A DNA stretch of 64,000 nucleotides from Elusimicrobiota bacterium (GTDB taxonomy: Bacteria; Elusimicrobiota; Elusimicrobia; JACQPE01), in contig JACPAN010000004.1 in NCBI GenBank assembly GCA_016180815.1, positions 44,358 through 108,357 on the forward strand, written 5' to 3'. The notes below the pieces were generated by a model. That model was not told where the DNA came from, made no database searches, and saw only the letters and a program-made list of their open reading frames with translations. Made by a program: the position numbers and the translations under genes. Shown in pieces: positions 1-64,000 of the stretch (the stretch's first letter is position 1; the number at the start of each line of letters is the position of its first letter).

Positions 1-521
1 TTCAACGTCTCTTTAAGCGTATCGTAAATTTCCCGGCGCATGGCCGAGAAAATAACGCCGAGCATGGTCCTGCCGGCGACCGCAATTTCCGTGGCGCGCC
101 AATCGAACAGGCAGTCCTGAAGCGGAAAAGGCACGTATTTTCTCGCTTCAATGGGGATGGCCTTGCCCCAATGCGCGCGCTCGATTTTAGGCATGGAAAA
201 GTAACGGAACACGGCGAAGGCTTCGGAAAAACAAATCCCGATTTGATCGCTTTTGATGCCCAGCTTTTTCACGGCCTCGGCGATGGCGGCCTTCATCTGG
301 GGCGCGGCCAGCCAGCGCACGATTTGCCCCGAACCCTGGGTAGTTTGGATGGGATTTAACGTCGTTCCCTGGCCGGCGAATTCGGAATCGGCGAAAATTT
401 GTGAAAACGGCTGCTCAAAACGCGCTACCAATTGATGGCCCGAGCGCGTTTTCTCCAGGGCCATCCAACGCAGGCCCTTAGTATCGATGTAGAGCGCCGG
501 ATAATAACTCGCTTTTTTCAT
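1..521 (-). CDS. pilM: Type IV pilus assembly protein PilM (actin-like ATPase fold); 5' end complete, 3' end truncated by the window edge
   Basis: Minus-strand ATG at 519-521 and an open frame to position 1 that is not in the ORF track because no stop lies inside the window. The translation MKKASYYPALYIDTKGLRWMALEK...IPIEARKYVPFPLQDCLFDW matches the PilM N-terminal region (compare P. aeruginosa [20 protein letters not shown]). It sits directly downstream of three prepilin genes. Confidence 0.7.
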   Translation of the reverse strand, partial: MKKASYYPALYIDTKGLRWMALEKTRSGHQLVARFEQPFSQIFADSEFAGQGTTLNPIQTTQGSGQIVRWLAAPQMKAAIAEAVKKLGIKSDQIGICFSEAFAVFRYFSMPKIERAHWGKAIPIEARKYVPFPLQDCLFDWRATEIAVAGRTMLGVIFSAMRREIYDTLKETL

Positions 522-545
522 TTTTCTTGCTTCAACTATTATCCA

Positions 546-932
546 TTATTGTTGAACATTTCCCCTGGCCGTCAATGTATAGCTGCTTGAAGCATAGGTA
601 AAATCCACTTGAACATTGCCGGCTCCCGTCGCATAGGTGCAATTAGCCGGCAGCGCCGGAGGCAACGGTGAGCATGTTGAATAAAGAGCCGTGCATCCAC
701 CTCCGGTCCATGTCCCCGCAACGTTGGGGTCGTAACAATGCAAATCCTCATAAGCCATGGCAATAGCCGCTTCAGCCGCGCCCCGATTATCGATGCTCTG
801 CTCCACGGTTGCGGTTCCCATAAAGCCCGACATAATCACGATCAGCATGGCCGCCGCGGTCAAGGCCATGACATTGACCATGACCAACGCCTGCAGGAGG
901 GCCACCCCGCGTGAATTCAATATTCTTCTCAT
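546..932 (-). CDS. Minor pilin or pseudopilin, PilX/GspK-like
   Basis: Internal start MRRILNSRGVALLQALVMVNVMAL carries the RGVALL..L motif typical of GspK/PilX-type prepilin leaders followed by a hydrophobic helix. The start is 1 nt after the stop of the upstream pilin gene. The longer track ORF 546..1022 overlaps the upstream gene and is rejected. Confidence 0.55.
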   Translation of the reverse strand: MRRILNSRGVALLQALVMVNVMALTAAAMLIVIMSGFMGTATVEQSIDNRGAAEAAIAMAYEDLHCYDPNVAGTWTGGGCTALYSTCSPLPPALPANCTYATGAGNVQVDFTYASSSYTLTARGNVQQ

Positions 933-933
933 A

Positions 934-1536
934 TCAACATCCCGTATCGCAACTGAACGGAACTTTCGCGGTGGTCTCAAAAAGCCGTCTGGTTTGAACG
1001 GCTCCGGCCGGCGTTCTCTCAACGATCGCGTTTAAAATAACGCGCACGTCCTTGTTCGCGCCGCTGCAGGTGAAAATATTTTCTCCTCCCTGATTATCGA
1101 TGTCCCTGGCGATCACGACTTGGGAACCCGCGCAAGCGGCCGTGGAACCCATGGCGGCGACGCTGGTGCAATAAGTGAGCTGATCTGTCGTCGTATTGTA
1201 ATGAAAACGGGCGAAGACATCGCCGTGAAGATCGGGGTTCGGATGTTTTCTGACCCAAAGCCGATGATCGACGCCCACGATGGAACACATGACAATGCCG
1301 GTCACGCCGTCAAAAACCGTGCATTCGGTGGCCGAGGTGCAGCTGGCGGAATTCAATTCGCTGACCATGACTTTCATGGCCGCCAAAACGGAAAAGGCGC
1401 CGGTGGATTTTTGCTGAAGTGTCGCCATATAGCGAACAATCGCGGTGTAGCTGACCGAAAAACCGACCAAAATATTGGTGGCGATCATCATGGCCACCAA
1501 AACTTCAATCAGCGTATATCCCTTGGTCTTGTTCAT
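934..1536 (-). CDS. Prepilin-type N-terminal cleavage/methylation-domain protein (type IV minor pilin)
   Basis: N-terminus MNKTKGYTLIEVLVAMMIA is the canonical class III signal (G-[FY]-T-L-[IL]-E) followed by a hydrophobic helix. Cys-rich C-terminal region. Confidence 0.75.
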   Translation of the reverse strand: MNKTKGYTLIEVLVAMMIATNILVGFSVSYTAIVRYMATLQQKSTGAFSVLAAMKVMVSELNSASCTSATECTVFDGVTGIVMCSIVGVDHRLWVRKHPNPDLHGDVFARFHYNTTTDQLTYCTSVAAMGSTAACAGSQVVIARDIDNQGGENIFTCSGANKDVRVILNAIVERTPAGAVQTRRLFETTAKVPFSCDTGC

Positions 1537-2033
1537 GGCGCCGGCTCCGAAAAAGTCACTCGAGCGTCCATTTGTTTTCTGGTAAAACCGCTGACCGTAA
1601 TATCATTGACCAAATAAACGGCCGTTGCGTTATATTTCGTTACCAACTCATCCGTTGACGGCAGCATATTGGTGCCGTCCGTACGAATGGCTTGATGCTG
1701 GGTGGAGCCGCCGCCGTTATTGTCTTCAAGGATATAGTGCGTGCCGCCGCTACAGGCGGGAGTGCAGGTGCAAGTATGATGAATTTCCCCGAACGTCGTG
1801 TCATCTGCGGAAAGGTGCGCCCAGGGTGTTTCAACGATATAGCTTTTAAGCTCATCCAAAATTCTTTTTTGTATGAAAGCGGCGCTGGTTTTATTAGCCG
1901 TGGTTCCGGATTGCTTGGCGGCCAGCAAAAACACGCTCATCATGCCCGCGGTGGCTGTGGACACCACCATCACGGCAATCAGCACCTCAAGAAGGGTATA
2001 GCCTCGGGAGAACCGTTTGAGCTGCTTCCTCAT
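1533..2033 (-). CDS. Prepilin-type N-terminal cleavage/methylation-domain protein (type IV minor pilin, FimT/PilV-like)
   Basis: N-terminus ...RGYTLLEVLIAVMVV. There is a 4-nt overlap with the downstream pilin gene and a 4-nt overlap with the upstream OmpA-like gene, indicating translational coupling. Confidence 0.75.
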   Translation of the reverse strand: MRKQLKRFSRGYTLLEVLIAVMVVSTATAGMMSVFLLAAKQSGTTANKTSAAFIQKRILDELKSYIVETPWAHLSADDTTFGEIHHTCTCTPACSGGTHYILEDNNGGGSTQHQAIRTDGTNMLPSTDELVTKYNATAVYLVNDITVSGFTRKQMDARVTFSEPAP

Positions 2034-3880
2034 TGCTCAACAAAGACCTCCACATAGCGCTGACCGGTTTCACCGGTGCCTGACTCGATGACCATGCGCG
2101 ATCCGGCCACGCCGAAATCCCCGCTTAAAATTTTGGCCACTTCCCGGGCGCGCTGCTCGGCCAACACCTTGGCGTTGTGCTCATCGGGAGAGGCTGCGCC
2201 GATCAACGTCAAACGCTGAGCGGGATGGAGCCGGGCGGCCTGGGCCACTTCATTCAACATGGCCACCTGCTCTTTGGAAACCTTGGTGTCGTTGGGGCCG
2301 AAGGCGATTTTAAAATTAGTCAGATTAAACGAGGTGGCCGAGGACTGCTCAGAGGCTTCCACGGGCACAGTTTTGCCGACTCCCTTGCCCGCATCCCCGA
2401 CAGGCGCGGCAACGGCGGCCGCCGCGGTCACGGCCTTGGGCGCGGCAGCTTTGGTAATAGAAGCGGCTTTAGGCTTGACTGCTTTTGCTTTTGGTTTAGG
2501 TTTGGGTTTGGCCGCCTTTGCTTGGCCGGATTTGACCGCAGGTTTAGGTTTGGGTTTGGCCGCAGACGCCGGCTTGGGTTGGCTGACGACTTTTTTGATG
2601 TCCTGGCCGACAACGTCGATCACCTTGGTGGAACGGACTTTGCCTCCGCCCACATCCAACGCCTCGGCCTCAAGCGTGTATCTGCCCGTGGGCAAAACCT
2701 CAAAATCGCCGATTGCGTCTCTCTTGCCCTCGAAATAAAACGTTTCCAAAATCGAACCCTTGCCCTCATGCGTCCAAACCGTGCTTTTATCCGGCGCGAC
2801 CAGCCTCAAACTCCAGTGCGCGATCACCTGCGGATTGCCGCTGGCGAACAATTCGATGACCATCCCCTGGCCGATGCGGGCGTCGATTTTTTCCCGGGAA
2901 ACGCCCAAGTACAGGGACGGGTATTCGCTTTTTGAGCTTTGGCGCGGAAGGTATTTGGTGAAAAAATAATGCGTATGGAAAGGGTTGGCGAATTCCTCGA
3001 ACACCAGCATCATGGTGGCCTCACGATTGCGGGACATTTGCTGCAACGCCTTGGGAAATTCGGTTTCCGGGCCGATGGAGAAACGCGGCTGGCCTTCCAA
3101 ATCCACCTCGATTCTGGCCGGCGCCATGCCGCGGCCGGTCAGGTAGCTGCTTAAAATCGTGGCCCGCTGAAGATTCGAGATGCTGGAGCGGCCCTGAGTC
3201 TGGGCCGGGTAAATGCGAATCAAATGCTTGGGGTGATAATACGCGGATTCCGCCAAAATTTTGAGCAAATCGCCGGCCTGTCTTTTAAAACTGGTTTCCT
3301 TGGCGAAGAGCAGGCTTTCCGGAATCGTGAGCGCCAAAAATTTATCCGTGCCCTTAAGCACCACGCCCACGGCGTCTTTTTTCTTAACCGCCTCGATCAG
3401 CTCCTTGCGGCGGTTATGGAGCTTGAGCTTCACGTATTCGGTCAGAGCCTCGGGCGTAGGCTTGGGCATCGGCGGTTTTTTGGCCCCCGCCGGCGCCATT
3501 TCTTCGGGTAAAGGCGGAACGGATTCGGCCGTCTTTGACGCCGGCGGCCGGGATGATTGAGCGGCCGGGGCCTCGTGAGGCGGCGCGGAAAGGCCGACCG
3601 CCGATTGAGACGGGGCCTTCGGCTGGGCGATCGGCTTGCCGGCCATGCGATAGCTGATCCTGTTGACGTATTCCTTGGCCAGCGCCACCTCTTCGGGGCT
3701 CGCCCCCATGCGGATGACTTCCATGAAATTTTCCATGGCGTCTTCCATTTGTCCGTCTTCGTAAAGATCGATGCCTTGGAACAAAAGCTCCTCGGAAGAT
3801 TTGCCGCGCCGGCGGATTTCGGCCGAGCAAACGGATGAAAATAGGAAAAAGAGGCATCCCAACAATACGCCTACTCTCAT
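2030..3880 (-). CDS. Secreted OmpA/MotB-family peptidoglycan-binding protein with an N-terminal TPR-like region and a Lys/Pro-rich repeat linker
   Basis: Signal peptide MRVGVLLGCLFFLFSSVCSA. The C-terminus LTLIGAASPDEHNAKVLAEQRAREVAKIL...RMVIESGTGET is an OmpA_C-like fold. A central KPKPKPAVKS...KPKPKPKAKAVKPK low-complexity tract is present. It is coupled to the pilin genes. Confidence 0.7.
   Translation of the reverse strand: MRVGVLLGCLFFLFSSVCSAEIRRRGKSSEELLFQGIDLYEDGQMEDAMENFMEVIRMGASPEEVALAKEYVNRISYRMAGKPIAQPKAPSQSAVGLSAPPHEAPAAQSSRPPASKTAESVPPLPEEMAPAGAKKPPMPKPTPEALTEYVKLKLHNRRKELIEAVKKKDAVGVVLKGTDKFLALTIPESLLFAKETSFKRQAGDLLKILAESAYYHPKHLIRIYPAQTQGRSSISNLQRATILSSYLTGRGMAPARIEVDLEGQPRFSIGPETEFPKALQQMSRNREATMMLVFEEFANPFHTHYFFTKYLPRQSSKSEYPSLYLGVSREKIDARIGQGMVIELFASGNPQVIAHWSLRLVAPDKSTVWTHEGKGSILETFYFEGKRDAIGDFEVLPTGRYTLEAEALDVGGGKVRSTKVIDVVGQDIKKVVSQPKPASAAKPKPKPAVKSGQAKAAKPKPKPKAKAVKPKAASITKAAAPKAVTAAAAVAAPVGDAGKGVGKTVPVEASEQSSATSFNLTNFKIAFGPNDTKVSKEQVAMLNEVAQAARLHPAQRLTLIGAASPDEHNAKVLAEQRAREVAKILSGDFGVAGSRMVIESGTGETGQRYVEVFVEQ
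2460..2590. repeat. Tandem ggtttaggtttgggtttggccgc repeat encoding the KPKPKP tract
   Basis: Two near-identical copies of ggtttaggtttgggtttggccgc lie within the coding sequence of the OmpA-like gene. Confidence 0.5.
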
Positions 3881-3975
3881 ATCGTCATCCCTTCAATAAA
3901 ACGCATGAATCCTATTTTAAGAGTAACACCAATTCGCCTAAATCGCAACGGGCTGATGGCCATAACCGGGAGGGG

Positions 3976-6324
3976 CTAACGAGGCGGCAATCCAGGGGCC
4001 CGGCCCACGGACTCGCTCCAGCGCCGGCGGATTTCCTCGGCCTTGGAACGCTCTCCCTTGCGCCAATAGTCGGCCATCAAACCCTGAAGATTGCGCGCCG
4101 TAATTTCATAGCTCGGATCCGCCTTCAACGCCTCGATAAAATACGCCACGGCTTCCTCCCCCCGGTTGGCCTGAAGCGAAAATGAGCCCAGGTTGTTCAA
4201 AATTTCTTTGTCGTTTGGAAAAAAATGCAGCGCCCGGCGCAAAACCCGCAAGGCCATGTCCCCGTAAAAACGCGTGTCTTTCAAAAAAATGGTGCTGGTC
4301 AACTGCTTGTAAACAAGGAGGTTCGCGGGGTTAATGAACAAGCTCGCCAGGTAATCGTCGAGAGCCTCCTGAGTGCGCCCCAGGCTGCCCAGCAGCACGG
4401 CGCGGTTGAAAAAAATCTCATCGTAGCCGGCATTTGATTTCAACGCTTCGGTATAGCCCCAAATCGCTTTTTCGGCGTCGCCCAAACGCGCGTACACATT
4501 GCCCAGTTCGTAATTCTTATTCACCTCTCTTGGAAAAAGCCGGTGAGACGCCAGGAGCCGGTCCAGCGCAGGGTTGAGCTTTCCTTCGCGATGCAGGACG
4601 AACCCGCGGAAATAATAAAACTCGGAAAGCCAATAACGGCTGAAACGCACGCCCATGGCAACGACGACGGCGCAGCCGAGGGCGGCCGCGGCCCAACGCG
4701 CCCACGGCCGCGAACGCGGGCTTGCTCCGGACGCGGGCATCGCGGCCGACGCAGGGATGGGGTAAAAAACCGCCAGATTGCCCAATAACCACCAGAATAA
4801 ATACCCGGGCATGGCGAAATGAAGACTGACGTTTAAGGTGTTGTCCACCATCATCCCGATCAAGCCGCCGATCAAACCGCAGGCGGCCAAGCGCCGCGGC
4901 GGCGCGATCAGCGTCGGGATATTGCGGACGGACCAAATAAAAAAGACGGCAAAAAATCCGAAAAATAGCCCGGCGCCCAGAAAACCTGTCTGTGAGAACA
5001 CTTCGATCAACTCGTTATGCCCGTTGTTGGCATGCGTGCGCAGGGGGCCGAAACGTTTGTTGTAAAGCAAATCCGCCTGATAAAAAGGATAAAAAAGTTC
5101 GAGCGTACCCCAGCCCTTGCCCAAGAGAGGACGCTCCCGGACGAATTTCCAGCATCCGGACCAAATGAGCACGCGTTGAAAAAAAGGCTGATACGGCGGC
5201 GCGGCCTGCGCTTCATCGGCCACCACTTGTCCGACCTCGAGCAACCGGCCGACGGCCGTTGGGCTGCCTTTCTGGGCGCCGGGGGGCCACAGCAGAAAAA
5301 ATAACACCGCGCCCGCGCCCAGAACCCCCACGGACTTCCATGGCCGGCGGGCATCGGCGCCGGCCGGCGCATCATCGCCGAAACGCCGCAGCAGCCAAAG
5401 AGTCACGCCCGCGCCCACGAGCGCCGCGGCCCAAGACGAACGCGTCAGCGTTGAGAGCAGGCCGGCTTCAAAAATAAAAAACAACAACCCATGAATCAGG
5501 CGGCTCCCCCACGATTTGGAAGCCCAAACGCCGACAATGAGGCTGGGCATCAGCGTGGCCAAATAAGGCGACAAAAAATTCGGGTTGCCGAACGTCGAGA
5601 TGGCGCGCGAGCCGTAGGGATTCAAATTCCTCGGCCAGATGAAATCAACGCCGAAATACTGCCCGATGCCGTAAATGCTGGCCAACGCTCCGACCGCGTA
5701 ATTGACCCAAAACAAAACAGCGGGCCCCCGGCGCTTCCACCGATAAAACAAAAAAATGAGGAAAGCCGCCCACAAAAAAAATCCGTAAGGATCCCATAAA
5801 AAACCGATGACGGACTCCGAGGCGCTCGGCGGATTCGGCAGGCGCATGCGATGGTAAAAGAGCCAGCCGCAGCCGAACAAAGCGGCGCCCGCCAGCGTCG
5901 GGTAATCCGGGTCGAGCGCGTTCTCCGGGCGGCGCTTCAATTCCATCCCCGTTAAAACGCCGGCCGCCAGCACGAAAACGGCGTTGACCAGCCAAAACAA
6001 ATTGACCCTTAAACCCTCGGCCAAAATCGACGGCCTGAAAAAATCGCCGTGCGCCCGCCACGACACCCCCCAGCTGATCCAACAAACGGCGGTGAATGCG
6101 CCCAACGGCCAAAACACCCGCCAAGGGAAGGGCTCCCCGGATGCCTTCGGCGAACGGGCGAATCCCCACAGCAACGCGACCATCAATCCCAGAACGCACA
6201 AATGAAGCAATGTAATCTGGGTTTGATACGGATTCCTGGTGAAATTGGTGAAAAACAGCAACGGGCAAACGCTGTGGATCACAAGCAGAAGAAAGGCGAA
6301 CATGAAACCCCGGCTTTTTGTCAC
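3976..6324 (-). CDS. O-antigen ligase (Wzy_C) family membrane protein fused to C-terminal TPR repeats; PglL/TfpO-like candidate O-oligosaccharyltransferase
   Basis: Polytopic membrane region with STFGNPNFLSPYLATLMP and LTLTRSSWAAAL motifs typical of the Wzy_C/WaaL family. The C-terminal ~250 aa are TPR repeats (NYELGNVYARLGDAEKAI...). GTG start at 6324 or ATG at 6302. Confidence 0.8.
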   Translation of the reverse strand: MTKSRGFMFAFLLLVIHSVCPLLFFTNFTRNPYQTQITLLHLCVLGLMVALLWGFARSPKASGEPFPWRVFWPLGAFTAVCWISWGVSWRAHGDFFRPSILAEGLRVNLFWLVNAVFVLAAGVLTGMELKRRPENALDPDYPTLAGAALFGCGWLFYHRMRLPNPPSASESVIGFLWDPYGFFLWAAFLIFLFYRWKRRGPAVLFWVNYAVGALASIYGIGQYFGVDFIWPRNLNPYGSRAISTFGNPNFLSPYLATLMPSLIVGVWASKSWGSRLIHGLLFFIFEAGLLSTLTRSSWAAALVGAGVTLWLLRRFGDDAPAGADARRPWKSVGVLGAGAVLFFLLWPPGAQKGSPTAVGRLLEVGQVVADEAQAAPPYQPFFQRVLIWSGCWKFVRERPLLGKGWGTLELFYPFYQADLLYNKRFGPLRTHANNGHNELIEVFSQTGFLGAGLFFGFFAVFFIWSVRNIPTLIAPPRRLAACGLIGGLIGMMVDNTLNVSLHFAMPGYLFWWLLGNLAVFYPIPASAAMPASGASPRSRPWARWAAAALGCAVVVAMGVRFSRYWLSEFYYFRGFVLHREGKLNPALDRLLASHRLFPREVNKNYELGNVYARLGDAEKAIWGYTEALKSNAGYDEIFFNRAVLLGSLGRTQEALDDYLASLFINPANLLVYKQLTSTIFLKDTRFYGDMALRVLRRALHFFPNDKEILNNLGSFSLQANRGEEAVAYFIEALKADPSYEITARNLQGLMADYWRKGERSKAEEIRRRWSESVGRAPGLPPR

Positions 6325-8792
6325 TATTTGCCGATGACGGACTTTTCGACGCCGTAGCCCACGCCCGGTGAGGAAACGGGCGCCATCTGGCGGATTTTCT
6401 GCAAAATGGCGTCCCTGTTGTGCATCAGCACTCCGAGCTCGCCCTGGATCTGCTGATTATTGGGATCGATTTGGCGAAGATAGCCGATATGGGTCGCCAC
6501 CGCTTTGCGGTAATCGCCGGACATCAAATAGCTTTTCGACAAATTCAGATAAGCCTCGGGATCGGGATGGGCATGGCTGGTCCAATGCGATTGATTGATC
6601 AGGGAAGCGAACGGTCCGTTGCCGGTCAAGTCCGCGCAGCGGAAAGCCAGGATTCTCTTTTTGAATTCCTGCCGCGCATCTTCGAAACGCCCGAGGCGCG
6701 TCAGAACATAGCCCATACGGTAATAATTATCGGGGAATACCGGGTCCAGATGTTGATAGAGGCGGTACCGGCGGACGGATTCCTCATAAAACTCGCGTAT
6801 TTTTTCCGGCGGCTCGTTGTTTTGAATGCCCCATTCAGCCCGTTTCAAAAACAGATTGCCGACGTGATAATGCATCTGAACATAGTTGGGGGCGAGCGTA
6901 TTGCGGATGCGCTCGTAAACCTCGATGGCGCGGTCGAAATCGCGCCGCATCACGCCGGGGGGATCGCCCCAATCGGCTCTGTTTTTGGGCTCCATATCCC
7001 AGCGGTCGTTGAACACATTGCCCAGGAAGTAATACGACATGACGAAACCCGGATTTCTCTTGATCACCTGCTGATAGTGCTTGATGGCGTCATCCCACTG
7101 ACGCCCTTTGGAATGAACGATGGCCACGTTATGATGAACGTCGCCCCTGAACCAGCCCCAGAAAAAGTATATGGGAAAGGCTAACAAAGGCGCAGCCAAA
7201 CAAGCCAGGATGCTTTTAGCGTTCCAGATCGAATGAAAATAGCTGTACGCGCTCAAACCCATAAACATGATGAAAAACGCCCAGGCCAGGAAAACCATCA
7301 ACTGATCGCCGGGGTGCGTGGAGCCGAGCATGCGCTGCTGGATGTCGAAAAACTCGACGAAAATCTTGTAGCTGACAACGGCCACGACCAAGGCTGCGGC
7401 GCCTTGAAATAGGCGTCTTAAGACACTCATGACCGGCGACGTTTCCATGATCGCGCGCACCGGAGCGACCGCGGCTTCGCGCCAGGTCCGGTCGCTCAAG
7501 GCCAACGCCACGGCCATGGCCGGCAACAGGCCGGTGAACACCCCGCTGGAAACGAAACGGATGCTGACGTCGAAATTATTGTGAATCATGGTGCCCAGCC
7601 ATCCGGACCAAACGCCCAATAAATGATAGGCCCGCACATCCACCCGGCCGTCCCGGCGCCAGCGCTGAAGCGCCCGGTAAGACAAAAGGCTCACCATGAA
7701 AATCAGCCAAACATAAACACCGAAGCCCAAAATACCCTCGTCCATGAGCACTTCGATATGTTCGTTCTCGGCGTGATCCGTTTCCGTATTATGTTTGGCT
7801 TCGATATGAAAAATCGTCGGGCGACGATAGGCGGAGTAGGCCAGGCGGAAATTGCCGATGCCGATGCCTGCGACGGGGCTGCCTGAGATGATTTCCCAAG
7901 TGGACAGCCATGTGTAGATGCGGAAAGGAATGGAGAAAGGATTCAGCCCCGGCGTGAGCATCAGAAGCGTCAGCGCGCCGGCGGCGGTGACGATAATGAC
8001 GGAGCGGATTTTCTTTCTCAAATACTCGACGAAAGGAAGAGGAATGCATAAGGAATAAAGCACCACCCATAGGGAGGTGACAATCCCCACGCCCATCCAA
8101 GCGCCCTTCGTTTCCGTAAACGCGACGTTGAACCAAGCCAACGCCAGCAGGCACCATGCCGCGAAACTTTTTTTGGCCAAGGCCCAGGATAAAACGATCG
8201 GGGTCATGATCACGATGTAGTCGCCGAAGAAATTTGGATTGCCGAATGTGGAGAAAATGCGCTTTTGAAACGCCTGGCGCCAAATAAAAATATCCAGCCC
8301 AAAAACGGGCATGGACGCGGAATTCGGCGGAAAAAAACGCGAGTCTAGAAATTGGATGAAGCCGTAAAACGTCGAAACGAAAAGAGCCAGGAGCAAAAAC
8401 TTTAGGATCCGCTCCACGGCATCGAGGCTGCGGATTTTATCGAACACGATCAAGGCCGCGCTCATGTAGAGCAGGCGCCGCACCATGTCGTCGATATTCC
8501 AAAGCTTGAAATGGGAAACGACCAGGTAGGAAAACGCGCCTGATAAAAGCAGGGCCGCGAAGGGCGCATAAACGGGCAAATATTCCGCGCTCAAGCTCAA
8601 GCGCCGCTCTTCCAGCTTCTCCATCAGCCAAAGGCCCAAGAGCGCGGTGATGCCCATTTGGGCGACGGTGATTTTAACCTGGGCCGAGTCGTAGGTGCGC
8701 AGATAAAACGTCACCACAACCGCGAAATACACCAACGGCAGGCCCCAGAGAATGCTTCTGGTGGTGATTCGGGATAAAGCGGTTGCCGGCAT
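6324..8792 (-). CDS. O-antigen ligase (Wzy_C) family membrane protein fused to C-terminal TPR repeats (paralog of the downstream gene)
   Basis: Motif STFGNPNFFGDYIVIMTPIV and multiple TM helices, then TPR repeats (YYFLGNVFNDRWD..., YHVGNLFLKRAE...). Its stop overlaps the start of the next ligase gene. Confidence 0.8.
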   Translation of the reverse strand: MPATALSRITTRSILWGLPLVYFAVVVTFYLRTYDSAQVKITVAQMGITALLGLWLMEKLEERRLSLSAEYLPVYAPFAALLLSGAFSYLVVSHFKLWNIDDMVRRLLYMSAALIVFDKIRSLDAVERILKFLLLALFVSTFYGFIQFLDSRFFPPNSASMPVFGLDIFIWRQAFQKRIFSTFGNPNFFGDYIVIMTPIVLSWALAKKSFAAWCLLALAWFNVAFTETKGAWMGVGIVTSLWVVLYSLCIPLPFVEYLRKKIRSVIIVTAAGALTLLMLTPGLNPFSIPFRIYTWLSTWEIISGSPVAGIGIGNFRLAYSAYRRPTIFHIEAKHNTETDHAENEHIEVLMDEGILGFGVYVWLIFMVSLLSYRALQRWRRDGRVDVRAYHLLGVWSGWLGTMIHNNFDVSIRFVSSGVFTGLLPAMAVALALSDRTWREAAVAPVRAIMETSPVMSVLRRLFQGAAALVVAVVSYKIFVEFFDIQQRMLGSTHPGDQLMVFLAWAFFIMFMGLSAYSYFHSIWNAKSILACLAAPLLAFPIYFFWGWFRGDVHHNVAIVHSKGRQWDDAIKHYQQVIKRNPGFVMSYYFLGNVFNDRWDMEPKNRADWGDPPGVMRRDFDRAIEVYERIRNTLAPNYVQMHYHVGNLFLKRAEWGIQNNEPPEKIREFYEESVRRYRLYQHLDPVFPDNYYRMGYVLTRLGRFEDARQEFKKRILAFRCADLTGNGPFASLINQSHWTSHAHPDPEAYLNLSKSYLMSGDYRKAVATHIGYLRQIDPNNQQIQGELGVLMHNRDAILQKIRQMAPVSSPGVGYGVEKSVIGK

Positions 8793-8832
8793 GGTCAGTT
8801 CGATTTCCGCCGGCCGAAGATTTGAAAAACCA

Positions 8833-8904
8833 AGCCGGAGGCGGGAATCGAACCCGCGGCCAACGGTTTACGAAACCGCTGCTCTACCGCTGAGCTACCC
8901 CGGC
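8833..8904 (-). tRNA. tRNA-Thr (anticodon CGU)
   Basis: The reverse complement GCCGGGGTAGCTCAGCGGTAGAGCAGCGGTTTCGTAAACCGTTGGCCGCGGGTTCGATTCCCGCCTCCGGCT folds as a cloverleaf with a 7-bp acceptor stem, D arm, anticodon loop TTCGTAA and a T arm with the GGTTCGATTCC box. No CCA is encoded. Confidence 0.85.
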
Positions 8905-8966
8905 GCGACATCAATTCCCCCCGCATTCGACTCGTTATTTTGACTAATTTTAGAGCGAATAACCAC
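8866..8966. repeat. Direct repeat copy 1 (~100 bp): 5' half of tRNA-Thr plus ~60 bp of its upstream region
   Basis: ggtttacgaaaccgctgctctaccgctgagctaccccggcgcgacatcaattccccccgcattcgactcgttattttgactaattttagagcgaataacca recurs at 13296-13395 with 2 mismatches and a 1-nt indel. Confidence 0.85.
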
Positions 8967-9285
8967 GCCACGGGAAGTTTTCAGCGCCGGAAACAAATGC
9001 CCGGACGAAGCCGTCCGGGCATCCGTCGATTTATTGGGCTTAGCTAAAAATCAAATCACCAAAACCTGAAATAAATTGACTTTTTATTAGCCCAAAGATC
9101 TTTCCTATGAGCCGACGTCACCCCTGGCGAATCATGTGGAATCTTTATCCTAAAAACTGTCAATATAGTCTTGAGTATATTTTTCCTATGTTTTCTAAAC
9201 ACAGATCGTTGCTGTCAACAAGCTTAACCAAACGCAAAATAGCAACTCAATTCCTTCGGGGAAATTTTAGGATGCGGGAACCCAG

Positions 9286-11001
9286 ATGACCTGCATATCT
9301 TTCCCGTTCTTTTCCAAGCACAAAGCAGCGGTCGCCGCCGTGGGTCTTTTTGTGGTTTCGGTAGGCGTCTTTTGGCCATCCCTCTCTTTCGAATTTTTGA
9401 GCGTCGATGACTCTGTTCAGATCACGAAGAATCCACACGTACGCAGCGGATTAACTAAGGACAGCGTACGGTGGGCATTCCAACCTGATTCTTTCTTTTC
9501 CAAGATAGAACCATACACTTGGAGGATACCGCTTGTTTTTCTTTCTCATATGCTGGATGTAGAAATTTATGGACTCAATCCCGAGGGGCACCGCCTGACC
9601 AATGTCCTTCTCCACGCAGCTAGTGCTGCATTTTTCTTTCTTTTTCTTTTTCGAATTACCGGACGGTTGGATTGCAGCCTTTTGGCTGCGGCGCTCTTTA
9701 GCGCTCACCCCATGAAGGTTGAATCAGTCGTTTGGCTCGCCGAAAGAAAAGATGTCTTGAGCGGATTTTTTGTCGGACTTACCTTGCTTGCTTACGCCAA
9801 TTACATATCAAAGCCGGGATGGAAACTTTATGCGGCTATTTTGATCTTTTATACGCTCGGCCTCATGTCCAAAGCTTCGATCGTGGCCCTCCCACTAGGA
9901 ATGATGGCTTTTGATTTTTGGCCGCTCAAACGTTTTCGATGGGGCGACAGATCGACGATCCTGAAATCTTTTCTAGAAAAAATACCGCTTTTTATTTTGT
10001 CGTTGATTGCCGGTGTCATTACGATGGCAGGATCCACTTTTATCGTCACAAACATAAAACCATTCAATGCATCGCATATTATTGAAATTTCTTTAAATCG
10101 TTGTTTCGATTATTTAACAAGAACTATTTGGCCGGTCAATTTAGCGTTTTTATATCCCTTGACGCCTGACTCGTTGTCTCTTTGGAGAAGCATCCAGGCA
10201 TTTATCTCTGTTGTAGGATTGACTGCGATATTTTCAGCGCAATACGTCAAAAGACCCTACTTGATTGCCGGTTGGCTTTGGTTTCTATTCAATTTGATTC
10301 CCTCCTTCGGAAACATTCCAGTTTTCCATAATCACTATACCTACTTATCCAGCATAGGTATTTTTATCGCAATCTCCTGGTTCTTAAACGAAATAATGTC
10401 CAGGCAGCGATTTTGGACATACTGGATTGCGGGTGGGCTAATTTTTATCTTGAGTGTTTCCGGAACTTTTTATCAGATGCAGTTTTGGCGTAACAGCGAG
10501 ACTCTTTATCAGCGTGCCTTGAAAGTTACGGGGCCTAATGTTCCTGTTCATGTAGCTCTGGGTAATTTATTGAGCGACCAAGGCAGACTCGATGAAGCGG
10601 AACGGCACTATCTTGAAGCGCTTAAAATTCAACCGAATCATCCATTGACTCACCTAGGACTGGCAAAGGTGTTTGGGTTCAAAAATATGTGGGAAAAGGC
10701 GGCTTTCTTCAGCAAGACCGCCCTAAACCTAAATAAAAATCTCCCCATGGCACACTGGTATCTGGGAACCTACTTGTATGACCGGGGTGAGGTCAAACAG
10801 GCTATTGCCCACTACCAACAGGCAATTGAGCTTAAACCCGATTACTGGGAAGCGTGGAACAATTTAGGGGTGGCCATGCAGGAGCAGGGAAAATGGAATG
10901 AGGCCGTCTCTTGCTACCGCGAAGCCTTAAAGCAAAATCCCCATTCAAGCGAAGCCAAGCAAAATTTGATACGCGCCCTTTCTACTCTTCGATTGCAGTG
11001 A
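9286..11001 (+). CDS. GT-C fold glycosyltransferase (PMT/TMTC/DUF1736-like) with C-terminal TPR repeats; lower GC than the neighbourhood
   Basis: About 11 TM helices with an early loop motif LSVDDS. The C-terminal TPRs include ALGNLLSDQGRLDEAERHYLEALKIQP, AHWYLGTYLYDRGEVKQAIAHYQQAIELKPDY and AWNNLGVAMQEQGKWNEAVSCYREALKQNP. Codon usage is AT-richer than the flanking genes. Confidence 0.7.
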   Translation: MTCISFPFFSKHKAAVAAVGLFVVSVGVFWPSLSFEFLSVDDSVQITKNPHVRSGLTKDSVRWAFQPDSFFSKIEPYTWRIPLVFLSHMLDVEIYGLNPEGHRLTNVLLHAASAAFFFLFLFRITGRLDCSLLAAALFSAHPMKVESVVWLAERKDVLSGFFVGLTLLAYANYISKPGWKLYAAILIFYTLGLMSKASIVALPLGMMAFDFWPLKRFRWGDRSTILKSFLEKIPLFILSLIAGVITMAGSTFIVTNIKPFNASHIIEISLNRCFDYLTRTIWPVNLAFLYPLTPDSLSLWRSIQAFISVVGLTAIFSAQYVKRPYLIAGWLWFLFNLIPSFGNIPVFHNHYTYLSSIGIFIAISWFLNEIMSRQRFWTYWIAGGLIFILSVSGTFYQMQFWRNSETLYQRALKVTGPNVPVHVALGNLLSDQGRLDEAERHYLEALKIQPNHPLTHLGLAKVFGFKNMWEKAAFFSKTALNLNKNLPMAHWYLGTYLYDRGEVKQAIAHYQQAIELKPDYWEAWNNLGVAMQEQGKWNEAVSCYREALKQNPHSSEAKQNLIRALSTLRLQ

Positions 11002-11050
11002 CAGATTAATCGGCAAAATCCGCCAAGGACAAGGCCTACCTAAATAAGGG

Positions 11051-13261
11051 CTACTTAAGATAACCCAGGGCTTTTAACGCGAGGGTTCTGTTGTGCGACA
11101 CGATGGGATCGGCAATACCTAGTTTTGAAACTTGTTCAAAGGCATCAAGAGCCAGCCTGGGCTGATCATTTTTTAAATAGGCAATACCAAGATTGGTAAG
11201 CGCCCTGTAATTGCCCGGATCAAGTTGACCGGCTAAATAGTTCAACCGAACAGCTTCGGCATATTTCCTTTCATCTAAACAAAGAACGCCAAGATTCATC
11301 AGTGCTTGCGCATAAAATCCTTTAACCTGAGGCGTCACGGCCATTCGTTGAGTCAGACCTGGATGGCGGTCGGTTTCCATGGCAGGGATTAAATAATTCA
11401 ATGCTTCGCGGGGCCGGTTTTGATCTAGTAGAACCATCGCGGCAACATATTTGGCCCACGTCGTGCTCCCGTCCAAGGCCAAGGCTCGCTGAGCTTCTCT
11501 AAGAGCATGACGCTTTTGACCGTAAAGATAATAATAGTGAGCCAACATTTCATGAACTTTTGCGTTGTCAGTGATGTCGTAAATTAAAATAGAGTGCCCG
11601 ACTCTATCGATAGGCTGAAACGTTTTGAGCCAATAAAAAGGATCGGCGCCAAGTTGAGGTGCGAAATAAACCCCCTGGAGCTTCGTGACGCTGATGGCTA
11701 AAATTTCTTGTTTGGGGTTTGGGGTGTTGATATGGGAATGCAGTCCGCGGAATTCCGACATGAAATCCTGGAACTCAAAGCCGATTGATTTTGGAGGCAC
11801 AGGCCCAAAATAGATGAGCACGACCTCGGCGTCAGGATACTGTTCGATATAGCGGCGCAAATACGGCAAATCCTGGCCCCAATCGATGTTTGAGTCCACT
11901 AAATAATGCCAACCTTTTTTAGCCCCGCCGAACATTTCATTGAAATATTCCAAATGGTGAGGACCGATGCTTACTGCCGAAAGAATATGCCATGGCAATA
12001 GAAATAAGGCCGCGAATTTAAGCCTTGGGCTTTGCGTAATCTTAGCGCACAATACATACAACAGCGGATAAATAGGCAAGATGTGCCGGTGGCCTATTTT
12101 AAGCGGGGTAAATATGCTGGCTGCAAGCAGAATTACGGCCGGCACAAAAAGAAAAAAAACGGTGCGCCTACGGAGGCGATCCTGAAATTCCAGCCAAAGC
12201 CCGATGGTTCCAAGCAGCAACGCTGGGATCGTGGTTTTGGCAATAAATGTAAAAAAGAAATAGTGCCAAAATCCGGTTGAAGAATACTGACCGGCCATAT
12301 AACTCATCTGCCCACGGCTGATATACCGATAAGCACCCAAGACACCCTTGAAGTATTCATCAACATGGATGAAGCGATAGAAAAGAAGGATGGTTATGAT
12401 CAGCGAGAACGCTGCCAGTGGAATATATCGAAACAGCCTTGGTCCGGGTTTTTCGCTGCTAAAGCGCATTGAACACCAAACGGCGCCGATCAAGGCCGGC
12501 AACAGAATAATAGCGCTGTGCTTGGATAGTAGGGCCAGGGCCGCGCAAACGCCCAAACCTATGGCTCTAACGGCGACAGGTTTCTCGTAATAAAGCCAGC
12601 AACTATACGTCGCCATGAAAAAAAAGGCTGTGATCAGAAGATCCTCGGTGGCTAAAGACGAGTGGGCCAAAATGTTTGGACAAAATGAATACAAAGCCAG
12701 AGCAAGCAATCCTCCCTTAATGCCATAGAGCCGTTTGGCCCATGAAAAAACTCCCAATGCCAACAAAAGCGAAACCGCCAGAACCATCAAACGGCTGACC
12801 AAGAGTATTGTTGAGGTCGAAATAACATTGTTGAAAATAAAATCTTCCACGAAAGGAATGGCTTTGGTCCATTCGCTGGGCTCGGGCGATCTGGCATAAA
12901 TAGCATCCTTCCAGAGTTGCGTATCCGTTCTCATGCGCACATTTGTGAAAATCAGGGGCAAGCTAACCAAGGACATAGGCAAAATGCCCTTATCTTTTCT
13001 TAGCCTGAAATCTCCTGTATTCCAAAGACTATAGCCTGCGGTAATAAAATAAGGTTCGTCATAAGTGGCCGAATGATTAAGAATCGCCCGTCCACCCTGA
13101 AACACCAAACACAACAAACATAGCGGCAACAATATCCAAACTGCCCAACGGTGAAGATTTGTTTTTTTTATTGACGTCGGCTCTTGAGAGGTTAACTTTT
13201 GTTTATTGGTCAAGGTGGGAAGAAGGATTAAATCGATGATCGCTAAATCGTCGGAGGGCAA
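11051..13261 (-). CDS. GT-C fold glycosyltransferase (ArnT/PMT family-like, YDEP loop motif) with C-terminal TPR repeats; lower GC
   Basis: N-terminal polytopic domain with HSATYDEPYFITAGYSLW (a DE-loop typical of GT39/GT83). C-terminal TPRs (AHYYYLYGQKRHALREAQRALALDG..., ALMNLGVLCLDERKYAEAVRLNYLAGQLDPGNYRALTNLGIAYL). Confidence 0.7.
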   Translation of the reverse strand: MPSDDLAIIDLILLPTLTNKQKLTSQEPTSIKKTNLHRWAVWILLPLCLLCLVFQGGRAILNHSATYDEPYFITAGYSLWNTGDFRLRKDKGILPMSLVSLPLIFTNVRMRTDTQLWKDAIYARSPEPSEWTKAIPFVEDFIFNNVISTSTILLVSRLMVLAVSLLLALGVFSWAKRLYGIKGGLLALALYSFCPNILAHSSLATEDLLITAFFFMATYSCWLYYEKPVAVRAIGLGVCAALALLSKHSAIILLPALIGAVWCSMRFSSEKPGPRLFRYIPLAAFSLIITILLFYRFIHVDEYFKGVLGAYRYISRGQMSYMAGQYSSTGFWHYFFFTFIAKTTIPALLLGTIGLWLEFQDRLRRRTVFFLFVPAVILLAASIFTPLKIGHRHILPIYPLLYVLCAKITQSPRLKFAALFLLPWHILSAVSIGPHHLEYFNEMFGGAKKGWHYLVDSNIDWGQDLPYLRRYIEQYPDAEVVLIYFGPVPPKSIGFEFQDFMSEFRGLHSHINTPNPKQEILAISVTKLQGVYFAPQLGADPFYWLKTFQPIDRVGHSILIYDITDNAKVHEMLAHYYYLYGQKRHALREAQRALALDGSTTWAKYVAAMVLLDQNRPREALNYLIPAMETDRHPGLTQRMAVTPQVKGFYAQALMNLGVLCLDERKYAEAVRLNYLAGQLDPGNYRALTNLGIAYLKNDQPRLALDAFEQVSKLGIADPIVSHNRTLALKALGYLK

Positions 13262-13295
13262 ACATCAGCAAAGTTGGGGGGCGTGGTTTAATTCT

Positions 13296-13395
13296 GGTTA
13301 CGAAACCGCTACTCTACCGCTGAGCTACCCCGGCGCGACATCAATTCCCCCCGCATTCGACCCGTTATTTTGACTAATTTTAGAGCGAATAACCA
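13296..13395. repeat. Direct repeat copy 2, containing a degenerate tRNA-Thr 5'-half fragment (pseudo-tRNA, 13296-13333)
   Basis: ggttacgaaaccgctactctaccgctgagctaccccggcgcgacatcaattccccccgcattcgacccgttattttgactaattttagagcgaataacca. The anticodon-stem and D-stem positions are mutated relative to the intact tRNA. Confidence 0.8.
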
Positions 13396-13425
13396 GGAAA
13401 TGCCATGGGATTTACGCCGGACGCG

Positions 13426-14757
13426 CTAAATCAGAATTTCTGCTTGTTGGGAACGCTCGCGCAATAAGGCGGCGCGTTTTTTATTGACATCGGGGTTGTA
13501 ACAGCCGCCCCGGTTGCCCAAAGCCAGCGCCATGAACACGCAGCGATTGCAGCTTTCGCAAATCGACGCCCGCCGGTCACCGGTCAACAGCCGGGCCGGC
13601 AAGTCGGGTTCCGCGTACAACGGCCGGGCCATGCCCACCATATCAGCCTGCCCCGAACCTAGAATGGACTCAATATCCTCCAAAGACCGGATGCCGCCGA
13701 CGGCAAATGCCGGAATGGACACGGTTCGTTTGATCGCCGCAAAAATGTCGCGATTCCAAACGCTTTGAAATGGTTCGCGCCGGGCGGCGTAAGCCGTCGT
13801 CCAACGATAGAGGTGAAAGCGCCACCAAGAACCGGAGGCTTCTCGCATTTGCCGTGCAATGGTTCCGTTTTCGTAGACGCCGGCCGGATAATCGCCGCGC
13901 GTCACTTTTGCGGTCGGGAACGCGTCCGCGGTTGTGGGCGTAATGGCGGCGAAACCCCATTGCTCGCAAAGGCGCGCCATGGCGAGGCCGTCTTCAAGCG
14001 TGATGCGCCTCTTCGCATGCTGGGTGTCCATCATGGGCAGCTTGGTTAAAACCGGGTAATCAGCTCCTGCGTGCCGGGCGATGGATTCCCGAATCACCTT
14101 AAGAATACGGGTCCGATTTTCCACCGTTCCTCCGAACTCGTCCGTACGGCGATTAAAATACGGGGTCAAAAATTGATGCAGCAGCTTGCCGTTGCCCGCG
14201 GCCAATTGAACGCCGTCTAAACCCGCTTCCCTGGCTAAGGCCGCTGAGCGTCCGAATTTTTCAGCCAACTCGTAAACTTCCGCCGTTGTTAACGCATGAA
14301 CAGGCCTGATCATTAAGGAAAAAGGCAAAGGCAGAGGGCTGGGGCCGATCAACGGCTTTTTTCTGCGGCTTTTGTAAGCCGTATGCCAGCCTTCGAGAGC
14401 AAAATACCCGCCATGACCCAACTGCATCACGATTTTGGCGCCGTGCTCATGAACCCGGGCCGTTAAACGGGCCAAGGGAAGCACGTTCTCCCGTAAGTGC
14501 ACCGAGATCATGCCCGGGGCGGCATGACCCTCTTCATCAATACAGGAGGAGCCCATAATGATTAAACCGATACCGGCCTTGGCATTGGGGATGAAATGCT
14601 CCTCATACGCTCGAATAAAATCCTTCTCGCCTAGATAGCCTTCGAGCACCGGCGCGCGGTAAAGCCGGTTGCGAACCATCATGCTGCCGATGCGCAATGA
14701 ATCGGATAATCGGATTCCTTGCGGCCCGGGGAGAATGTCCGTTCCTGTTTTAATCAT
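13426..14757 (-). CDS. Old Yellow Enzyme family NADH:flavin oxidoreductase (FMN-dependent ene-reductase or 2,4-dienoyl-CoA reductase-like)
   Basis: TIM-barrel OYE motifs GAKIVMQLGHGG and ...AGNGKLLHQFL..., with a C-terminal Cys cluster CESCNRC. Approximately 440 aa. Confidence 0.8.
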   Translation of the reverse strand: MIKTGTDILPGPQGIRLSDSLRIGSMMVRNRLYRAPVLEGYLGEKDFIRAYEEHFIPNAKAGIGLIIMGSSCIDEEGHAAPGMISVHLRENVLPLARLTARVHEHGAKIVMQLGHGGYFALEGWHTAYKSRRKKPLIGPSPLPLPFSLMIRPVHALTTAEVYELAEKFGRSAALAREAGLDGVQLAAGNGKLLHQFLTPYFNRRTDEFGGTVENRTRILKVIRESIARHAGADYPVLTKLPMMDTQHAKRRITLEDGLAMARLCEQWGFAAITPTTADAFPTAKVTRGDYPAGVYENGTIARQMREASGSWWRFHLYRWTTAYAARREPFQSVWNRDIFAAIKRTVSIPAFAVGGIRSLEDIESILGSGQADMVGMARPLYAEPDLPARLLTGDRRASICESCNRCVFMALALGNRGGCYNPDVNKKRAALLRERSQQAEILI

Positions 14758-14868
14758 TGTCGAACTCCTTCGCTTTTGCCTCGAATTTCTTTGTTAAATT
14801 GTTGTTCTAAACAAACATTTAACATAAAATAATCCGTATGTCAATACGCGTAAAAAATAAAAAACTGG

Positions 14869-14897
14869 TTGACTTTAAACAAAAGTGGGTGTATATA
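14869..14897 (+). promoter_or_regulatory. Candidate sigma70-type promoter: -35 TTGACT at 14869-14874, 17-bp spacer, -10 TATATA at 14892-14897
   Basis: Consensus-like hexamers with 17-nt spacing in the AT-rich divergent intergenic region. The track ORF start at 14869 is the TTG of the -35 element and is therefore unlikely to be the real start. Confidence 0.45.
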
Positions 14898-14913
14898 TGA
14901 ATTTAGGATGTCC

Positions 14914-15774
14914 ATGATTAAATATTCTCTGCTTCTTTGGCTTACAATCGGCCTGTCTGCCCAAAACGGATATTGCGATGAACCGCCGGAATCCCCGGCT
15001 TTATCTGCGGAAAGCGAAGCCAACGGCTATCTTGACGAACGGGCATCCTGGCGGCAATGGACAGCGAGCGAATGGCGCTTTTGCGAAGAAAATTCCCGGC
15101 CCCAACACCCTTGGACCAAAGATGAAATAACCGTTGATTCTGCGTTTGTCGATGATCATGGTTTGCCGTGGCGGCGCCTGCAATACCGCAGCGCGCTTCA
15201 TGGCGCGCCGGACTCCTATCTTTGCCTCAATGGCCGGTGGGTTTGGCTGGGCTCAGTCACCCTGCGCAGCGCAACCTTGACTGCGGACGGCAAAGAAATA
15301 GTTCTGATGCTGGAAGACCCGCGCCAAATCATCAACGACTATTGGCGGATCAGGGCTGCGGACATCGAACGCTATGATGCTTCCGACCGCAGGATTTATA
15401 TCGCCGAGATCGCTTGGGTTTATGCGATGGTTGATTTACGCCGAACCGATCCGCCGATTCATAACATCAGTCTTTACCTGAATTCGGAAACAGGGCTAAA
15501 CGGAGACGCCGTGGCCGTCGCTTTATGGCGGATGAGTGAGGAAGGGTTCCTCAGACGATCGCCTTTGCGCAACATGAATTTAAGAATAACCGCAGCCAAC
15601 TGGGTATCGGAACGTGCGCCCGCCGGCGTCAAACTCTTCACCCGGGTCTATTTATCCCCTGCCGAACGTTACGAGGGCTGGGCGTCCACGGCCGTAGAAA
15701 TTTACGAACAAAACAGCATCGATCCTTTGGCTCAGATAACCTGGCGCCAATTGAAACGCAGGGCCCGCCGGTAA
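14914..15774 (+). CDS. Hypothetical secreted protein
   Basis: ATG at 14914 lies 5 nt downstream of AGGA. Signal-peptide-like N-terminus MIKYSLLLWLTIGLSAQ. No recognisable domain. Confidence 0.5.
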   Translation: MIKYSLLLWLTIGLSAQNGYCDEPPESPALSAESEANGYLDERASWRQWTASEWRFCEENSRPQHPWTKDEITVDSAFVDDHGLPWRRLQYRSALHGAPDSYLCLNGRWVWLGSVTLRSATLTADGKEIVLMLEDPRQIINDYWRIRAADIERYDASDRRIYIAEIAWVYAMVDLRRTDPPIHNISLYLNSETGLNGDAVAVALWRMSEEGFLRRSPLRNMNLRITAANWVSERAPAGVKLFTRVYLSPAERYEGWASTAVEIYEQNSIDPLAQITWRQLKRRARR

Positions 15775-15787
15775 AAACCGGCGCCGC

Positions 15788-17798
15788 TTATTCGAGCGTC
15801 CGGTCCAGGGCGTCCAGCGCCCGGTCGCGGGTAATCGGAGCGCCGCGCGGATCATCATGAAAAAGATCGGGGCCCGCCGGTCTGGGTAAATTTGGATCCC
15901 CGTGGAATGTGGCCGCATCAAGAACAGGACGGCCTTGCTCGGTGATGATGCGCCCATCATAGCGGCCGCCGCGGGGCGTATCGCCCACCGTATGCAAAAT
16001 CGCAAAGCCTCCGTTTTGAGCCTGGTAAACGGCCAAGGCCGCCTCCGGGTCGAACGTGTTGGTGGGAATAATATTTCCCCAATCCACAAAAACAAACCCC
16101 TCCCCAGGAAGACGGATCATGGGCACGGCATGGCCGATGGATTGCTCATTTTCATCGATAGAAACCACCTTAATGCTGCTCGCTTCAACGTTTAATCCCA
16201 GGCGCGCGCCTAGATCAACCGCCAATTCCGATGCGACTTGCGCGGCGCCGATGCAAACCATCATGGGATCCTCTTGGCCTGAAATGTAGCTCTCGCGCCA
16301 GCGCCGGTAAAGATCCTGAGCATTGCCCGCGTTGATGGTATCACCCTCATCAAAGTTATAGTTCAAGTCGTTCAATGAATACGTCATGAGAGCGGCGGCT
16401 TGAACAATTTGTTTCGCATCGGCGACCCGGAGATTTTGCGCAAAAGAAGAAAGGTTGTCAGAAGCGTGAACCGCGATTTTAAAATTGTCCCTGAGATCCC
16501 GGTCGATTGAAGAAAAAAACTCGCGGCCGGCCTCAAACCTAGCCGGCGACAGCGCCGGGGTTCCCTGGCGCCTGAGCCGGCGGCGGGCTCGGATGTTTCC
16601 CCTCAGGCGGCCGGCGTTATGACGCCAATCCAAGCCGCCCATAACCGCCACATCCGGCGCCAATTGATGCCCTTCGATGTCCTGACGATCCATGTACGAA
16701 GCCGCGGCTTCAACACCGATGCCCCGGCCAACATCCACATGCAATGTTGCGGCGACGCCCGTTTCATCAAGCGCCCATGGCGAATGGGATCGTTGGGATT
16801 TCAAAGCCGCGGCCGCCTCGACGCGGCGATGATCGATTTGAAAACCTGCTTCGGAACTCCTGTACAGCGGGCCGTAATAATGCTCGTACCACAGCCTCAT
16901 CCGGTCCTCCGGGGTCCAACGATGCGTGTAGTCGGCTCCCGCGCGCACGCCGTCAAAAAATACCCCGCCGTTCCAAAGGCCGTTGGGTTTGTCATTCCTG
17001 AACGAATCAGCCCGATGAACAACCCCCTCGACCTGCGCCCAGGCGCGAATCCGGTCCCGGCCGGAAAGATTCATCGCCGCGGCCAAGCCGACATTGCCTT
17101 CCCGGTCCGATTGGCTGCCCGGGGCCGTCATGCTCCAAGCATCGGCCGCCCCAAAAATAGCCACCGCGGCCCGCTCGGATAAGCGCAAAATGCCGATGCT
17201 GTCCGCGTAAAAACTGAAGACTCCCGCGGGCGTCAACAACACGGGTTCCGCTTCTGAATCATCCTGGCCTAACGCGGGATGCGTCCTCAATGTGAGCGAA
17301 GTCGCTGTTCCCATAGCCAAGGCATCCCAATTCTTTCCCGCGTGGCGAAAAGACAACGAACCACCAAAATATGGACTTGCGGCCAATGTGGCCAGCGGGA
17401 TGCCTGGTCCGCCCAAAAAACTTGCTCCGCTGACAACGCCGGCGCGAAAACCCGCGCGCAAGCCGCGATAAGCGGGAAAATAGGCCGAGCCTTCGATACG
17501 ATGATCTTCGACCGTGGCCGCAAAATCGGCGTTCATACGCTCGGGCGGAGTCACCAAAAGGCGGCTCTTTCGACGAGGGTTTTGCGGCGGCTGATTGACG
17601 GGGATTGCCGAAGGCTCAGGGGACCGCAAACCGGTCAACGCTAAAGGCCTGACGTCAGACGATGCCGCGGCGCTGCGCCGGTCGAATGTCTGTTCCAGTT
17701 GGTCAGGGTTCGGCGGTGGCTCCGCGGTCAGGGCCGATGCGCCACGGGCAAACACCAGGGCGCAAAGGAGAAATAAAAGGGATCGTTGCACTGATCTA
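15788..17798 (-). CDS. Large secreted protein with a C-terminal transglutaminase-like (cysteine protease fold) domain
   Basis: C-terminal MMVCIGAAQVASELAVDLGARLGL ... IGHAVPMIRLPGEGFVFVDW matches the transglutaminase-core Cys...His...Asp pattern. The probable start is the GTG that gives the signal peptide VQRSLLFLLCALVFARGASA. The annotated upstream Met would add a Cys-rich 80 aa and is considered unlikely. Confidence 0.5.
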
Positions 17799-17897
17799 TT
17801 TTGGATGAATAAAGGATTCGAATCATGGGACTTTCGGGTAAAAAACGCCTCCCTCGAGTCCCAAAAAACTGGAAAAATCGAATTTATTCGTCTTTTA

Positions 17898-18509
17898 TCA
17901 GGAATTGGACGCTGAAGAAACGACGCGCGAGGCCAAGTCCACGATATGACGCCGGCGCATGGACAGAGTTTCCGGCGACAAGGGTTCTTTCCCGAGCAAA
18001 TCGCCCAGCATGGGGCTATACAAAAAATATCCGGCAATAGCGCCGAAAATGCTGATGCCGGCCTGCTCCAGGAGATCGGCGCGCTCAGGCGGCAGGCGGC
18101 TTCGCCAAAGGCTCCTCATGGGCGTGACATACCGATGCACAAAACCGGAAACAGCCTGACCCTGGTCCAGAATCTCGCGCATCAGCAATTGCTGCAATTG
18201 CTGCTCCTCGCATAAAAAATCAAAATACGCGCCGGCCAAACGGCCGGCCATCAGGTCCGTATTTTGCTCCATCAGCCGCTCCGCGAACCAAATATTTCCC
18301 AGCCGCTCGGCAAGCCGATTCATGGCCTCATCCACCACCGCGGCATGAAGGGCTTTTTTGCTGCGGTAATAATAATTGATCATGGCCGCGGTGACACCCG
18401 CTTTTGCTGCGATGCCGCGAACGCGGGCGCCTTTGAGGCCATGACGGGCGAATTCGCTTTTGGCTGCGGCTAAAATTTTAGCCTGGACTTCGGTGACTTG
18501 ATCGTTCAT
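17898..18509 (-). CDS. TetR/AcrR family transcriptional regulator
   Basis: N-terminal HTH region ILAAAKSEFARHGLKGARVRGIAAKAGVTAAMINYYYRSKKAL. Confidence 0.85.
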   Translation of the reverse strand: MNDQVTEVQAKILAAAKSEFARHGLKGARVRGIAAKAGVTAAMINYYYRSKKALHAAVVDEAMNRLAERLGNIWFAERLMEQNTDLMAGRLAGAYFDFLCEEQQLQQLLMREILDQGQAVSGFVHRYVTPMRSLWRSRLPPERADLLEQAGISIFGAIAGYFLYSPMLGDLLGKEPLSPETLSMRRRHIVDLASRVVSSASNS

Positions 18510-18527
18510 TTAAAAAATATTTTAGAC

Positions 18528-18560
18528 AAAAAACAGCCTCCCGCCGAAAAGCGGGAGGCT
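18528..18560 (-). terminator. Rho-independent terminator downstream of fbp
   Basis: Hairpin cagcctcccgc-ttttcg-gcgggaggctg followed by TTTTTTGT on the minus strand. Confidence 0.7.
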
Positions 18561-18582
18561 GTTCAATACCGTGCGGGTCTAA

Positions 18583-19737
18583 TTACCGGCTCAGCGCAGG
18601 CGCTTTATGAGCCTGTTTTTTTTTGGCATTGCCCTCGGTTTCGTCGATGAAACGATGCTTCAATTTGTCCATCACCTTAGGCATCGTGGTGTATTCCATG
18701 GCTTCCAAGCCCAAACGATGAGGCTGAAACGGCCCATGGCGGCGCATATAATCCGCGACTTTCCAAGCCGTGTTCCTGGTCAAGTCAAAAGCCGGATCGC
18801 GGAAAAAGTCCACAGGACCCTCAAGACGGCCTTTGTTCAACTGAAATCCCGCGCAAATGACGCGCGGCGGCCCGTCGAAACGGGTCGGGCGGGCGTCTTC
18901 GAAGGCGACAGGCACCAGAGGCCCATGATGGGAACCCCGGGTCCAGCCTTCAACCAAATGCGGGAAGGCGAAAGGTTCCAGGACCTCGCCCACAGCCGGG
19001 AATCCAGCCTGAGCGCGCACAGCCAACACAGGGTCATCCTTGCCCACGTATTGTCCGGCGATATGGGAGAGCTTATCCGTGGAAGCCACGGCCGCAATTT
19101 CATTGTCCGAACGGCGGTAAACGGCCTTGACCATATAACGATCGATGGTGCCCAGAAACAGCAACAGATCGTAGGATTCCTCCGGGGTATTGAGTTTGAT
19201 GGTTTTGTTTTCTTCGACATCCAACACTTCGAAGGTAAAGCCTCCGTGGGCGGCCGGATCGATCACCAAGCCGGGGCTGCAGAAAGGATCCGCGAACATT
19301 CGATAGACGGGCAGATTCCAAGCGCCCGGAGATGTTTTATCCGCCATGAAAATCAACACAGGCTCGCTTTTTCTCTCGGAAAATTCCATTTCCGCTACGC
19401 CGGGGCCGAGGCCTTTGATATTGCCCGAAAAAGCGTCGGAGAGCAAATCCTGCCCCGCGCCATAGAGCTTTAATTCTTTGGCCACATCCGTGCATTTATG
19501 GAACGTATCCCAGGCCAATGCATGGACCGCGTCGTTGGAAACGCCTTTGCCGTGCGTCATGATCAACTCAAGATCATCGCCGCAGGCCAAAACGCAAAAA
19601 TCCGTCAACAGCCCGTCTTTTTTTGCCTTGCTCATCTCCTCCTGGGCCCGCTCGAGCAACCGGGGGTGAGAACACGAATGACCGACATAGCCGCCGACGT
19701 CGGCCTTAATAACGCTTAACGTCACCTTGTCTGACAT
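18583..19737 (-). CDS. fbp: Fructose-1,6-bisphosphate aldolase/phosphatase (bifunctional class V FBPase)
   Basis: N-terminus MSDKVTLSVIKADVGGYVGH matches the hallmark M..T(I/L)SVIKAD(I/V)GG start of the archaeal-type FBP aldolase/phosphatase. Approximately 384 aa, as expected. Confidence 0.85.
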   Translation of the reverse strand: MSDKVTLSVIKADVGGYVGHSCSHPRLLERAQEEMSKAKKDGLLTDFCVLACGDDLELIMTHGKGVSNDAVHALAWDTFHKCTDVAKELKLYGAGQDLLSDAFSGNIKGLGPGVAEMEFSERKSEPVLIFMADKTSPGAWNLPVYRMFADPFCSPGLVIDPAAHGGFTFEVLDVEENKTIKLNTPEESYDLLLFLGTIDRYMVKAVYRRSDNEIAAVASTDKLSHIAGQYVGKDDPVLAVRAQAGFPAVGEVLEPFAFPHLVEGWTRGSHHGPLVPVAFEDARPTRFDGPPRVICAGFQLNKGRLEGPVDFFRDPAFDLTRNTAWKVADYMRRHGPFQPHRLGLEAMEYTTMPKVMDKLKHRFIDETEGNAKKKQAHKAPALSR

Positions 19738-19781
19738 TGATTTTTTCCTCCTTACATCCTAATCCTACGCGTTGCGCCTCG

Positions 19782-20600
19782 CTAGAGACTCCCGCCTTGA
19801 GAAACAATCATCATCTCCGTGGCGAAAGCCGCTACAAATCCTATCAAAAGCCCAACCTCGACAAGCGCCTCTCCTTTGAGACGGCGGCCTAAGTGAAGCA
19901 ATTCCCCGATTATATAAAGGATGGCGCCGGCGGCGACAGCCATAAAAAACGTTTCCAACATTTTATTCACCCAAACCCCGCCCAATAACGCTCCGATAAA
20001 AGTCGGCAAACCGCCGATGAGTCCGAGACCCATTAGGTAGCGGAAACCGGGAGAATGGCCGGCCATGGGCGCTGCAATGCCGAAACCTTCTGTGGCGTTA
20101 TGAAGACCAAAACCCAAAGCCAACAAAAGCGCGAAGTTCTGTTCACCCCATGCATATTGGGCTCCGATCACCAATCCTTCGGTCAGATTGTGCAGTCCAA
20201 TGCCGATGGCGATGAACAGGGCCGTCCGGCGCGCCCGCATCATGGGCAGGATTTCGTCCTTGCCCTGTTTGATGAAGCGGCCCTCGAAATAAACAAGCCC
20301 CAGCAGGCCGGCGGCCAATCCTGCGATGAACAGAAACGAGTAAAGCCAAAAATCGCCCCAGGTCGGGTAATCCGCCATGGAGGAAGCCAACAAATCCTCC
20401 AACTCATCCAATGTTTTGGCGCAAATTTCAACGAATAGATAGATTAAGATGCCGGTGGAAATCGACGTCAACAGTGAACGATGCCGTTCCTTGACGCCGG
20501 AGGCGAAGGCAATGGGCAAACCGGCAAAAATCGCACCCCCGGCCAAAAGACCCAAAATCGCGGGTGTCGCCAACACGGTCAGAAGTTTATAAAAGTACAA
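19782..20600 (-). CDS. ZIP family metal (Zn/Fe) transporter
   Basis: Eight TM helices and the paired GLHNLTEGL and GLHNATEGF motifs (HNxxEG) of ZupT/ZIP permeases. Confidence 0.8.
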   Translation of the reverse strand: MYFYKLLTVLATPAILGLLAGGAIFAGLPIAFASGVKERHRSLLTSISTGILIYLFVEICAKTLDELEDLLASSMADYPTWGDFWLYSFLFIAGLAAGLLGLVYFEGRFIKQGKDEILPMMRARRTALFIAIGIGLHNLTEGLVIGAQYAWGEQNFALLLALGFGLHNATEGFGIAAPMAGHSPGFRYLMGLGLIGGLPTFIGALLGGVWVNKMLETFFMAVAAGAILYIIGELLHLGRRLKGEALVEVGLLIGFVAAFATEMMIVSQGGSL

Positions 20601-20643
20601 GGCGCAAAGGGCTTATGGCGCGGGCCGGGCCCCATTCTCTTAT

Positions 20644-20716
20644 GGGTACGTAGCTCAACGGTTAGAGCACTCGCCTTACACGCGAGGGGTTGTAGGTTCG
20701 AATCCTACCGTACCCA
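20644..20716 (+). tRNA. tRNA-Val (anticodon UAC)
   Basis: GGGTACGTAGCTCAACGGTTAGAGCACTCGCCTTACACGCGAGGGGTTGTAGGTTCGAATCCTACCGTACCCA shows the cloverleaf with anticodon loop CTTACAC. No CCA is encoded. Confidence 0.85.
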
Positions 20717-20787
20717 TTTCAGCGCTCACGCGCGGAAAAAATGAATAATGCCAGACAGCCGAACGTTGGGATCCATATAAGCCGGTC

Positions 20788-21684
20788 ATGTCCTTAAAGA
20801 ATCGGATTAAAAATATTTTGCCGGATTCTGCGCTCAATGCCTGGCGCCGGGCCAAGAAAAACGCCTTCGAGGCCTACCTGAACTGCCTTCCCCGTCTCAC
20901 GGAATCGGATGTCCGGGCTCTTCTTCAAGAAGTCATGGGTATTCAACCCGGCGACGCCGTGATCGTAACCAGCTCCATTAAAGCCCTGCGCCTCGCATTC
21001 GCCCCCGAACGCTTGTTGGAAATCCTTGAAGAGATCGTCGGACCGTCGGGCACGATCGCCATGCATTCATTCTCGCAGCCGCCGTCGCGTGAATTTTTGA
21101 GAAGCGGCCGGGTGTTTGATGTCAAGAATACGCCCTCGTCCACGGGTTTGCTGACCGAACTTTTTCGCCGGCGGCCCGGCGCCGTGCGCAGCCTCCACCC
21201 CATCAAAGCCGCTTGCGCCAAAGGGCCTTTGGCCGCGGAACTAACCAAAGACCATCACAAATCCATCCGGCCCTTCGATGCAACCAGCCCCTACTATAAA
21301 TTGGTCGAGGCCCGCGCCAAGAGCGTCGGTCTGGGCGTGGACTCCGACACCATGATCGTGATTCATTGCGTCGAAGACTGCCTGAAGGAAGCGTTCCCCG
21401 TGGATCTTTACGAACCCGAAGTGTTCGAGGCCGTTTGCATCGATTATGAAGGCCGGCCTGTCCGGGTCAAAACCCTGGCGCATTCGAGGACCGCCACGCT
21501 TCATGATACGCCGGGCTTCGGCCGGCGCTACCTCAACGGCGTGATGAAAGATTTTCGCTACAAGCTCGTCCCGTGCTTCGTCGCGGACACGCAGCGCGTC
21601 TTCGAAGGAATGCTCGCTTGCGCGCGCCGCGGCATCACCATCTACCCTCAATCCTGCTATAAAGAAACGTTCAAGAATTCATGA
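20788..21684 (+). CDS. AAC(3)-family (Antibiotic_NAT, PF02522-like) N-acetyltransferase
   Basis: LQEVMGIQPGDAVIVTSSIKALRLAFAPERLLEILEEIVGPSGTIAMHSFS resembles the conserved N-terminal block of aminoglycoside 3-N-acetyltransferases. Length ~300 aa. Confidence 0.65.
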   Translation: MSLKNRIKNILPDSALNAWRRAKKNAFEAYLNCLPRLTESDVRALLQEVMGIQPGDAVIVTSSIKALRLAFAPERLLEILEEIVGPSGTIAMHSFSQPPSREFLRSGRVFDVKNTPSSTGLLTELFRRRPGAVRSLHPIKAACAKGPLAAELTKDHHKSIRPFDATSPYYKLVEARAKSVGLGVDSDTMIVIHCVEDCLKEAFPVDLYEPEVFEAVCIDYEGRPVRVKTLAHSRTATLHDTPGFGRRYLNGVMKDFRYKLVPCFVADTQRVFEGMLACARRGITIYPQSCYKETFKNS

Positions 21685-22814
21685 AGCTCGGCCTCATCCT
21701 CAGCAATGACTGGGAAGTATTCGGCGACGGCTCCGGCGATTTCTTCAACATCCAATACGAGCCAACCGAGCAGCTGCTCGATGTCTGCCAAAATCACGAC
21801 GCAAAACTGACGCTCATGGCCGAGGTCGGCTATTATTGGGCGCACGAGCGCCATCAAGACGCCGTCCCCGGCGCCGGCGAAATCTTGGCGGCTTGGCGCG
21901 AACAGGTCCGAAACGCCGTGGCCCGCGGCCACGATGCCCAACTCCATCTGCATCCTCAATGGCTGGCGGCCCGGTATGCGGATGGCCGCTGGCGGCTCGA
22001 TTTTAGCCGCTGGTCCTTGTCCGCTTTACCCTACGAAGAACAAAAAACGCATCTTGATCGCGGGCGCGCGCTGCTTGAGGGCATCGGCAAACCCGCGCGA
22101 GCCTCCTACCGCTGTCTGGCCTATCGCGCCGGCGGCTACGCCATGGAACCGCCGCAGGACATTGTGCGGGCGCTGGCGGCCAGCGGCATCCTGGCCGATT
22201 CTTCGGTGCGCAAGAAGGACCGCATGAACGCGGCGCATGGCAGCTATGATTATCGGTCGGCTTACAGCTGGGCCGTTCCTTGGTATGTCGATGAACGTGA
22301 CATGAATCGGCCGCAGCAATCGGGACAAAAAAAACTGCTGCTGGAAATTCCTATCTACGGAGAAGCCGGCTGGTCGCCATGGCGCCAAATCAAAAGACGG
22401 CTCTTTTGCCCCTCCTCGGAACGCCTCCATCAGCAACAACGCCGGGTTAAAGACGCCCCCGCCTCTTCGCCCGATCTCATCGAGGCGCTCGAGCGCCGCC
22501 GGCAAAGCCTGTTTTGGAAAATTTGGACGCACCTGACATCAACAACGCCGATTTTTCTCGACTACATTTTTGTCGCGCCCACGGAATTGACCTGGATGCT
22601 CAATCAACTCCACCGGCGTTACGCCGAATTCGAGGGGATTCTTCCGGTGATGAGCATCGGGCACGTCAAAAACATGCGCTCAGCCGGCGATGTGGGCGTT
22701 TTCCTGGAAAAATCTAAAAAAGCGCTGGGCTCCGAATTGCTTTTTTGGAGCTACCAGGAGGCCGTGGAATACCTTCTGGCCAATCCCCGGATTCTGGACT
22801 TGCCGCCCGATTAG
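21681..22814 (+). CDS. Hypothetical protein, possibly a CE4/NodB-like polysaccharide deacetylase fold
   Basis: Overlaps the upstream acetyltransferase gene by 4 nt. LSNDWEVFGDGSGD and LHLHPQW weakly resemble NodB motifs 1 and 2. The assignment is tentative. Confidence 0.45.
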   Translation: MKLGLILSNDWEVFGDGSGDFFNIQYEPTEQLLDVCQNHDAKLTLMAEVGYYWAHERHQDAVPGAGEILAAWREQVRNAVARGHDAQLHLHPQWLAARYADGRWRLDFSRWSLSALPYEEQKTHLDRGRALLEGIGKPARASYRCLAYRAGGYAMEPPQDIVRALAASGILADSSVRKKDRMNAAHGSYDYRSAYSWAVPWYVDERDMNRPQQSGQKKLLLEIPIYGEAGWSPWRQIKRRLFCPSSERLHQQQRRVKDAPASSPDLIEALERRRQSLFWKIWTHLTSTTPIFLDYIFVAPTELTWMLNQLHRRYAEFEGILPVMSIGHVKNMRSAGDVGVFLEKSKKALGSELLFWSYQEAVEYLLANPRILDLPPD

Positions 22815-22815
22815 T

Positions 22816-23502
22816 CTATTTCTTCTTCAAAAAGTCTTTCAATAAATCAGCCGCCGCGTCCCGGCCGCCCAGACCGAAGGCGATAGCCACGGCCAGGCCG
22901 ATGGTCCCCAGGATGATCTGGAAGCTCGATGCCAATAACTCGGTGTTGATGCCCAGGTGCTCCAGGGCCATGAGCGCGGTAAAAATAATGACCACGACAT
23001 TGGCCAGCTTGGCCAAACCCTGGCCGCCCTTAATGCTGTTGGAAACCGCGGCATTGCTGACGATTTGGGCCATAAAATGCCCCAGCGCCAACCCGCCGAA
23101 CACGATCAAAATACTGGCGATCAATTTCGGGATGAACAACACAAAGTATTCCAACAGTTCCGAAACCACGGTCAACTCAACGACATTGGCCGCGGAAACA
23201 ATGAAAACGAGAACAACCAGCCAATAGATAAGAAAACCGAACACAAATGAAGGCGAACGCCCGAATCCGACGCGGGCTAGAATCTCATTGAAACCCACCT
23301 TGTCGGTGTATTCGTCCAGGCGCACCATGCCCAAGAGCCGCTCCACCGTGGCCCTCAACGCCCGGCCCAGCATGAAGCCGATCAACAGCAGGATCAGCGC
23401 CGCCACAACGCCCGGCAGCGTTGCCACCACTCTGCTCCAGAAATTCAAAAACGGATCGGATACGATTTTCAACCACTCTGTCGCCATAAATTCCCTCCCC
23501 AC
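22816..23502 (-). CDS. Membrane protein with conserved TM-helix repeats (MscS N-terminal-like, PF05552-like)
   Basis: Multiple hydrophobic helices with repeated ...ALILLLIGFMLGRAL... and ...IVFGGLALGHFMAQIV... units. Confidence 0.5.
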   Translation of the reverse strand: MGREFMATEWLKIVSDPFLNFWSRVVATLPGVVAALILLLIGFMLGRALRATVERLLGMVRLDEYTDKVGFNEILARVGFGRSPSFVFGFLIYWLVVLVFIVSAANVVELTVVSELLEYFVLFIPKLIASILIVFGGLALGHFMAQIVSNAAVSNSIKGGQGLAKLANVVVIIFTALMALEHLGINTELLASSFQIILGTIGLAVAIAFGLGGRDAAADLLKDFLKKK

Positions 23503-23588
23503 GCTAAAAATACACCAACGTTTTCAACGCTAACAGAACTTCTTTATTTTGGCAAGGGCTTTTTTAAAAATTCGAAGCGCGCTGCTTG

Positions 23589-23629
23589 GGGTCCGTTAAG
23601 GAATTAATGATCAATTCCTTAACGGACCC
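23589..23629. repeat. Perfect 17-bp-arm palindrome (gggtccgttaaggaatt-aatgatc-aattccttaacggaccc) at the 3' end of the amidohydrolase gene; the 24-nt core recurs at 39183
   Basis: Seen directly in the sequence. One arm encodes the last residues KGPLRN* of the 23611..24483 gene. The core gggWccgttaaggaattaatgatc also follows the stop codon of the 38019..39182 gene. Confidence 0.7.
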
Positions 23630-24483
23630 TTAGAGGGCTTGATTTTGAAAACGTCGGCCGCATTGTCATGGAAAACGGCCCGCCAATGCTGCTTGGGGAT
23701 GGCCCGCTTAACAGCCTCGATGGAGGAAGCCATGTCCGAAAGCGGCCAATCGGAACCGAACATGAGCTTGGAAGGATTCTCCAAATAGCCGAATACCCAG
23801 GCCAACGGACGCACCAGGTATTCATCGACGGTTTCACGGGGCAGCTCGTTTAAGCGGCCGATCAACAAAGCCGAACTGTCCAAGTAAACATTGGGGTTTT
23901 TATAAGCCACTTCGGCGGCAGATTGTATCCACGGATTCCCGCAATGGGCCAGCACAAAATTCACCTTAGGATGATCCACCGCCACCTCATCGATGGTCAA
24001 GGGATCGGCATATTTGAGCTTGCCCCGGGCCTCGTAAGTGTCGCCGGTGTGAAAAACAACGGGGACATCGTACGTTTCCGCCAAGCGGTAAACGGGATCG
24101 TAAATGGGATCATGGGCATAACGGTAAACGTAGCCCAAATAAATCTTGACGCAGGCGTATCGCCCCGAACGCAACCCGGCTTCCAGACGCGCTGCGTCCA
24201 CGGCATCCCTGATGCCCGCGCAATGGACGACGCCGTGCTCGCGCAAATCCGCATAGCCCTTTTCGTATTCATCCGTATGCGCCACCGCGCCCACGACCCC
24301 GGCCTTGCCCATCTCCTGCAGGTATTGCTCGCGGGTAAAAAGAATACCGCTGGCGGCTTCCGGCTTGCCGTCGAAATCCGCATGGGTATGCGCGTCGATG
24401 ACGGCCAAGGGAGCAGGGTTGCGGCCCATCGAAGCGCAGGCCGAAAGCCCCAGCAACAAACCAAACGCGGATAATTGACGCAT
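23611..24483 (-). CDS. Amidohydrolase-2 family (PF04909-like) metal-dependent hydrolase, secreted or lipoprotein
   Basis: Signal peptide with LSAC lipobox. Metal-binding VIDAHTHADFD, VVFHTGD and AHCGNPW motifs of TIM-barrel amidohydrolases. Confidence 0.65.
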   Translation of the reverse strand: MRQLSAFGLLLGLSACASMGRNPAPLAVIDAHTHADFDGKPEAASGILFTREQYLQEMGKAGVVGAVAHTDEYEKGYADLREHGVVHCAGIRDAVDAARLEAGLRSGRYACVKIYLGYVYRYAHDPIYDPVYRLAETYDVPVVFHTGDTYEARGKLKYADPLTIDEVAVDHPKVNFVLAHCGNPWIQSAAEVAYKNPNVYLDSSALLIGRLNELPRETVDEYLVRPLAWVFGYLENPSKLMFGSDWPLSDMASSIEAVKRAIPKQHWRAVFHDNAADVFKIKPSKGPLRN

Positions 24484-24592
24484 AAAAATAACGGGTATCG
24501 AAGAGCCTCATTCTACCAACCTTGTTCCCGCATGTGAGCAAACTCACATCGACAAAATACGCGCCCGGATCAATACTTAATGGTTTATCACA

Positions 24593-25348
24593 ATGGATAC
24601 AAACAAACGAAACCAACGCCATGAACGGCCCAGCATCCTGATCGTTGATGATGATGTGACGATCTGCCAATGGCTGTCGCTCGGCCTGGAAGTGCACGGC
24701 ATTGAGTCGGCCTTTGCCGGGGACGCGTTTTCAGCCATGCACTTTTGCAAAAAATTTCATCCTGACCTGGTTGTCCTCGATCTGCATTTAGGGGATCACG
24801 CCATCAGCGGAACCGAGGTTCTTTGGGGGATTAAAAACGACCCGGAACTGGCCTCCACCGTGGTGCTGATCTTTACAGGGTGCGCGGACGAAGAGGTCCA
24901 GCGCCTCTGCATGGATGAGATCGGCGCCGACGGGTATTTGATCAAAGGCGCCACGAAAACATCCGATTTGATTCAAGCCGTCGACAAATGGCTGCGCCGC
25001 ATCAAGGTCCGGGGCGCGGCCCAGGAGATTTCAGGCGGACCGGTGCGCGTCAATTTATCCCAGAGCCGGGCTTATTTGGGAGAACAGACCCTGCCGTTAA
25101 CCCCTCGCGAGTTTAATGTTCTGGCGTTGACGATACGCAAAAAAGCGCTGGTTCCCTGGGCCACGCTGGCCGGCCGGCTTTTTAAGATGGGCAAACGCTA
25201 TCAATATCAAGCCGCGGCTGATCCGGTTGAGACCTGTTTAAGACACCTGCGGGCCAAGCTTGGTCCTGAATCCGAACGCTTGGTCACGGTGCCGGGCGTC
25301 GGGGTCGTGTGGGTGGGCGATTTATCCGACATCGCCGCTCTGGGATAA
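24593..25348 (+). CDS. OmpR/PhoB-family two-component response regulator (REC plus winged-helix)
   Basis: REC domain ILIVDDDVTI...DLVVLDLHLGD...GADGYLIKG. C-terminal wHTH LTPREFNVLALTI...VETCLRHLRAKLG...VTVPGVGV. Confidence 0.85.
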   Translation: MDTNKRNQRHERPSILIVDDDVTICQWLSLGLEVHGIESAFAGDAFSAMHFCKKFHPDLVVLDLHLGDHAISGTEVLWGIKNDPELASTVVLIFTGCADEEVQRLCMDEIGADGYLIKGATKTSDLIQAVDKWLRRIKVRGAAQEISGGPVRVNLSQSRAYLGEQTLPLTPREFNVLALTIRKKALVPWATLAGRLFKMGKRYQYQAAADPVETCLRHLRAKLGPESERLVTVPGVGVVWVGDLSDIAALG

Positions 25349-25352
25349 AATC

Positions 25353-26147
25353 CTACCCCCCCTGTTCTTCAGGAGATTCCTTAAGCAACAGCCTGCGGCA
25401 CGGGCGCAAAGCCCGCGGCCATTCGGGCTCCTCTTCCTCGACCTGCTCAATGCGCTCTTCAAGCGAGCCGTGGGTTTCGTCTTCATGCCCCAAGCCTAAT
25501 GCCTCGATCCAATCTTCCATATGCTCGAAGAAAGCCGGGGCGGCATCACGGTTAAAATCAGCGCGCTCCATGATTTCCCGGCCCCTTAAATCCGCGGCCC
25601 GCTCCAGACATTTCGTGAATACTTCCCCTCGTTCCCGCAGCATGGCTTCACGCAACCGCTCGTACGCGGCCGGGTCCCTTTCCCGATGATCCCGATACTC
25701 CCGTCGAAACCACCGCCAAAACCGCCCCAGTTGAAATCTGTAAAAACGGTCCTGCCGGTCGCCCAAATGCGCCATTTCATGGGCGATAACGAAGGCGATT
25801 TCATCGCGGCTGCAGGCAATTCTTTTCAGCGCGCGGCCGATGCGGATCCTGGGCCGATGCGAAGCGTTGTGCGGAGAGTTCACATAAACCGCCAAGGCCG
25901 GTGAGCTGCCGGACCCGGGCCAACTGGCGTATTCTTCATCCGGAAGATAGTCCAGCCGCAACCTGTTGCGAAAGGCGATGCCGTAACCCGAACGATCCTT
26001 GACCTGCTCGAACACCTCGGCGAGAACATCGCCGAATGAGTCGCCCCAATCCGCGCAAGCAGGCAAACTTGCGCCGGGATTCTCAATCGCCCGGGCAACG
26101 GTAGCCGTTAAAAACCACAACGTCGCCACAGCCGAATAAGGCCGCAT
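25353..26147 (-). CDS. Putative secreted zinc metallopeptidase (HExxH, M48/WLM-like)
   Basis: Signal peptide, then IAFVIAHEMAHLGDRQ containing the HEMAH zincin motif. Acidic C-terminal tail. Confidence 0.5.
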   Translation of the reverse strand: MRPYSAVATLWFLTATVARAIENPGASLPACADWGDSFGDVLAEVFEQVKDRSGYGIAFRNRLRLDYLPDEEYASWPGSGSSPALAVYVNSPHNASHRPRIRIGRALKRIACSRDEIAFVIAHEMAHLGDRQDRFYRFQLGRFWRWFRREYRDHRERDPAAYERLREAMLRERGEVFTKCLERAADLRGREIMERADFNRDAAPAFFEHMEDWIEALGLGHEDETHGSLEERIEQVEEEEPEWPRALRPCRRLLLKESPEEQGG

Positions 26148-26239
26148 GCTGAAAGCTTAAGGTGAATTCGCCGCCGGAGCAAGAGGAGGCCCTGTCCAGC
26201 CCTATTTTGTTCTCATGCCGATCGCTGAAACGATCAGTA

Positions 26240-27040
26240 TTAAGTCAAGCTAGACTGAAACTCTGACGCTGTCTCTGGGCTTTTCAAAAAAGGAGCAAAA
26301 GGTTCGATTCTGCGTAAAAAATCGTCATCGTCCTCCATATAATATGCGGTGACGAATCTAAACGGTTGATTCTTCTTCCCTCTAACAATAACAAGAAAAT
26401 AATTATTTATAGGTCCGCTCGCCGTTGGAACCACCATTACCATTGCATAAGCATAAGTTACCCAACTTTCCTCAGCTAACCTATATACTTCTTTGGAATT
26501 TTCAATTGCATAGCGTATCCAAGGAAGCCGCTTTGCTCGATGGACAAGAAAATTTTCTGGTAGCATGACATGTTTTCCATCGGACGCTTTTTCTTTATAA
26601 AGATGCCTCATCCCGTCTTCATCTATAACCACTTTTCTTTTATAAATATCCATCACTTCCCCTATGACACTTTTTTCATAGTAATCTAGGGCGACGGTTT
26701 CATTAATAGGTGGGCCCATAAATTGAGTTAGAAGAGGGTTCAACTTGACATCGCAATGATGAACGGCTTCCATATGAAATTTGAGTAATCCTAATGCCCC
26801 AATAACATCCCGACGTTTTAATTGCTGTTTATTGATTCTCTCTTGGCGATGATGAAGCATGCGCATAGCATCGGAAAAAACCGGCACTGCTATCCGAAGA
26901 TTCGGGCGAGATAATTGGGATAACAAATGCAAATGCCTAACTAATATGGCTAAATATGCCTCGTCATAGGCTCCGTCTGGACGCTGGCCTCTTTCCAATA
27001 AGGAGCCGGTAAGTTTAGATATATGCTCTTTGTTGTTCAT
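26240..27040 (-). CDS. Hypothetical protein (low-GC islet), no recognisable domain
   Basis: Clean 266-aa ORF with ~40% GC, in contrast to the ~60% GC surroundings. Confidence 0.5.
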   Translation of the reverse strand: MNNKEHISKLTGSLLERGQRPDGAYDEAYLAILVRHLHLLSQLSRPNLRIAVPVFSDAMRMLHHRQERINKQQLKRRDVIGALGLLKFHMEAVHHCDVKLNPLLTQFMGPPINETVALDYYEKSVIGEVMDIYKRKVVIDEDGMRHLYKEKASDGKHVMLPENFLVHRAKRLPWIRYAIENSKEVYRLAEESWVTYAYAMVMVVPTASGPINNYFLVIVRGKKNQPFRFVTAYYMEDDDDFLRRIEPFAPFLKSPETASEFQSSLT

Positions 27041-27057
27041 AAACTACCAAGCTCTAA

Positions 27058-27090
27058 AAAAAAACCCACTTTCGTGGGTCAAAAAAATTT
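27058..27090 (-). terminator. Rho-independent terminator (bidirectional-looking) after the 27273..27806 gene
   Basis: aaaaaaaaacccactttcgtgggtcaaaaaaattt: stem cccac/gtggg flanked by A and T runs on both strands. Confidence 0.6.
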
Positions 27091-27272
27091 GTCGGCGTTG
27101 CTTACGAGAGGTAGTGCCCCCAGACCAACCCCGCCGACTGAGTCCTAAGGATAGTCTCTCTCGTAATCTAAGATTGTTTCTATTCTAGCTGATATCCCGC
27201 GTACGATCAAGTAGGGTTTCCAAAAAAATTGTGGGGGCGGGACATTGGCATCGCGCAGAGTTATTTCGTGTT

Positions 27273-27806
27273 CTATCTCGTTATGAGTTCTGGAAATGGT
27301 ATTTCTCCAGTCTGGATAAAATGAGCCAAAATGCGAGCGTTCGCATCAGCTTCTTTATAAAAAATCGTGTTACTGCAATTGACTGTAAAAATATCTTTAT
27401 CAACCCCGGGAGATCGTACAACCTGATATGCAGCTCGACCTTCGATTGAGTTATATGTCTGGAGGACAAAATCAGTAGCGACTTGCAACTTCATGCCGCT
27501 GTATTTTCCAACGAAGGATTGCGCCCTACCCCACGCTGCATTTGATTCGTCCTTTGGGACGCCGAATTCAAGTGGGGTGCGCAACAAAGAAGCCACGGCT
27601 TCTCGCTTCTTCTCAAGTTGAATTTCATCGTACCCCTTGTCACTTTTACGATATTTTGTGGGATTTCGATTTACATCTTCCAGCAACATTTTGTCTTCCT
27701 TGCTCAAAAATACCTGCCCGCATGAAGCGGACGTTAAACACAAAATGGAAACCATAAATTTGCCAATAACCTGATTTACCGACATCCTGCCTGCCTTCCC
27801 GACCAA
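27273..27806 (-). CDS. Hypothetical lipoprotein or secreted protein (low-GC islet)
   Basis: N-terminal signal peptide ...KFMVSILCLTSASCGQ. Low GC. No recognisable domain. Confidence 0.5.
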   Translation of the reverse strand: MVGKAGRMSVNQVIGKFMVSILCLTSASCGQVFLSKEDKMLLEDVNRNPTKYRKSDKGYDEIQLEKKREAVASLLRTPLEFGVPKDESNAAWGRAQSFVGKYSGMKLQVATDFVLQTYNSIEGRAAYQVVRSPGVDKDIFTVNCSNTIFYKEADANARILAHFIQTGEIPFPELITR

Positions 27807-28064
27807 TAAAAAATACTAACGTCTGTGCGGGTGTCCCTTCTTTACGGTAAAGGTCTAACCTTTACACCCCAAAAAATTCGAGGCTAATTGTAATCTAACA
27901 GAGCAAAAAACGAATGTAAAGAGCTTGATTGATTTCAAGGCAAATGGCTGGGGCTCAATTCCACTTTTGATTTAAGACACATCGATCGCTAAAACGATCG
28001 CCACTGGTAGGCTCTCAGGAGGATATCGGGCTAGCTTTTGAAGCGTTTCTCGACGAAAAAAGCT

Positions 28065-28139
28065 TGGTGCCCCCAACGAGATTCGAACTCGTCCTTCGGC
28101 CTTGAAAGGGCCGTGACCTAACCACTAGTCTATGGGGGC
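28065..28139 (-). tRNA. tRNA-Glu (anticodon UUC), CCA encoded
   Basis: The reverse complement GCCCCCATAGACTAGTGGTTAGGTCACGGCCCTTTCAAGGCCGAAGGACGAGTTCGAATCTCGTTGGGGGCACCA has anticodon loop CTTTCAA and terminal CCA. Confidence 0.85.
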
Positions 28140-28258
28140 GTTTCTGCAGGCGCTCATTATACGAAGCTTGCCGGCTGCGCATCCCTAGCCCGATAATTCC
28201 GCCTTGCTTTTCAATCAATCAGGGGATATACATGATAAAGAGGGGCCAAGGAGGTTCC

Positions 28259-28837
28259 ATGAAATTCAAATCCAAGATGCTGATCGCCTTTGCCGTTGCC
28301 GCCATGAGCGGCCTTGCGCATGGAGAGCTTTGTCCGGGCGATCCCCTGTGCAACGCGCTGGTTCGACCCGTTCAGCAACACCGCGAGGACTGCATGCAGG
28401 AAATTTATCGCGCGGAACAGACCTCCGGAAACACCGATTTCAGCATCGCAGCCGAAGGCAATATCATCGCCGAAATCATGGGCCAACGCATCCAGCAACG
28501 ATTCTCCGCTGAATACGGGCTGCCGCGACTTCAACGCGATCTTTATTCCGGCAGCCAATGGGGCACAATGGGGCCGAGGTTTGATCAGCAACGGTTGGCC
28601 GTGCGAGTCACCCATCCCGCCGAAGGACGCAACGAAGCTTATTATGACCGGCAATTCCATCGATGCTTCCAGCGCTCTTTAAGCCGATTCCAGCGTTCCT
28701 TTCGAACGCCGGCCTTTACTCTCGCGGAGGGCGGAGGCGCGGAGTATTATGAAATCATTCCCATCAACGCAACGAGAAGAGCGATCGGCAGAACCGAGTT
28801 CGATGAGGGGGAAATGGTCGCTGAAGAGGACGACTGA
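28259..28837 (+). CDS. Hypothetical secreted protein
   Basis: Signal peptide MKFKSKMLIAFAVAAMSGLAHG. Cys pair near the N-terminus. No domain recognised. Confidence 0.5.
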   Translation: MKFKSKMLIAFAVAAMSGLAHGELCPGDPLCNALVRPVQQHREDCMQEIYRAEQTSGNTDFSIAAEGNIIAEIMGQRIQQRFSAEYGLPRLQRDLYSGSQWGTMGPRFDQQRLAVRVTHPAEGRNEAYYDRQFHRCFQRSLSRFQRSFRTPAFTLAEGGGAEYYEIIPINATRRAIGRTEFDEGEMVAEEDD

Positions 28838-28845
28838 ACATCGGC

Positions 28846-29229
28846 GTGAAAATTTTGATCGCGGATGATGAGGTTCGGCAGCGCCAGCTCCTGGGATTGA
28901 TGCTGTCCAAATACGACTGCGCCATTGTCGAAGCCGGAACCGGGTTGGAAGCCGTGACCGCGGCCAAACGCGAACGGCCGGACTTGATCATCATGGACCA
29001 TCATATGCCTGAAATGCCGGGCTACGAAGCCATCAAGGAAATCCGGAAAGACCCGGCCATGGGGAAGGTTCCTTTCGTCATGGTGACCATCGATCCCCAT
29101 ATCCAGGGGCGCCAGGAAGAAGAGGCCTTGGAAGGCTGCGCGTATTTGCCGAAACCCTACAGCCAGGAACAGCTCTTAAGCACGATCAGCGTGGCGATCG
29201 GCAAAACCTTTCCCCTCATTAAACAGTAA
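28846..29229 (+). CDS. Single-domain response regulator (CheY-like receiver)
   Basis: GTG start. KILIADDEVRQRQLL...DLIIMDHHMPEMPGYEAIKEIRK...LPKPY shows the REC acidic pocket, the phospho-Asp and the conserved Lys. Confidence 0.8.
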   Translation: MKILIADDEVRQRQLLGLMLSKYDCAIVEAGTGLEAVTAAKRERPDLIIMDHHMPEMPGYEAIKEIRKDPAMGKVPFVMVTIDPHIQGRQEEEALEGCAYLPKPYSQEQLLSTISVAIGKTFPLIKQ

Positions 29230-29235
29230 GCCTCC

Positions 29236-30594
29236 CTACAACTTGGAGTCAATCAAACCCAATTGCCGTCCCATCCAATAGGCGATGAGGAAATCAACGC
29301 CGCTGTAACGATGAATCACGCCCTGGGTCTGATCAAGCTGATACGGATCGCGCTGCCAAATAATGTCCGTATTGGGGCGGCGCCAGACAGGCAGGGGCTG
29401 TTTGGCCCAGCGTCCGATTTTTTCAATCGACGAATCCGTTGAATTTTTGACAGACCCGGGCTTTTTGGGAAAGGCGAACTCCTGAAGCGTCTGAACGGCG
29501 ATCTTCAGGCGATGAGGCTCCATCGGGTAATACGTCCCGTAAACGAAACTAAAAAACGAATTGCCTTCCTTGCGAAATTTATGAAACAGCCGGTTAAAAT
29601 TTTTATCCAACAGCCGGCGCAACTCGGGATCGGACTCGGTCCCCAACAAAACGTAGTAAGCCATGAAAGCCAGGTGCTGATGGTATTCCTTGCCGTACCA
29701 AAGCAAATGAACCTCACCCCTGGCCGCGCCGCGCACGACCGCCGAACCTTGCATCAATTTCGCCTTTTCCCGGTCAAACAGAGGGTCGTCGGAAAGATAG
29801 TCCGCGAAACTTAAAATCGCGATCGTCGTCAAAACATTGGGCGTTCGGATCAGCCACCCCACGAAACGCTGATCCCCATATCGCGTCGCCGTGCCGTCGG
29901 CATTCCTGAGTTTGTAATCGTTGGCAATCAGGTTGCGGGTCAAATTTAAAAATAAATCTTTGGCCCGGGCCGAGATCTCGGGATTGCCGAATTTATAAGC
30001 GCAATAAAGCCCGAAGACATGGCCCGTCAAGGACGAACCGCTGGCGTCTTCGACCCAGTCATAAGGATCGCCTTGGCGTGAATAACGGTGCGGATGTGTG
30101 TCGCCTCCGGACGGATCGATGCCGCGCACCAAAAACGCGTTGCCGTAACCCGCCTGAAGCAACGCCTGGCCCTCCAGCGATTTGGCCAAATAGAGACGGT
30201 CTCTGGGGGAATGGGTCGCCGCGTATTTGAAAGCCCGAAACGCGGTGTGATAACCCTGCCAAATGGCCATGTCCCCCAAATCATTAGGGATCATGCTCCA
30301 AAAAAGCCGGTCGTCGTGTTTTAAAAAATCAGCCTTGATTTCCTCATCGAACAGCTTGGCTTTCCGATGCAAAGGCCTGGCATCTTTGATGTCCGGCGGT
30401 CGCGTGAATTCATCGAACGGCTCTCGCTTGTGCAGCGAATCGGCCAAGCGCATGGTCGCCAACTGAAATTCCCAGACAAAAGGCTTGAGCAAATCCCATG
30501 GGTACTCGACATGCCGGGACCTGGATTCGGCGGCGCCCAGGGGGCCGATAACGGCGGCCGGCAATAAAAGAATAAAACAGAATCTTCTCATCAC
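29236..30594 (-). CDS. Hypothetical secreted protein (452 aa)
   Basis: Signal peptide MMRRFCFILLLPAAVIGPLGAA. No confident domain; possibly an alpha/alpha-barrel glycosidase-like fold. Confidence 0.45.
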   Translation of the reverse strand: MMRRFCFILLLPAAVIGPLGAAESRSRHVEYPWDLLKPFVWEFQLATMRLADSLHKREPFDEFTRPPDIKDARPLHRKAKLFDEEIKADFLKHDDRLFWSMIPNDLGDMAIWQGYHTAFRAFKYAATHSPRDRLYLAKSLEGQALLQAGYGNAFLVRGIDPSGGDTHPHRYSRQGDPYDWVEDASGSSLTGHVFGLYCAYKFGNPEISARAKDLFLNLTRNLIANDYKLRNADGTATRYGDQRFVGWLIRTPNVLTTIAILSFADYLSDDPLFDREKAKLMQGSAVVRGAARGEVHLLWYGKEYHQHLAFMAYYVLLGTESDPELRRLLDKNFNRLFHKFRKEGNSFFSFVYGTYYPMEPHRLKIAVQTLQEFAFPKKPGSVKNSTDSSIEKIGRWAKQPLPVWRRPNTDIIWQRDPYQLDQTQGVIHRYSGVDFLIAYWMGRQLGLIDSKL

Positions 30595-30655
30595 ATGAAA
30601 ATTCTAACCTTTCCTGATGAGAGGCGGGGCGCCTAAAGAGACTTGAGCGCGATTC

Positions 30656-31936
30656 TTATCTCAGGTGTTCGGCATTAATCAAGCCGCGGCCCTGTTCTTC
30701 GGCGGAGAGCCCCGGCAAAGGAACCGCCGCCCGCATCAACGCGGCGCGTATGGCCGAAGGGGTCCTTGACCCTTTGGCAACGGCCAACACCGCCAAACCG
30801 GCCACATGGGGAGTGGCCATCGACGTTCCGGAGTAAGCGGCAATCCCGTTCTGCCTCACTGTTGAGGGGATTTTCACCCCGGGAGCGATGAAATCAACCT
30901 GGGGTCCGCGGCTTGAAAAGGCCGCGATCCCTTCTTCGGTCGTCAGGCAGAGCCTGGTTTCCGTAATCCCCTGCGGACAGAGCGCCGACACGGCGACGGC
31001 GGCATCATAAGCCGCCGGAAAATTGACCGCGCCGCCGTCATTGCCCGCGGCCGCCACCAAAGTCACGCCGCGCTGCACCATGGTATTAACGGCATATTCG
31101 AAAAAGAAATTGCCCTGAGGCGCGCCCAAGCTCATATTGGCGACGCTCATGCCGTTTTCCATGCACCACATCATGCCGTCGATGATGGACGTCAAAGAAC
31201 CGGAACCATCTGCGGACAACACCTTAACGGCGTAAAGCCGGGCCTGTGGGGCCACGCCCACGACGCCCTGGCCGTTTAACGCCGCGGCCACAATGCCCGC
31301 CACATGCGTGCCGTGGTTATGATCGTCCGTCCAAGACTCTTCCTTGTTGACGGCGTTATAACCGCCGGCCACATTGCCGGCTAAATCGGAATGCGAAGCG
31401 TCGATGCCCGTGTCCACGATCGCCACCTTGACGCCTGCGCCCTGATTGCTCGGCCAAGCGGCCGGCGCATTGACGCGGCGCACGCCCCATTGAACCTCCT
31501 GCGATTGTTTCTCACGGCGCGCGCTTTGACGGACTCGGGCAACGGCGCGGCTATCAAAGCTTTCCCGCAATGTTGTCATCTGCACTGCGACAGGATCGCT
31601 CAATAACCAATCGGTTTCAAAGTCGTTTTCGAAACGGCTGACTTTCGGGTGCCTTCTGAGATTGCCCTTGAAGGCATCTTTGTTCGGCAACGCGACTTCA
31701 GCGGCCACGGCGTTTAACGGCGGCCAATCGCGCAATACGGTTCCGCCGAGAGTTTCGATGATTTGCCGGCGCTCCGACGCCGAGGTCCCCGCTAGAAAAC
31801 CGATAATGAAACGGTGTTCTATGGTTTTGACGGGAGCGGCATGGATTTGGACCGAAGGAATAAGGATTGCGAACAGCGCGACGACGAAGATGAGGCCTTT
31901 CATCTGGCTCCTCCTTAACGTCTGCACTTTCTTCAA
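30656..31936 (-). CDS. Subtilisin-like serine protease (peptidase S8) with signal peptide and propeptide
   Basis: Catalytic triad blocks VAIVDTGID (Asp), HGTHVAGIVAA (His) and GTSMATPHVAGLAVL (Ser). Confidence 0.9.
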   Translation of the reverse strand: MKKVQTLRRSQMKGLIFVVALFAILIPSVQIHAAPVKTIEHRFIIGFLAGTSASERRQIIETLGGTVLRDWPPLNAVAAEVALPNKDAFKGNLRRHPKVSRFENDFETDWLLSDPVAVQMTTLRESFDSRAVARVRQSARREKQSQEVQWGVRRVNAPAAWPSNQGAGVKVAIVDTGIDASHSDLAGNVAGGYNAVNKEESWTDDHNHGTHVAGIVAAALNGQGVVGVAPQARLYAVKVLSADGSGSLTSIIDGMMWCMENGMSVANMSLGAPQGNFFFEYAVNTMVQRGVTLVAAAGNDGGAVNFPAAYDAAVAVSALCPQGITETRLCLTTEEGIAAFSSRGPQVDFIAPGVKIPSTVRQNGIAAYSGTSMATPHVAGLAVLAVAKGSRTPSAIRAALMRAAVPLPGLSAEEQGRGLINAEHLR

Positions 31937-31937
31937 A

Positions 31938-31968
31938 GGGACCTAAAGTCCCAAATTGAATTGGGACT
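31938..31968. terminator. Two overlapping hairpins (gggacctaaagtccc and agtcccaaattgaattgggact) after the MBL hydrolase gene
   Basis: Inverted repeats seen directly in the sequence between the 32014 stop and the 31936 start. Confidence 0.45.
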
Positions 31969-32013
31969 ATTGATACATATTTATTGATTATTGTCCAGAA
32001 CCGGAAAACGACG

Positions 32014-32871
32014 CTAAGCCTCTAGCGCTTCGGGAGGAACGATCACTTCGCGGCCGTCGGCTTCTTTTAAATAGCCGGCTCGTTGCTTCGGGTCATGCTG
32101 AAAAACCAACAGCCAGTCGCGCTCCTTGGCCTGAGCCAAAAGGCGACGCTTGGCATGAAGAGTGTCCAGCGGAAACAAATCGTAACCCATAATCCATGGC
32201 AAGGGCACATGGCTTCGCGTGGGGATCAAATCGCCGAGAAACAAAGCGCCTTGGCCTTGAGATTCCACCAAGGCGCATTGATGGCCGCGCGTGTGGCCGC
32301 CGCTTTTTAGAACCTTCAAGCCGGGCTCGATTTCAAACTCTCCGTCCACCAACTCAAGCTGTTTGGCCTCATCGACAGCCAAAAAATTTTCAGGCAGATA
32401 ACTGGCTTTGTTTCTTTCATGAGGGTGAGTCGCATCCTCCCACTCGGCTTTTTGAACGATATATTTGGCCTTAGGGAAGGCGGGTTTGACGCGGCCGTTT
32501 TCGCGCAACGTATTGCCCCCGCAATGATCGAAATGCAGATGGGTATTGATCACCAAATCGATGTCTTCGGGCTCCAGGCCCCGCTCTTTAAGGGCATGAA
32601 AAAGAGTCCGCTCGCGGCGCACGTCGAACATTCTGAGGAACTTGGGATCGCTCTCGTACTTCGATGAGAGCCCGGTGTCCACCAACACATGATGACCGCG
32701 CGGGGTTTTCATCAACAGGCAGCCCAAGGCCAACTCGATTCTGTTGCGGTCATCAGACGGGTTTGATTGATCCCAAAGAACCTTGGGCACGACGCCGAAC
32801 ATGGCGCCTCCGTCCAAACGAAAAAAGCCGTCCGATACCGAATGAAGCTCGAAATCGCCGATCTTGAGCAT
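32014..32871 (-). CDS. MBL-fold metallo-hydrolase carrying the AHL-lactonase-type HLHFDH motif
   Basis: THLHFDHCGG matches the AiiA-type H-x-H-x-D-H dinuclear zinc motif. Downstream residues GGHTRGH complete the site. Confidence 0.75.
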   Translation of the reverse strand: MLKIGDFELHSVSDGFFRLDGGAMFGVVPKVLWDQSNPSDDRNRIELALGCLLMKTPRGHHVLVDTGLSSKYESDPKFLRMFDVRRERTLFHALKERGLEPEDIDLVINTHLHFDHCGGNTLRENGRVKPAFPKAKYIVQKAEWEDATHPHERNKASYLPENFLAVDEAKQLELVDGEFEIEPGLKVLKSGGHTRGHQCALVESQGQGALFLGDLIPTRSHVPLPWIMGYDLFPLDTLHAKRRLLAQAKERDWLLVFQHDPKQRAGYLKEADGREVIVPPEALEA

Positions 32872-32875
32872 GGAT

Positions 32876-33613
32876 TTATGCTACCAGTTTCACGAGTAAA
32901 AGCGCGGCGATGATCAACAACAGAGGGGTTAAAAAACGCTCGGCGTGATCGATGGCCAAACGCGCGCCAAGGAAGGCGCCGCCGGCGAGGGTTACGGCGA
33001 ATACGCTTCCCAAACGCCAATCCACGTAACCTTGCCAAGCGTAACTCGATAAAGAAAGTACGGCCGAGGAAAAATTGGCGATTTTAGCCGCGGCCATGGA
33101 ACCTACCAGCCCCAACGGCGTGGTCCATAGAAGAACCAAAAACATAAACGTACCGCCGCCGGGACCCCAGGCCCCGTCATAAAAACCAACGGCAAAACCC
33201 AGTCCCAGGGACAACGTCGACACGGCGCCGTTGCTTTTGCCCGCTCGCGACGACGGCGCGTTGAGCGCCTTATTTTTAAGCAAGAGCGTGGCCGCGCACA
33301 ACGCGGCGCCCAGCCACAACAATACAGGATAAAAGGGAACGAGCAAGCGAGGAGAGACCGAAGCGCCGCAGAATGCGCCCAATCCGACCGAAACCGCGAA
33401 ACGAATGGCCGGACCCCAGGCCATGCGGCGTTTGACGCCGTAAACCGTGATGGCGGCCAGGGTCGCGGCCGCGGCGCCGATTTTATTGGTGCCGATGGCC
33501 CACGGGGAAACGCCCAGGTGCAGCATCAAGGCGGGCACGGTGATCAAACCGCCGCCGCCGATCACTGAATCGATAAATCCAGCCAAAACGCCGGCAGCCA
33601 ACAGCAAGGCCAT
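32876..33613 (-). CDS. TauE/SafE (DUF81) family anion exporter
   Basis: The GFIDSVIGGGGLITVPALM signature appears twice in a protein with 7-8 TM helices. Confidence 0.75.
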   Translation of the reverse strand: MALLLAAGVLAGFIDSVIGGGGLITVPALMLHLGVSPWAIGTNKIGAAAATLAAITVYGVKRRMAWGPAIRFAVSVGLGAFCGASVSPRLLVPFYPVLLWLGAALCAATLLLKNKALNAPSSRAGKSNGAVSTLSLGLGFAVGFYDGAWGPGGGTFMFLVLLWTTPLGLVGSMAAAKIANFSSAVLSLSSYAWQGYVDWRLGSVFAVTLAGGAFLGARLAIDHAERFLTPLLLIIAALLLVKLVA

Positions 33614-33682
33614 TTACGGGATAATGAACAGAGCTTTCAATCGCATATCAATTTCAGAGTTTAAGAAAATTTATGATCGAAT

Positions 33683-34537
33683 ATGACCATTAAGATTTTT
33701 TCCGATCTCAAAACCACCGCCTATGAATCGCCGGGGCATCCGGAAGCGCCCTGGCGCGTCGGCAAAACCCACGAACGCCTGAAAGCCGCCGGGCTGACCC
33801 CTCAATTGCCTGAAATCAAAGCCTCGGCAAACAACGTGCTGCTGGCGCACACCGACAAACACTGGAGAAACGTTCAAACGGGAAATTTCGAGGACGTGGA
33901 CACGCCTGATTTCCCCGGCATGGATCAAATCGCTCTGATTTCCCTTTCCGGCTGCTTGTCCGCGCTTAATTCCGCCCTGAATGGGACCCCTGCTTTTTCC
34001 CTGATGCGTCCACCCGGCCATCATGCCGCCCAAGAGCGCGTCGCCGGTTTCTGCTACGTCAACAACATGGCGGTCGCCTGCCGCAAGGCGCTCGGCGACG
34101 GGCTGCGCGTGGCGACCCTCGACATCGACGTGCATCACGGCGACGGAACCGAGGCCATCGCCATGGGAGAAAAAAATTGGCTTTTTGTTTCCCTGCATCA
34201 ATCCCCTCTTTATCCCGGCACAGGGCTTTCTTCGCGGTCCAATTGCGTCAATTTTCCCCTGCCGCCGTACACGAATGAACTCGCTTATCTTGAAGCGTTG
34301 GAAGCGGCCATCAAGCGCATCGGGGATTTTAAACCGGATCTTTTGGGCGTTTCCGCGGGTTTTGACACGTACAAGGAATGTCCGATCGCTCAATTCAAAC
34401 TCGAAAAGGAAACCTACGCAAAAATCGGCCGTCTGATCGCCGAAACGAAATGGCCGCGTTTTGCGACGCTGGAAGGCGGTTACGCCCCTGATCTGCCGGT
34501 TTTAATTGAAAATTTCATCAAGGGTTTCGACGGCTAA
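33683..34537 (+). CDS. Histone deacetylase / acetoin-utilisation AcuC / acetylpolyamine amidohydrolase family protein
   Basis: RPPGHHA, GFCYVNN, DIDVHHGDGT, SLHQSPLYPGTG and EGGY motifs of the arginase-deacetylase fold. The antisense ORF 33671..34393 is rejected. Confidence 0.85.
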   Translation: MTIKIFSDLKTTAYESPGHPEAPWRVGKTHERLKAAGLTPQLPEIKASANNVLLAHTDKHWRNVQTGNFEDVDTPDFPGMDQIALISLSGCLSALNSALNGTPAFSLMRPPGHHAAQERVAGFCYVNNMAVACRKALGDGLRVATLDIDVHHGDGTEAIAMGEKNWLFVSLHQSPLYPGTGLSSRSNCVNFPLPPYTNELAYLEALEAAIKRIGDFKPDLLGVSAGFDTYKECPIAQFKLEKETYAKIGRLIAETKWPRFATLEGGYAPDLPVLIENFIKGFDG

Positions 34538-35124
34538 AAAACTTCCAGGGGGAACAAAAGCGGCGCCTCGCCTTTCATTCCGTCGATTCGCCCCAAAACG
34601 CGGACCGGATGATCGGATTCAAGCGGCGGGATAGGCTCATGCTCCCGCCAAAAAACAGGCATTTGCTCATGACCCTGATAAAAATGCCCTTGTCCGTTGA
34701 GACGGACGATTTCCCACAACACCGCCTTGCCGATGAAGCTGTCGGGGCTGACGGTCACGTCTTCATAAGCCAATGGATTGTTTGCGGCCCAAATGCGGTA
34801 AGGCTCCAACGCGATCAGCCGGCTTTCCTGCTCAAAAAAAACTTCCGCCATTTTCGTCAGGCGCTCGGAATCGATACCCCAGGCCAAGGCCGCGCCGAGC
34901 AAGGCCGTCACGAGCCAGGGGCTTGGGCCCCGTTTTTTGGGAGCGAGAGCGGCCAATTCTTCGGCCTCGATCTCCTCTTGAGATTTGAGGCCTTGATCGG
35001 TGAGGATATAAACTGGGGGTTTTTCGTTAGGATCGTGCTGAGGAGACAACGCTTCAATGACCTTGAGTCTAAAGCTCAGCAAGCCACTTAAGAATACCGC
35101 GCGCCAAAAAAATCCCGCTGACAA
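34534..35124 (-). CDS. Hypothetical membrane-anchored protein
   Basis: ORF with an N-terminal hydrophobic segment. No domain recognised. Confidence 0.4.
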   Translation of the reverse strand: MSAGFFWRAVFLSGLLSFRLKVIEALSPQHDPNEKPPVYILTDQGLKSQEEIEAEELAALAPKKRGPSPWLVTALLGAALAWGIDSERLTKMAEVFFEQESRLIALEPYRIWAANNPLAYEDVTVSPDSFIGKAVLWEIVRLNGQGHFYQGHEQMPVFWREHEPIPPLESDHPVRVLGRIDGMKGEAPLLFPLEVF

Positions 35125-35527
35125 TGCCGCCGGCCAAACCGATTAAACCGCCGAGGATGCCCAAAGTAATGGCCAACCCCATCGATGACATGGCGCCGAA
35201 ACCCGCGCCCAAGTAAGCCAAGCCGCCGCCGGCGATGGCTCCTGAAGCCACGGCCGCCAAAACCACGATGGTTTTGGTTTTGGCGGTCTTGGACTTAATG
35301 GGCCTCGGAGGTTTCGTTGCCCGTATGTCAACGGACGAGGGGCGCTCCATCACCGTTGTCCGCGGCGAATCAGGAAGCTCCACAGGCCGCAAAACGCCTT
35401 CGGGATTCGCCGTTGAAGAGAAAAATTGATCGTTGAGAAATTGCCACCGGTTCAACGGGGCGTCTTCGGATGGAGCGGCTTGCGCGACGCTCCCGATTAA
35501 AAAAACGAAACAAACGGTTTTGTTCAT
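35069..35527 (-). CDS. Small secreted or membrane protein with a C-terminal glycine-zipper region
   Basis: Signal peptide MNKTVCFVFLIGSVAQA. C-terminus GAIAGGGLAYLGAGFGAMSSMGLAITLGILGGLIGLAGGIVSGIFLA. Confidence 0.5.
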   Translation of the reverse strand: MNKTVCFVFLIGSVAQAAPSEDAPLNRWQFLNDQFFSSTANPEGVLRPVELPDSPRTTVMERPSSVDIRATKPPRPIKSKTAKTKTIVVLAAVASGAIAGGGLAYLGAGFGAMSSMGLAITLGILGGLIGLAGGIVSGIFLARGILKWLAEL

Positions 35528-36288
35528 GGAGCCTCCAGATAATGAAGGTTAATCATGCCGTCAAGCGCCGCTTGCTGCAAACCGGCATGGGTCAAGCCGC
35601 GCACCGCCGCGATCTCCACGGCGACGCGGCCCTTGAATCTGTTGCGGATGGACTCGACCAAATCGAGAAAGTCTCCGTCGCCGCTGGCAATGGCCACGAC
35701 GTCGAGGCGATTAGCCTCCTCCATCACGTTTAAAGCCAGGCCCACGTCCCAGTTGCAGGTGAACTCCCCGGAAACTTTTTTAGCGGGCTCTTTTTCAAAC
35801 ACTTGATAACCCATGGCCTCCAAGCATCCGCGCAGCGTTTTATTGCGCACGATATAAGCCGATTTAAGGGCCAGCACACGAGCGCCGCCGGGCGCAGCGA
35901 TCAGGCGTTCCGCCTCCTCGAGCAAGCGCTCCATGGGCGGGTCTTGTTCAAAACGGTGCTTCCAGCAAAGACGGATATTTTCAAAATCTATGAATAGACC
36001 GGCTTTTTTAAGGCTTAAAAAATTATCCAAGCGCCGCTTTAATTCGCCGGTTTCGGTCCGGAGCCGTTCGTTTTCCCGGCGAAGCATTTCCGTCTGCGAA
36101 GCGCCGTCTTGTCCCTGTCGCTGGACCTCGGCGGCCAGCTCATGGACGCGCTTTGACTCGCGCTCGAATTTTTCTTTTTCCTTTTCGAGCGCCCGGCACC
36201 GCCGCTCCGATTCGTCAAGCTTGATATTCTTTTCTTTGATTTCCTTCGTTTTTTCTTCGAGCAGCCGCTCGATTTTCTTCTGTTCCAT
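35524..36288 (-). CDS. NYN-domain (LabA-like/PIN-like RNase fold) protein with an N-terminal coiled coil
   Basis: N-terminal ~100 aa of heptad-rich charged sequence (EKEKEKFERESKRVHELAAEVQRQ). C-terminal VVAIASGDGDFLDLVE is the NYN signature. Confidence 0.65.
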   Translation of the reverse strand: MEQKKIERLLEEKTKEIKEKNIKLDESERRCRALEKEKEKFERESKRVHELAAEVQRQGQDGASQTEMLRRENERLRTETGELKRRLDNFLSLKKAGLFIDFENIRLCWKHRFEQDPPMERLLEEAERLIAAPGGARVLALKSAYIVRNKTLRGCLEAMGYQVFEKEPAKKVSGEFTCNWDVGLALNVMEEANRLDVVAIASGDGDFLDLVESIRNRFKGRVAVEIAAVRGLTHAGLQQAALDGMINLHYLEAP

Positions 36289-36293
36289 AATTT

Positions 36294-37940
36294 TTAAGGC
36301 GCGACCGGTTCCCTCTCGATTTTTCGAAATAGGGGGCCGATCTCGCCGAACAAGCGTCCGGGCTCAAGCTTGGGGGCGCGCTCCCCCCAGTCTCCGGGAC
36401 CCAGCGGCTTGTCAAAGCCCAACATGGACCAGGCGCGGGTCGCGGAAAAAGGCAGGTAGGGATGAATGGCCACGGTCAAACAGCGGCAAAGATCCAACGC
36501 CGCATACGTCACGCTTTGGCAGCGCGCAGGGTCTTGTTTGGCCAATTTCCACGGCGCCTGGCCGTTGACATACTGATTGCCGGCCTGGGCCATGGCCAAA
36601 ATTTCGCGCAGTCCCTTTTTGAATTCGCAGGCTTCGATGGCTTGGCCGGCGGCCTCAAGATGACGCTTGGCGGCGGCCTCAAGCATCGCTTCATCGGGTC
36701 CAGGGATGGCCGACGGTTGAGGAATTTTGCCGAATGTCTTCTGGGCGAATAACAAAACACGGTTGATCAAATTGCCGACCGTCGACAGCAGCTCATCGTT
36801 ATTTTTTTGGATGAAATCATCCCAGGAAAAATTGGCATCCGACGCCTCCGGCATGATGGACGCCAGGTGATAGCGAATTTGATCGGGATCGAACGCCTCC
36901 AGGCACTCGGTCAAACTCGCGCCGATACCCCTGCTCTTGGAAAATTTCTCGCCGGATAACAGCAGGTACTCGTTGGCCGGGACATTGGTCGGAAGATTCA
37001 AGCCGCCCAACCCCAAAAGAATGGCCGGCCAGATAATCGTATGAAAAGGAATATTGTCCTTGCCGATAAAATAATAGGACTCTGCTTGGGGATTCGTCCA
37101 AAACTCTTCCCAGGCCTCCGGGGAACCCGAATCCTTGGCCCAGAATTGAGCCGCCGAAAGATACCCGATCACCGCCTCGAACCAAACATACAGGCATTTG
37201 CCGTCATGGCCGGGCAGGGGCACAGGCACGCCCCAATGAAGATCACGGGTGATCGGCCGGTCGTTCAATCCTTCTTTGATCCAATTTTGCGTGAAGCGCA
37301 GGACATTGGAACGCCAGCCTTTGCGGCTTTTTAAATAGTCCTCAAGTTTGGCGGATAAGGCCGGCAGCCTTAAATAATGAAGCCTGGTTTCCCGGAATTC
37401 GGGTCTGTTGCCGCAGAGCCGGCAGCGCGGACTTTTCAGGTCGGCAGGGTCCAAGGTTTTTCCGCAGCGATCGCATTGATCCCCGCGCGCGTCAGGCGCT
37501 TGACAATGGGGGCAGACGCCTTCCACGTAGCGATCCGGCAAAAAACGATTGCAGGCAACGCAAAAAAGGGCCTGCGAGGCCCTTTCAACGATTAATCCCT
37601 TCTCCAGAAGCGTTAAAAAAATCCGCTGGGCGACTTGTTTATGAAACGTATCTGTGGTGCGGAAATAGCATTCGATGTCCACGCCCAAACGCTTCAACGC
37701 GTTGTGATTTTCCGCATGAAAACGATTGACGATTTCCTGCGGAGTCTTTTTTTCCTTGTCCGCGGTGACCGTAATGGGCGTGCCGTGCTCGTCCGAACCC
37801 GACACCATAAGCACCCGATGACCCCGAAGGCGATGATAACGCCCGAAAATGTCGGCCGGCAGCCAGGTGCCGGCCACATGCCCCAAATGAAGCGCGCTGT
37901 TGGCATACGGCCAAGCCACGCCGATGAGAATCGTCCGCAT
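36294..37940 (-). CDS. metG: Methionine--tRNA ligase
   Basis: Class I HIGH motif WPYANSALHLGH, zinc knuckles CPHCQAPDARGDQCDRCG, and KFSKS (the KMSKS block). Start taken at MRTILIG. Confidence 0.9.
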   Translation of the reverse strand: MRTILIGVAWPYANSALHLGHVAGTWLPADIFGRYHRLRGHRVLMVSGSDEHGTPITVTADKEKKTPQEIVNRFHAENHNALKRLGVDIECYFRTTDTFHKQVAQRIFLTLLEKGLIVERASQALFCVACNRFLPDRYVEGVCPHCQAPDARGDQCDRCGKTLDPADLKSPRCRLCGNRPEFRETRLHYLRLPALSAKLEDYLKSRKGWRSNVLRFTQNWIKEGLNDRPITRDLHWGVPVPLPGHDGKCLYVWFEAVIGYLSAAQFWAKDSGSPEAWEEFWTNPQAESYYFIGKDNIPFHTIIWPAILLGLGGLNLPTNVPANEYLLLSGEKFSKSRGIGASLTECLEAFDPDQIRYHLASIMPEASDANFSWDDFIQKNNDELLSTVGNLINRVLLFAQKTFGKIPQPSAIPGPDEAMLEAAAKRHLEAAGQAIEACEFKKGLREILAMAQAGNQYVNGQAPWKLAKQDPARCQSVTYAALDLCRCLTVAIHPYLPFSATRAWSMLGFDKPLGPGDWGERAPKLEPGRLFGEIGPLFRKIEREPVAP

Positions 37941-38018
37941 CAAATAATTGTAGCGGATTCCCAAGCGAGGGGGTCCGCCCGGTATTGAAAAATTCGCCAT
38001 AACGGCCTAACCTAAAAT

Positions 38019-39182
38019 ATGGAACGCCGCCGCTTAAATGCTTCAGCGCCGGTCAAGGCCAAAGCAACGCCAAATACACGGCCGGAAACGCCAAAAACAG
38101 GCTTTTCCGCGAATCGGGAAACCCTAATAGTCGGGGGCGTCGGTTTCTTGATGTTTCTGTTGGGCGCCATGGTCATGTCCAAAATGCTGGGCGCCAACAA
38201 CGAAGAAGTTTGGGAAAACCCCTTATCCGACGAAACCATTCAAACGAATGACCAGGATCAACATGCTTCCTTAGTTACCGCCGAATCCTCGGCCGTATCC
38301 GAGGAATATCTGCATGCCATCGAAACTTCGGCTCCCCCCAACATTCCATCGCCGCCCAAAGCGCACGATGAACCGAAACAGGAAACGACGGAGGATATCC
38401 CCGATTTAACGGTGGAATACGCGGCGCCGGATCATTCCGCTCAAGCAACGGCCAGGGGGCGCAGGCTCGCCCCGCTCCTTGAATTTAAAACCACGGAGCC
38501 GAGCAAAAAAATTTATTGGGTGCTTGCTTCATCCTTGCTGGATAAGGCGCTCAAAAATACGAGCACCACGCGAACCCTCCAGGGTCCGGCCATAGCGCCT
38601 AAACGTCCGCCGGCCACAAAAATTCACGGCCCCGGCACTAGAAAGCTGCCGAATAAACGCGGCGGAGGCACGGGCATTGTGCGCGGGACTCAAAGCACAA
38701 GCTGGCTGATCAGCGGCCCTGTTTCTATGGGGATCGTGGGTCCTGGAGGCGGAAACGAACCGGGCATTGTTTCAGGAGAACCGCCGGGAAGCCTGCCCGT
38801 TGACGTCACCGTCAGAGGTCTTCAAATCAGAATCGCTGTCTGGGATTGCGGAGGAGTCGATGACGAGGATATGCTTAAGCTCACGCTTAATCCCGATGAA
38901 CCCACGGCCCAGCAAGCCGTGATCACGCCTCATTTCCCCCGCGGCCGCACGGTGGATTTCGACCCTCCGGATTCAAGCTTGACCACCGCGGTCAGCTTCA
39001 CTTTGAAAAAAGGCCGCAACAAGCTGCGGTTTACGGCTCTCTCCGAAGGCAGCTCACCCCCCAATACCGGCTGCCTTCGCTATGTGCCGCCCACCGACCT
39101 CATCAAAGGGCCGGCCAACCAAAATTGGAAATCCGGACTTAAGGCCGGGCAGACGCACGACATCATCATTGACTCGCCTTAA
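38019..39182 (+). CDS. Hypothetical membrane-anchored, proline-rich protein
   Basis: Single TM LIVGGVGFLMFLLGAMVMS followed by a low-complexity Pro/Gly-rich region. No domain recognised. Confidence 0.45.
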   Translation: MERRRLNASAPVKAKATPNTRPETPKTGFSANRETLIVGGVGFLMFLLGAMVMSKMLGANNEEVWENPLSDETIQTNDQDQHASLVTAESSAVSEEYLHAIETSAPPNIPSPPKAHDEPKQETTEDIPDLTVEYAAPDHSAQATARGRRLAPLLEFKTTEPSKKIYWVLASSLLDKALKNTSTTRTLQGPAIAPKRPPATKIHGPGTRKLPNKRGGGTGIVRGTQSTSWLISGPVSMGIVGPGGGNEPGIVSGEPPGSLPVDVTVRGLQIRIAVWDCGGVDDEDMLKLTLNPDEPTAQQAVITPHFPRGRTVDFDPPDSSLTTAVSFTLKKGRNKLRFTALSEGSSPPNTGCLRYVPPTDLIKGPANQNWKSGLKAGQTHDIIIDSP

Positions 39183-39336
39183 GGGACCGTTAAGGAATTA
39201 ATGATCCACGTTCCGGACAAAAGTCCCTAATTTACCCAGGTCCTTGCCTGCATATTTTTTAGGACCATGGGCTCAGGCGGATTTTGAGTGTTTCAAGATA
39301 CGCTTATTTGGAATCGCTGAATTTTTAGGAGGTTTG

Positions 39337-39999
39337 ATGAAACGCTCATTCGCCGCCGTGCTTGCCGCCGTATTATTTGTTCCCGCGTTATGCGGAACCG
39401 TCTTAGCCGATGATTTTGAAAAAATCCGCCTTACTTTTGACGACGGCCAAGGCGGCATCCTCCAGGCAGACAGCGGCGGTGGAACGCCGAATCAATCCAA
39501 GAAAAAACAGAATCCTCGCCGGCGCGAGCGCCGGCCCGATCCCCCGCCGAATCAAACCCCGGCCCAAACCGGCGGATCAGTGGTTCGAGACGTTTCTCCG
39601 GATGATGTCGATGCCGTCATCCAGAATTCAACAGCGGCCTTCGTGGTCACGTTTTACTCCCCCACCTGCCCGCACTGCCACAGCTTCCTGCCGCTTCTGG
39701 AGGAAGTAGCCCGCGATTACCAAGGCCGGGTTCTTTTTTTCAAAATCAATGTGGATTCCCATTCGATCTCCGGGCCCGTGCCCACGACCCTTTTTGTCCG
39801 GCCTGACCGGAAAGTCGCGGTTCTGGAAGGCACGCACCCCGACCCGGATGTAGTCAAAACAACGTTGCGCGACACCATCGATAATTTTGTCCTAGCGCCT
39901 AATCCGCCGTCCAACGGGCAACAAAACGGCGGTCAAAATCAAATGCAGCCTCATGTTGCACCCAACCCCGGAGCCAGGCCAGGGAGAATAGACCTTTAA
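39337..39999 (+). CDS. Secreted thioredoxin-like protein (CPHC active site)
   Basis: Signal peptide MKRSFAAVLAAVLFVPALCG. Thioredoxin fold block AFVVTFYSPTCPHCHSFLPLLEEVARDY. Pro/Gln-rich linker and C-terminal tail. Confidence 0.7.
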   Translation: MKRSFAAVLAAVLFVPALCGTVLADDFEKIRLTFDDGQGGILQADSGGGTPNQSKKKQNPRRRERRPDPPPNQTPAQTGGSVVRDVSPDDVDAVIQNSTAAFVVTFYSPTCPHCHSFLPLLEEVARDYQGRVLFFKINVDSHSISGPVPTTLFVRPDRKVAVLEGTHPDPDVVKTTLRDTIDNFVLAPNPPSNGQQNGGQNQMQPHVAPNPGARPGRIDL

Positions 40000-41186
40000 A
40001 CCTGTTGCCTAGGCGCCCAGCGGCGAACCCAGGGTAATAAGGCAAAGGCCGGAAGCGCGAGCAGGAAAGTCAAGGCAAAATAAGTCGTATAGCCGAAGGT
40101 CTGAGCGCCGAAACCAGAAAACGCTCCGGCCACGGAACGCGCCAACCCAAAAAACGCGGATAAGAGCGCATATTGCGTAGCCGCATGCGCTTTGTCGCAA
40201 ATCACCATTAAAAAAGCCAAAAATGAAGCTGTGCCTAAGCCGCCGCAGAACGCTTCCGTAATCACGGCCACATACATCATGGCATCCGATGGCGGCAGGG
40301 CTGCGGCCAAGGTATAAACCAAGTTGGAAACGGCCTGAAACAACCCTAAAATCCAAAGGGCCCGAAAAATCCCCCACTTCGTCGTCAAGCGTCCGCCCAG
40401 CAAGGCGCCCAACACCGTGCTGATAACGCCGACCGTTCCCGGGACAAGCCCGATTTGAAACGGCGTGAATTTCCGGTCCACCCAAAACGTCTTGCTCATG
40501 GGGATGAGCGAATAATCGCCCACTTTAAAGAGAAGAATGAAAATCATGACCGCGATGAAACCCGGGCGGACGAGGAATTGCTTCAACGGGGTCCAGACCG
40601 CATCCATCACCGGCTCCCCAGAAGCTTGCCGTCGCACCGTGGCAAAAGGCGTCCGAGCAGCGGCAGCGGACATCAACAACAAAATCCCCGAGGCAGCCAT
40701 CAGCGCGCCGCGCCAGGAAATCGCTCCGGCCAACGCCACCAGCAGGCCGCCGGAAACAATGAGCGCAATCCGGTAAAACATGACGCGGATGCCGTTGGCT
40801 TGCCCCATTTCGCGGGGATCCAAAAATTCGATCGTGTAAGCGTCGATGGCGATATCCTGAGTGGCTGAAAAAAACGCCATGGCGACGAGCAAGCTCCAAA
40901 AAAACACGCCCGCGGACGAGGGGCTCGGCCCTAAGGCGAAAAAAAGCCCGGATACGGCCAAGAGCGCCAGACAAGCCGAAATCCACATTTTGCGTTCAAA
41001 AAAAACGTCGACGGCCGGAGCCCAGAGGAATTTCAAAGTCCAGGGCAGCCCGATCAAACTCAAGAGCCCGATTTCCTGAAGGCTCACGCCGTAAAAACGG
41101 AAATAAACCGGAAAAGCCTCGTTGATCAAACCGAACGGAAACCCTTCCGCGAAATAAAGAACCGCGACCCAGAAAAGCTTGCCCAT
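39996..41186 (-). CDS. MFS transporter, AmpG-like (muropeptide permease family)
   Basis: Twelve or more TM helices. N-terminal LYFAEGFPFGL resembles the AmpG signature. The start at 41186 forms a TGATG overlap with the stop of the upstream pilin gene. Confidence 0.6.
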   Translation of the reverse strand: MGKLFWVAVLYFAEGFPFGLINEAFPVYFRFYGVSLQEIGLLSLIGLPWTLKFLWAPAVDVFFERKMWISACLALLAVSGLFFALGPSPSSAGVFFWSLLVAMAFFSATQDIAIDAYTIEFLDPREMGQANGIRVMFYRIALIVSGGLLVALAGAISWRGALMAASGILLLMSAAAARTPFATVRRQASGEPVMDAVWTPLKQFLVRPGFIAVMIFILLFKVGDYSLIPMSKTFWVDRKFTPFQIGLVPGTVGVISTVLGALLGGRLTTKWGIFRALWILGLFQAVSNLVYTLAAALPPSDAMMYVAVITEAFCGGLGTASFLAFLMVICDKAHAATQYALLSAFFGLARSVAGAFSGFGAQTFGYTTYFALTFLLALPAFALLPWVRRWAPRQQV

Positions 41187-41671
41187 CAACGAGTATTCCA
41201 AATAACGGATTTGGAATCATTGTGCGCGCAGCCGATGTAAAAGTGGCCCCAATTGATCGAGGTGTTATTGTTGATGTACTTCCAATTGCCTGTATCCACG
41301 GTGGAGGAGAACTCGACGCTGTTGACCTCGTCGCCCCCGGTATTGTGATGCCCGGGATTACCGACATCCGAAAAAGCCGGGATAATGCAATCAAGAGCAT
41401 CCTGGGATTTTAAATACTTGCTGTTGGCGAACAGCGCGTCGATATCCAATGGCGGCATGCCTTCGGAATCGCTGTAATAGATGGAGAGGGCGCTTCGAAT
41501 CGCCGACAAATTGCCCCGCGTCCTGCCTTCCTGGGCTTTTCTGACCAGTTCGGCGAATTTAGGAATCGCAATGGCCGCCAAAATGCCGATGATGGCGACT
41601 ACGATCATCAGCTCGACCAAAGTGAAGCCTCGGGGCCGTTGAACATGAGCCGATGATCCCACGCGCAACAT
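41186..41671 (-). CDS. Type IV pilin (PilA-like major pilin)
   Basis: RGFTLVELMIVVAIIGILAAIAIPKF is the canonical class III signal plus the N-terminal alpha-helix. Approximately 140-aa mature protein with a C-terminal Cys pair. Confidence 0.8.
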   Translation of the reverse strand: MLRVGSSAHVQRPRGFTLVELMIVVAIIGILAAIAIPKFAELVRKAQEGRTRGNLSAIRSALSIYYSDSEGMPPLDIDALFANSKYLKSQDALDCIIPAFSDVGNPGHHNTGGDEVNSVEFSSTVDTGNWKYINNNTSINWGHFYIGCAHNDSKSVIWNTR

Positions 41672-41747
41672 TCTAACTTTATGGATTTAAAAATATCAGT
41701 ATGGAGGGTATGGAGATAGCCGGAGTGTATTCGATAAAATAAATGCC

Positions 41748-42521
41748 GTGGGCAAATTTTTACATGTCAAATCCCCCTGGCTTTTAAGCGGCGGCGCCGT
41801 CATCGCCGTGGGGCTGGCCACCGTCGTCGCCTTGCGCCAGCTTGGGCGCGTGGCCGAATCAATCAACCGGGAGAGCGCGGCATCCGCCCGGGCGGCCAAA
41901 GAACGCGGCCGCTCGCTCGAGTCTCTTCCCCGGGAACTTGCCGGCAGCCTCAACGAAGCCGCGGCCGAGGCTCGAGCGCCGATTCCCGGCCGGCCGGACA
42001 ACCCTCCGGCAACCGTTTCGAAAAAAAAGAAAAAATCCGAAACCGCCAAGCAACCCGCGCCCCCGGCAAAAACAACGGCGCCATCCAGGGGCCCTTCAAA
42101 AAGCGATTTGACGGAATCCGAACTCCTGGCCATACTCGCTCCTCAGGATGATTCCTGCTCCCCCAAAAAACCCGAGCCATGCGCCGAAGAAACCGCGAAA
42201 AAAGAATGGTCCGGAGGCGGCGGGCCTGAACAAGCGGGGACGCTCATCGCCAAAAACGAAACCGAATGGAAAATTCTTTGGGGCAAGGTATCGTCCGAGC
42301 CGCCGCCTGTCGTGGATTTTTCAAAGGAAATGGCGGTGGTTATATTCGGCGGCAAGACGAGGGAATTCAGCCTGGAAATCGCGGGGATTGGCGAAGAGCC
42401 CGGGAAAATCGTGGTGCGCTACCGGCGCTGGCCGGGGCTGCCCAAGGGCGGGCATCCCTACATCATTCGCCTGGCTCCAAAATCCGATCTTCCGGTTGAA
42501 TTCAAAATAACGGATCGCTAG
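41748..42521 (+). CDS. Hypothetical membrane-anchored protein with a Lys/Pro-rich linker
   Basis: TM segment LLSGGAVIAVGLATVVAL and a low-complexity region containing KKKKKSETAKQPAPPAK. Confidence 0.45.
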   Translation: MGKFLHVKSPWLLSGGAVIAVGLATVVALRQLGRVAESINRESAASARAAKERGRSLESLPRELAGSLNEAAAEARAPIPGRPDNPPATVSKKKKKSETAKQPAPPAKTTAPSRGPSKSDLTESELLAILAPQDDSCSPKKPEPCAEETAKKEWSGGGGPEQAGTLIAKNETEWKILWGKVSSEPPPVVDFSKEMAVVIFGGKTREFSLEIAGIGEEPGKIVVRYRRWPGLPKGGHPYIIRLAPKSDLPVEFKITDR

Positions 42522-44686
42522 CGATCCATTCGATCGAATGCATCAAGCAACGCGCCGCGTCCGACCTCGGCCGGCGCCAGGCCGCGCGTAACGCCGAATT
42601 GCGAATTAAGCTCCTCGCCCGCCATCAAGAGTTCCAAGCCTTCGCGATTACCCTGGGTGCGCCCCGCCTCAAACAAATAATCGGCGAACGCATCCACGAA
42701 CTCTTCCGGCGTGCCTTGCCTTAGGATATCTTCCATGCCCGCCGGGATCATATTGTTTCTAATCCAATCAGCCACCAAACGCAATTTCTCCTGATAGGAT
42801 AGGGCGCTGAAGGTCCCCGGATTCATGTTCATGGCTTTGATGCCGACATTGTAAATCAACCAGTCTTTAAACGCGTCTCTGTCTGAGGCGGTCAACGGCG
42901 GCAAGGGCGTTAAGCGGCCGCTCATCATGGCGCCCATGGCCAATAAATCGCCGGCGTTGCGTCCTTCCCCGCTTAATTCGTTCATCAGGCGATTGCGCGT
43001 AATCCTTAGGGCCAAGTCGCTCAAGAGCTCAGGGTCTTGGGTGATGCCCAGCGTAGCGTCGACCACCGGCAAGCTGCGATAAAGCGACATGCAATCCCTC
43101 AGCTCGGGATTTGTATACGTATAGCTGCCGTCTCCCGCCGGACCGGAAAATTGATGCCCTTCTTCGTCGGCCATGATGCTCGAACAGGCCAACCGCAGCA
43201 ATCCTTCCCGAACCCCCGGCGAGCTGTCGAGAAACAAAGAAATAATCCTGCCGTCTTCGGGGTCATTGCGCAGTTCATCAAGCACTTGATCCCGGGCCGC
43301 CACCAACCCATCCGACGACGGCACGGGTTCGCGGCGGGAATTCCTGGAGTTCACGCCGAAGGCGCCCTGTCCGTAGACGCTGACGGGGCCCGCATCCAAA
43401 TTTCCGCCCACCGCGAAAAGAACGCCGCCGGCGGTGCGCTGGGCTCCGCCATAATCGATCGAGTCGACAAAACCGTTGACGCCCACGGCCAACCCACCGA
43501 CCGGTGAAACCGTCAAGCCGGCCATACCGCCTTGCCTGAAAAACTCGATGTCGCGGCCTTCCTCCCGGTAATATTCCCCCGTCACTTCGAAAGGCCGGTC
43601 CCAGGCCCTCCCTCCTACGCGAAGAACGTGGCGCTGCTCAACGGTCATGGGCGGCCACCAATCCGTGACCGTTAAACCATTTAATTGGACCCGGCTTTGC
43701 ACCTCAAAAAAACCGTCGGGAATAAACGGCAATCCGCTCCAAACGCCGACGCCCGCATGGGGAGCATGGTCGAAATGAAAACCGACCAAATCGCTGTAAG
43801 AACCTTGGGCGTCCTCTCGAACCCTCAACGCCTCGCGCAAAGGATTAAGCCCGACGGGCGAATAATTTTGGCTGTCGCCGATAAAAAGGGCCGCGGCCGC
43901 GCCGAGGGGATTCCTCGGCCGCCAGCGCAAACCGAAGCTTAAATCGGTTTGGCCGTTGCCGTAGATATGCGGCTGTCCTGTGCCGCCGTCTAAATTGGTC
44001 CAGGTATCCACCACCGCGGTCACCGCGGTCGCTAAATCAAAATCTCCGCCCAGATGAAAACCCCGCGCCAATTGAGCCTCCATGCTGGCAAACAACAGAT
44101 GATAAGCGTTGAATGAAGAATCCGGGGCCCCGGTCATTGCCAAAGCATCCTCAAGACGCTGCGCTCCAACCGAATCCGGATTAAGGCTTGAGCGAAAAGC
44201 GTCCCGCTGGGCCTGGTTCCAGCCGCGGCTGAAATCTTGGCTCTCGACCAATTCCTGGGCGAAGGCGTCGGTTTGATCGCGAGAGGAGGCCGCGCCTTCA
44301 TGATAGCCGTCAAGAAGCCGCGCGCTGCGGGCGTTCTCGCCGGGGAAAGGGCGGCCCTGTAGTTGAAGGTAACCGGTGCGCAGACCAAAAAGAAAATGGG
44401 TTCTCGTGTCCGGACTTGTCTGCCAGCGGCCTTCCAAGGCCGCAAAAGGGCTGGGGTCGAAGTGATCGGAGCCGTTATTTAATCCAAAAATCCCCAGTTG
44501 AAGCTCAAGATGCGCCGGGTCCAGATTGACGGCCATATACGTATTGGCGTCAGGGCGAACGGGGAAGCCCTGCGGCCGATGGCTGCCGTCAAAGACTTGG
44601 GCTCCTTGCTCGGCGTCCTGAGCAAACGCCGGGGAATCCACCCAAAGCAAGGGCGCGCCGAAAAAAAGGAACAGGGTCCAGAGCAA
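42518..44686 (-). CDS. Large secreted hypothetical protein (722 aa), possibly outer-membrane associated
   Basis: Signal peptide MLWTLFLFFGAPLLWVDSPAFA. Gly/aromatic-rich regions. No domain recognised. Confidence 0.45.
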   Translation of the reverse strand: MLWTLFLFFGAPLLWVDSPAFAQDAEQGAQVFDGSHRPQGFPVRPDANTYMAVNLDPAHLELQLGIFGLNNGSDHFDPSPFAALEGRWQTSPDTRTHFLFGLRTGYLQLQGRPFPGENARSARLLDGYHEGAASSRDQTDAFAQELVESQDFSRGWNQAQRDAFRSSLNPDSVGAQRLEDALAMTGAPDSSFNAYHLLFASMEAQLARGFHLGGDFDLATAVTAVVDTWTNLDGGTGQPHIYGNGQTDLSFGLRWRPRNPLGAAAALFIGDSQNYSPVGLNPLREALRVREDAQGSYSDLVGFHFDHAPHAGVGVWSGLPFIPDGFFEVQSRVQLNGLTVTDWWPPMTVEQRHVLRVGGRAWDRPFEVTGEYYREEGRDIEFFRQGGMAGLTVSPVGGLAVGVNGFVDSIDYGGAQRTAGGVLFAVGGNLDAGPVSVYGQGAFGVNSRNSRREPVPSSDGLVAARDQVLDELRNDPEDGRIISLFLDSSPGVREGLLRLACSSIMADEEGHQFSGPAGDGSYTYTNPELRDCMSLYRSLPVVDATLGITQDPELLSDLALRITRNRLMNELSGEGRNAGDLLAMGAMMSGRLTPLPPLTASDRDAFKDWLIYNVGIKAMNMNPGTFSALSYQEKLRLVADWIRNNMIPAGMEDILRQGTPEEFVDAFADYLFEAGRTQGNREGLELLMAGEELNSQFGVTRGLAPAEVGRGALLDAFDRMDR

Positions 44687-44820
44687 CCCTTAATGGTACT
44701 GAGTTTCCCGGCAATCTGACATGGGTCTTAAGACCCTTAAATGCTGGGCCAAAAGGCCCTGATCAAAAAAGATCGAAAGGCCTTCCTCAAAGGCTCCCGG
44801 CAGGGTAGAATGCGCTATCC

Positions 44821-45468
44821 ATGAACGATCGCGACATTCATCAAGCAATTCGAATTTTACGCCGCGAAGTCCGCCGATGGAACAAACCCATTGTCGGGCA
44901 TTATAAAAACAACCCGTTTACCGTACTGATCAGTTGCGTTCTTTCGTTGCGCACGCAAGACAAGACAACCGAAGGCGCCAGCAAACGCCTGTTCGCCCAA
45001 GCCGAGACGCCGCAGGTCATGACGGCATTGCCCGTCAAAACAATCGAAAAGCTGATTTACCCGGTCGGGTTTTACCGGACTAAAGCTAAAAATATCAAAG
45101 AAATTTGTCGAATTTTATTGGAACAATATCAGGGCAAGGCGCCCGATGAAATCGACGAGCTGATGAAACTCCCGGGCGTCGGGCGAAAAACGGCGAATTT
45201 GGTGGTGACCTTAGGCTACGGCAAGCCGGGCATTTGCGTGGATACGCATGTCCATCGCATCAGCAATCGCTGGGGCTATGTCAAAACCAAAACCCCGGAG
45301 GAAACGGAAATGGCCCTGCGGCGCAAGCTGCCCAAACAATACTGGATCAAAATCAACGATTTGCTGGTCGCCTACGGTCAAAACCTTTGCAAACCGGTGT
45401 CGCCCCTATGCAGCCGATGCCGGCTGCGGCCCTATTGCGCCAGGAGAGGAGTTGAGAAAAGCCGTTAA
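44821..45468 (+). CDS. nth: Endonuclease III (HhH-GPD DNA glycosylase with 4Fe-4S cluster)
   Basis: HhH motif LPGVGRKTANLVV, catalytic Asp block VDTHVHRI, and C-x6-C-x2-C-x5-C (CKPVSPLCSRCRLRPYC). Confidence 0.9.
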   Translation: MNDRDIHQAIRILRREVRRWNKPIVGHYKNNPFTVLISCVLSLRTQDKTTEGASKRLFAQAETPQVMTALPVKTIEKLIYPVGFYRTKAKNIKEICRILLEQYQGKAPDEIDELMKLPGVGRKTANLVVTLGYGKPGICVDTHVHRISNRWGYVKTKTPEETEMALRRKLPKQYWIKINDLLVAYGQNLCKPVSPLCSRCRLRPYCARRGVEKSR

Positions 45469-45474
45469 AAGGAC

Positions 45475-46659
45475 CTACGGCAAAACCTTGACGAAGCCGC
45501 GCTTGCCCAGATTCACGACGGCCGGGGAGGACAGCTCGACTAAGATATCCTCCTTGGCGACCTTGCCGTCTAAGCGCACACCGCCTTCCGCAATCTTTCG
45601 TTGAGCCTCTTTGCGGCTGGGCGCCAAACCGCTTAACGCAAGCAACTGGGACAAAAAAAGCTTCTTGTCTTTCGGCAGGCGGAATTCGGGCATGCTTTCC
45701 GGAAGCTCGCCGGATGAATGCACGCGCTCAAAATGCGTTCTGGCTGCGTCCGCGCCCTGTTTGCCGTAAAACTGAGCCGTAATCGTTAAAGCCAACAGCT
45801 TCTTGGCTTGCATCGGGTGCATGGTTCTCATTTGGGTCAAATCAAGCCCGGTCAAGAGTTCGGCCCATTGCCACATGGTGTCATCTGAGACCGACATCAC
45901 CTTGCCGAAAATATCCTCAGGCTTATCCTTGATGGACACGGCGTTTCTGTAGGTCTTAGACATTTTTTTAACGCCGTCGGTCCCCACCAGAATGGGCAGC
46001 GTCATGGTCACTTGAGGCTCCTGCCCATGATCCCTCTGCATATCCCGGCCGAAGAGAAGATTGAACATTTGATCCGTTCCCCCCAATTCCACGTCCGCTT
46101 TGACGGCCACGGAGTCGTAACCCTGGAACACCGGGTACATGATTTCCAGCATGGTGATGGGTTCGCTTTTTGAAATGCGCGTTTTAAAGTCTTCCCGCTC
46201 CGTCAAACGCGCATGGGTGACTTTGGGCAAATACTCCAAAATTTTCCCGGAGGACATGAAGGGGTCAAGCCACTCCGAATTAAAACGCAATTCCGTTTTT
46301 TCCGGGTCCAAAATCCCAAAGGCCTGCTCTTTGTACGTTTGGGCGTTGGCGTGGATTTCCTCAGGCGTAACCACGGGCCGCGTTTCGCTCCTGCCGGAAG
46401 GGTCGCCCACGCGAGCGGTGAAATCCCCGATGATCAAAACGCCCGTATGGCCCAGTTCCTGGAACGCGCGCATTTTTTTGAGGCAAACCGTATGGCCCAA
46501 ATGAAGGTCCTTGGTCGTGGGGTCGACGCCTAATTTCACCCTCAACGAGCGGCCGCGGCTGAGTTTTTCGGCCAGCTCTTTTTCGGTCGTGACCGAAGTC
46601 GCGCCGCGCAGAAGGATTTTCAGTTCTTGCTCAAGGGCCATGTTTAAAAAAAGGGACAA
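45475..46659 (-). CDS. tyrS: Tyrosine--tRNA ligase
   Basis: GVDPTTKDLHLGH (HIGH), LIIGDFTARVGDPSGR, KMSKT (KMSKS block), and a C-terminal S4 domain. The true start is possibly the internal Met at 46641. Confidence 0.9.
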   Translation of the reverse strand: MSLFLNMALEQELKILLRGATSVTTEKELAEKLSRGRSLRVKLGVDPTTKDLHLGHTVCLKKMRAFQELGHTGVLIIGDFTARVGDPSGRSETRPVVTPEEIHANAQTYKEQAFGILDPEKTELRFNSEWLDPFMSSGKILEYLPKVTHARLTEREDFKTRISKSEPITMLEIMYPVFQGYDSVAVKADVELGGTDQMFNLLFGRDMQRDHGQEPQVTMTLPILVGTDGVKKMSKTYRNAVSIKDKPEDIFGKVMSVSDDTMWQWAELLTGLDLTQMRTMHPMQAKKLLALTITAQFYGKQGADAARTHFERVHSSGELPESMPEFRLPKDKKLFLSQLLALSGLAPSRKEAQRKIAEGGVRLDGKVAKEDILVELSSPAVVNLGKRGFVKVLP

Positions 46660-46671
46660 TGGTGTCTGTCA

Positions 46672-47805
46672 CTATTTTTTGGGTTGATAGTCGATGAGGC
46701 GCGCGCTTTGGCGCCCCTTTCTTTTCATCGCCAACTCGATGAGGCGATCCAGCAAGCGCGCGTAGGGAACGCCCGAGGCCTCCATCATTTTAGGGTACAT
46801 GCTGATGGAAGTGAACCCCGGGATGGTGTTGATCTCCCCGAAATAAAAAACGCCGGAGCTCTTATCCAGAAGAAAATCCACGCGCGCCATGCCTTCGCCT
46901 TCAAAAGCCAAAAATACGGTTTTAGCCGCCTCCCGGACCGAGGCCGCTTCCGAAGCCGTCAATTGAGCCGGGATTTTTAATTGGGCGCCGTCAGGGTCGA
47001 TATATTTAGCCTCGTAAGAATAAAACTCGTGTTTGGGAATCACCTCGCCCGGCGCCGACACCAAAATATCCTCATGATCCCCCAGCACCGCGCATTCGAT
47101 TTCCCTGGCGTCGATGCCTTTCTCGATGATGATTTTGTCGTCGTAGCGGAACGCCTCGCGGCAAGCCTCGCCCATGGCGTCGGCGGTTTTGATTTTGCTG
47201 ACGCCGACCGAAGAGCCCAGGCGGGCCGGCTTGACGAATACCGGAAACCCCAATTCCCGGCCGAACTCGGCGGCCGCGGCATCGGCTTTTCTTACGAATT
47301 TATTCCATTCATAGCGGCGAAGCACATGATACGCAGGCACGGCAAGGCCGGCCTGAGCCGCCAGCCTGAAGGCGACGTCTTTGTCCATAGCCACTGAACT
47401 CGCCAATACGCCGCAGCCCACATAAGCCGTATCAAGCAGTTCCAACAGCCCCTGCACCGTGCCGTCTTCACCCATGGGACCGTGCAACGCCGGAAAAACA
47501 ACGTCGAATTTGGGAGAAATCTTGACCGCAGGTTTGGCCGGAACCAGGGTCTGGCCGTTGATTTTAGGGTTGATCAATAAATCGGTCGCCTGATCGAAAA
47601 CCGGCAACGTATCTTTGGCCGAAGCCAGCAGTTTGCGGGCGTCCTGAAAGCGCCATTGCCCGTCTTTGCCGATGGCAATGGGGATGACCTCATATTTTTT
47701 CGGGTCTAAATTGCGCCAAATGGACAAAGCTGAAACCCGGGAAATTTCATGCTCCGCGGAACGCCCGCCGAAGAGCAAGGCGACTTTGATCTTTTTACCG
47801 GGCAT
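46672..47805 (-). CDS. ddl: D-alanine--D-alanine ligase
   Basis: N-terminus KIKVALLFGGRSAEHEISRVSA and ATP-grasp blocks (FVKPARLGSSVGVSK, EIECAVLG). Confidence 0.9.
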   Translation of the reverse strand: MPGKKIKVALLFGGRSAEHEISRVSALSIWRNLDPKKYEVIPIAIGKDGQWRFQDARKLLASAKDTLPVFDQATDLLINPKINGQTLVPAKPAVKISPKFDVVFPALHGPMGEDGTVQGLLELLDTAYVGCGVLASSVAMDKDVAFRLAAQAGLAVPAYHVLRRYEWNKFVRKADAAAAEFGRELGFPVFVKPARLGSSVGVSKIKTADAMGEACREAFRYDDKIIIEKGIDAREIECAVLGDHEDILVSAPGEVIPKHEFYSYEAKYIDPDGAQLKIPAQLTASEAASVREAAKTVFLAFEGEGMARVDFLLDKSSGVFYFGEINTIPGFTSISMYPKMMEASGVPYARLLDRLIELAMKRKGRQSARLIDYQPKK

Positions 47806-48865
47806 GGGTAATCTTGCCGCCGCCTAAAACCCGGACGTCATCGTAAAAAACCGCAAACTGGCCGGGCGTCGGCGCGCGCTGGGGTTCGTTGAAACGCACC
47901 ATCGCGGTTAAGCCGTCCCGCGCTTCGATCATCGCTTCAACAGCCGGGCTTTTGGAACGAATTTTGACCTGGGCCGGGATTCGGGACCCCGGCGCGTCTC
48001 CATGAACCCAGGAAATATCCGCGACTGAAATTTCGCTTCTCAACAGCTCGTCATCCGCGCCCACATAAACGGTTTTCTGCGCCGGATCGATGGCCGTCAC
48101 ATACAAAGGCTCGCCGACGGACACGCCGAGACCGCCGCGCTGGCCGATGGTGTAATTAAAGTAGCCCTGATGCCGGCCCAAAACCCGGCCCGAGCGTTGT
48201 TCAATAATCGGTCCGGCCTGATCGCTGTGATTGAGCAAATTCCGGTAATCCCCATCCGCCATCGCGCCCACGAAACAAATCTCCTGGCTTTCCGCCTTTT
48301 GCGCGGTGGGCAAACCAGCCTCCTCGGCGATGGCTCTGACCTCGGTTTTCTTTAAACCGCCCAATGGGAACAAAATCCGGCTCAGTTGATTGTCCTTAAG
48401 CATATAAAGGAAGTAGCTCTGATCTTTCCGCTCATCATGCGCCCGATATAAACTGAGGCTTTTCTCGTCCTCGTTTAAACCGATCCTGGCGTAATGGCCG
48501 GTGGCTACGGCATCGAAGCCCCAGGACTCGGCCAATTCCAACATGGGGCCGAATTTCATGGAACGGTTGCACTCGACGCAGGGATTCGGCGTTTCGCCCT
48601 CTTCATAGGAACGCTTAAAAACATCGATAACGCCTTTTTGGAAGGCTTCGGTTTCGTCAAGGGTATAGTGAGGAATGCCGATCATGCGCGCGCAGTCTTT
48701 GGCGTCATAAACGTCGCGCGGGCTGCCGCAGCAGCCGGGCCCCTCCTTGCTTAATTCAAAAAGTTTAAGCGTGGCCCCGACCACCTCATGGCCCTCTTTT
48801 TTCAACAGATACGCGGTCGCGGACGAATCCACCCCGCCGCTCATCAACGCTAAGACACGCATCAA
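47795..48865 (-). CDS. mnmA: tRNA-specific 2-thiouridylase MnmA
   Basis: PP-loop MSGGVDSS, the typical catalytic CVECN region and C-terminal domains. Confidence 0.9.
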   Translation of the reverse strand: MMRVLALMSGGVDSSATAYLLKKEGHEVVGATLKLFELSKEGPGCCGSPRDVYDAKDCARMIGIPHYTLDETEAFQKGVIDVFKRSYEEGETPNPCVECNRSMKFGPMLELAESWGFDAVATGHYARIGLNEDEKSLSLYRAHDERKDQSYFLYMLKDNQLSRILFPLGGLKKTEVRAIAEEAGLPTAQKAESQEICFVGAMADGDYRNLLNHSDQAGPIIEQRSGRVLGRHQGYFNYTIGQRGGLGVSVGEPLYVTAIDPAQKTVYVGADDELLRSEISVADISWVHGDAPGSRIPAQVKIRSKSPAVEAMIEARDGLTAMVRFNEPQRAPTPGQFAVFYDDVRVLGGGKITHAR

Positions 48866-48890
48866 CCAATTATAACCGGATCAGACGGGT

Positions 48891-51575
48891 TTATTTGGAA
48901 CGCAGCATCTGCCTTAAGACAGCCGGCAGGATGCCGCCGTTGGCGTAATAATCGACCTCGATGGGACTTTCGAGGCGCACGGTGACCGGGAAACTTGATG
49001 CCTTGCCGCTCTTGACCGCTTTGACGACAAGCTCCTGGCGCGGCTTAAGGCCGGATTTTATCCCCTCGATGGTAAATTCTTCTTCGCCGGTCAATCCCAG
49101 ATCGGCGGCTGAATCGCCTTTGTTAAATTGAAGCGGCAGCACGCCCATGCCCACCAAATTGCTTCTGTGGATGCGCTCATAGGTTTGCGCGATCACGGCT
49201 TTAACGCCCAAAAGCGCCGGGCCCTTGGCCGCCCAGTCGCGGGAGGAGCCGGAGCCGTATTCTTTTCCGGCCAGAATGACCGACGCAACGCCGTTGTTCT
49301 GGTAGCGCATAGCCGCGTCAAAAATCGACATCAATTCGCCCGAAGGTTGATGTTTGGTCCAGCCCCCTTCTTTGGGCGCCGCCATCAAATTTTTCAAGCG
49401 GATATTGGCGAAGGTTCCGCGCATCATCACCTCATGATTGCCGCGGCGGGCGCCGTAGCTGTTGAAATCTTTGGGCGCGGCGCCGCGCTCCACCAGGTAA
49501 CGTCCGGCCGGGCCGTCGGCGGCGATGGAGCCGGCCGGGGAAATATGATCGGTGGTCACCGAGTCGCCCACGATCGCCAAGGCGCGGGCCTTCAGGATAT
49601 CGCCCGGCGGCGAAGGTTTCAAACTGAACTCTTTGAAAAAAGGCGGCTCTTGGATGTAGGTCGAGGCCGGGTCCCAGGCGTACAAATCCCCTTCGGGCGC
49701 GGGGATTTCCCGCCAATGCTCATCCCCGTCGAAAACTTCGCCGTAGCGCTCGGTGAAGGTTTTAGCGTCCACAAATTTGGCGACGGCATCCTTGATTTCC
49801 GCAGGCGTCGGCCAGATATCTTTCAAATAAACCGGGGCTCCGTTTTTGTCCTTGCCCAAAGCGTCTTTCGTTAAATCGACGTTCATGCCCCCGGCTAAGG
49901 CATAGGCCACGACCAACGGCGGCGACGCGAGGTAACTCGCCTTGACCAAAGGATTGATCCGCCCTTCGAAATTTCTGTTGCCCGAGAGCACGGCCACGGC
50001 CACCAAATTTTCGTTCTTAATGGCCTTGGCGACATGCTCCGGCAAGGGGCCTGAGTTGCCGATGCAAGTCGTACAACCGTAACCCACCAAATGAAAATTG
50101 AGTTTTTCAAGATAGGGCAGAAGCCCGGATTTCTTCAAATACTCCGTGACCACGCGCGAACCGGGAGCCAAAGAGGTTTTCACATGGGGTTTGACCGAAA
50201 GGCCGCGTTCCACGGCCTTTTTAGCCAACAAGCCCGCGCCGATCATCACCGAAGGGTTCGACGTGTTGGTGCAGCTGGTAATGGCGGCGATGACCACCGA
50301 GCCGTCGGCGATCTGGCCTGAGCCTCCGTTGAGCGCGACTTTGCGCTGGCCCTTAGGCGCCGAGCCTTGGGGAAAAAACGTGGGGAAGGATTCGGCAAAA
50401 TTTTTCGTTGAAGCAGCGAGCGCGACACGATCGTGCGGACGCTTGGGCCCGGCCAGCGAGGGCTCGACCGTTCCCAAATCAAGCTCCATGGTTTCGGAAA
50501 AATCAAACTCCTGCCCCGTCCCCGCAAAAAGCCCCTGTTCTTTCAAATAGCGCTCGGCCAAGTCCGCGGCCTCGGACCGGCCCGTCATTTTAAGGTACCT
50601 TAATGTCTCGTTATCCGCCGGAAAAAATCCCACGGTGGCGCCGTACTCGGGCGCCATATTGGCGACCGTGGCCCGGTCGGCCAAGGACAGCGCGGCCAAG
50701 CCCGGACCGAAAAATTCAACGAATTTATTCACCACGCCTTTTTTGCGCAACATCTGCGTGGCGGTCAACACCAAATCCGTGGCCGTGGCTCCGGGCTTCA
50801 ACTCGCCGGTCAGTCTAAACCCGACGACTTCCGGCGCCAGCATATAAAGCGGCCGGCCCAGCATGGCGGCTTCGGCTTCGATGCCGCCCACCCCCCAGCC
50901 GAGAACGCCCAAGCCGTTGATCATGGTCGTGTGAGAATCGGTGCCGACCAACGTGTCGGGGAACGCCGTGGTCGCGCCGTTTTCTTTTTTCGTCAGCACA
51001 ACTTTGGCGAGGTACTCCAGATTCACCTGATGCACGATGCCGGTGCCCGGCGGAACGACCGAAAAATTATGAAAAGCCTTCTGCGCCCAGCGCAAAAAGG
51101 CATAGCGCTCCCTGTTTCTTTCATATTCAATGCGGACATTCGTCTCATAAGCCTCGGCGGTTCCGTAAACATCGACCTGCACCGAGTGATCGATGACCAG
51201 GTCGACGGGGACGAGCGGGTTGATGCGCTTGGGGTCGCCTCCTAATTTTTTGAACGCGGACCGCATGGCGCTTAAATCAACGACAGTGGGAACGCCGGTG
51301 AAGTCCTGCAGGATGACGCGGGCCGGGATAAATCCGACGTCGCCCGCGCCCGGGGATTGAGGGCTCCAACGGCCTAAAGACAGCACATCGTCTTCCTTGA
51401 TCAGGCGGCCATCGCAGTTTCTCAAAACGTTTTCGAGCAAAATACGGATGGAAACCGGGAGCCGGGTGAGATTTTTAACCCCCGCTTTCTCCAGCGCAGC
51501 CAAACGAAAATACGCGAGATCTCCGGCCGAAGTTTTAAGCGCCGCGCGGGAGCCGAAGGGATTATTATTGGCCAT
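48891..51575 (-). CDS. acnA: Aconitate hydratase A
   Basis: 894 aa. N-terminal [16 protein letters not shown], Fe-S cysteine ligands ([20 protein letters not shown]) and SGNRNFEGR. Confidence 0.95.
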
Positions 51576-51610
51576 GGATTTCCTTTTTATTGTAACAATC
51601 CCTTGAGGGC

Positions 51611-52414
51611 CTAGGGGCCGATCAGCAAATCAACATGCGCCGCGCGTTTAGCGAATTCGATGCGGATGGATTCGGCCAGTTTCTTGTTAATGGATTTCGG
51701 CAGCTGCATGGTCAGCACCTCGCCCGGGTAAAGGCCCCGGAACCTTTTGAGAAAATCGGGCGCATTAAGAATTTTCCGATCCGAATGAACGACGTCGACG
51801 TCCCGAATGCGGCCGTTGGGATCGGCCGATAAGAAAAAAATGTGCATTTCCGCGCCTTTGGAGCTTGTTTCGCGCAGGCTCACATAGCACGATCCGCCCA
51901 CGACCCCATCGCGGCCCTTGGCCAGGAAAACGACCCCATAATGGTCGATATCCTCGATGTTTTTGGCGCCCGCGATTTTCTCAAGCTGATTCATTTGAAT
52001 GGCCGACAATTTCTTCTCAAACGTCGAGAACGCAACGGCTTGCGGAAAAACCAGGGCCATGGATTTTAGCGGCGGCTTGATCGGCACGATTTCCAACAGC
52101 CAGAGCCCGGGGTCTTCCGGCGTGCTCGAGGCGTCGCCGGGATTGGACTTGGCCTCGATTTCCCGATTGGTCGCAAAACCGTCTTTATCGACGTCGATTT
52201 TTTCCAAATTCTTCATGGTGTCCGACGACGCCCCCAACGCAAGGATGGCGTCGCCGTAATGATTCAAACTCCAGTCATTCTGCAGGTGGCAAAGGGTGCA
52301 ATTGACGCGGTAACCGTATTTCGATTCATAAAGACTCTCAAAGGGAGGAATGCCCCAAGAGAACACCGGAGCGAACACGAGCAAGAAAAACCAAACCCTG
52401 CCCGCAGCCGTCAT
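51611..52414 (-). CDS. Secreted hypothetical protein with a CxxCH motif and a possible FMN-binding-like C-terminal domain
   Basis: Signal peptide. NCTLCH is a potential heme-c site. [43 protein letters not shown] resembles FMN_bind domains. The assignment is weak. Confidence 0.4.
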
Positions 52415-52869
52415 GGAAGCGCCTTAAATTCCACCGGTTCGTTGAAACGATCCACAACCTTAATGTGATAGGGGCTGGTGACGGCCTGAATCACAAAGGC
52501 GTCCCCGGACGGTTTAATTTCCTTAAACCGGACCAGCGCCTTCTTTTTTTTCCTCTCGACGCGAACGATTTCCACGCCCCAGCCGCCCGTGTTTTTGGTT
52601 CCCAAAAACGAGGCCAAGACCATTTTCTTTTCGAAATCCACGACCGGCAAAGCGTCCTGACGGATGCGCGTCCAATAATTTTTCCAGGTTTCGGAATCCC
52701 GGATCACATGATGGCCGCCTTCAGGCAAGCCGCCGAACGATTCTTTCCATTCCATAATCTGCGCCTGTTTCTCCTTATTCTTGCCCGTCGCCGAAGCCTT
52801 GGATTGCGCCGAAACATCCGCAGCGATCAACCCAAAACCTAGCGCTAAAACAAAAACCGCAACACTCAC
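52411..52869 (-). CDS. Small secreted hypothetical protein
   Basis: Signal peptide MSVAVFVLALGFGLIAADVSA. There is a 4-nt overlap with both neighbours, indicating translational coupling. Confidence 0.5.
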   Translation of the reverse strand: MSVAVFVLALGFGLIAADVSAQSKASATGKNKEKQAQIMEWKESFGGLPEGGHHVIRDSETWKNYWTRIRQDALPVVDFEKKMVLASFLGTKNTGGWGVEIVRVERKKKKALVRFKEIKPSGDAFVIQAVTSPYHIKVVDRFNEPVEFKALP

Positions 52870-54269
52870 TTGGCATTTCCTCCCACCAAGAGTTTATCAA
52901 TCAAAATCGTCGGCAGGCCATCGGACACGGGCACGCGTTGGCCCCCTTTGCCGCAGGTGCCGACCGCCCAGCCCAAATCCCGGCCGATACGGCTGATGCG
53001 CCGCAACGCCTCGGGGCCGCCGCCCAATAAATTGGCGTCGCGGATCATCCCGGCCAAACGCCCGTTCTTGATGCGCCAACCCTCCTCGACTTCGAACATG
53101 AATTGACCGGTCGCGGTGTCCACCTCTCCGCCGCCCATGCGGGTTACCAGCATCCCATCGGCGACGGCGCCGATGATTTGCTCAGGGTTGTCGGCGCCCG
53201 GCTTTAGGAAAAGATTGGACATGCGCGGCAGGGGGCGGTTGCCCGGCGCTTCGCGCCGGCCATGGCCGTTGGAAGCGCGCCCGGCGCGAAAACCGCCCGC
53301 GCGATCAAAAAGAAAATCCTTGAGGATGCCGTCCTCAACCAGAATCGTAGGCCGGGCCGCCACCCCTTCATCATCGAAACGATAGGAGCCCCGCGCCCCC
53401 GGAAGCGTCGGGTCATCCACGATGGTCACCCCCGCAGCCGCCACGCGGCGCCCCAACCGACCCGCAAAATAAGGGCTGGCGCCATCTAAGACCGCATCCG
53501 CTTCAAGGGCATGGCCGACGGCTTCATGCAAAAAAGTTCCGCCCGCTGAAGACGCGATCACAATCGGAAATTCGCCGGCCGGCGCGGGCGAAGCCTCCAG
53601 TTTGCCCAAAGCGCGGCGCACGACCATGTCCGCCAAGGCCCCGAGATCGGCACGTTCGATCAATTCCCATCCGCCCGCGCCGCCGATGGACTCATAAGCT
53701 CCCTGACGCATCCGCCCGGATTCAGCCAGCACATAAAGGCTCAAATTCACCAACATTTTTTCCTCACCGATGAGCGTTCCCTCGCTTGTCCACTGAACGA
53801 CCGTGGTTTGAGCCTCGGCATAATGGGCCGTCACCTGGCGCAGGTTTGGACCGCCCAAGACGCGCATCCTGCGGTCAAGATCGAGAAGAAAACGAACTTT
53901 GCCATCGAGGGTTTGGCCGGCCACGGAATCAGCCGCCTCATGGCGAAACCATTGCAGATCCGGCAGAGGCCGCGACAATTGTTTTTTGCGCGACGCTCGG
54001 AATAATTCCCGGTCGATCAAAGCGGCCAAAGTTTTGGGGTGCGCGTCCGACGCGCTGAATAAAAGCGTCGGGCCTTTTGGGGTTTTCAGGCAGCGCCAAG
54101 CCGCTTCACGATCTTGCGTTTGGGCCGCCTGCTCGATGGCTCCGGACTCAAGCCTAACGACGAGCGAGCGGCTCTCTTGCCAATGAATATCTCCGTAACA
54201 AGCCCCCTTAGGCAAATAGCGCCAAAGAATATCCCAAAAGGATCGCCGGTCTGATTCCGCCGGCGTCAA
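52866..54269 (-). CDS. tldD: TldD-type metallopeptidase (peptidase U62 with HExxxH)
   Basis: GGTFLHEAVGHALEAD carries the TldD-specific HExxxH zinc motif. Length and Gly-rich C-terminal blocks fit TldD/PmbA. Confidence 0.8.
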   Translation of the reverse strand: MTPAESDRRSFWDILWRYLPKGACYGDIHWQESRSLVVRLESGAIEQAAQTQDREAAWRCLKTPKGPTLLFSASDAHPKTLAALIDRELFRASRKKQLSRPLPDLQWFRHEAADSVAGQTLDGKVRFLLDLDRRMRVLGGPNLRQVTAHYAEAQTTVVQWTSEGTLIGEEKMLVNLSLYVLAESGRMRQGAYESIGGAGGWELIERADLGALADMVVRRALGKLEASPAPAGEFPIVIASSAGGTFLHEAVGHALEADAVLDGASPYFAGRLGRRVAAAGVTIVDDPTLPGARGSYRFDDEGVAARPTILVEDGILKDFLFDRAGGFRAGRASNGHGRREAPGNRPLPRMSNLFLKPGADNPEQIIGAVADGMLVTRMGGGEVDTATGQFMFEVEEGWRIKNGRLAGMIRDANLLGGGPEALRRISRIGRDLGWAVGTCGKGGQRVPVSDGLPTILIDKLLVGGNAK

Positions 54270-55834
54270 ACGCCGTCCTGCGCTTTGGGCAAAGTGACGG
54301 TGAAGGTCGTCCCTTCGCCGACTCGGCTGATCAACTCGATGCTGCCTCGATGCAAATCAATCACTTTTTTGACGAACGCCAAACCCAGGCCCATGCCGCG
54401 CACTTGACCGGTGAAATCCTGTTCGATTTGACGAAATCCGCGAAAAACCCGATCCCGCTCCTCCGGCGGAATACCGGGGCCGTTGTCTTCGACGCTCAGG
54501 AGCACCGCATTGGCCTCGCAGCGGACGCCTAATTTCAAAACTTTGCCGCTTTTCGTGTTGAAGCGGATGGCATTTTCCATCAAGTTTTTGATCATGTCGA
54601 TGAGCATCACCGTATCGCCCATGATCTGGGCCTGAGGATCGAAATTTTTGACCACGGAAACGCCGTCGCCCTCGATCAAAATAGCGACTTTGCTCAAGGC
54701 GTCTTCGACCAAGCGCGAAGCCAATGACTTGTTTTGAGCCAGCTTGGTGTCCCTGGTAAAACCGGCGACCGTCGTGAACCGCAGCAAATCCTCAATGAGA
54801 TAGGCCAGATGCCGGCTCTCCTTGTCGATCGCGTCTAAGGCGCGCCTATTATGCTCCGAAAGCTTATTTGCCTCTTCTTTAATGAACGGCAGATAGCCGG
54901 TGATCGCGACCAACGGCGTTCTTAGCTTATGCGAAATCACCGAAAGGAAATTTCTCTGCAACATTTCCTCGCGGCGCACGTCGGTGACGTCGCGAAAGAT
55001 GAAAATCATTTGATTTTCTTCGCCGTCGGGACCCGCCAAACGCGCCCAGGAACCGGAAAGAATGAGCAGCACGGGTTTGGCCCGTTGGATTTCAAGATGA
55101 CCGCTTTTGGCCGGGCTGGCCAACAAGCCGTTGGGCTCGGGGTCCCAAATGTAGCCCTGAGGGTCGAAATCGCTCAAATGCTGAATATTCAAATCCTTGA
55201 ACCAGGCGGCCGCTTTGTTGTTCATGCGCAGGATTTCGCCTTCGGACGTCACCAGCATGGCGCCGTCGGCCATTTTATTGAACGTTTCCTCGATGGTTTG
55301 TTTTTCCGAGCGCAGGCTGGAAAACAAGCGGGCGTTTTCGATGGCCACCGCGGCTTGGCTGGCGAAGGCCTCGAACAGGCGCAATTCCGCCGCCGTGAAG
55401 TCCGAGCCCTCCGCCTTGTTGATCGCCTCGACAACGCCGATGATCTTGCCCTTGACTTGCAGGGGACAGGCCATCATCCGGCGCGTTTCAAAACCCGAAG
55501 AGCCGCCGGGGCCGCCTTTCCAACGCTGGTCTTTGCTGACATCGTTGACGATGACGGATTTTCCTTCCTGGGCGACCCAGCCGGCGATGCCTTGTCCCAG
55601 CGGAATACGGATGCCTTTGATCTCTTCCCCGGCCCCGCCCACGGCGACGTCGAAATAAAGCTCTTTTTTCTTCTCGTCAAGCAGCAAGACCGAACTGGCC
55701 TCCACCTTCATGACGCGACCGGCCAAATCCATAATGGAATACAGCAGCTCCGCGATATCGAGTTTGGAAGAGAGAAGACGATTGGTTTCTAAAAGAAGTT
55801 CTAAGTCGTCGGCCGTGATTTCCGGATTAGGCAT
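54266..55834 (-). CDS. Cytoplasmic sensor histidine kinase (GAF-PAS-HisKA-HATPase_c)
   Basis: No TM segments. H-box FLSVISHKLRTPL. N-box and G-boxes MENAIRFN, VEDNGPGIPPEERDRVF and GMGLGLAFVKKVIDLHRGSI. Confidence 0.85.
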   Translation of the reverse strand: MPNPEITADDLELLLETNRLLSSKLDIAELLYSIMDLAGRVMKVEASSVLLLDEKKKELYFDVAVGGAGEEIKGIRIPLGQGIAGWVAQEGKSVIVNDVSKDQRWKGGPGGSSGFETRRMMACPLQVKGKIIGVVEAINKAEGSDFTAAELRLFEAFASQAAVAIENARLFSSLRSEKQTIEETFNKMADGAMLVTSEGEILRMNNKAAAWFKDLNIQHLSDFDPQGYIWDPEPNGLLASPAKSGHLEIQRAKPVLLILSGSWARLAGPDGEENQMIFIFRDVTDVRREEMLQRNFLSVISHKLRTPLVAITGYLPFIKEEANKLSEHNRRALDAIDKESRHLAYLIEDLLRFTTVAGFTRDTKLAQNKSLASRLVEDALSKVAILIEGDGVSVVKNFDPQAQIMGDTVMLIDMIKNLMENAIRFNTKSGKVLKLGVRCEANAVLLSVEDNGPGIPPEERDRVFRGFRQIEQDFTGQVRGMGLGLAFVKKVIDLHRGSIELISRVGEGTTFTVTLPKAQDGV

Positions 55835-55875
55835 GGATACTTAAAGGTTAAGCTTTGAAAAGCCTTTCGTCAAGG

Positions 55876-56556
55876 CTATTTTTTGACAAGGTCCCGCCAG
55901 CCCGGCGTCTCATACTCTTCGGGAAAAAACTCACGGTAGTTTGCGGGGGCTTCCTGGCGTCCTAAAATTTCGATTTCTTCAACGCCTTTTAAGCCCGCGG
56001 CATTGGCCTCATCCGTGTCCAAATGAAATTCGAGGCAATACCAGGGCGCCGCGCGCACCCAAACGTACTCAAAAATAACTTCGCGTCCCGACCCGTCGCC
56101 GGCTTTGATGCGGACAAAATCATTGGGGCCCAATCCCAACGAGCGAGCCTCCTCAGCGCTCATGTGGATATGGCGCCAAGCCACAATGCAGCCTTCTTTG
56201 AGCTCGAGCGTGCCTGCCGGACCAACCAAAATAATCGCGGCTGAGCCGGCCACATCCCCGGACTTCCTCAACGGAGCTTTAATGCCCAGGGCAATGGCGT
56301 CCGTCCTGGTCACCTCAACCTGGGTTACCGGGCGCCACGGATGCACGACGCGGGCATGTTCGATTTCCCCTTTGGGACCGATTAATTTGACCGTTTCCCA
56401 TCCGGCGAAATAACCGGGCTGGCGCACGCCTTTCAAGCGGCGGGGCTTGGCTTGGGCGCCGAAAAGAAGCCCGAAATGTTCCTGAGTCAGATGCACGTGG
56501 CGCGGATCGATGCCCACGGGCGCTTTACCGGTCAACGCTTGTTCCTGTGCGGGCAT
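55876..56556 (-). CDS. pduL: Phosphate propanoyltransferase PduL-type phosphotransacylase
   Basis: LIGPKGEIEHARVV, TQVEVTRTDA, VAWRHIHMS and EFHLDTDEANAAGL match conserved PduL (PF06130) blocks. Confidence 0.85.
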   Translation of the reverse strand: MPAQEQALTGKAPVGIDPRHVHLTQEHFGLLFGAQAKPRRLKGVRQPGYFAGWETVKLIGPKGEIEHARVVHPWRPVTQVEVTRTDAIALGIKAPLRKSGDVAGSAAIILVGPAGTLELKEGCIVAWRHIHMSAEEARSLGLGPNDFVRIKAGDGSGREVIFEYVWVRAAPWYCLEFHLDTDEANAAGLKGVEEIEILGRQEAPANYREFFPEEYETPGWRDLVKK

Positions 56557-56557
56557 T

Positions 56558-57334
56558 TTATTTTCCCGTTAAAATTTCGATTAATCTTAAAAATTTTTGA
56601 GAATCAAGGCTGGCCCCTCCGACCAAGCCCCCGTCCACATCCGGGCCGTTGGCCAGCGAAGAAAAATTTTCGGGCGTCACCGAGCCCCCGTAAAGCAGGC
56701 GCATGCCCTCGGCGCGCTCCGCGCCCCAATGGCGGCGCGCGGTCTCGCGCAAAAAATGATGGACTTCCTGGGCTTGCTCCGGCGCGGCGTTTTTGCCGGT
56801 GCCGATGGCCCAAACAGGCTCATAAGCCAGCACAAACGACGAAGGATCGGGCACGAGCTCGGCCGGAACATCCCTTAAAACGGACATTTGCTCCTCCAAG
56901 ACCTTAAAGGTGCGCCCCTCTTCCCGCTCTTGGAGCCGTTCGCCGACGCAGAAAATGGGGATTAATCCCGCCTTAAGCGCGGCCAACAATTTTTTGGTGA
57001 GCATCTCGTTGGTTTCATGGAAATACTGCCGCCGCTCCGAATGCCCGATAATGACATAGCGCGCCTTCAAATCTTTGAGCATCGCCGGCGAAACGCATCC
57101 GGTAAACGCCCCCTTGTCCTCCCAATGACCATCCTGAGCGCCTACGGCGATACCGGCCGGCAATAAATGATCCAGCGACAGAGCCGTGATATGCACGAAC
57201 ACCGGGCAAATCACGATATCGACATGGCCGATGGTTCCATGGGGAAGCTTGCGCTTGAACTCCTGGGCGAATTCCCGGACCTCCTCCAAGGTTTTGTTCA
57301 TTTTCCAGTTAGCGGCCAGCAATGGTTTGCGCAT
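56558..57334 (-). CDS. tpiA: Triosephosphate isomerase
   Basis: LLAANWKMNKT, IIGHSERR and AYEPVWAIGTG signatures. Confidence 0.95.
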   Translation of the reverse strand: MRKPLLAANWKMNKTLEEVREFAQEFKRKLPHGTIGHVDIVICPVFVHITALSLDHLLPAGIAVGAQDGHWEDKGAFTGCVSPAMLKDLKARYVIIGHSERRQYFHETNEMLTKKLLAALKAGLIPIFCVGERLQEREEGRTFKVLEEQMSVLRDVPAELVPDPSSFVLAYEPVWAIGTGKNAAPEQAQEVHHFLRETARRHWGAERAEGMRLLYGGSVTPENFSSLANGPDVDGGLVGGASLDSQKFLRLIEILTGK

Positions 57335-57401
57335 TGTTTTCTCCTCTTTCGCAGAGCTCCGAGGACGCTGGCCCGCCCTAGGCGGGACCCCTGCAGTCCT
57401 C

Positions 57402-57971
57402 TCAACCGGTAAACGGCAATATCCATTCGCCGTATTTCCCCGGCGAATAATTTTCTTTATACGAACTTTTTGAGGACCGGCGCGCGCGGATTGCCCAGAT
57501 GCCGGCCTTGCGGCACTCCTCCATATCCGAATCCGAATCCCCGATGAAACACAGATAACGGTGGCGCTTCATGACCAACGCCTTGTCACGGGTGAAGATG
57601 AAGCCGTCATGCAGCCAGTCCCACTTGGCGACCAGCTCATCGGCATCAACCGGCAAACGCACGGTGATGATGACGATGTCGAAACCAAACGCCTTGGCCA
57701 GCGCCATCCAGCACGTCACGCCCCAGCGGGGTTCTTCAAGGTGATGATTGCTGTTGACGATCTGCCAGAATTCAGGGCTCATGGGTTTGATGCCCTGCTC
57801 ATTGACGGCCGCGAATGCTTTGCTGAACGCGGGCGTGGAAAACGACAATGTGTCGTCGTAATCGAGCCCGATTTTGATATTAAATCCCGCCACCAAAAAA
57901 TGAACGGCTGCGAATGCAACGAACACTCTAAGCGCCGTCGACGCCCACGAGGACGAGGGGGTCTCCGCCAT
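57402..57971 (-). CDS. Class B acid phosphatase-like HAD hydrolase (AphA-like), secreted
   Basis: Signal peptide, then GLDYDDTLSFSTP (compare AphA FDIDDTVLFSSP) and a C-terminal IGDSDSD block. Confidence 0.6.
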   Translation of the reverse strand: MAETPSSSWASTALRVFVAFAAVHFLVAGFNIKIGLDYDDTLSFSTPAFSKAFAAVNEQGIKPMSPEFWQIVNSNHHLEEPRWGVTCWMALAKAFGFDIVIITVRLPVDADELVAKWDWLHDGFIFTRDKALVMKRHRYLCFIGDSDSDMEECRKAGIWAIRARRSSKSSYKENYSPGKYGEWILPFTG

Positions 57972-57976
57972 CAGGC

Positions 57977-58780
57977 TTACAACAGCGCAGCCATGACGCC
58001 GGCGACGGCCAAAGCCACCCAAAAGTCACGGGCCGGCTTAAACGTTTCGTTGATCGCGGCGCGATTGGCCGAAACTTGAATATCGAAGCCCAATTCCTTG
58101 GATTCCACCCGCGCGGAAAAAAAACGCGCCATGACGGTTTTCAGCGGATCCGGGCTTGTTTTATGCGCCAGGAGCTTGCCTTGCCGGTCGCGCAGTTCCA
58201 AATCGAAACGATGGCCCAAAAGTTCCTGGGCGGTGGCGGTCGGGGGTTTTAAAAAATCCCATAAATTGACTCTGGCCAGGATGAAACCGCCTTCGCGGCC
58301 GTCCAAGGGATAGCTTAAATGAAACACGGGGATTTTATCGGGCCCGTATTCAAGCGGAGAAACCACGACCTGGCCCTTCTCGTGCGCCGCGAACAGCGGG
58401 CTGCTTTTCAACGACCCGTTCGACGCTTTTTCCGCGATGCCGTTGCTGGAGCGGATTAAGGTCAAGGAACCCTCACCGCTGGGAGCGATCAAGGAAATTT
58501 CCTCAAGCCATGGACTGACCCTGAGCAGGCTTCCCAAGGCCTTGGTCGCCTGAGGCCCGGACTGATTCGACCAGGCTCCCATCGCCTGGGCCGACATGGC
58601 CAGGTGCTCCTCGATCATGTTCAGGCGCAGCGTCAAAACTTTTTCCGTGAACACCGCCAATTCGTCGACGCGCCGGCGCAAGTCGATGATTTTCCAAGCC
58701 GTGCCCACGGCCAGGAGGCAGACGGCGACCAGTAGAAACCGTTTGATGCCGGTGAAAAACTTGACGATTTTTTCTTTCAC
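57977..58780 (-). CDS. Hypothetical membrane-anchored periplasmic protein
   Basis: N-terminal TM FLLVAVCLLAVGTAW and C-terminal TM. No domain recognised. Confidence 0.4.
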   Translation of the reverse strand: MKEKIVKFFTGIKRFLLVAVCLLAVGTAWKIIDLRRRVDELAVFTEKVLTLRLNMIEEHLAMSAQAMGAWSNQSGPQATKALGSLLRVSPWLEEISLIAPSGEGSLTLIRSSNGIAEKASNGSLKSSPLFAAHEKGQVVVSPLEYGPDKIPVFHLSYPLDGREGGFILARVNLWDFLKPPTATAQELLGHRFDLELRDRQGKLLAHKTSPDPLKTVMARFFSARVESKELGFDIQVSANRAAINETFKPARDFWVALAVAGVMAALL

Positions 58781-60408
58781 TCGGATGCGATTCTCCCGTC
58801 CATGCCGGGGGCGACCGGGCTTTTCATGCGCACATATTCGACAAAAGCGTCGCGCAGCAAAACCCCGGAGTCCTTCTTGTTTTCACCCCGCAAAAAGGTG
58901 CCGTAGCCGTCGCCGCCGTCGGCTAAAAAACTGTTGGTGGCCACCAGGTAGCTTTTGGTAACCAGGATGGGCTTGCCGTCGATCCGGAGGTCCGTCAAAC
59001 GGTGGCCTTTGGGACGCCTGGGATCATAACGCAGGCGAAGCCCGGAAATCTGCATCTTCCCCTTATCGTCGGCCAGCGTTGCTTCCACGATTTCCTTGAT
59101 CTGGCCGCCGGTCAACTCCATGGTCACGATGGTATTGTCGAACGGCAAGGTTGCGTAAACTTGGCGCAGCGTAATGGCGCCGGCCGGGATCGGGGAACGG
59201 ATGCCGCCGGGGTTCTGCATCGCGATATCCGCCTTGGCGCGCAAACGCATGGCGTCGGCGATGGCGTTGCCCAACACCGATTCGCCGTCGCGGTTGGGGA
59301 ACAGATCGCTTTTAGCCTCGCCCACGACCGCGGCCAGCTTGGCGTCGACTTTATCCTTATATGGTTTTGCGATGGTTAATATTTCCGGATCCTCTCCGAC
59401 TTGATCGATCCAAAGATCGATGAGACGATGATCAAAGCGCTTTATTTTTTTGCCGCCGTCCAACGTCAACTCCAAACGCCCGACCGCGGAAAGGTACGAC
59501 CCGCTTTGGATGATGATGGTTTTGTGGCTTTCATCCTGATACGCCCGCTCCAAACGGGTATGGCTGTGCCCGCCCAAAATCACATCGATGCCGGGGACGT
59601 TTTTAGCCAGATATTTGTCATCCTCGAACTCCTCGCCCGCCTTGGCCCAGCCGATATGCGACAACACGATAACCAGGTCGCAGCCTTGTTTTTTGAGCTC
59701 GGCGACCAAATCCTTGGCGACATTGACGGGCCTGGGAAATTTGAGCTTGCGAACATGCTTCGGCAGGGTCACGGTCGGCGTCGCCGGCGTGATCAAACCG
59801 ATGAGACCCACTTTGAGCCCGGCCACATCGCGGATCACATAAGGCGTGGCGTATTCGGGCCGTTCTTGCGGCGCGGCCCTGGTTTCCCCAGCCGCTGCCG
59901 CGGCGGCGGCCGCAGCGGCGGCGGACGGACCGCTTTTTTTGGAGAGGCGATTTAAAATATTGGCCCCCAATAAAGGAAATTTGACTTTTTTGGCGATCTC
60001 CCCCAAACGTTTTTCTCCCATATCAAACTCATGATTGCCGATGGCGCCGGCGGCAAAACCCAAAGCGTTGGCCAGGGTTACGACGCTTTCCCCCATCGTT
60101 AAATTGCCCTCCGGCGAAGCAAAAAAGAGATCGCCGGAATCAAGCAGAAGGCGCGGGTGTTTCTCTTTTTTGACGACTGCAGCCAACGCCGCGAAACCCC
60201 CGATCAAGCGCTTGGGATTTTCCTTATGGAAGGTCGCCTCGCGGGCGGAAATATACCCATGAATATCATTGGTATGGTAAATGACCAATGTCTGGTCGGC
60301 GAAAACGCCGGAAGAAAATAAACAAATAGAAATAAAAGCGGCGGCAACGGCCGGCGAGGACCGTTGATTCCACGCCCGTTGTTTTTTGCTCATCGTGTTC
60401 TCCTTCAA
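58777..60408 (-). CDS. Bifunctional metallophosphatase/5'-nucleotidase (UshA-like), secreted, with an internal poly-Ala insert
   Basis: Signal peptide. Metallophosphatase motifs YHTNDIHGY, DSGDLF, GNHEFD and GGHSH, followed by the 5'-nucleotidase C domain. A 12-Ala run (SAAAAAAAAAAAAGET) lies between the domains. Confidence 0.85.
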   Translation of the reverse strand: MKENTMSKKQRAWNQRSSPAVAAAFISICLFSSGVFADQTLVIYHTNDIHGYISAREATFHKENPKRLIGGFAALAAVVKKEKHPRLLLDSGDLFFASPEGNLTMGESVVTLANALGFAAGAIGNHEFDMGEKRLGEIAKKVKFPLLGANILNRLSKKSGPSAAAAAAAAAAAGETRAAPQERPEYATPYVIRDVAGLKVGLIGLITPATPTVTLPKHVRKLKFPRPVNVAKDLVAELKKQGCDLVIVLSHIGWAKAGEEFEDDKYLAKNVPGIDVILGGHSHTRLERAYQDESHKTIIIQSGSYLSAVGRLELTLDGGKKIKRFDHRLIDLWIDQVGEDPEILTIAKPYKDKVDAKLAAVVGEAKSDLFPNRDGESVLGNAIADAMRLRAKADIAMQNPGGIRSPIPAGAITLRQVYATLPFDNTIVTMELTGGQIKEIVEATLADDKGKMQISGLRLRYDPRRPKGHRLTDLRIDGKPILVTKSYLVATNSFLADGGDGYGTFLRGENKKDSGVLLRDAFVEYVRMKSPVAPGMDGRIASE

Positions 60409-60417
60409 TTAATTTCC

Positions 60418-61032
60418 TTATGCTGATTTCACCAAAATATCGCCCAGGATGTTGGCCGCCTGATCCATCCGGTCCGCGGCGTTGGACAAATGCCGGTAGA
60501 TTTCCCTGGTTTTCAAAATCGAAATCACGTCCGTCGACTCAAAAAGCTCGCGCAAGGCCCGGCGATAAATTTTCTCGGTAAAATTTTCCAGTTTTTTAAC
60601 CTTGATCAAAAGCTCGGCGATAGCCTCGCCCCGGCGGCGCAACTCGGGCAACAGGCTCACCGCTTCGACTAAAAGCCGGGCGCCGTTTTCGAGGGCCACG
60701 GCCATTTCCCTCAAGTGAGGGGTCGGGGCTACTTCGAAAACCGTCATTTCCGCGACCGTGGACCTGGCATAATCAGCCATATCGTCCAAGGCGCGGGAAA
60801 ATTCGTACAGATCCGCTCGATCGATCGGCGTGACGAACGAGGCGTTCAACGCATTGACGAGATCGGTTCTTTTAAGATCCGCTTCCTTCTCCAGAAGCTT
60901 CACCTTCTCGCGCATGTCCTTGCCGGGCTGATCCATGAACACGACCAGCGCTTCCAGGGTTTCCCGGCTTTTCTTAGCCTGCTCGGACAGCAGGTGGTAA
61001 AAATTAAAACGTTTCCGGAAAATCCAAAACAT
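60418..61032 (-). CDS. PhoU-like DUF47 (TIGR00153) protein, partner of the PiT transporter
   Basis: All-helical protein of about 205 aa starting at MFWIFRK. The start overlaps the stop of the upstream PiT gene (61032). Confidence 0.65.
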   Translation of the reverse strand: MFWIFRKRFNFYHLLSEQAKKSRETLEALVVFMDQPGKDMREKVKLLEKEADLKRTDLVNALNASFVTPIDRADLYEFSRALDDMADYARSTVAEMTVFEVAPTPHLREMAVALENGARLLVEAVSLLPELRRRGEAIAELLIKVKKLENFTEKIYRRALRELFESTDVISILKTREIYRHLSNAADRMDQAANILGDILVKSA

Positions 61033-62018
61033 CAGCTTAAGATCGTTGCGGTGATATAACCCAAGACCAGGCAAGCCGGAAGGGTTACGACCCAAGATAG
61101 CAAAATCTCACCGACCACAAGCCAGCGCACGGCTTTGGGATTTTGAGAGGCGCCGGCGCCGAGCATGGAGCCGACTAGAATTTGGGTCGAGGACACCGGA
61201 AACCCCAACGCCGTGCAGGCGCCGAGCGTCCCTGCGCCCACGATGCTGGCGCCGAACGCCTGAAGGGGCTGGATGGAAAAAATTCGCAAGCCCAAGGTTC
61301 TTAAAATTCTGTTTTCACCGAAGAGCACGCCCAGGCTGATCGCCGCCGCGAAAATGAAAGGCGCGTATTGTTCGATAGCCGCGGCCCAGGCATCGAGCGG
61401 CCGCACGCCTAACGCCAGCAAAAAAAGGCCCAGGCTCTTGGGCATGTCGTTGGCGCCGTGAAGAAGGGCCATGAGACTCCCTAAAAAACCGTTGGCCGCA
61501 GGCACGGTGGCCCAGCCGAGATCGCGAGGAATGTGTAATTGATGCAAACCGGCGGTCAATAAATACCCGAGCGTGCCGCCGGCGATCGCGCTCGCCACTA
61601 AAACGACGAACAGCTTGCCCATAGCCAACAACAACACGCCTCCGGACGAGCCCAAGGCCAGCGCAGCGCCGGTCATGGCTCCGAAAAGGGCGTGCGTGGA
61701 TGAGGAAGGGAATCCCAAATACCAGGTCGCCATATTGAACACAAGAGCCACGAGAAGGCCGGTCAGGGCGAACATCTGGATTTCACCGGCCGCCGCAGGT
61801 GAAATCCAATAGCCGGAAATATTTGCAAAGGACATGGTCTTGAGCACCATCGAGGAAAAGAAAACCGCTCCTAAAAATTCCATCGCGCTGGTGAGGATGA
61901 GGGCGGTAACGGGACGAATGCTCCGGGAAGACGACAATTGGGCCAAGATGACCGGGGCATCATGAAGGCCGTTATAGAAAGCGTAAGCGAGAGCGACAAT
62001 TAAAATAATCGCGATCAC
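61032..62018 (-). CDS. Inorganic phosphate transporter, PiT (PHO4) family
   Basis: AFYNGLHDAPV and GANDMPKSLG match the duplicated PiT signature (GANDVAN-like). Approximately 10 TM helices. Confidence 0.8.
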   Translation of the reverse strand: MIAIILIVALAYAFYNGLHDAPVILAQLSSSRSIRPVTALILTSAMEFLGAVFFSSMVLKTMSFANISGYWISPAAAGEIQMFALTGLLVALVFNMATWYLGFPSSSTHALFGAMTGAALALGSSGGVLLLAMGKLFVVLVASAIAGGTLGYLLTAGLHQLHIPRDLGWATVPAANGFLGSLMALLHGANDMPKSLGLFLLALGVRPLDAWAAAIEQYAPFIFAAAISLGVLFGENRILRTLGLRIFSIQPLQAFGASIVGAGTLGACTALGFPVSSTQILVGSMLGAGASQNPKAVRWLVVGEILLSWVVTLPACLVLGYITATILS

Positions 62019-62129
62019 AGAAAAAGACCCACTTATCCCTAGGCCTTTGGGACCTCGAAAAAAACCCTAAAGACCCTACTCAACATTGCGGCCAATGCCT
62101 AAAATAGCATAAATCGAATTTTTACCGAG

Positions 62130-62570
62130 ATGATGGAAAACGCGCTGGACAGTATTCTAATGCACGCCCGAGCAAAAATCGGGTCCTTAATGCTCCTTGA
62201 TCCGAAATCCCGGTTCCTGCGCATCGTCGCCGCGCGAGGATTCTCCAAGGACGTGATGGACCATGTCAAAAAATTGACGCTGGCGCCGGGGCAAGGCATC
62301 GCCGGGCATGTTTACCAAACGGGCGAACCCTATTACCTCAGGGACCCGCGCAAGGATCCACTGTTCGTCCACCAAAACATCACACTGGGCGGCAATTTTC
62401 AATTCCTTTCGCTTCCGATCAGGGACGGACAAGGCGCGGTGATCGGCGTCTTGAACATTCACTTCCCGACGGAATTGGTCCTTGGCCCCGAAGACCTCGA
62501 TTATATCTGCCGCTTAGCCGGCAGCTTGACGAACCGGCTTCTGGCGCCCGCGGCTCCATTGCCCTGCTGA
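62130..62570 (+). CDS. Stand-alone GAF-domain protein
   Basis: Sequence IGSLMLLDPKSRFLRIVAARGFS...GIAGHVYQTGEPYYLRD...GVLNIH is typical of GAF. Confidence 0.65.
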   Translation: MMENALDSILMHARAKIGSLMLLDPKSRFLRIVAARGFSKDVMDHVKKLTLAPGQGIAGHVYQTGEPYYLRDPRKDPLFVHQNITLGGNFQFLSLPIRDGQGAVIGVLNIHFPTELVLGPEDLDYICRLAGSLTNRLLAPAAPLPC

Positions 62571-63274
62571 CTCACGCGACCGGACAAGTCTTCGTCGTCG
62601 CCACGCCCATCGGCCATCTCCAAGACATCACGCTGCGCGCGCTCGATGTTTTACGCTCCGTGGATCTCATCCTATGCGAGGATACGCGCGTCACCAGGAA
62701 ACTTCTATCCGCCCACGGCATCGAGGGTAAAACGCTTATGCGCCTCAACGAACATTCGCCGGCGGCCATCGATCGCTTGATTGAAACGATGGCCGGCAAA
62801 ACGATCGCCTTGGTATCGGACAGCGGCACCCCCGGCATTTCGGACCCGGGAGCGCGTTTCATCGAGCGTCTGAGCCGTTGCGCTCAATTTAAAATTATCC
62901 CCATCCCCGGACCTTCGGCCGCAGCCGCCATCATGAGCGCGTCGGGGCTGGGCCGCGACGGTTTCGTCTTTTTGGGATTTCTTCCAAGAGCGCCCAGAAA
63001 AATCCGAAAACAACTCGCGGCTTGCCGCAGCGACCGCAAAGCCGTCGTTTTTTACGAATCCCCCCACCGCCTGACGGCCACAATCGGCTTAATCGCCGAA
63101 GCCTGGCCTCAATCGCAATTAGTCATCGGCCGCGAACTGACGAAAGAGTATGAAGAAATCATCCGCGGCCGGGCCGCCGATGTCGGGCGCGCGCTTGAAC
63201 ACAAAGGTAAAATCCTGGGAGAAATCACCGTAGTCTGGGAACATGGCGGCAAAACTCAAAACTCTTCCGCATGA
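62564..63274 (+). CDS. rsmI: 16S rRNA (cytidine1402-2'-O)-methyltransferase RsmI; start codon uncertain
   Basis: VFVVATPIGHLQDITLRALDVLRSVDLILCEDTR aligns with the E. coli RsmI N-terminus, and ALVSDSGTPGISDPG follows. The frame is open back only to 62519 and contains no ATG, GTG or TTG before the homologous region. Confidence 0.75.
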   Translation: MLTHATGQVFVVATPIGHLQDITLRALDVLRSVDLILCEDTRVTRKLLSAHGIEGKTLMRLNEHSPAAIDRLIETMAGKTIALVSDSGTPGISDPGARFIERLSRCAQFKIIPIPGPSAAAAIMSASGLGRDGFVFLGFLPRAPRKIRKQLAACRSDRKAVVFYESPHRLTATIGLIAEAWPQSQLVIGRELTKEYEEIIRGRAADVGRALEHKGKILGEITVVWEHGGKTQNSSA

Positions 63275-63869
63275 AATCAAGCAAATAGCCGGGGCTCTGC
63301 GCCGGGGTTATTTGGTCATTTTCCCGACGGAAACGGTTTATGCCCTGGCGGCCGACGGCCTCGATGCCGGCGCGAAGCGCCGCATTTATCTGGCCAAAGG
63401 ACGCGCGTTCGACAAACCGCTGCAGCTTCTTTTGCCTGATGCCGCGTTGATCGCGCGTTATATCGATCGACGGTCGCTGAAAAAACCGCTGCACCGCCTC
63501 GCCAAACGCCTGTGGCCCGGACCGCTGACCGTCGTTTTTAAAGCGAACGCTCTGGGCCGACGCCTCTCAGGCGGCCCGACCATCGGCATCCGCGTCCCCG
63601 ATCATGCCTTGGCCCGAACGATTCTTCGCCTGTGCAAAAGGCCGGTGCTGGCCACCAGCGCCAACCGATCGGGAGGTCCGGAACCCGTGCGCTTGCGCGA
63701 CATTCCCGCGATGGTTAAAAAAGCGGCAAAATATATCGCAGTGGAACCTGAACAAATACGGCGGAGGAACCCCTCGACGGTGCTTGACGCATCCGTGTCG
63801 CCGCCGCGTATTTTGCGCGAGGGAGCGATCACTCAACAAAAAATCGAACGGCTGCTGAACCGTCAATGA
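63243..63869 (+). CDS. tsaC: L-threonylcarbamoyladenylate synthase (TsaC/YrdC family)
   Basis: GYLVIFPTETVYALAAD, RIYLAKGRAFDKPLQLLL and GPLTVV match YrdC-domain blocks. Overlaps the rsmI 3' end. Confidence 0.8.
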   Translation: MAAKLKTLPHEIKQIAGALRRGYLVIFPTETVYALAADGLDAGAKRRIYLAKGRAFDKPLQLLLPDAALIARYIDRRSLKKPLHRLAKRLWPGPLTVVFKANALGRRLSGGPTIGIRVPDHALARTILRLCKRPVLATSANRSGGPEPVRLRDIPAMVKKAAKYIAVEPEQIRRRNPSTVLDASVSPPRILREGAITQQKIERLLNRQ

Positions 63870-64000
63870 AATTTCTCTTCGTCTGCACGGGCAACACTTG
63901 CCGCAGCGTGATGGCGGAGCATTTGCTTAAAAAAATGCGCGGCGGCAGGGATATTGAAACCGCTTCAGCCGGCATTTACGCCAATCCTCAATTCCCCATC
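63866..64000 (+). CDS. Low-molecular-weight protein-tyrosine phosphatase / arsenate reductase-like protein (partial, runs off the window)
   Basis: N-terminal P-loop FVCTGNTCRS (CX5R(S/T)). Confidence 0.75.
   Translation, partial: MKFLFVCTGNTCRSVMAEHLLKKMRGGRDIETASAGIYANPQFPI

Follow-up and report, generated by a model that had tools for sequence, protein, structure and literature searches.

Two WaaL-like proteins with C-terminal TPR domains head a conserved type IV pilus machinery operon in Elusimicrobia

Gene content of the locus

The stretch of DNA analysed (64,000 nucleotides; hereafter, the window) comes from an Elusimicrobia MAG, and all of the genes described in the original prediction were found to be present. 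The genes from tRNA-Thr through PilM are all encoded on the minus strand and are transcribed in the order tRNA-Thr, A, B, C, three prepilin-like minor pilins (D, E, and F) and PilM, the last being truncated by the window edge. Pfam scores are listed below in bits, with cut-offs of 31.7 for Wzy_C, 27.2 for OmpA, and 26.1 for PMT_2.

tRNA-Thr (anticodon CGT), 8833-8904, minus strand: found by ARAGORN, 40 nt upstream of A on the same strand
A, 6324-8792, minus strand: 822-aa Wzy_C membrane protein with C-terminal TPR (Pfam Wzy_C, 37.1 bits, plus TPRs)
B, 3976-6324, minus strand: 782-aa WaaL-like Wzy_C membrane protein with C-terminal TPR (Pfam Wzy_C, 47.7 bits, plus TPRs)
C, 2030-3880, minus strand: 616-aa secreted OmpA-like protein (Pfam OmpA, 40.4 bits, residues 527-605)
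D, 1533-2033, minus strand: minor pilin, GspI/PilV-like, motif RG/YTLLE (N_methyl, 23.8 bits; weak NCBIfam PilV and GspI matches)
E, 934-1536, minus strand: minor pilin, motif KG/YTLIE (N_methyl, 26.7 bits)
F, 546-932, minus strand: 128-aa GspK/PilX-like minor pseudopilin, motif RG/VALLQ, lacking Glu5 (motif scan and NCBIfam GspK N-terminus, E 1.2e-4, a score far below the NCBIfam cut-off)
PilM-like, 1-521, minus strand: N-terminal 173 residues only (PilM_2, 26.9 bits; Amuc_1101-family and TIGR01175 matches)
H, 9286-11001, plus strand: 571-aa multi-pass membrane protein with strong C-terminal TPRs (TPR matches; PMT_2, 17 bits)
I, 11051-13261, minus strand: GT39/ArnT-family GT-C (PMT_2) with C-terminal TPRs (PMT_2, 41.6 bits)
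Major-pilin-like prepilin, 41186-41671, minus strand: 161 aa, RG/FTLVELM... (motif scan, ORF, and N_methyl, 38.1 bits)

Spacing within the operon is tight. The start of D overlaps the end of C by 4 nt, as does E with D, while B begins either at the GTG at 6324, giving a 1-nt overlap with A, or at an ATG 21 nt downstream (the NCBI call is a 775-aa protein). GC3 values of A, B, and C (0.69-0.71) are similar to those of housekeeping genes in the window and, by this measure, the three are native genes. The Wzy_C-TPR pair had been said to follow the pilus genes; A and B do lie in tandem and on the same strand, but in transcription order they precede them. The description of an OmpA-like protein coupled to a pilin gene held up, as seen in the C/D overlap and the Lys/Pro-rich linkers of C. 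From N- to C-terminus, C starts with a signal peptide and a short helical hairpin, continues through a Ser/Pro/Ala-rich linker into a degenerate OmpA-like domain (recognised by eye) and a beta-rich domain, and ends, after a Lys/Pro-rich linker, in an OmpA peptidoglycan-binding domain; its inner domains had no Pfam match. A motif scan of the window revealed a sole major-pilin-like gene (41186-41671), 32 kb distant from the operon, whose product is a candidate pilus subunit.

Conservation of the operon across Elusimicrobia

Synteny of the Wzy_C-TPR genes with pil genes, put forward as a check on the original prediction, proved to be phylum-wide. B follows A in 51 of 65 species loci, the order A-B-C(OmpA-like)-PilM was found in 43 of the 55 species-level loci with enough flanking sequence, and a secretin gene is additionally present in 35 of 51. 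PilM of the relatives is a long form (520-566 aa), followed by PilO, a PilP-like gene, a secretin, and a PilB-type ATPase (L002-L005, L008, and at least 35 further loci); the Pfam-labelled gene calls of L002-L005 and L008 are in line with the synteny counts. The relatives' genes are also tightly spaced, and the same tRNA-Thr directly adjoins the 5' end of the A orthologue in L003, L004, L006, L008, L015, L016, L017, and L022, forming a conserved 5' boundary that usually precedes the operon. The cluster consistently includes the OmpA-like protein, whose orthologues between B and PilM have the same architecture as C. Minor pilins occur within the cluster in this clade only, with orthologues of F at the equivalent position in L012, L013, and L015. 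The minus-strand segment 1-8904 makes up the 5' portion of a type IV pilus/T2SS-like machinery operon that is conserved in Elusimicrobia and has the order tRNA-Thr, A, B, C, (minor pilins, in this clade), long PilM, PilO, PilP-like, secretin, PilB-type ATPase. That two TPR-bearing, ligase-like enzymes head such an operon suggests that glycosylation of pilus parts may be built into it.

The remaining 14 of the 65 species carry A with neither B nor pil genes nearby. In these, A sits instead in a glycan-biosynthesis locus, its neighbours being GT2, PMT_2, methyltransferase, and GmhA/GmhB/HddA/HddC-like heptose genes. Since A occurs in a heptose/GT2 locus in these species, it is probably a real glycan enzyme. 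LPS-locus synteny elsewhere had been named as an observation that would count against the original prediction, and for A, although only in this minority of species, something of the kind was observed.

Enzyme class and possible roles of A and B

Enzymes of the WaaL/Wzy_C family reside in the inner membrane and, on its periplasmic side, transfer glycans linked to undecaprenyl pyrophosphate. The Wzy_C domain alone does not separate LPS ligases, polymerases, and protein O-oligosaccharyltransferases (PMC3643930). Both A and B exceeded the Pfam cut-off for Wzy_C, and hhalign matched them to one another with a probability of 100%. B has the canonical Arg295, Arg384, and His436, equivalents of R215, R288, and H338 of WaaL, together with the H[NSQ]x9Gxx[GTY] motif; H436 aligned with H338 of E. 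coli WaaL, and all three residues are invariant among 54 species. In A, the positions of WaaL Arg215 and His338 are occupied by Lys229 and Glu342, which are likewise invariant (79 species). Further invariant residues of the catalytic loop are H431 in B and R291, H329, H340, E344, and E347 in A. AF2 models were obtained with pLDDT values of 89.6 for B and 83.5 for A. A Foldseek search with the B model retrieved WaaL of Cupriavidus metallidurans (PDB 7TPG; E 3.5e-5, TM-score 0.49 on the target) as the sole non-TPR PDB match, while a WaaL fold match was absent among the best 50 matches of the A model. Within the WaaL/Wzy_C superfamily, A and B are ancient paralogues; A, which belongs to a pan-Elusimicrobia orthologue group, is by its residues an active-site variant.

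The TPR domains of A and B span 220-270 residues and contain many invariant residues in orthologue alignments. In the AF2 models, four transmembrane helices follow the catalytic loop in B and six in A, i.e., one and three more, respectively, than in WaaL. Since both numbers are even, the TPR domains are predicted to be periplasmic, placement by structure prediction having been proposed as a check. The helix numbers and the invariant TPR residues both speak for protein docking. Some orthologues are labelled 'PilF/TadD/O-antigen ligase' by JGI.

The explanation that we consider best, with a probability of roughly 0.45, is that A and B serve the conserved pilus operon in glycosylating a protein, and that H and I are unrelated to it. 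B, with its complete WaaL-type Arg/Arg/His, would attach a lipid-linked glycan to a protein that docks on its TPR domain; the acceptor may be a pilin or else a protein of the machinery or envelope, for which the linker-rich C and the secretin are candidates. A, in which invariant Lys and Glu replace Arg and His, may work as a further transferase with a different chemistry or as a partner resembling a polymerase, and C would anchor the pilus machine to peptidoglycan. Domain content, fold, residue conservation, synteny, and helix counts are what we observed; the periplasmic placement of the TPRs, glycan transfer, the protein acceptor, and cooperation between A and B are what we infer. No genes for glycan-donor synthesis were found among the window ORFs scanned, nor any Elusimicrobia glycoprotein data in the literature searched.

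Among known systems, PglL/TfpO (PilO) are Wzy_C enzymes of the periplasmic face, frequently encoded in linkage with type IV pilus genes (PMC3643930), and A and B share both the family and the linkage. However, a Pfam profile search found neither PglL_A nor Wzy_C_2 (PglL_B) domains in A or B, no major pilin gene adjoins them, and they are tandem paralogues whose conserved neighbours are machinery genes (PilM, PilO, and secretin), not pilin genes. The analogy with PglL/TfpO on which the original prediction drew is therefore weak. WsfB of Paenibacillus alvei is a predicted S-layer protein O-oligosaccharyltransferase with Wzy_C and a C-terminal TPR, the latter proposed to mediate protein-protein contact (PMC2943079). 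By its described architecture, a Wzy_C membrane domain joined to a C-terminal TPR, it matches A and B, and a glycan-biosynthesis cluster likewise surrounds the A orthologue of the 14 species mentioned above. WsfB, however, is encoded by one gene within a Gram-positive S-layer glycosylation cluster, whereas A and B are paired paralogues of a diderm pilus operon.

It is also conceivable, though we think it unlikely, that A and B are ordinary LPS or surface-polysaccharide enzymes, with B as the O-antigen ligase (WaaL) and A as another ligase or a polymerase of the Wzy type, and that their place in the pilus operon reflects envelope co-regulation with no shared pathway, the TPRs binding Wzz-like or export partners or polysaccharide. 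The Wzy_C family, the full WaaL triad and WaaL fold of B, and the absence of PglL motifs are all consistent with such a role, as is the placement of A in glycan loci, a frequent location of polymerases and ligases that makes an LPS or other glycan role possible. No other WaaL candidate was seen in the window, and the cell may have no O-antigen ligase besides A or B. WaaL and Wzy, however, are usually poorly conserved even inside one genus, whereas mean column identity across the phylum is 57% for A and 46% for B. Furthermore, characterised WaaL proteins lack a TPR domain (the E. coli enzyme has 419 aa), in contrast to the extra transmembrane helices and predicted periplasmic TPRs of A and B, and A lacks the Arg and His regarded as essential in WaaL. 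Instead of an LPS core locus, the two genes occupy a pilus machinery operon, and they are syntenic with PilM, PilO, and secretin in ~78% of species.

Less probable still is that A and B are mainly assembly or scaffold parts of the pilus machine, in which the TPRs would do the pilotin job of PilF/PilW/Tgl/TadD (secretin assembly or stabilisation) and the WaaL-derived domain would be an inner-membrane anchor, with catalysis secondary or, in A, lost. The location of both genes among machinery genes, the lack of the canonical Arg and His in A, and weak TPR-level matches to PilW, Tgl, and TadD-type models, along with the JGI labels, point in this direction, and a stand-alone TPR pilotin gene was not seen in any cluster examined. 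Those TPR matches, however, are generic and far below cut-offs, A resides in glycan loci without pil genes in 14 species, and the invariant catalytic-loop residues of both proteins argue that chemistry has been retained. As with the TPR pilotins and TsaP/FimV, periplasmic TPR modules and a peptidoglycan-binding protein are encoded here with secretin and alignment-complex genes, but the TPRs of A and B are fused to polytopic enzyme-like domains and are not lipoproteins. C could fill the same peptidoglycan-anchoring role as TsaP/FimV, with OmpA-like domains in place of LysM.

The GT-C/TPR genes H and I

Of the two GT-C-TPR proteins originally proposed, I was upheld by the HMM searches, as was the Wzy_C assignment of A and B. 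Since H scored only 17 bits against PMT_2, its GT-C assignment is weak, and we describe it as probably GT-C/TMTC-like. TfpW, the group IV pilin arabinosyltransferase of Pseudomonas aeruginosa, is a GT-C enzyme with a periplasmic TPR, and tfpW adjoins pilA. Together with TMTC/PMT enzymes, it represents protein-modifying membrane glycosyltransferases that end in a large TPR domain on the periplasmic or lumenal side, a general architecture that H and I share. Like WsfB, TfpW is a precedent for the favoured reading of A and B, although these two have a WaaL-type membrane domain in place of an ArnT/PMT-like GT-C one. H and I come closer to the TfpW/TMTC class, yet they are not conserved neighbours of pilus genes.

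The operon and H are transcribed divergently, and H and I convergently, which rules out co-transcription of either gene with the operon. GC3 is 0.486 for H and 0.498 for I, compared with 0.59-0.71 for the other genes measured. No homologues of H or I were found within 10 kb on either side of A in 80 of 80 related loci, and both are also absent beside A in relatives of 74% and 67% identity. That A, B, H, and I form one pilus-serving glycosylation supercluster is thus very improbable and already largely refuted by comparative genomics, despite the physical adjacency of the four genes, the precedent of TfpW for pilin glycosylation by GT-C enzymes with periplasmic TPRs, and the PMT_2-type GT-C genes beside A in the 14 glycan-locus species, which have no BLAST-level homology to H or I. 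H and I adjoin the conserved unit but are not members of it; they constitute an unrelated, low-GC islet of later arrivals, probably acquired horizontally. Relative to a relative with the arrangement Zip-FBPase-tRNA-Thr-A, they lie within a lineage-specific insertion of ~9.7 kb. The distribution of I is patchy and multi-phylum, and its nearest homologue in a sister MAG has no linkage to the A-B cluster, lying on a different contig in the company of NHL/Big-domain genes.

Gene order of the operon behind tRNA-Thr

Pfam and NCBIfam searches, used to assign domains to genes A to F and to the PilM-like gene, gave the following layout.

Features of the finding, with the operon in transcription order (scores in bits, each against its cut-off)
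8833-8904, minus strand: tRNA-Thr(CGT), first in transcription order
6324-8792, minus strand: A, membrane protein of 822 aa, Wzy_C (37.1 against 31.7) and TPRs (Pfam)
3976-6324, minus strand: B, membrane protein of 782 aa, Wzy_C (47.7 against 31.7) and TPRs (Pfam)
2030-3880, minus strand: C, OmpA-like protein of 616 aa, C-terminal OmpA domain at residues 527-605 (40.4 against 27.2; Pfam)
1533-2033, minus strand: D, minor pilin, N_methyl prepilin motif above cut-off
934-1536, minus strand: E, minor pilin, N_methyl prepilin motif above cut-off
546-932, minus strand: F, minor pilin, weak GspK-like N-terminus
1-521, minus strand: N-terminus of a PilM-like gene with an Amuc_1101-family match, cut by the window edge (PilM_2 26.9, at the cut-off)
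9286-11001, plus strand: H, strong TPRs, PMT_2 17 against 26.1 (E 0.0074)
11051-13261, minus strand: I, PMT_2 41.6 against 26.1, and TPRs
41186-41671, minus strand: major-pilin-like prepilin of 161 aa, RG|FTLVELM motif

H is the only gene of the finding on the plus strand; the rest are on the minus strand. The gene content described in the original prediction was essentially correct, but the order, the orientation of H and I, and the assignment of H to the GT-C enzymes required correction. The ligase-like genes had been placed after the pil genes; in transcription order, A and B head the operon. Spacing within the operon is tight, with 4-nt overlaps at both C/D and D/E, while the A/B junction is either a 1-nt overlap or a gap of ~20 nt, according to which start of B is taken. 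NCBI annotates B as 775 aa, with an ATG as its start; the GTG that overlaps A's stop codon lies 21 nt upstream of this ATG. These exact proteins are already deposited from an Elusimicrobia MAG, where they carry generic names such as "tetratricopeptide repeat protein", "O-antigen ligase family protein" and "OmpA family protein". A promoter/terminator scan of positions 1-13500 found promoter-like sites near shuffle expectation and terminator-like sites modestly above it, with no clear internal terminator within the operon.

A tRNA-Thr(CGT) gene was found directly 5' of A in 8 of the 11 loci checked, including that of an Elusimicrobium minutum MAG.

Positions of tRNA-Thr(CGT) upstream of A, all on the strand of A (L numbers, related Elusimicrobia loci)
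Window: 8833-8904
L003: 9857-9929
L004: 9856-9928
L006: 9799-9870
L008: 9809-9881
L015: 6304-6375
L016: 3311-3382
L017: 1641-1714
L022: 9798-9870

The junction between this tRNA gene and the operon is kept at phylum depth, in distant Elusimicrobia. The operon shows no elevated use of the ACG (Thr) codon, so demand for this codon does not account for the conserved tRNA-Thr.

Type IV pilus/T2SS-like machinery is recognised by PilM, PilO, a secretin, a PilB-type ATPase, and prepilins bearing a class III signal peptide. Of these, the features observed were the PilM N-terminus and the N_methyl motifs of D and E in the window, and PilM_2, PilO, Secretin, and MshEN+T2SSE in syntenic relatives. D, E, and F resemble a GspI/J/K- or PilV/W/X-type set of minor pilins. 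By these features, the operon is predicted to encode type IV pilus/T2SS-like machinery. The 161-aa major-pilin-like prepilin (RG|FTLVELMIVVAIIG...) is encoded alone, beside an MFS transporter gene. Among the window ORFs scanned, there was no initiating transferase, flippase, or soluble glycosyltransferase.

Orthologues of C share a common plan, consisting of a signal peptide, a short helical hairpin, a Ser/Thr/Pro/Ala-rich linker, an OmpA-like region, a beta-rich domain, a Lys/Pro/Ala-rich linker, and the C-terminal OmpA domain. By eye only, residues ~170-262 of C could be read as a degenerate second OmpA-like domain with an "N..L..RA..L..YL..G" signature; Pfam gave no match in the inner part of C. 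Read most economically, C would act as a strut that ties the machine to peptidoglycan, a role comparable to that of TsaP or FimV. More speculatively, the low-complexity linkers of C could make it a glycan acceptor.

Membrane and TPR domains of A and B

Both A and B scored above the Pfam gathering score for the Wzy_C/WaaL superfamily (PF04932). The original prediction likened them to PglL/TfpO-type enzymes. The PglL type is defined by PglL_A and PglL_B (Wzy_C_2) motifs that flank Wzy_C (Schulz et al. 2013, PMC3643930). Pfam found no PglL_A match in A or B, and Wzy_C_2 was detected in B at a sub-threshold level only (E 0.32; 11.4 against a cut-off of 28.5 bits) and not in A. The best NCBIfam match for both membrane domains was the IctB family, far under its cut-off. 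In addition, TfpO/PilO is encoded immediately beside the major pilin it modifies, whereas the sole major-pilin-like gene in the window (41186-41671) is 32 kb from the machinery operon. A and B belong to the Wzy_C superfamily and, by the defining features tested, to neither the PglL nor the TfpO type.

In WaaL, R215, R288, and H338 have been reported as important, and they are conserved in PglL (PMC3643930). In a profile alignment, G435-H436-N437-E-L-I-E of B aligned to L337-H338-N339-E-I-I-E of E. coli WaaL, while R295 of B, in "LTRSSW", was matched to E. coli "TQTR215", a tentative equivalence whose underlying A-WaaL alignment is weak (hhalign probability 0.14%, E 0.42). In the A/B alignment, R384 of B falls opposite R291 of A, from which we infer that R384 may be the R288 equivalent. 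B also matches the ligase motif H[NSQ]x9Gxx[GTY]. Thus, B resembles WaaL in its Arg/Arg/His set, whereas A has Lys229 and Glu342 at the positions equivalent to B R295 and H436 and keeps only one of WaaL's three residues, as R291. Across 54 species sequences, R295, R384, H431, and H436 of B are invariant; across 79 of A, including 14 in which A stands alone, K229, R291, H329, H340, E342, E344, and E347 are invariant, and mean column identity is 57% for A against 46% for B. Thus, A is a strongly constrained variant and not a decaying copy.

Confident AlphaFold2 (AF2) models were obtained for B (pLDDT 89.6, pTM 0.91) and A (pLDDT 83.5, pTM 0.82). The sole non-TPR structural match of the B model in the PDB was the WaaL ligase 7TPG (E 3.5e-5; TM-score 0.49 on target), and TPR matches occupied the top 50 structural matches of the A model. 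PDB sequence searches with A and B returned TPR proteins only and nothing for the membrane domains. Between the catalytic loop and the TPR domain, the models contain four helices in B and six in A (the models were used for these counts; a crude hydropathy predictor gave overlapping segments). As these numbers are even, the TPR domain should lie on the same side as the catalytic loop. In WaaL, three helices follow the catalytic loop, the loop is periplasmic, and the C-terminus is cytoplasmic. Since B has one helix more than WaaL and A three more, homology and helix counting together suggest that the TPR domains of A and B are periplasmic.

Conservation and possible role of the A-B pair

Each of A and B forms a full-length orthologue group across Elusimicrobia, with ~37-41% identity at phylum depth, and named matches to both came exclusively from Elusimicrobia genomes or an unclassified "bacterium". 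The two share only 27% identity, indicating that their duplication is old. Neighbourhoods with precomputed Pfam labels were inspected in five genomes (39-74% identity). Four of these had two Wzy_C-TPR genes, an OmpA-like gene, and a long PilM gene in that order, and further downstream they showed PilO, secretin, and MshEN/T2SSE ATPase genes in differing completeness; in the fifth (L006), the contig ends just after B. The pilins near A and B are minor ones, encoded by two or three genes that separate PilM from the OmpA-like gene in the clade of the window only. A scan of one genome per species gave 456 loci, the best 80 of which were annotated by BLAST against reference proteins. Among these best 80 of 456, B followed A in 51 of 65 loci with at least 3 kb present downstream, the order A-B-C-PilM occurred in 43 of 55 with at least 7.5 kb, and a secretin was also present in 35 of 51 with at least 9.9 kb; about 78% of species carry the gene within a pilus operon. 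The proposed synteny of Wzy_C-TPR genes with pil genes is thus phylum-wide. In L070, L079, and L083, A and B are followed by a PilB-type ATPase gene and, after a 1-3 kb gap, by the OmpA-like gene and PilM, and L083 had a weak secretin-like match ~9 kb upstream of A. In L008, a FliG_M match (21701-22445) follows PilM, PilO, and an unknown gene, at the place held by the secretin in other genomes.

In the literature searched, we found no description of the A-B-pil cluster, and likewise none of the phylum-wide pairing of two Wzy_C-TPR paralogues, of their constant place, together with tRNA-Thr, at the start of a pilus machinery operon, or of the invariant Lys/Glu variant in A. Already known are the widespread Wzy_C-TPR annotation and the idea of a TPR-bearing O-oligosaccharyltransferase.

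The best-supported reading is that of a conserved pilus/T2SS-like operon with its own pair of predicted periplasm-facing WaaL-superfamily enzymes bearing TPR docking domains. Protein O-oligosaccharyltransferases move a lipid-linked glycan onto Ser, Thr, or Tyr of a protein. Bacterial protein O-glycosylation enzymes and LPS ligases cannot be separated by sequence alone, and the known protein O-glycosylation enzymes are mostly from Proteobacteria. We give protein glycosylation linked to the pilus machine slightly less than even odds (roughly 0.45). This reading is favored by the Wzy_C-TPR fusion shared with WsfB, a predicted S-layer O-oligosaccharyltransferase in which, as in A and B (Pfam), the Wzy_C membrane domain is followed by a C-terminal TPR domain; by TfpW, a membrane glycosyltransferase that provides a pilin precedent for a periplasmic TPR; by the high conservation of the A and B TPR domains; and by the phylum-wide synteny with machinery genes.

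It is rather unlikely that A and B are an ordinary LPS ligase/polymerase pair, an alternative that draws its support from species in which A occurs elsewhere. WaaL joins O-antigen to lipid A-core, and its genes usually lie in LPS core/O-antigen loci. In 14 of 65 species (among the best 80 of 456 loci), A was followed by neither B nor pil genes and was found in a heptose/GT2 glycan locus. In L064 (5655-18556), A is preceded by a GT2, a methyltransferase, a 586-aa unknown, and a PMT_2 GT-C gene, and followed by SIS (GmhA-like), HAD (GmhB-like), radical SAM, and nucleotidyltransferase (HddC-like) genes and, further downstream, by a GHMP kinase (HddA-like) gene and another GT2. Most of the other 13 A-alone loci contain subsets of these genes; L064 belongs to one Elusimicrobia clade with L049, L062, L067-L069, L071, L075, L084, and L089. 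By gene content, the L064-type locus is a predicted nucleotide-heptose glycan locus, and the presence of A within it supports a glycan-handling role, for which LPS or another surface glycan is still a conceivable destination. A mainly scaffolding or pilotin-like function for A and B appears improbable.

A more novel reading, possible but doubtful, is that A and B assemble into a heteromeric glycosylation station that is embedded in the machine and found in no pilus apparatus but that of Elusimicrobia. In such a station, B would be a classical His-dependent ligase and A a WaaL-superfamily enzyme of a new Lys/Glu type and of distinct chemistry, which might polymerize the glycan or take a different lipid-linked donor. 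The periplasmic TPR arms would dock on the alignment complex, the secretin, or the OmpA-like strut, and pilins or the machine itself would be glycosylated during assembly. A more radical version would have the secretin system export a glycoconjugate made by A and B. The pair offers a testable entry into the envelope glycobiology and pilus assembly of a poorly studied phylum, of which Elusimicrobium minutum is a cultivated member, and bears on the role of TPR fusions in the WaaL superfamily, which are widely annotated and uncharacterized.

The GT-C-like genes H and I

The original prediction joined A and B with H and I, two genes beyond tRNA-Thr taken to encode GT-C-TPR enzymes, in one candidate four-enzyme pilin/protein O-glycosylation supercluster. 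For I, the enzyme assignment held, with a PMT_2 match above threshold and C-terminal TPRs. H was sub-threshold on PMT_2 and had no DUF1736 match, which leaves it a weak GT-C candidate. Acidic first-loop motifs were noted by eye in both (H, "SVDDS"; I, "YDEPY"). The 627-aa form of I annotated by NCBI lacks both the "YDEPY" motif and the transmembrane helix that is predicted first in the longer ORF. H and I show no significant similarity to each other and hence are not paralogues, and since H is divergent from the operon and I convergent with H, neither is co-transcribed with it.

No homologue of H or I was found within 10 kb on either side of A in the 80 annotated loci (best 80 of 456), or upstream of A in close relatives at 74% and 67% identity. 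In the 67% relative (L008), the order is Zip, FBPase_3, tRNA-Thr, A. The window keeps Zip (19782-20600) and FBPase_3 (18583-19737), followed by ~9.7 kb (8905-18582) before tRNA-Thr that contain a TetR gene, unknowns of 749 and 301 aa with no Pfam match, an OYE flavoprotein gene, I, and H. GC content is 0.43-0.49 over 9001-13200 against 0.52-0.60 on both flanks, and GC3 is 0.49-0.50 in H and I against 0.58-0.71 in all other measured genes (0.69-0.71 in A, B, and C). Homologues of I in Elusimicrobia are few, at 86% (P0242), 45%, and 34% identity, and others are dispersed among Anaerolineales, Deltaproteobacteria, Omnitrophota, Binatia, and Acidobacteria. A sister MAG carries the 45% homologue amid NHL and Big-domain genes, on a contig other than that of A-B. 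The insertion carrying H and I is probably of horizontal origin. Given the absence of H and I from relatives, their composition, the scattered homologues, and the lack of linkage in the sister MAG, the four-enzyme grouping is an accident of recent insertion, and a single pilus glycosylation supercluster of A, B, H, and I is thus highly improbable. The original interpretation is partly supported: the linkage of A and B to the pil genes stands, and the membership of H and I and the PglL/TfpO identity do not. The adjacency of H and I warns against inferring function from gene proximity in one genome.

A classical tRNA-targeted island was considered for H and I and rejected, as the tRNA has the islet on its 5' flank and no integrase turned up. 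A further low-GC stretch (26001-28139; GC 0.44 over 26001-28000) adjoins tRNA-Glu (28065-28139), holds a 266-aa ORF without a Pfam match, and may be another acquired islet.
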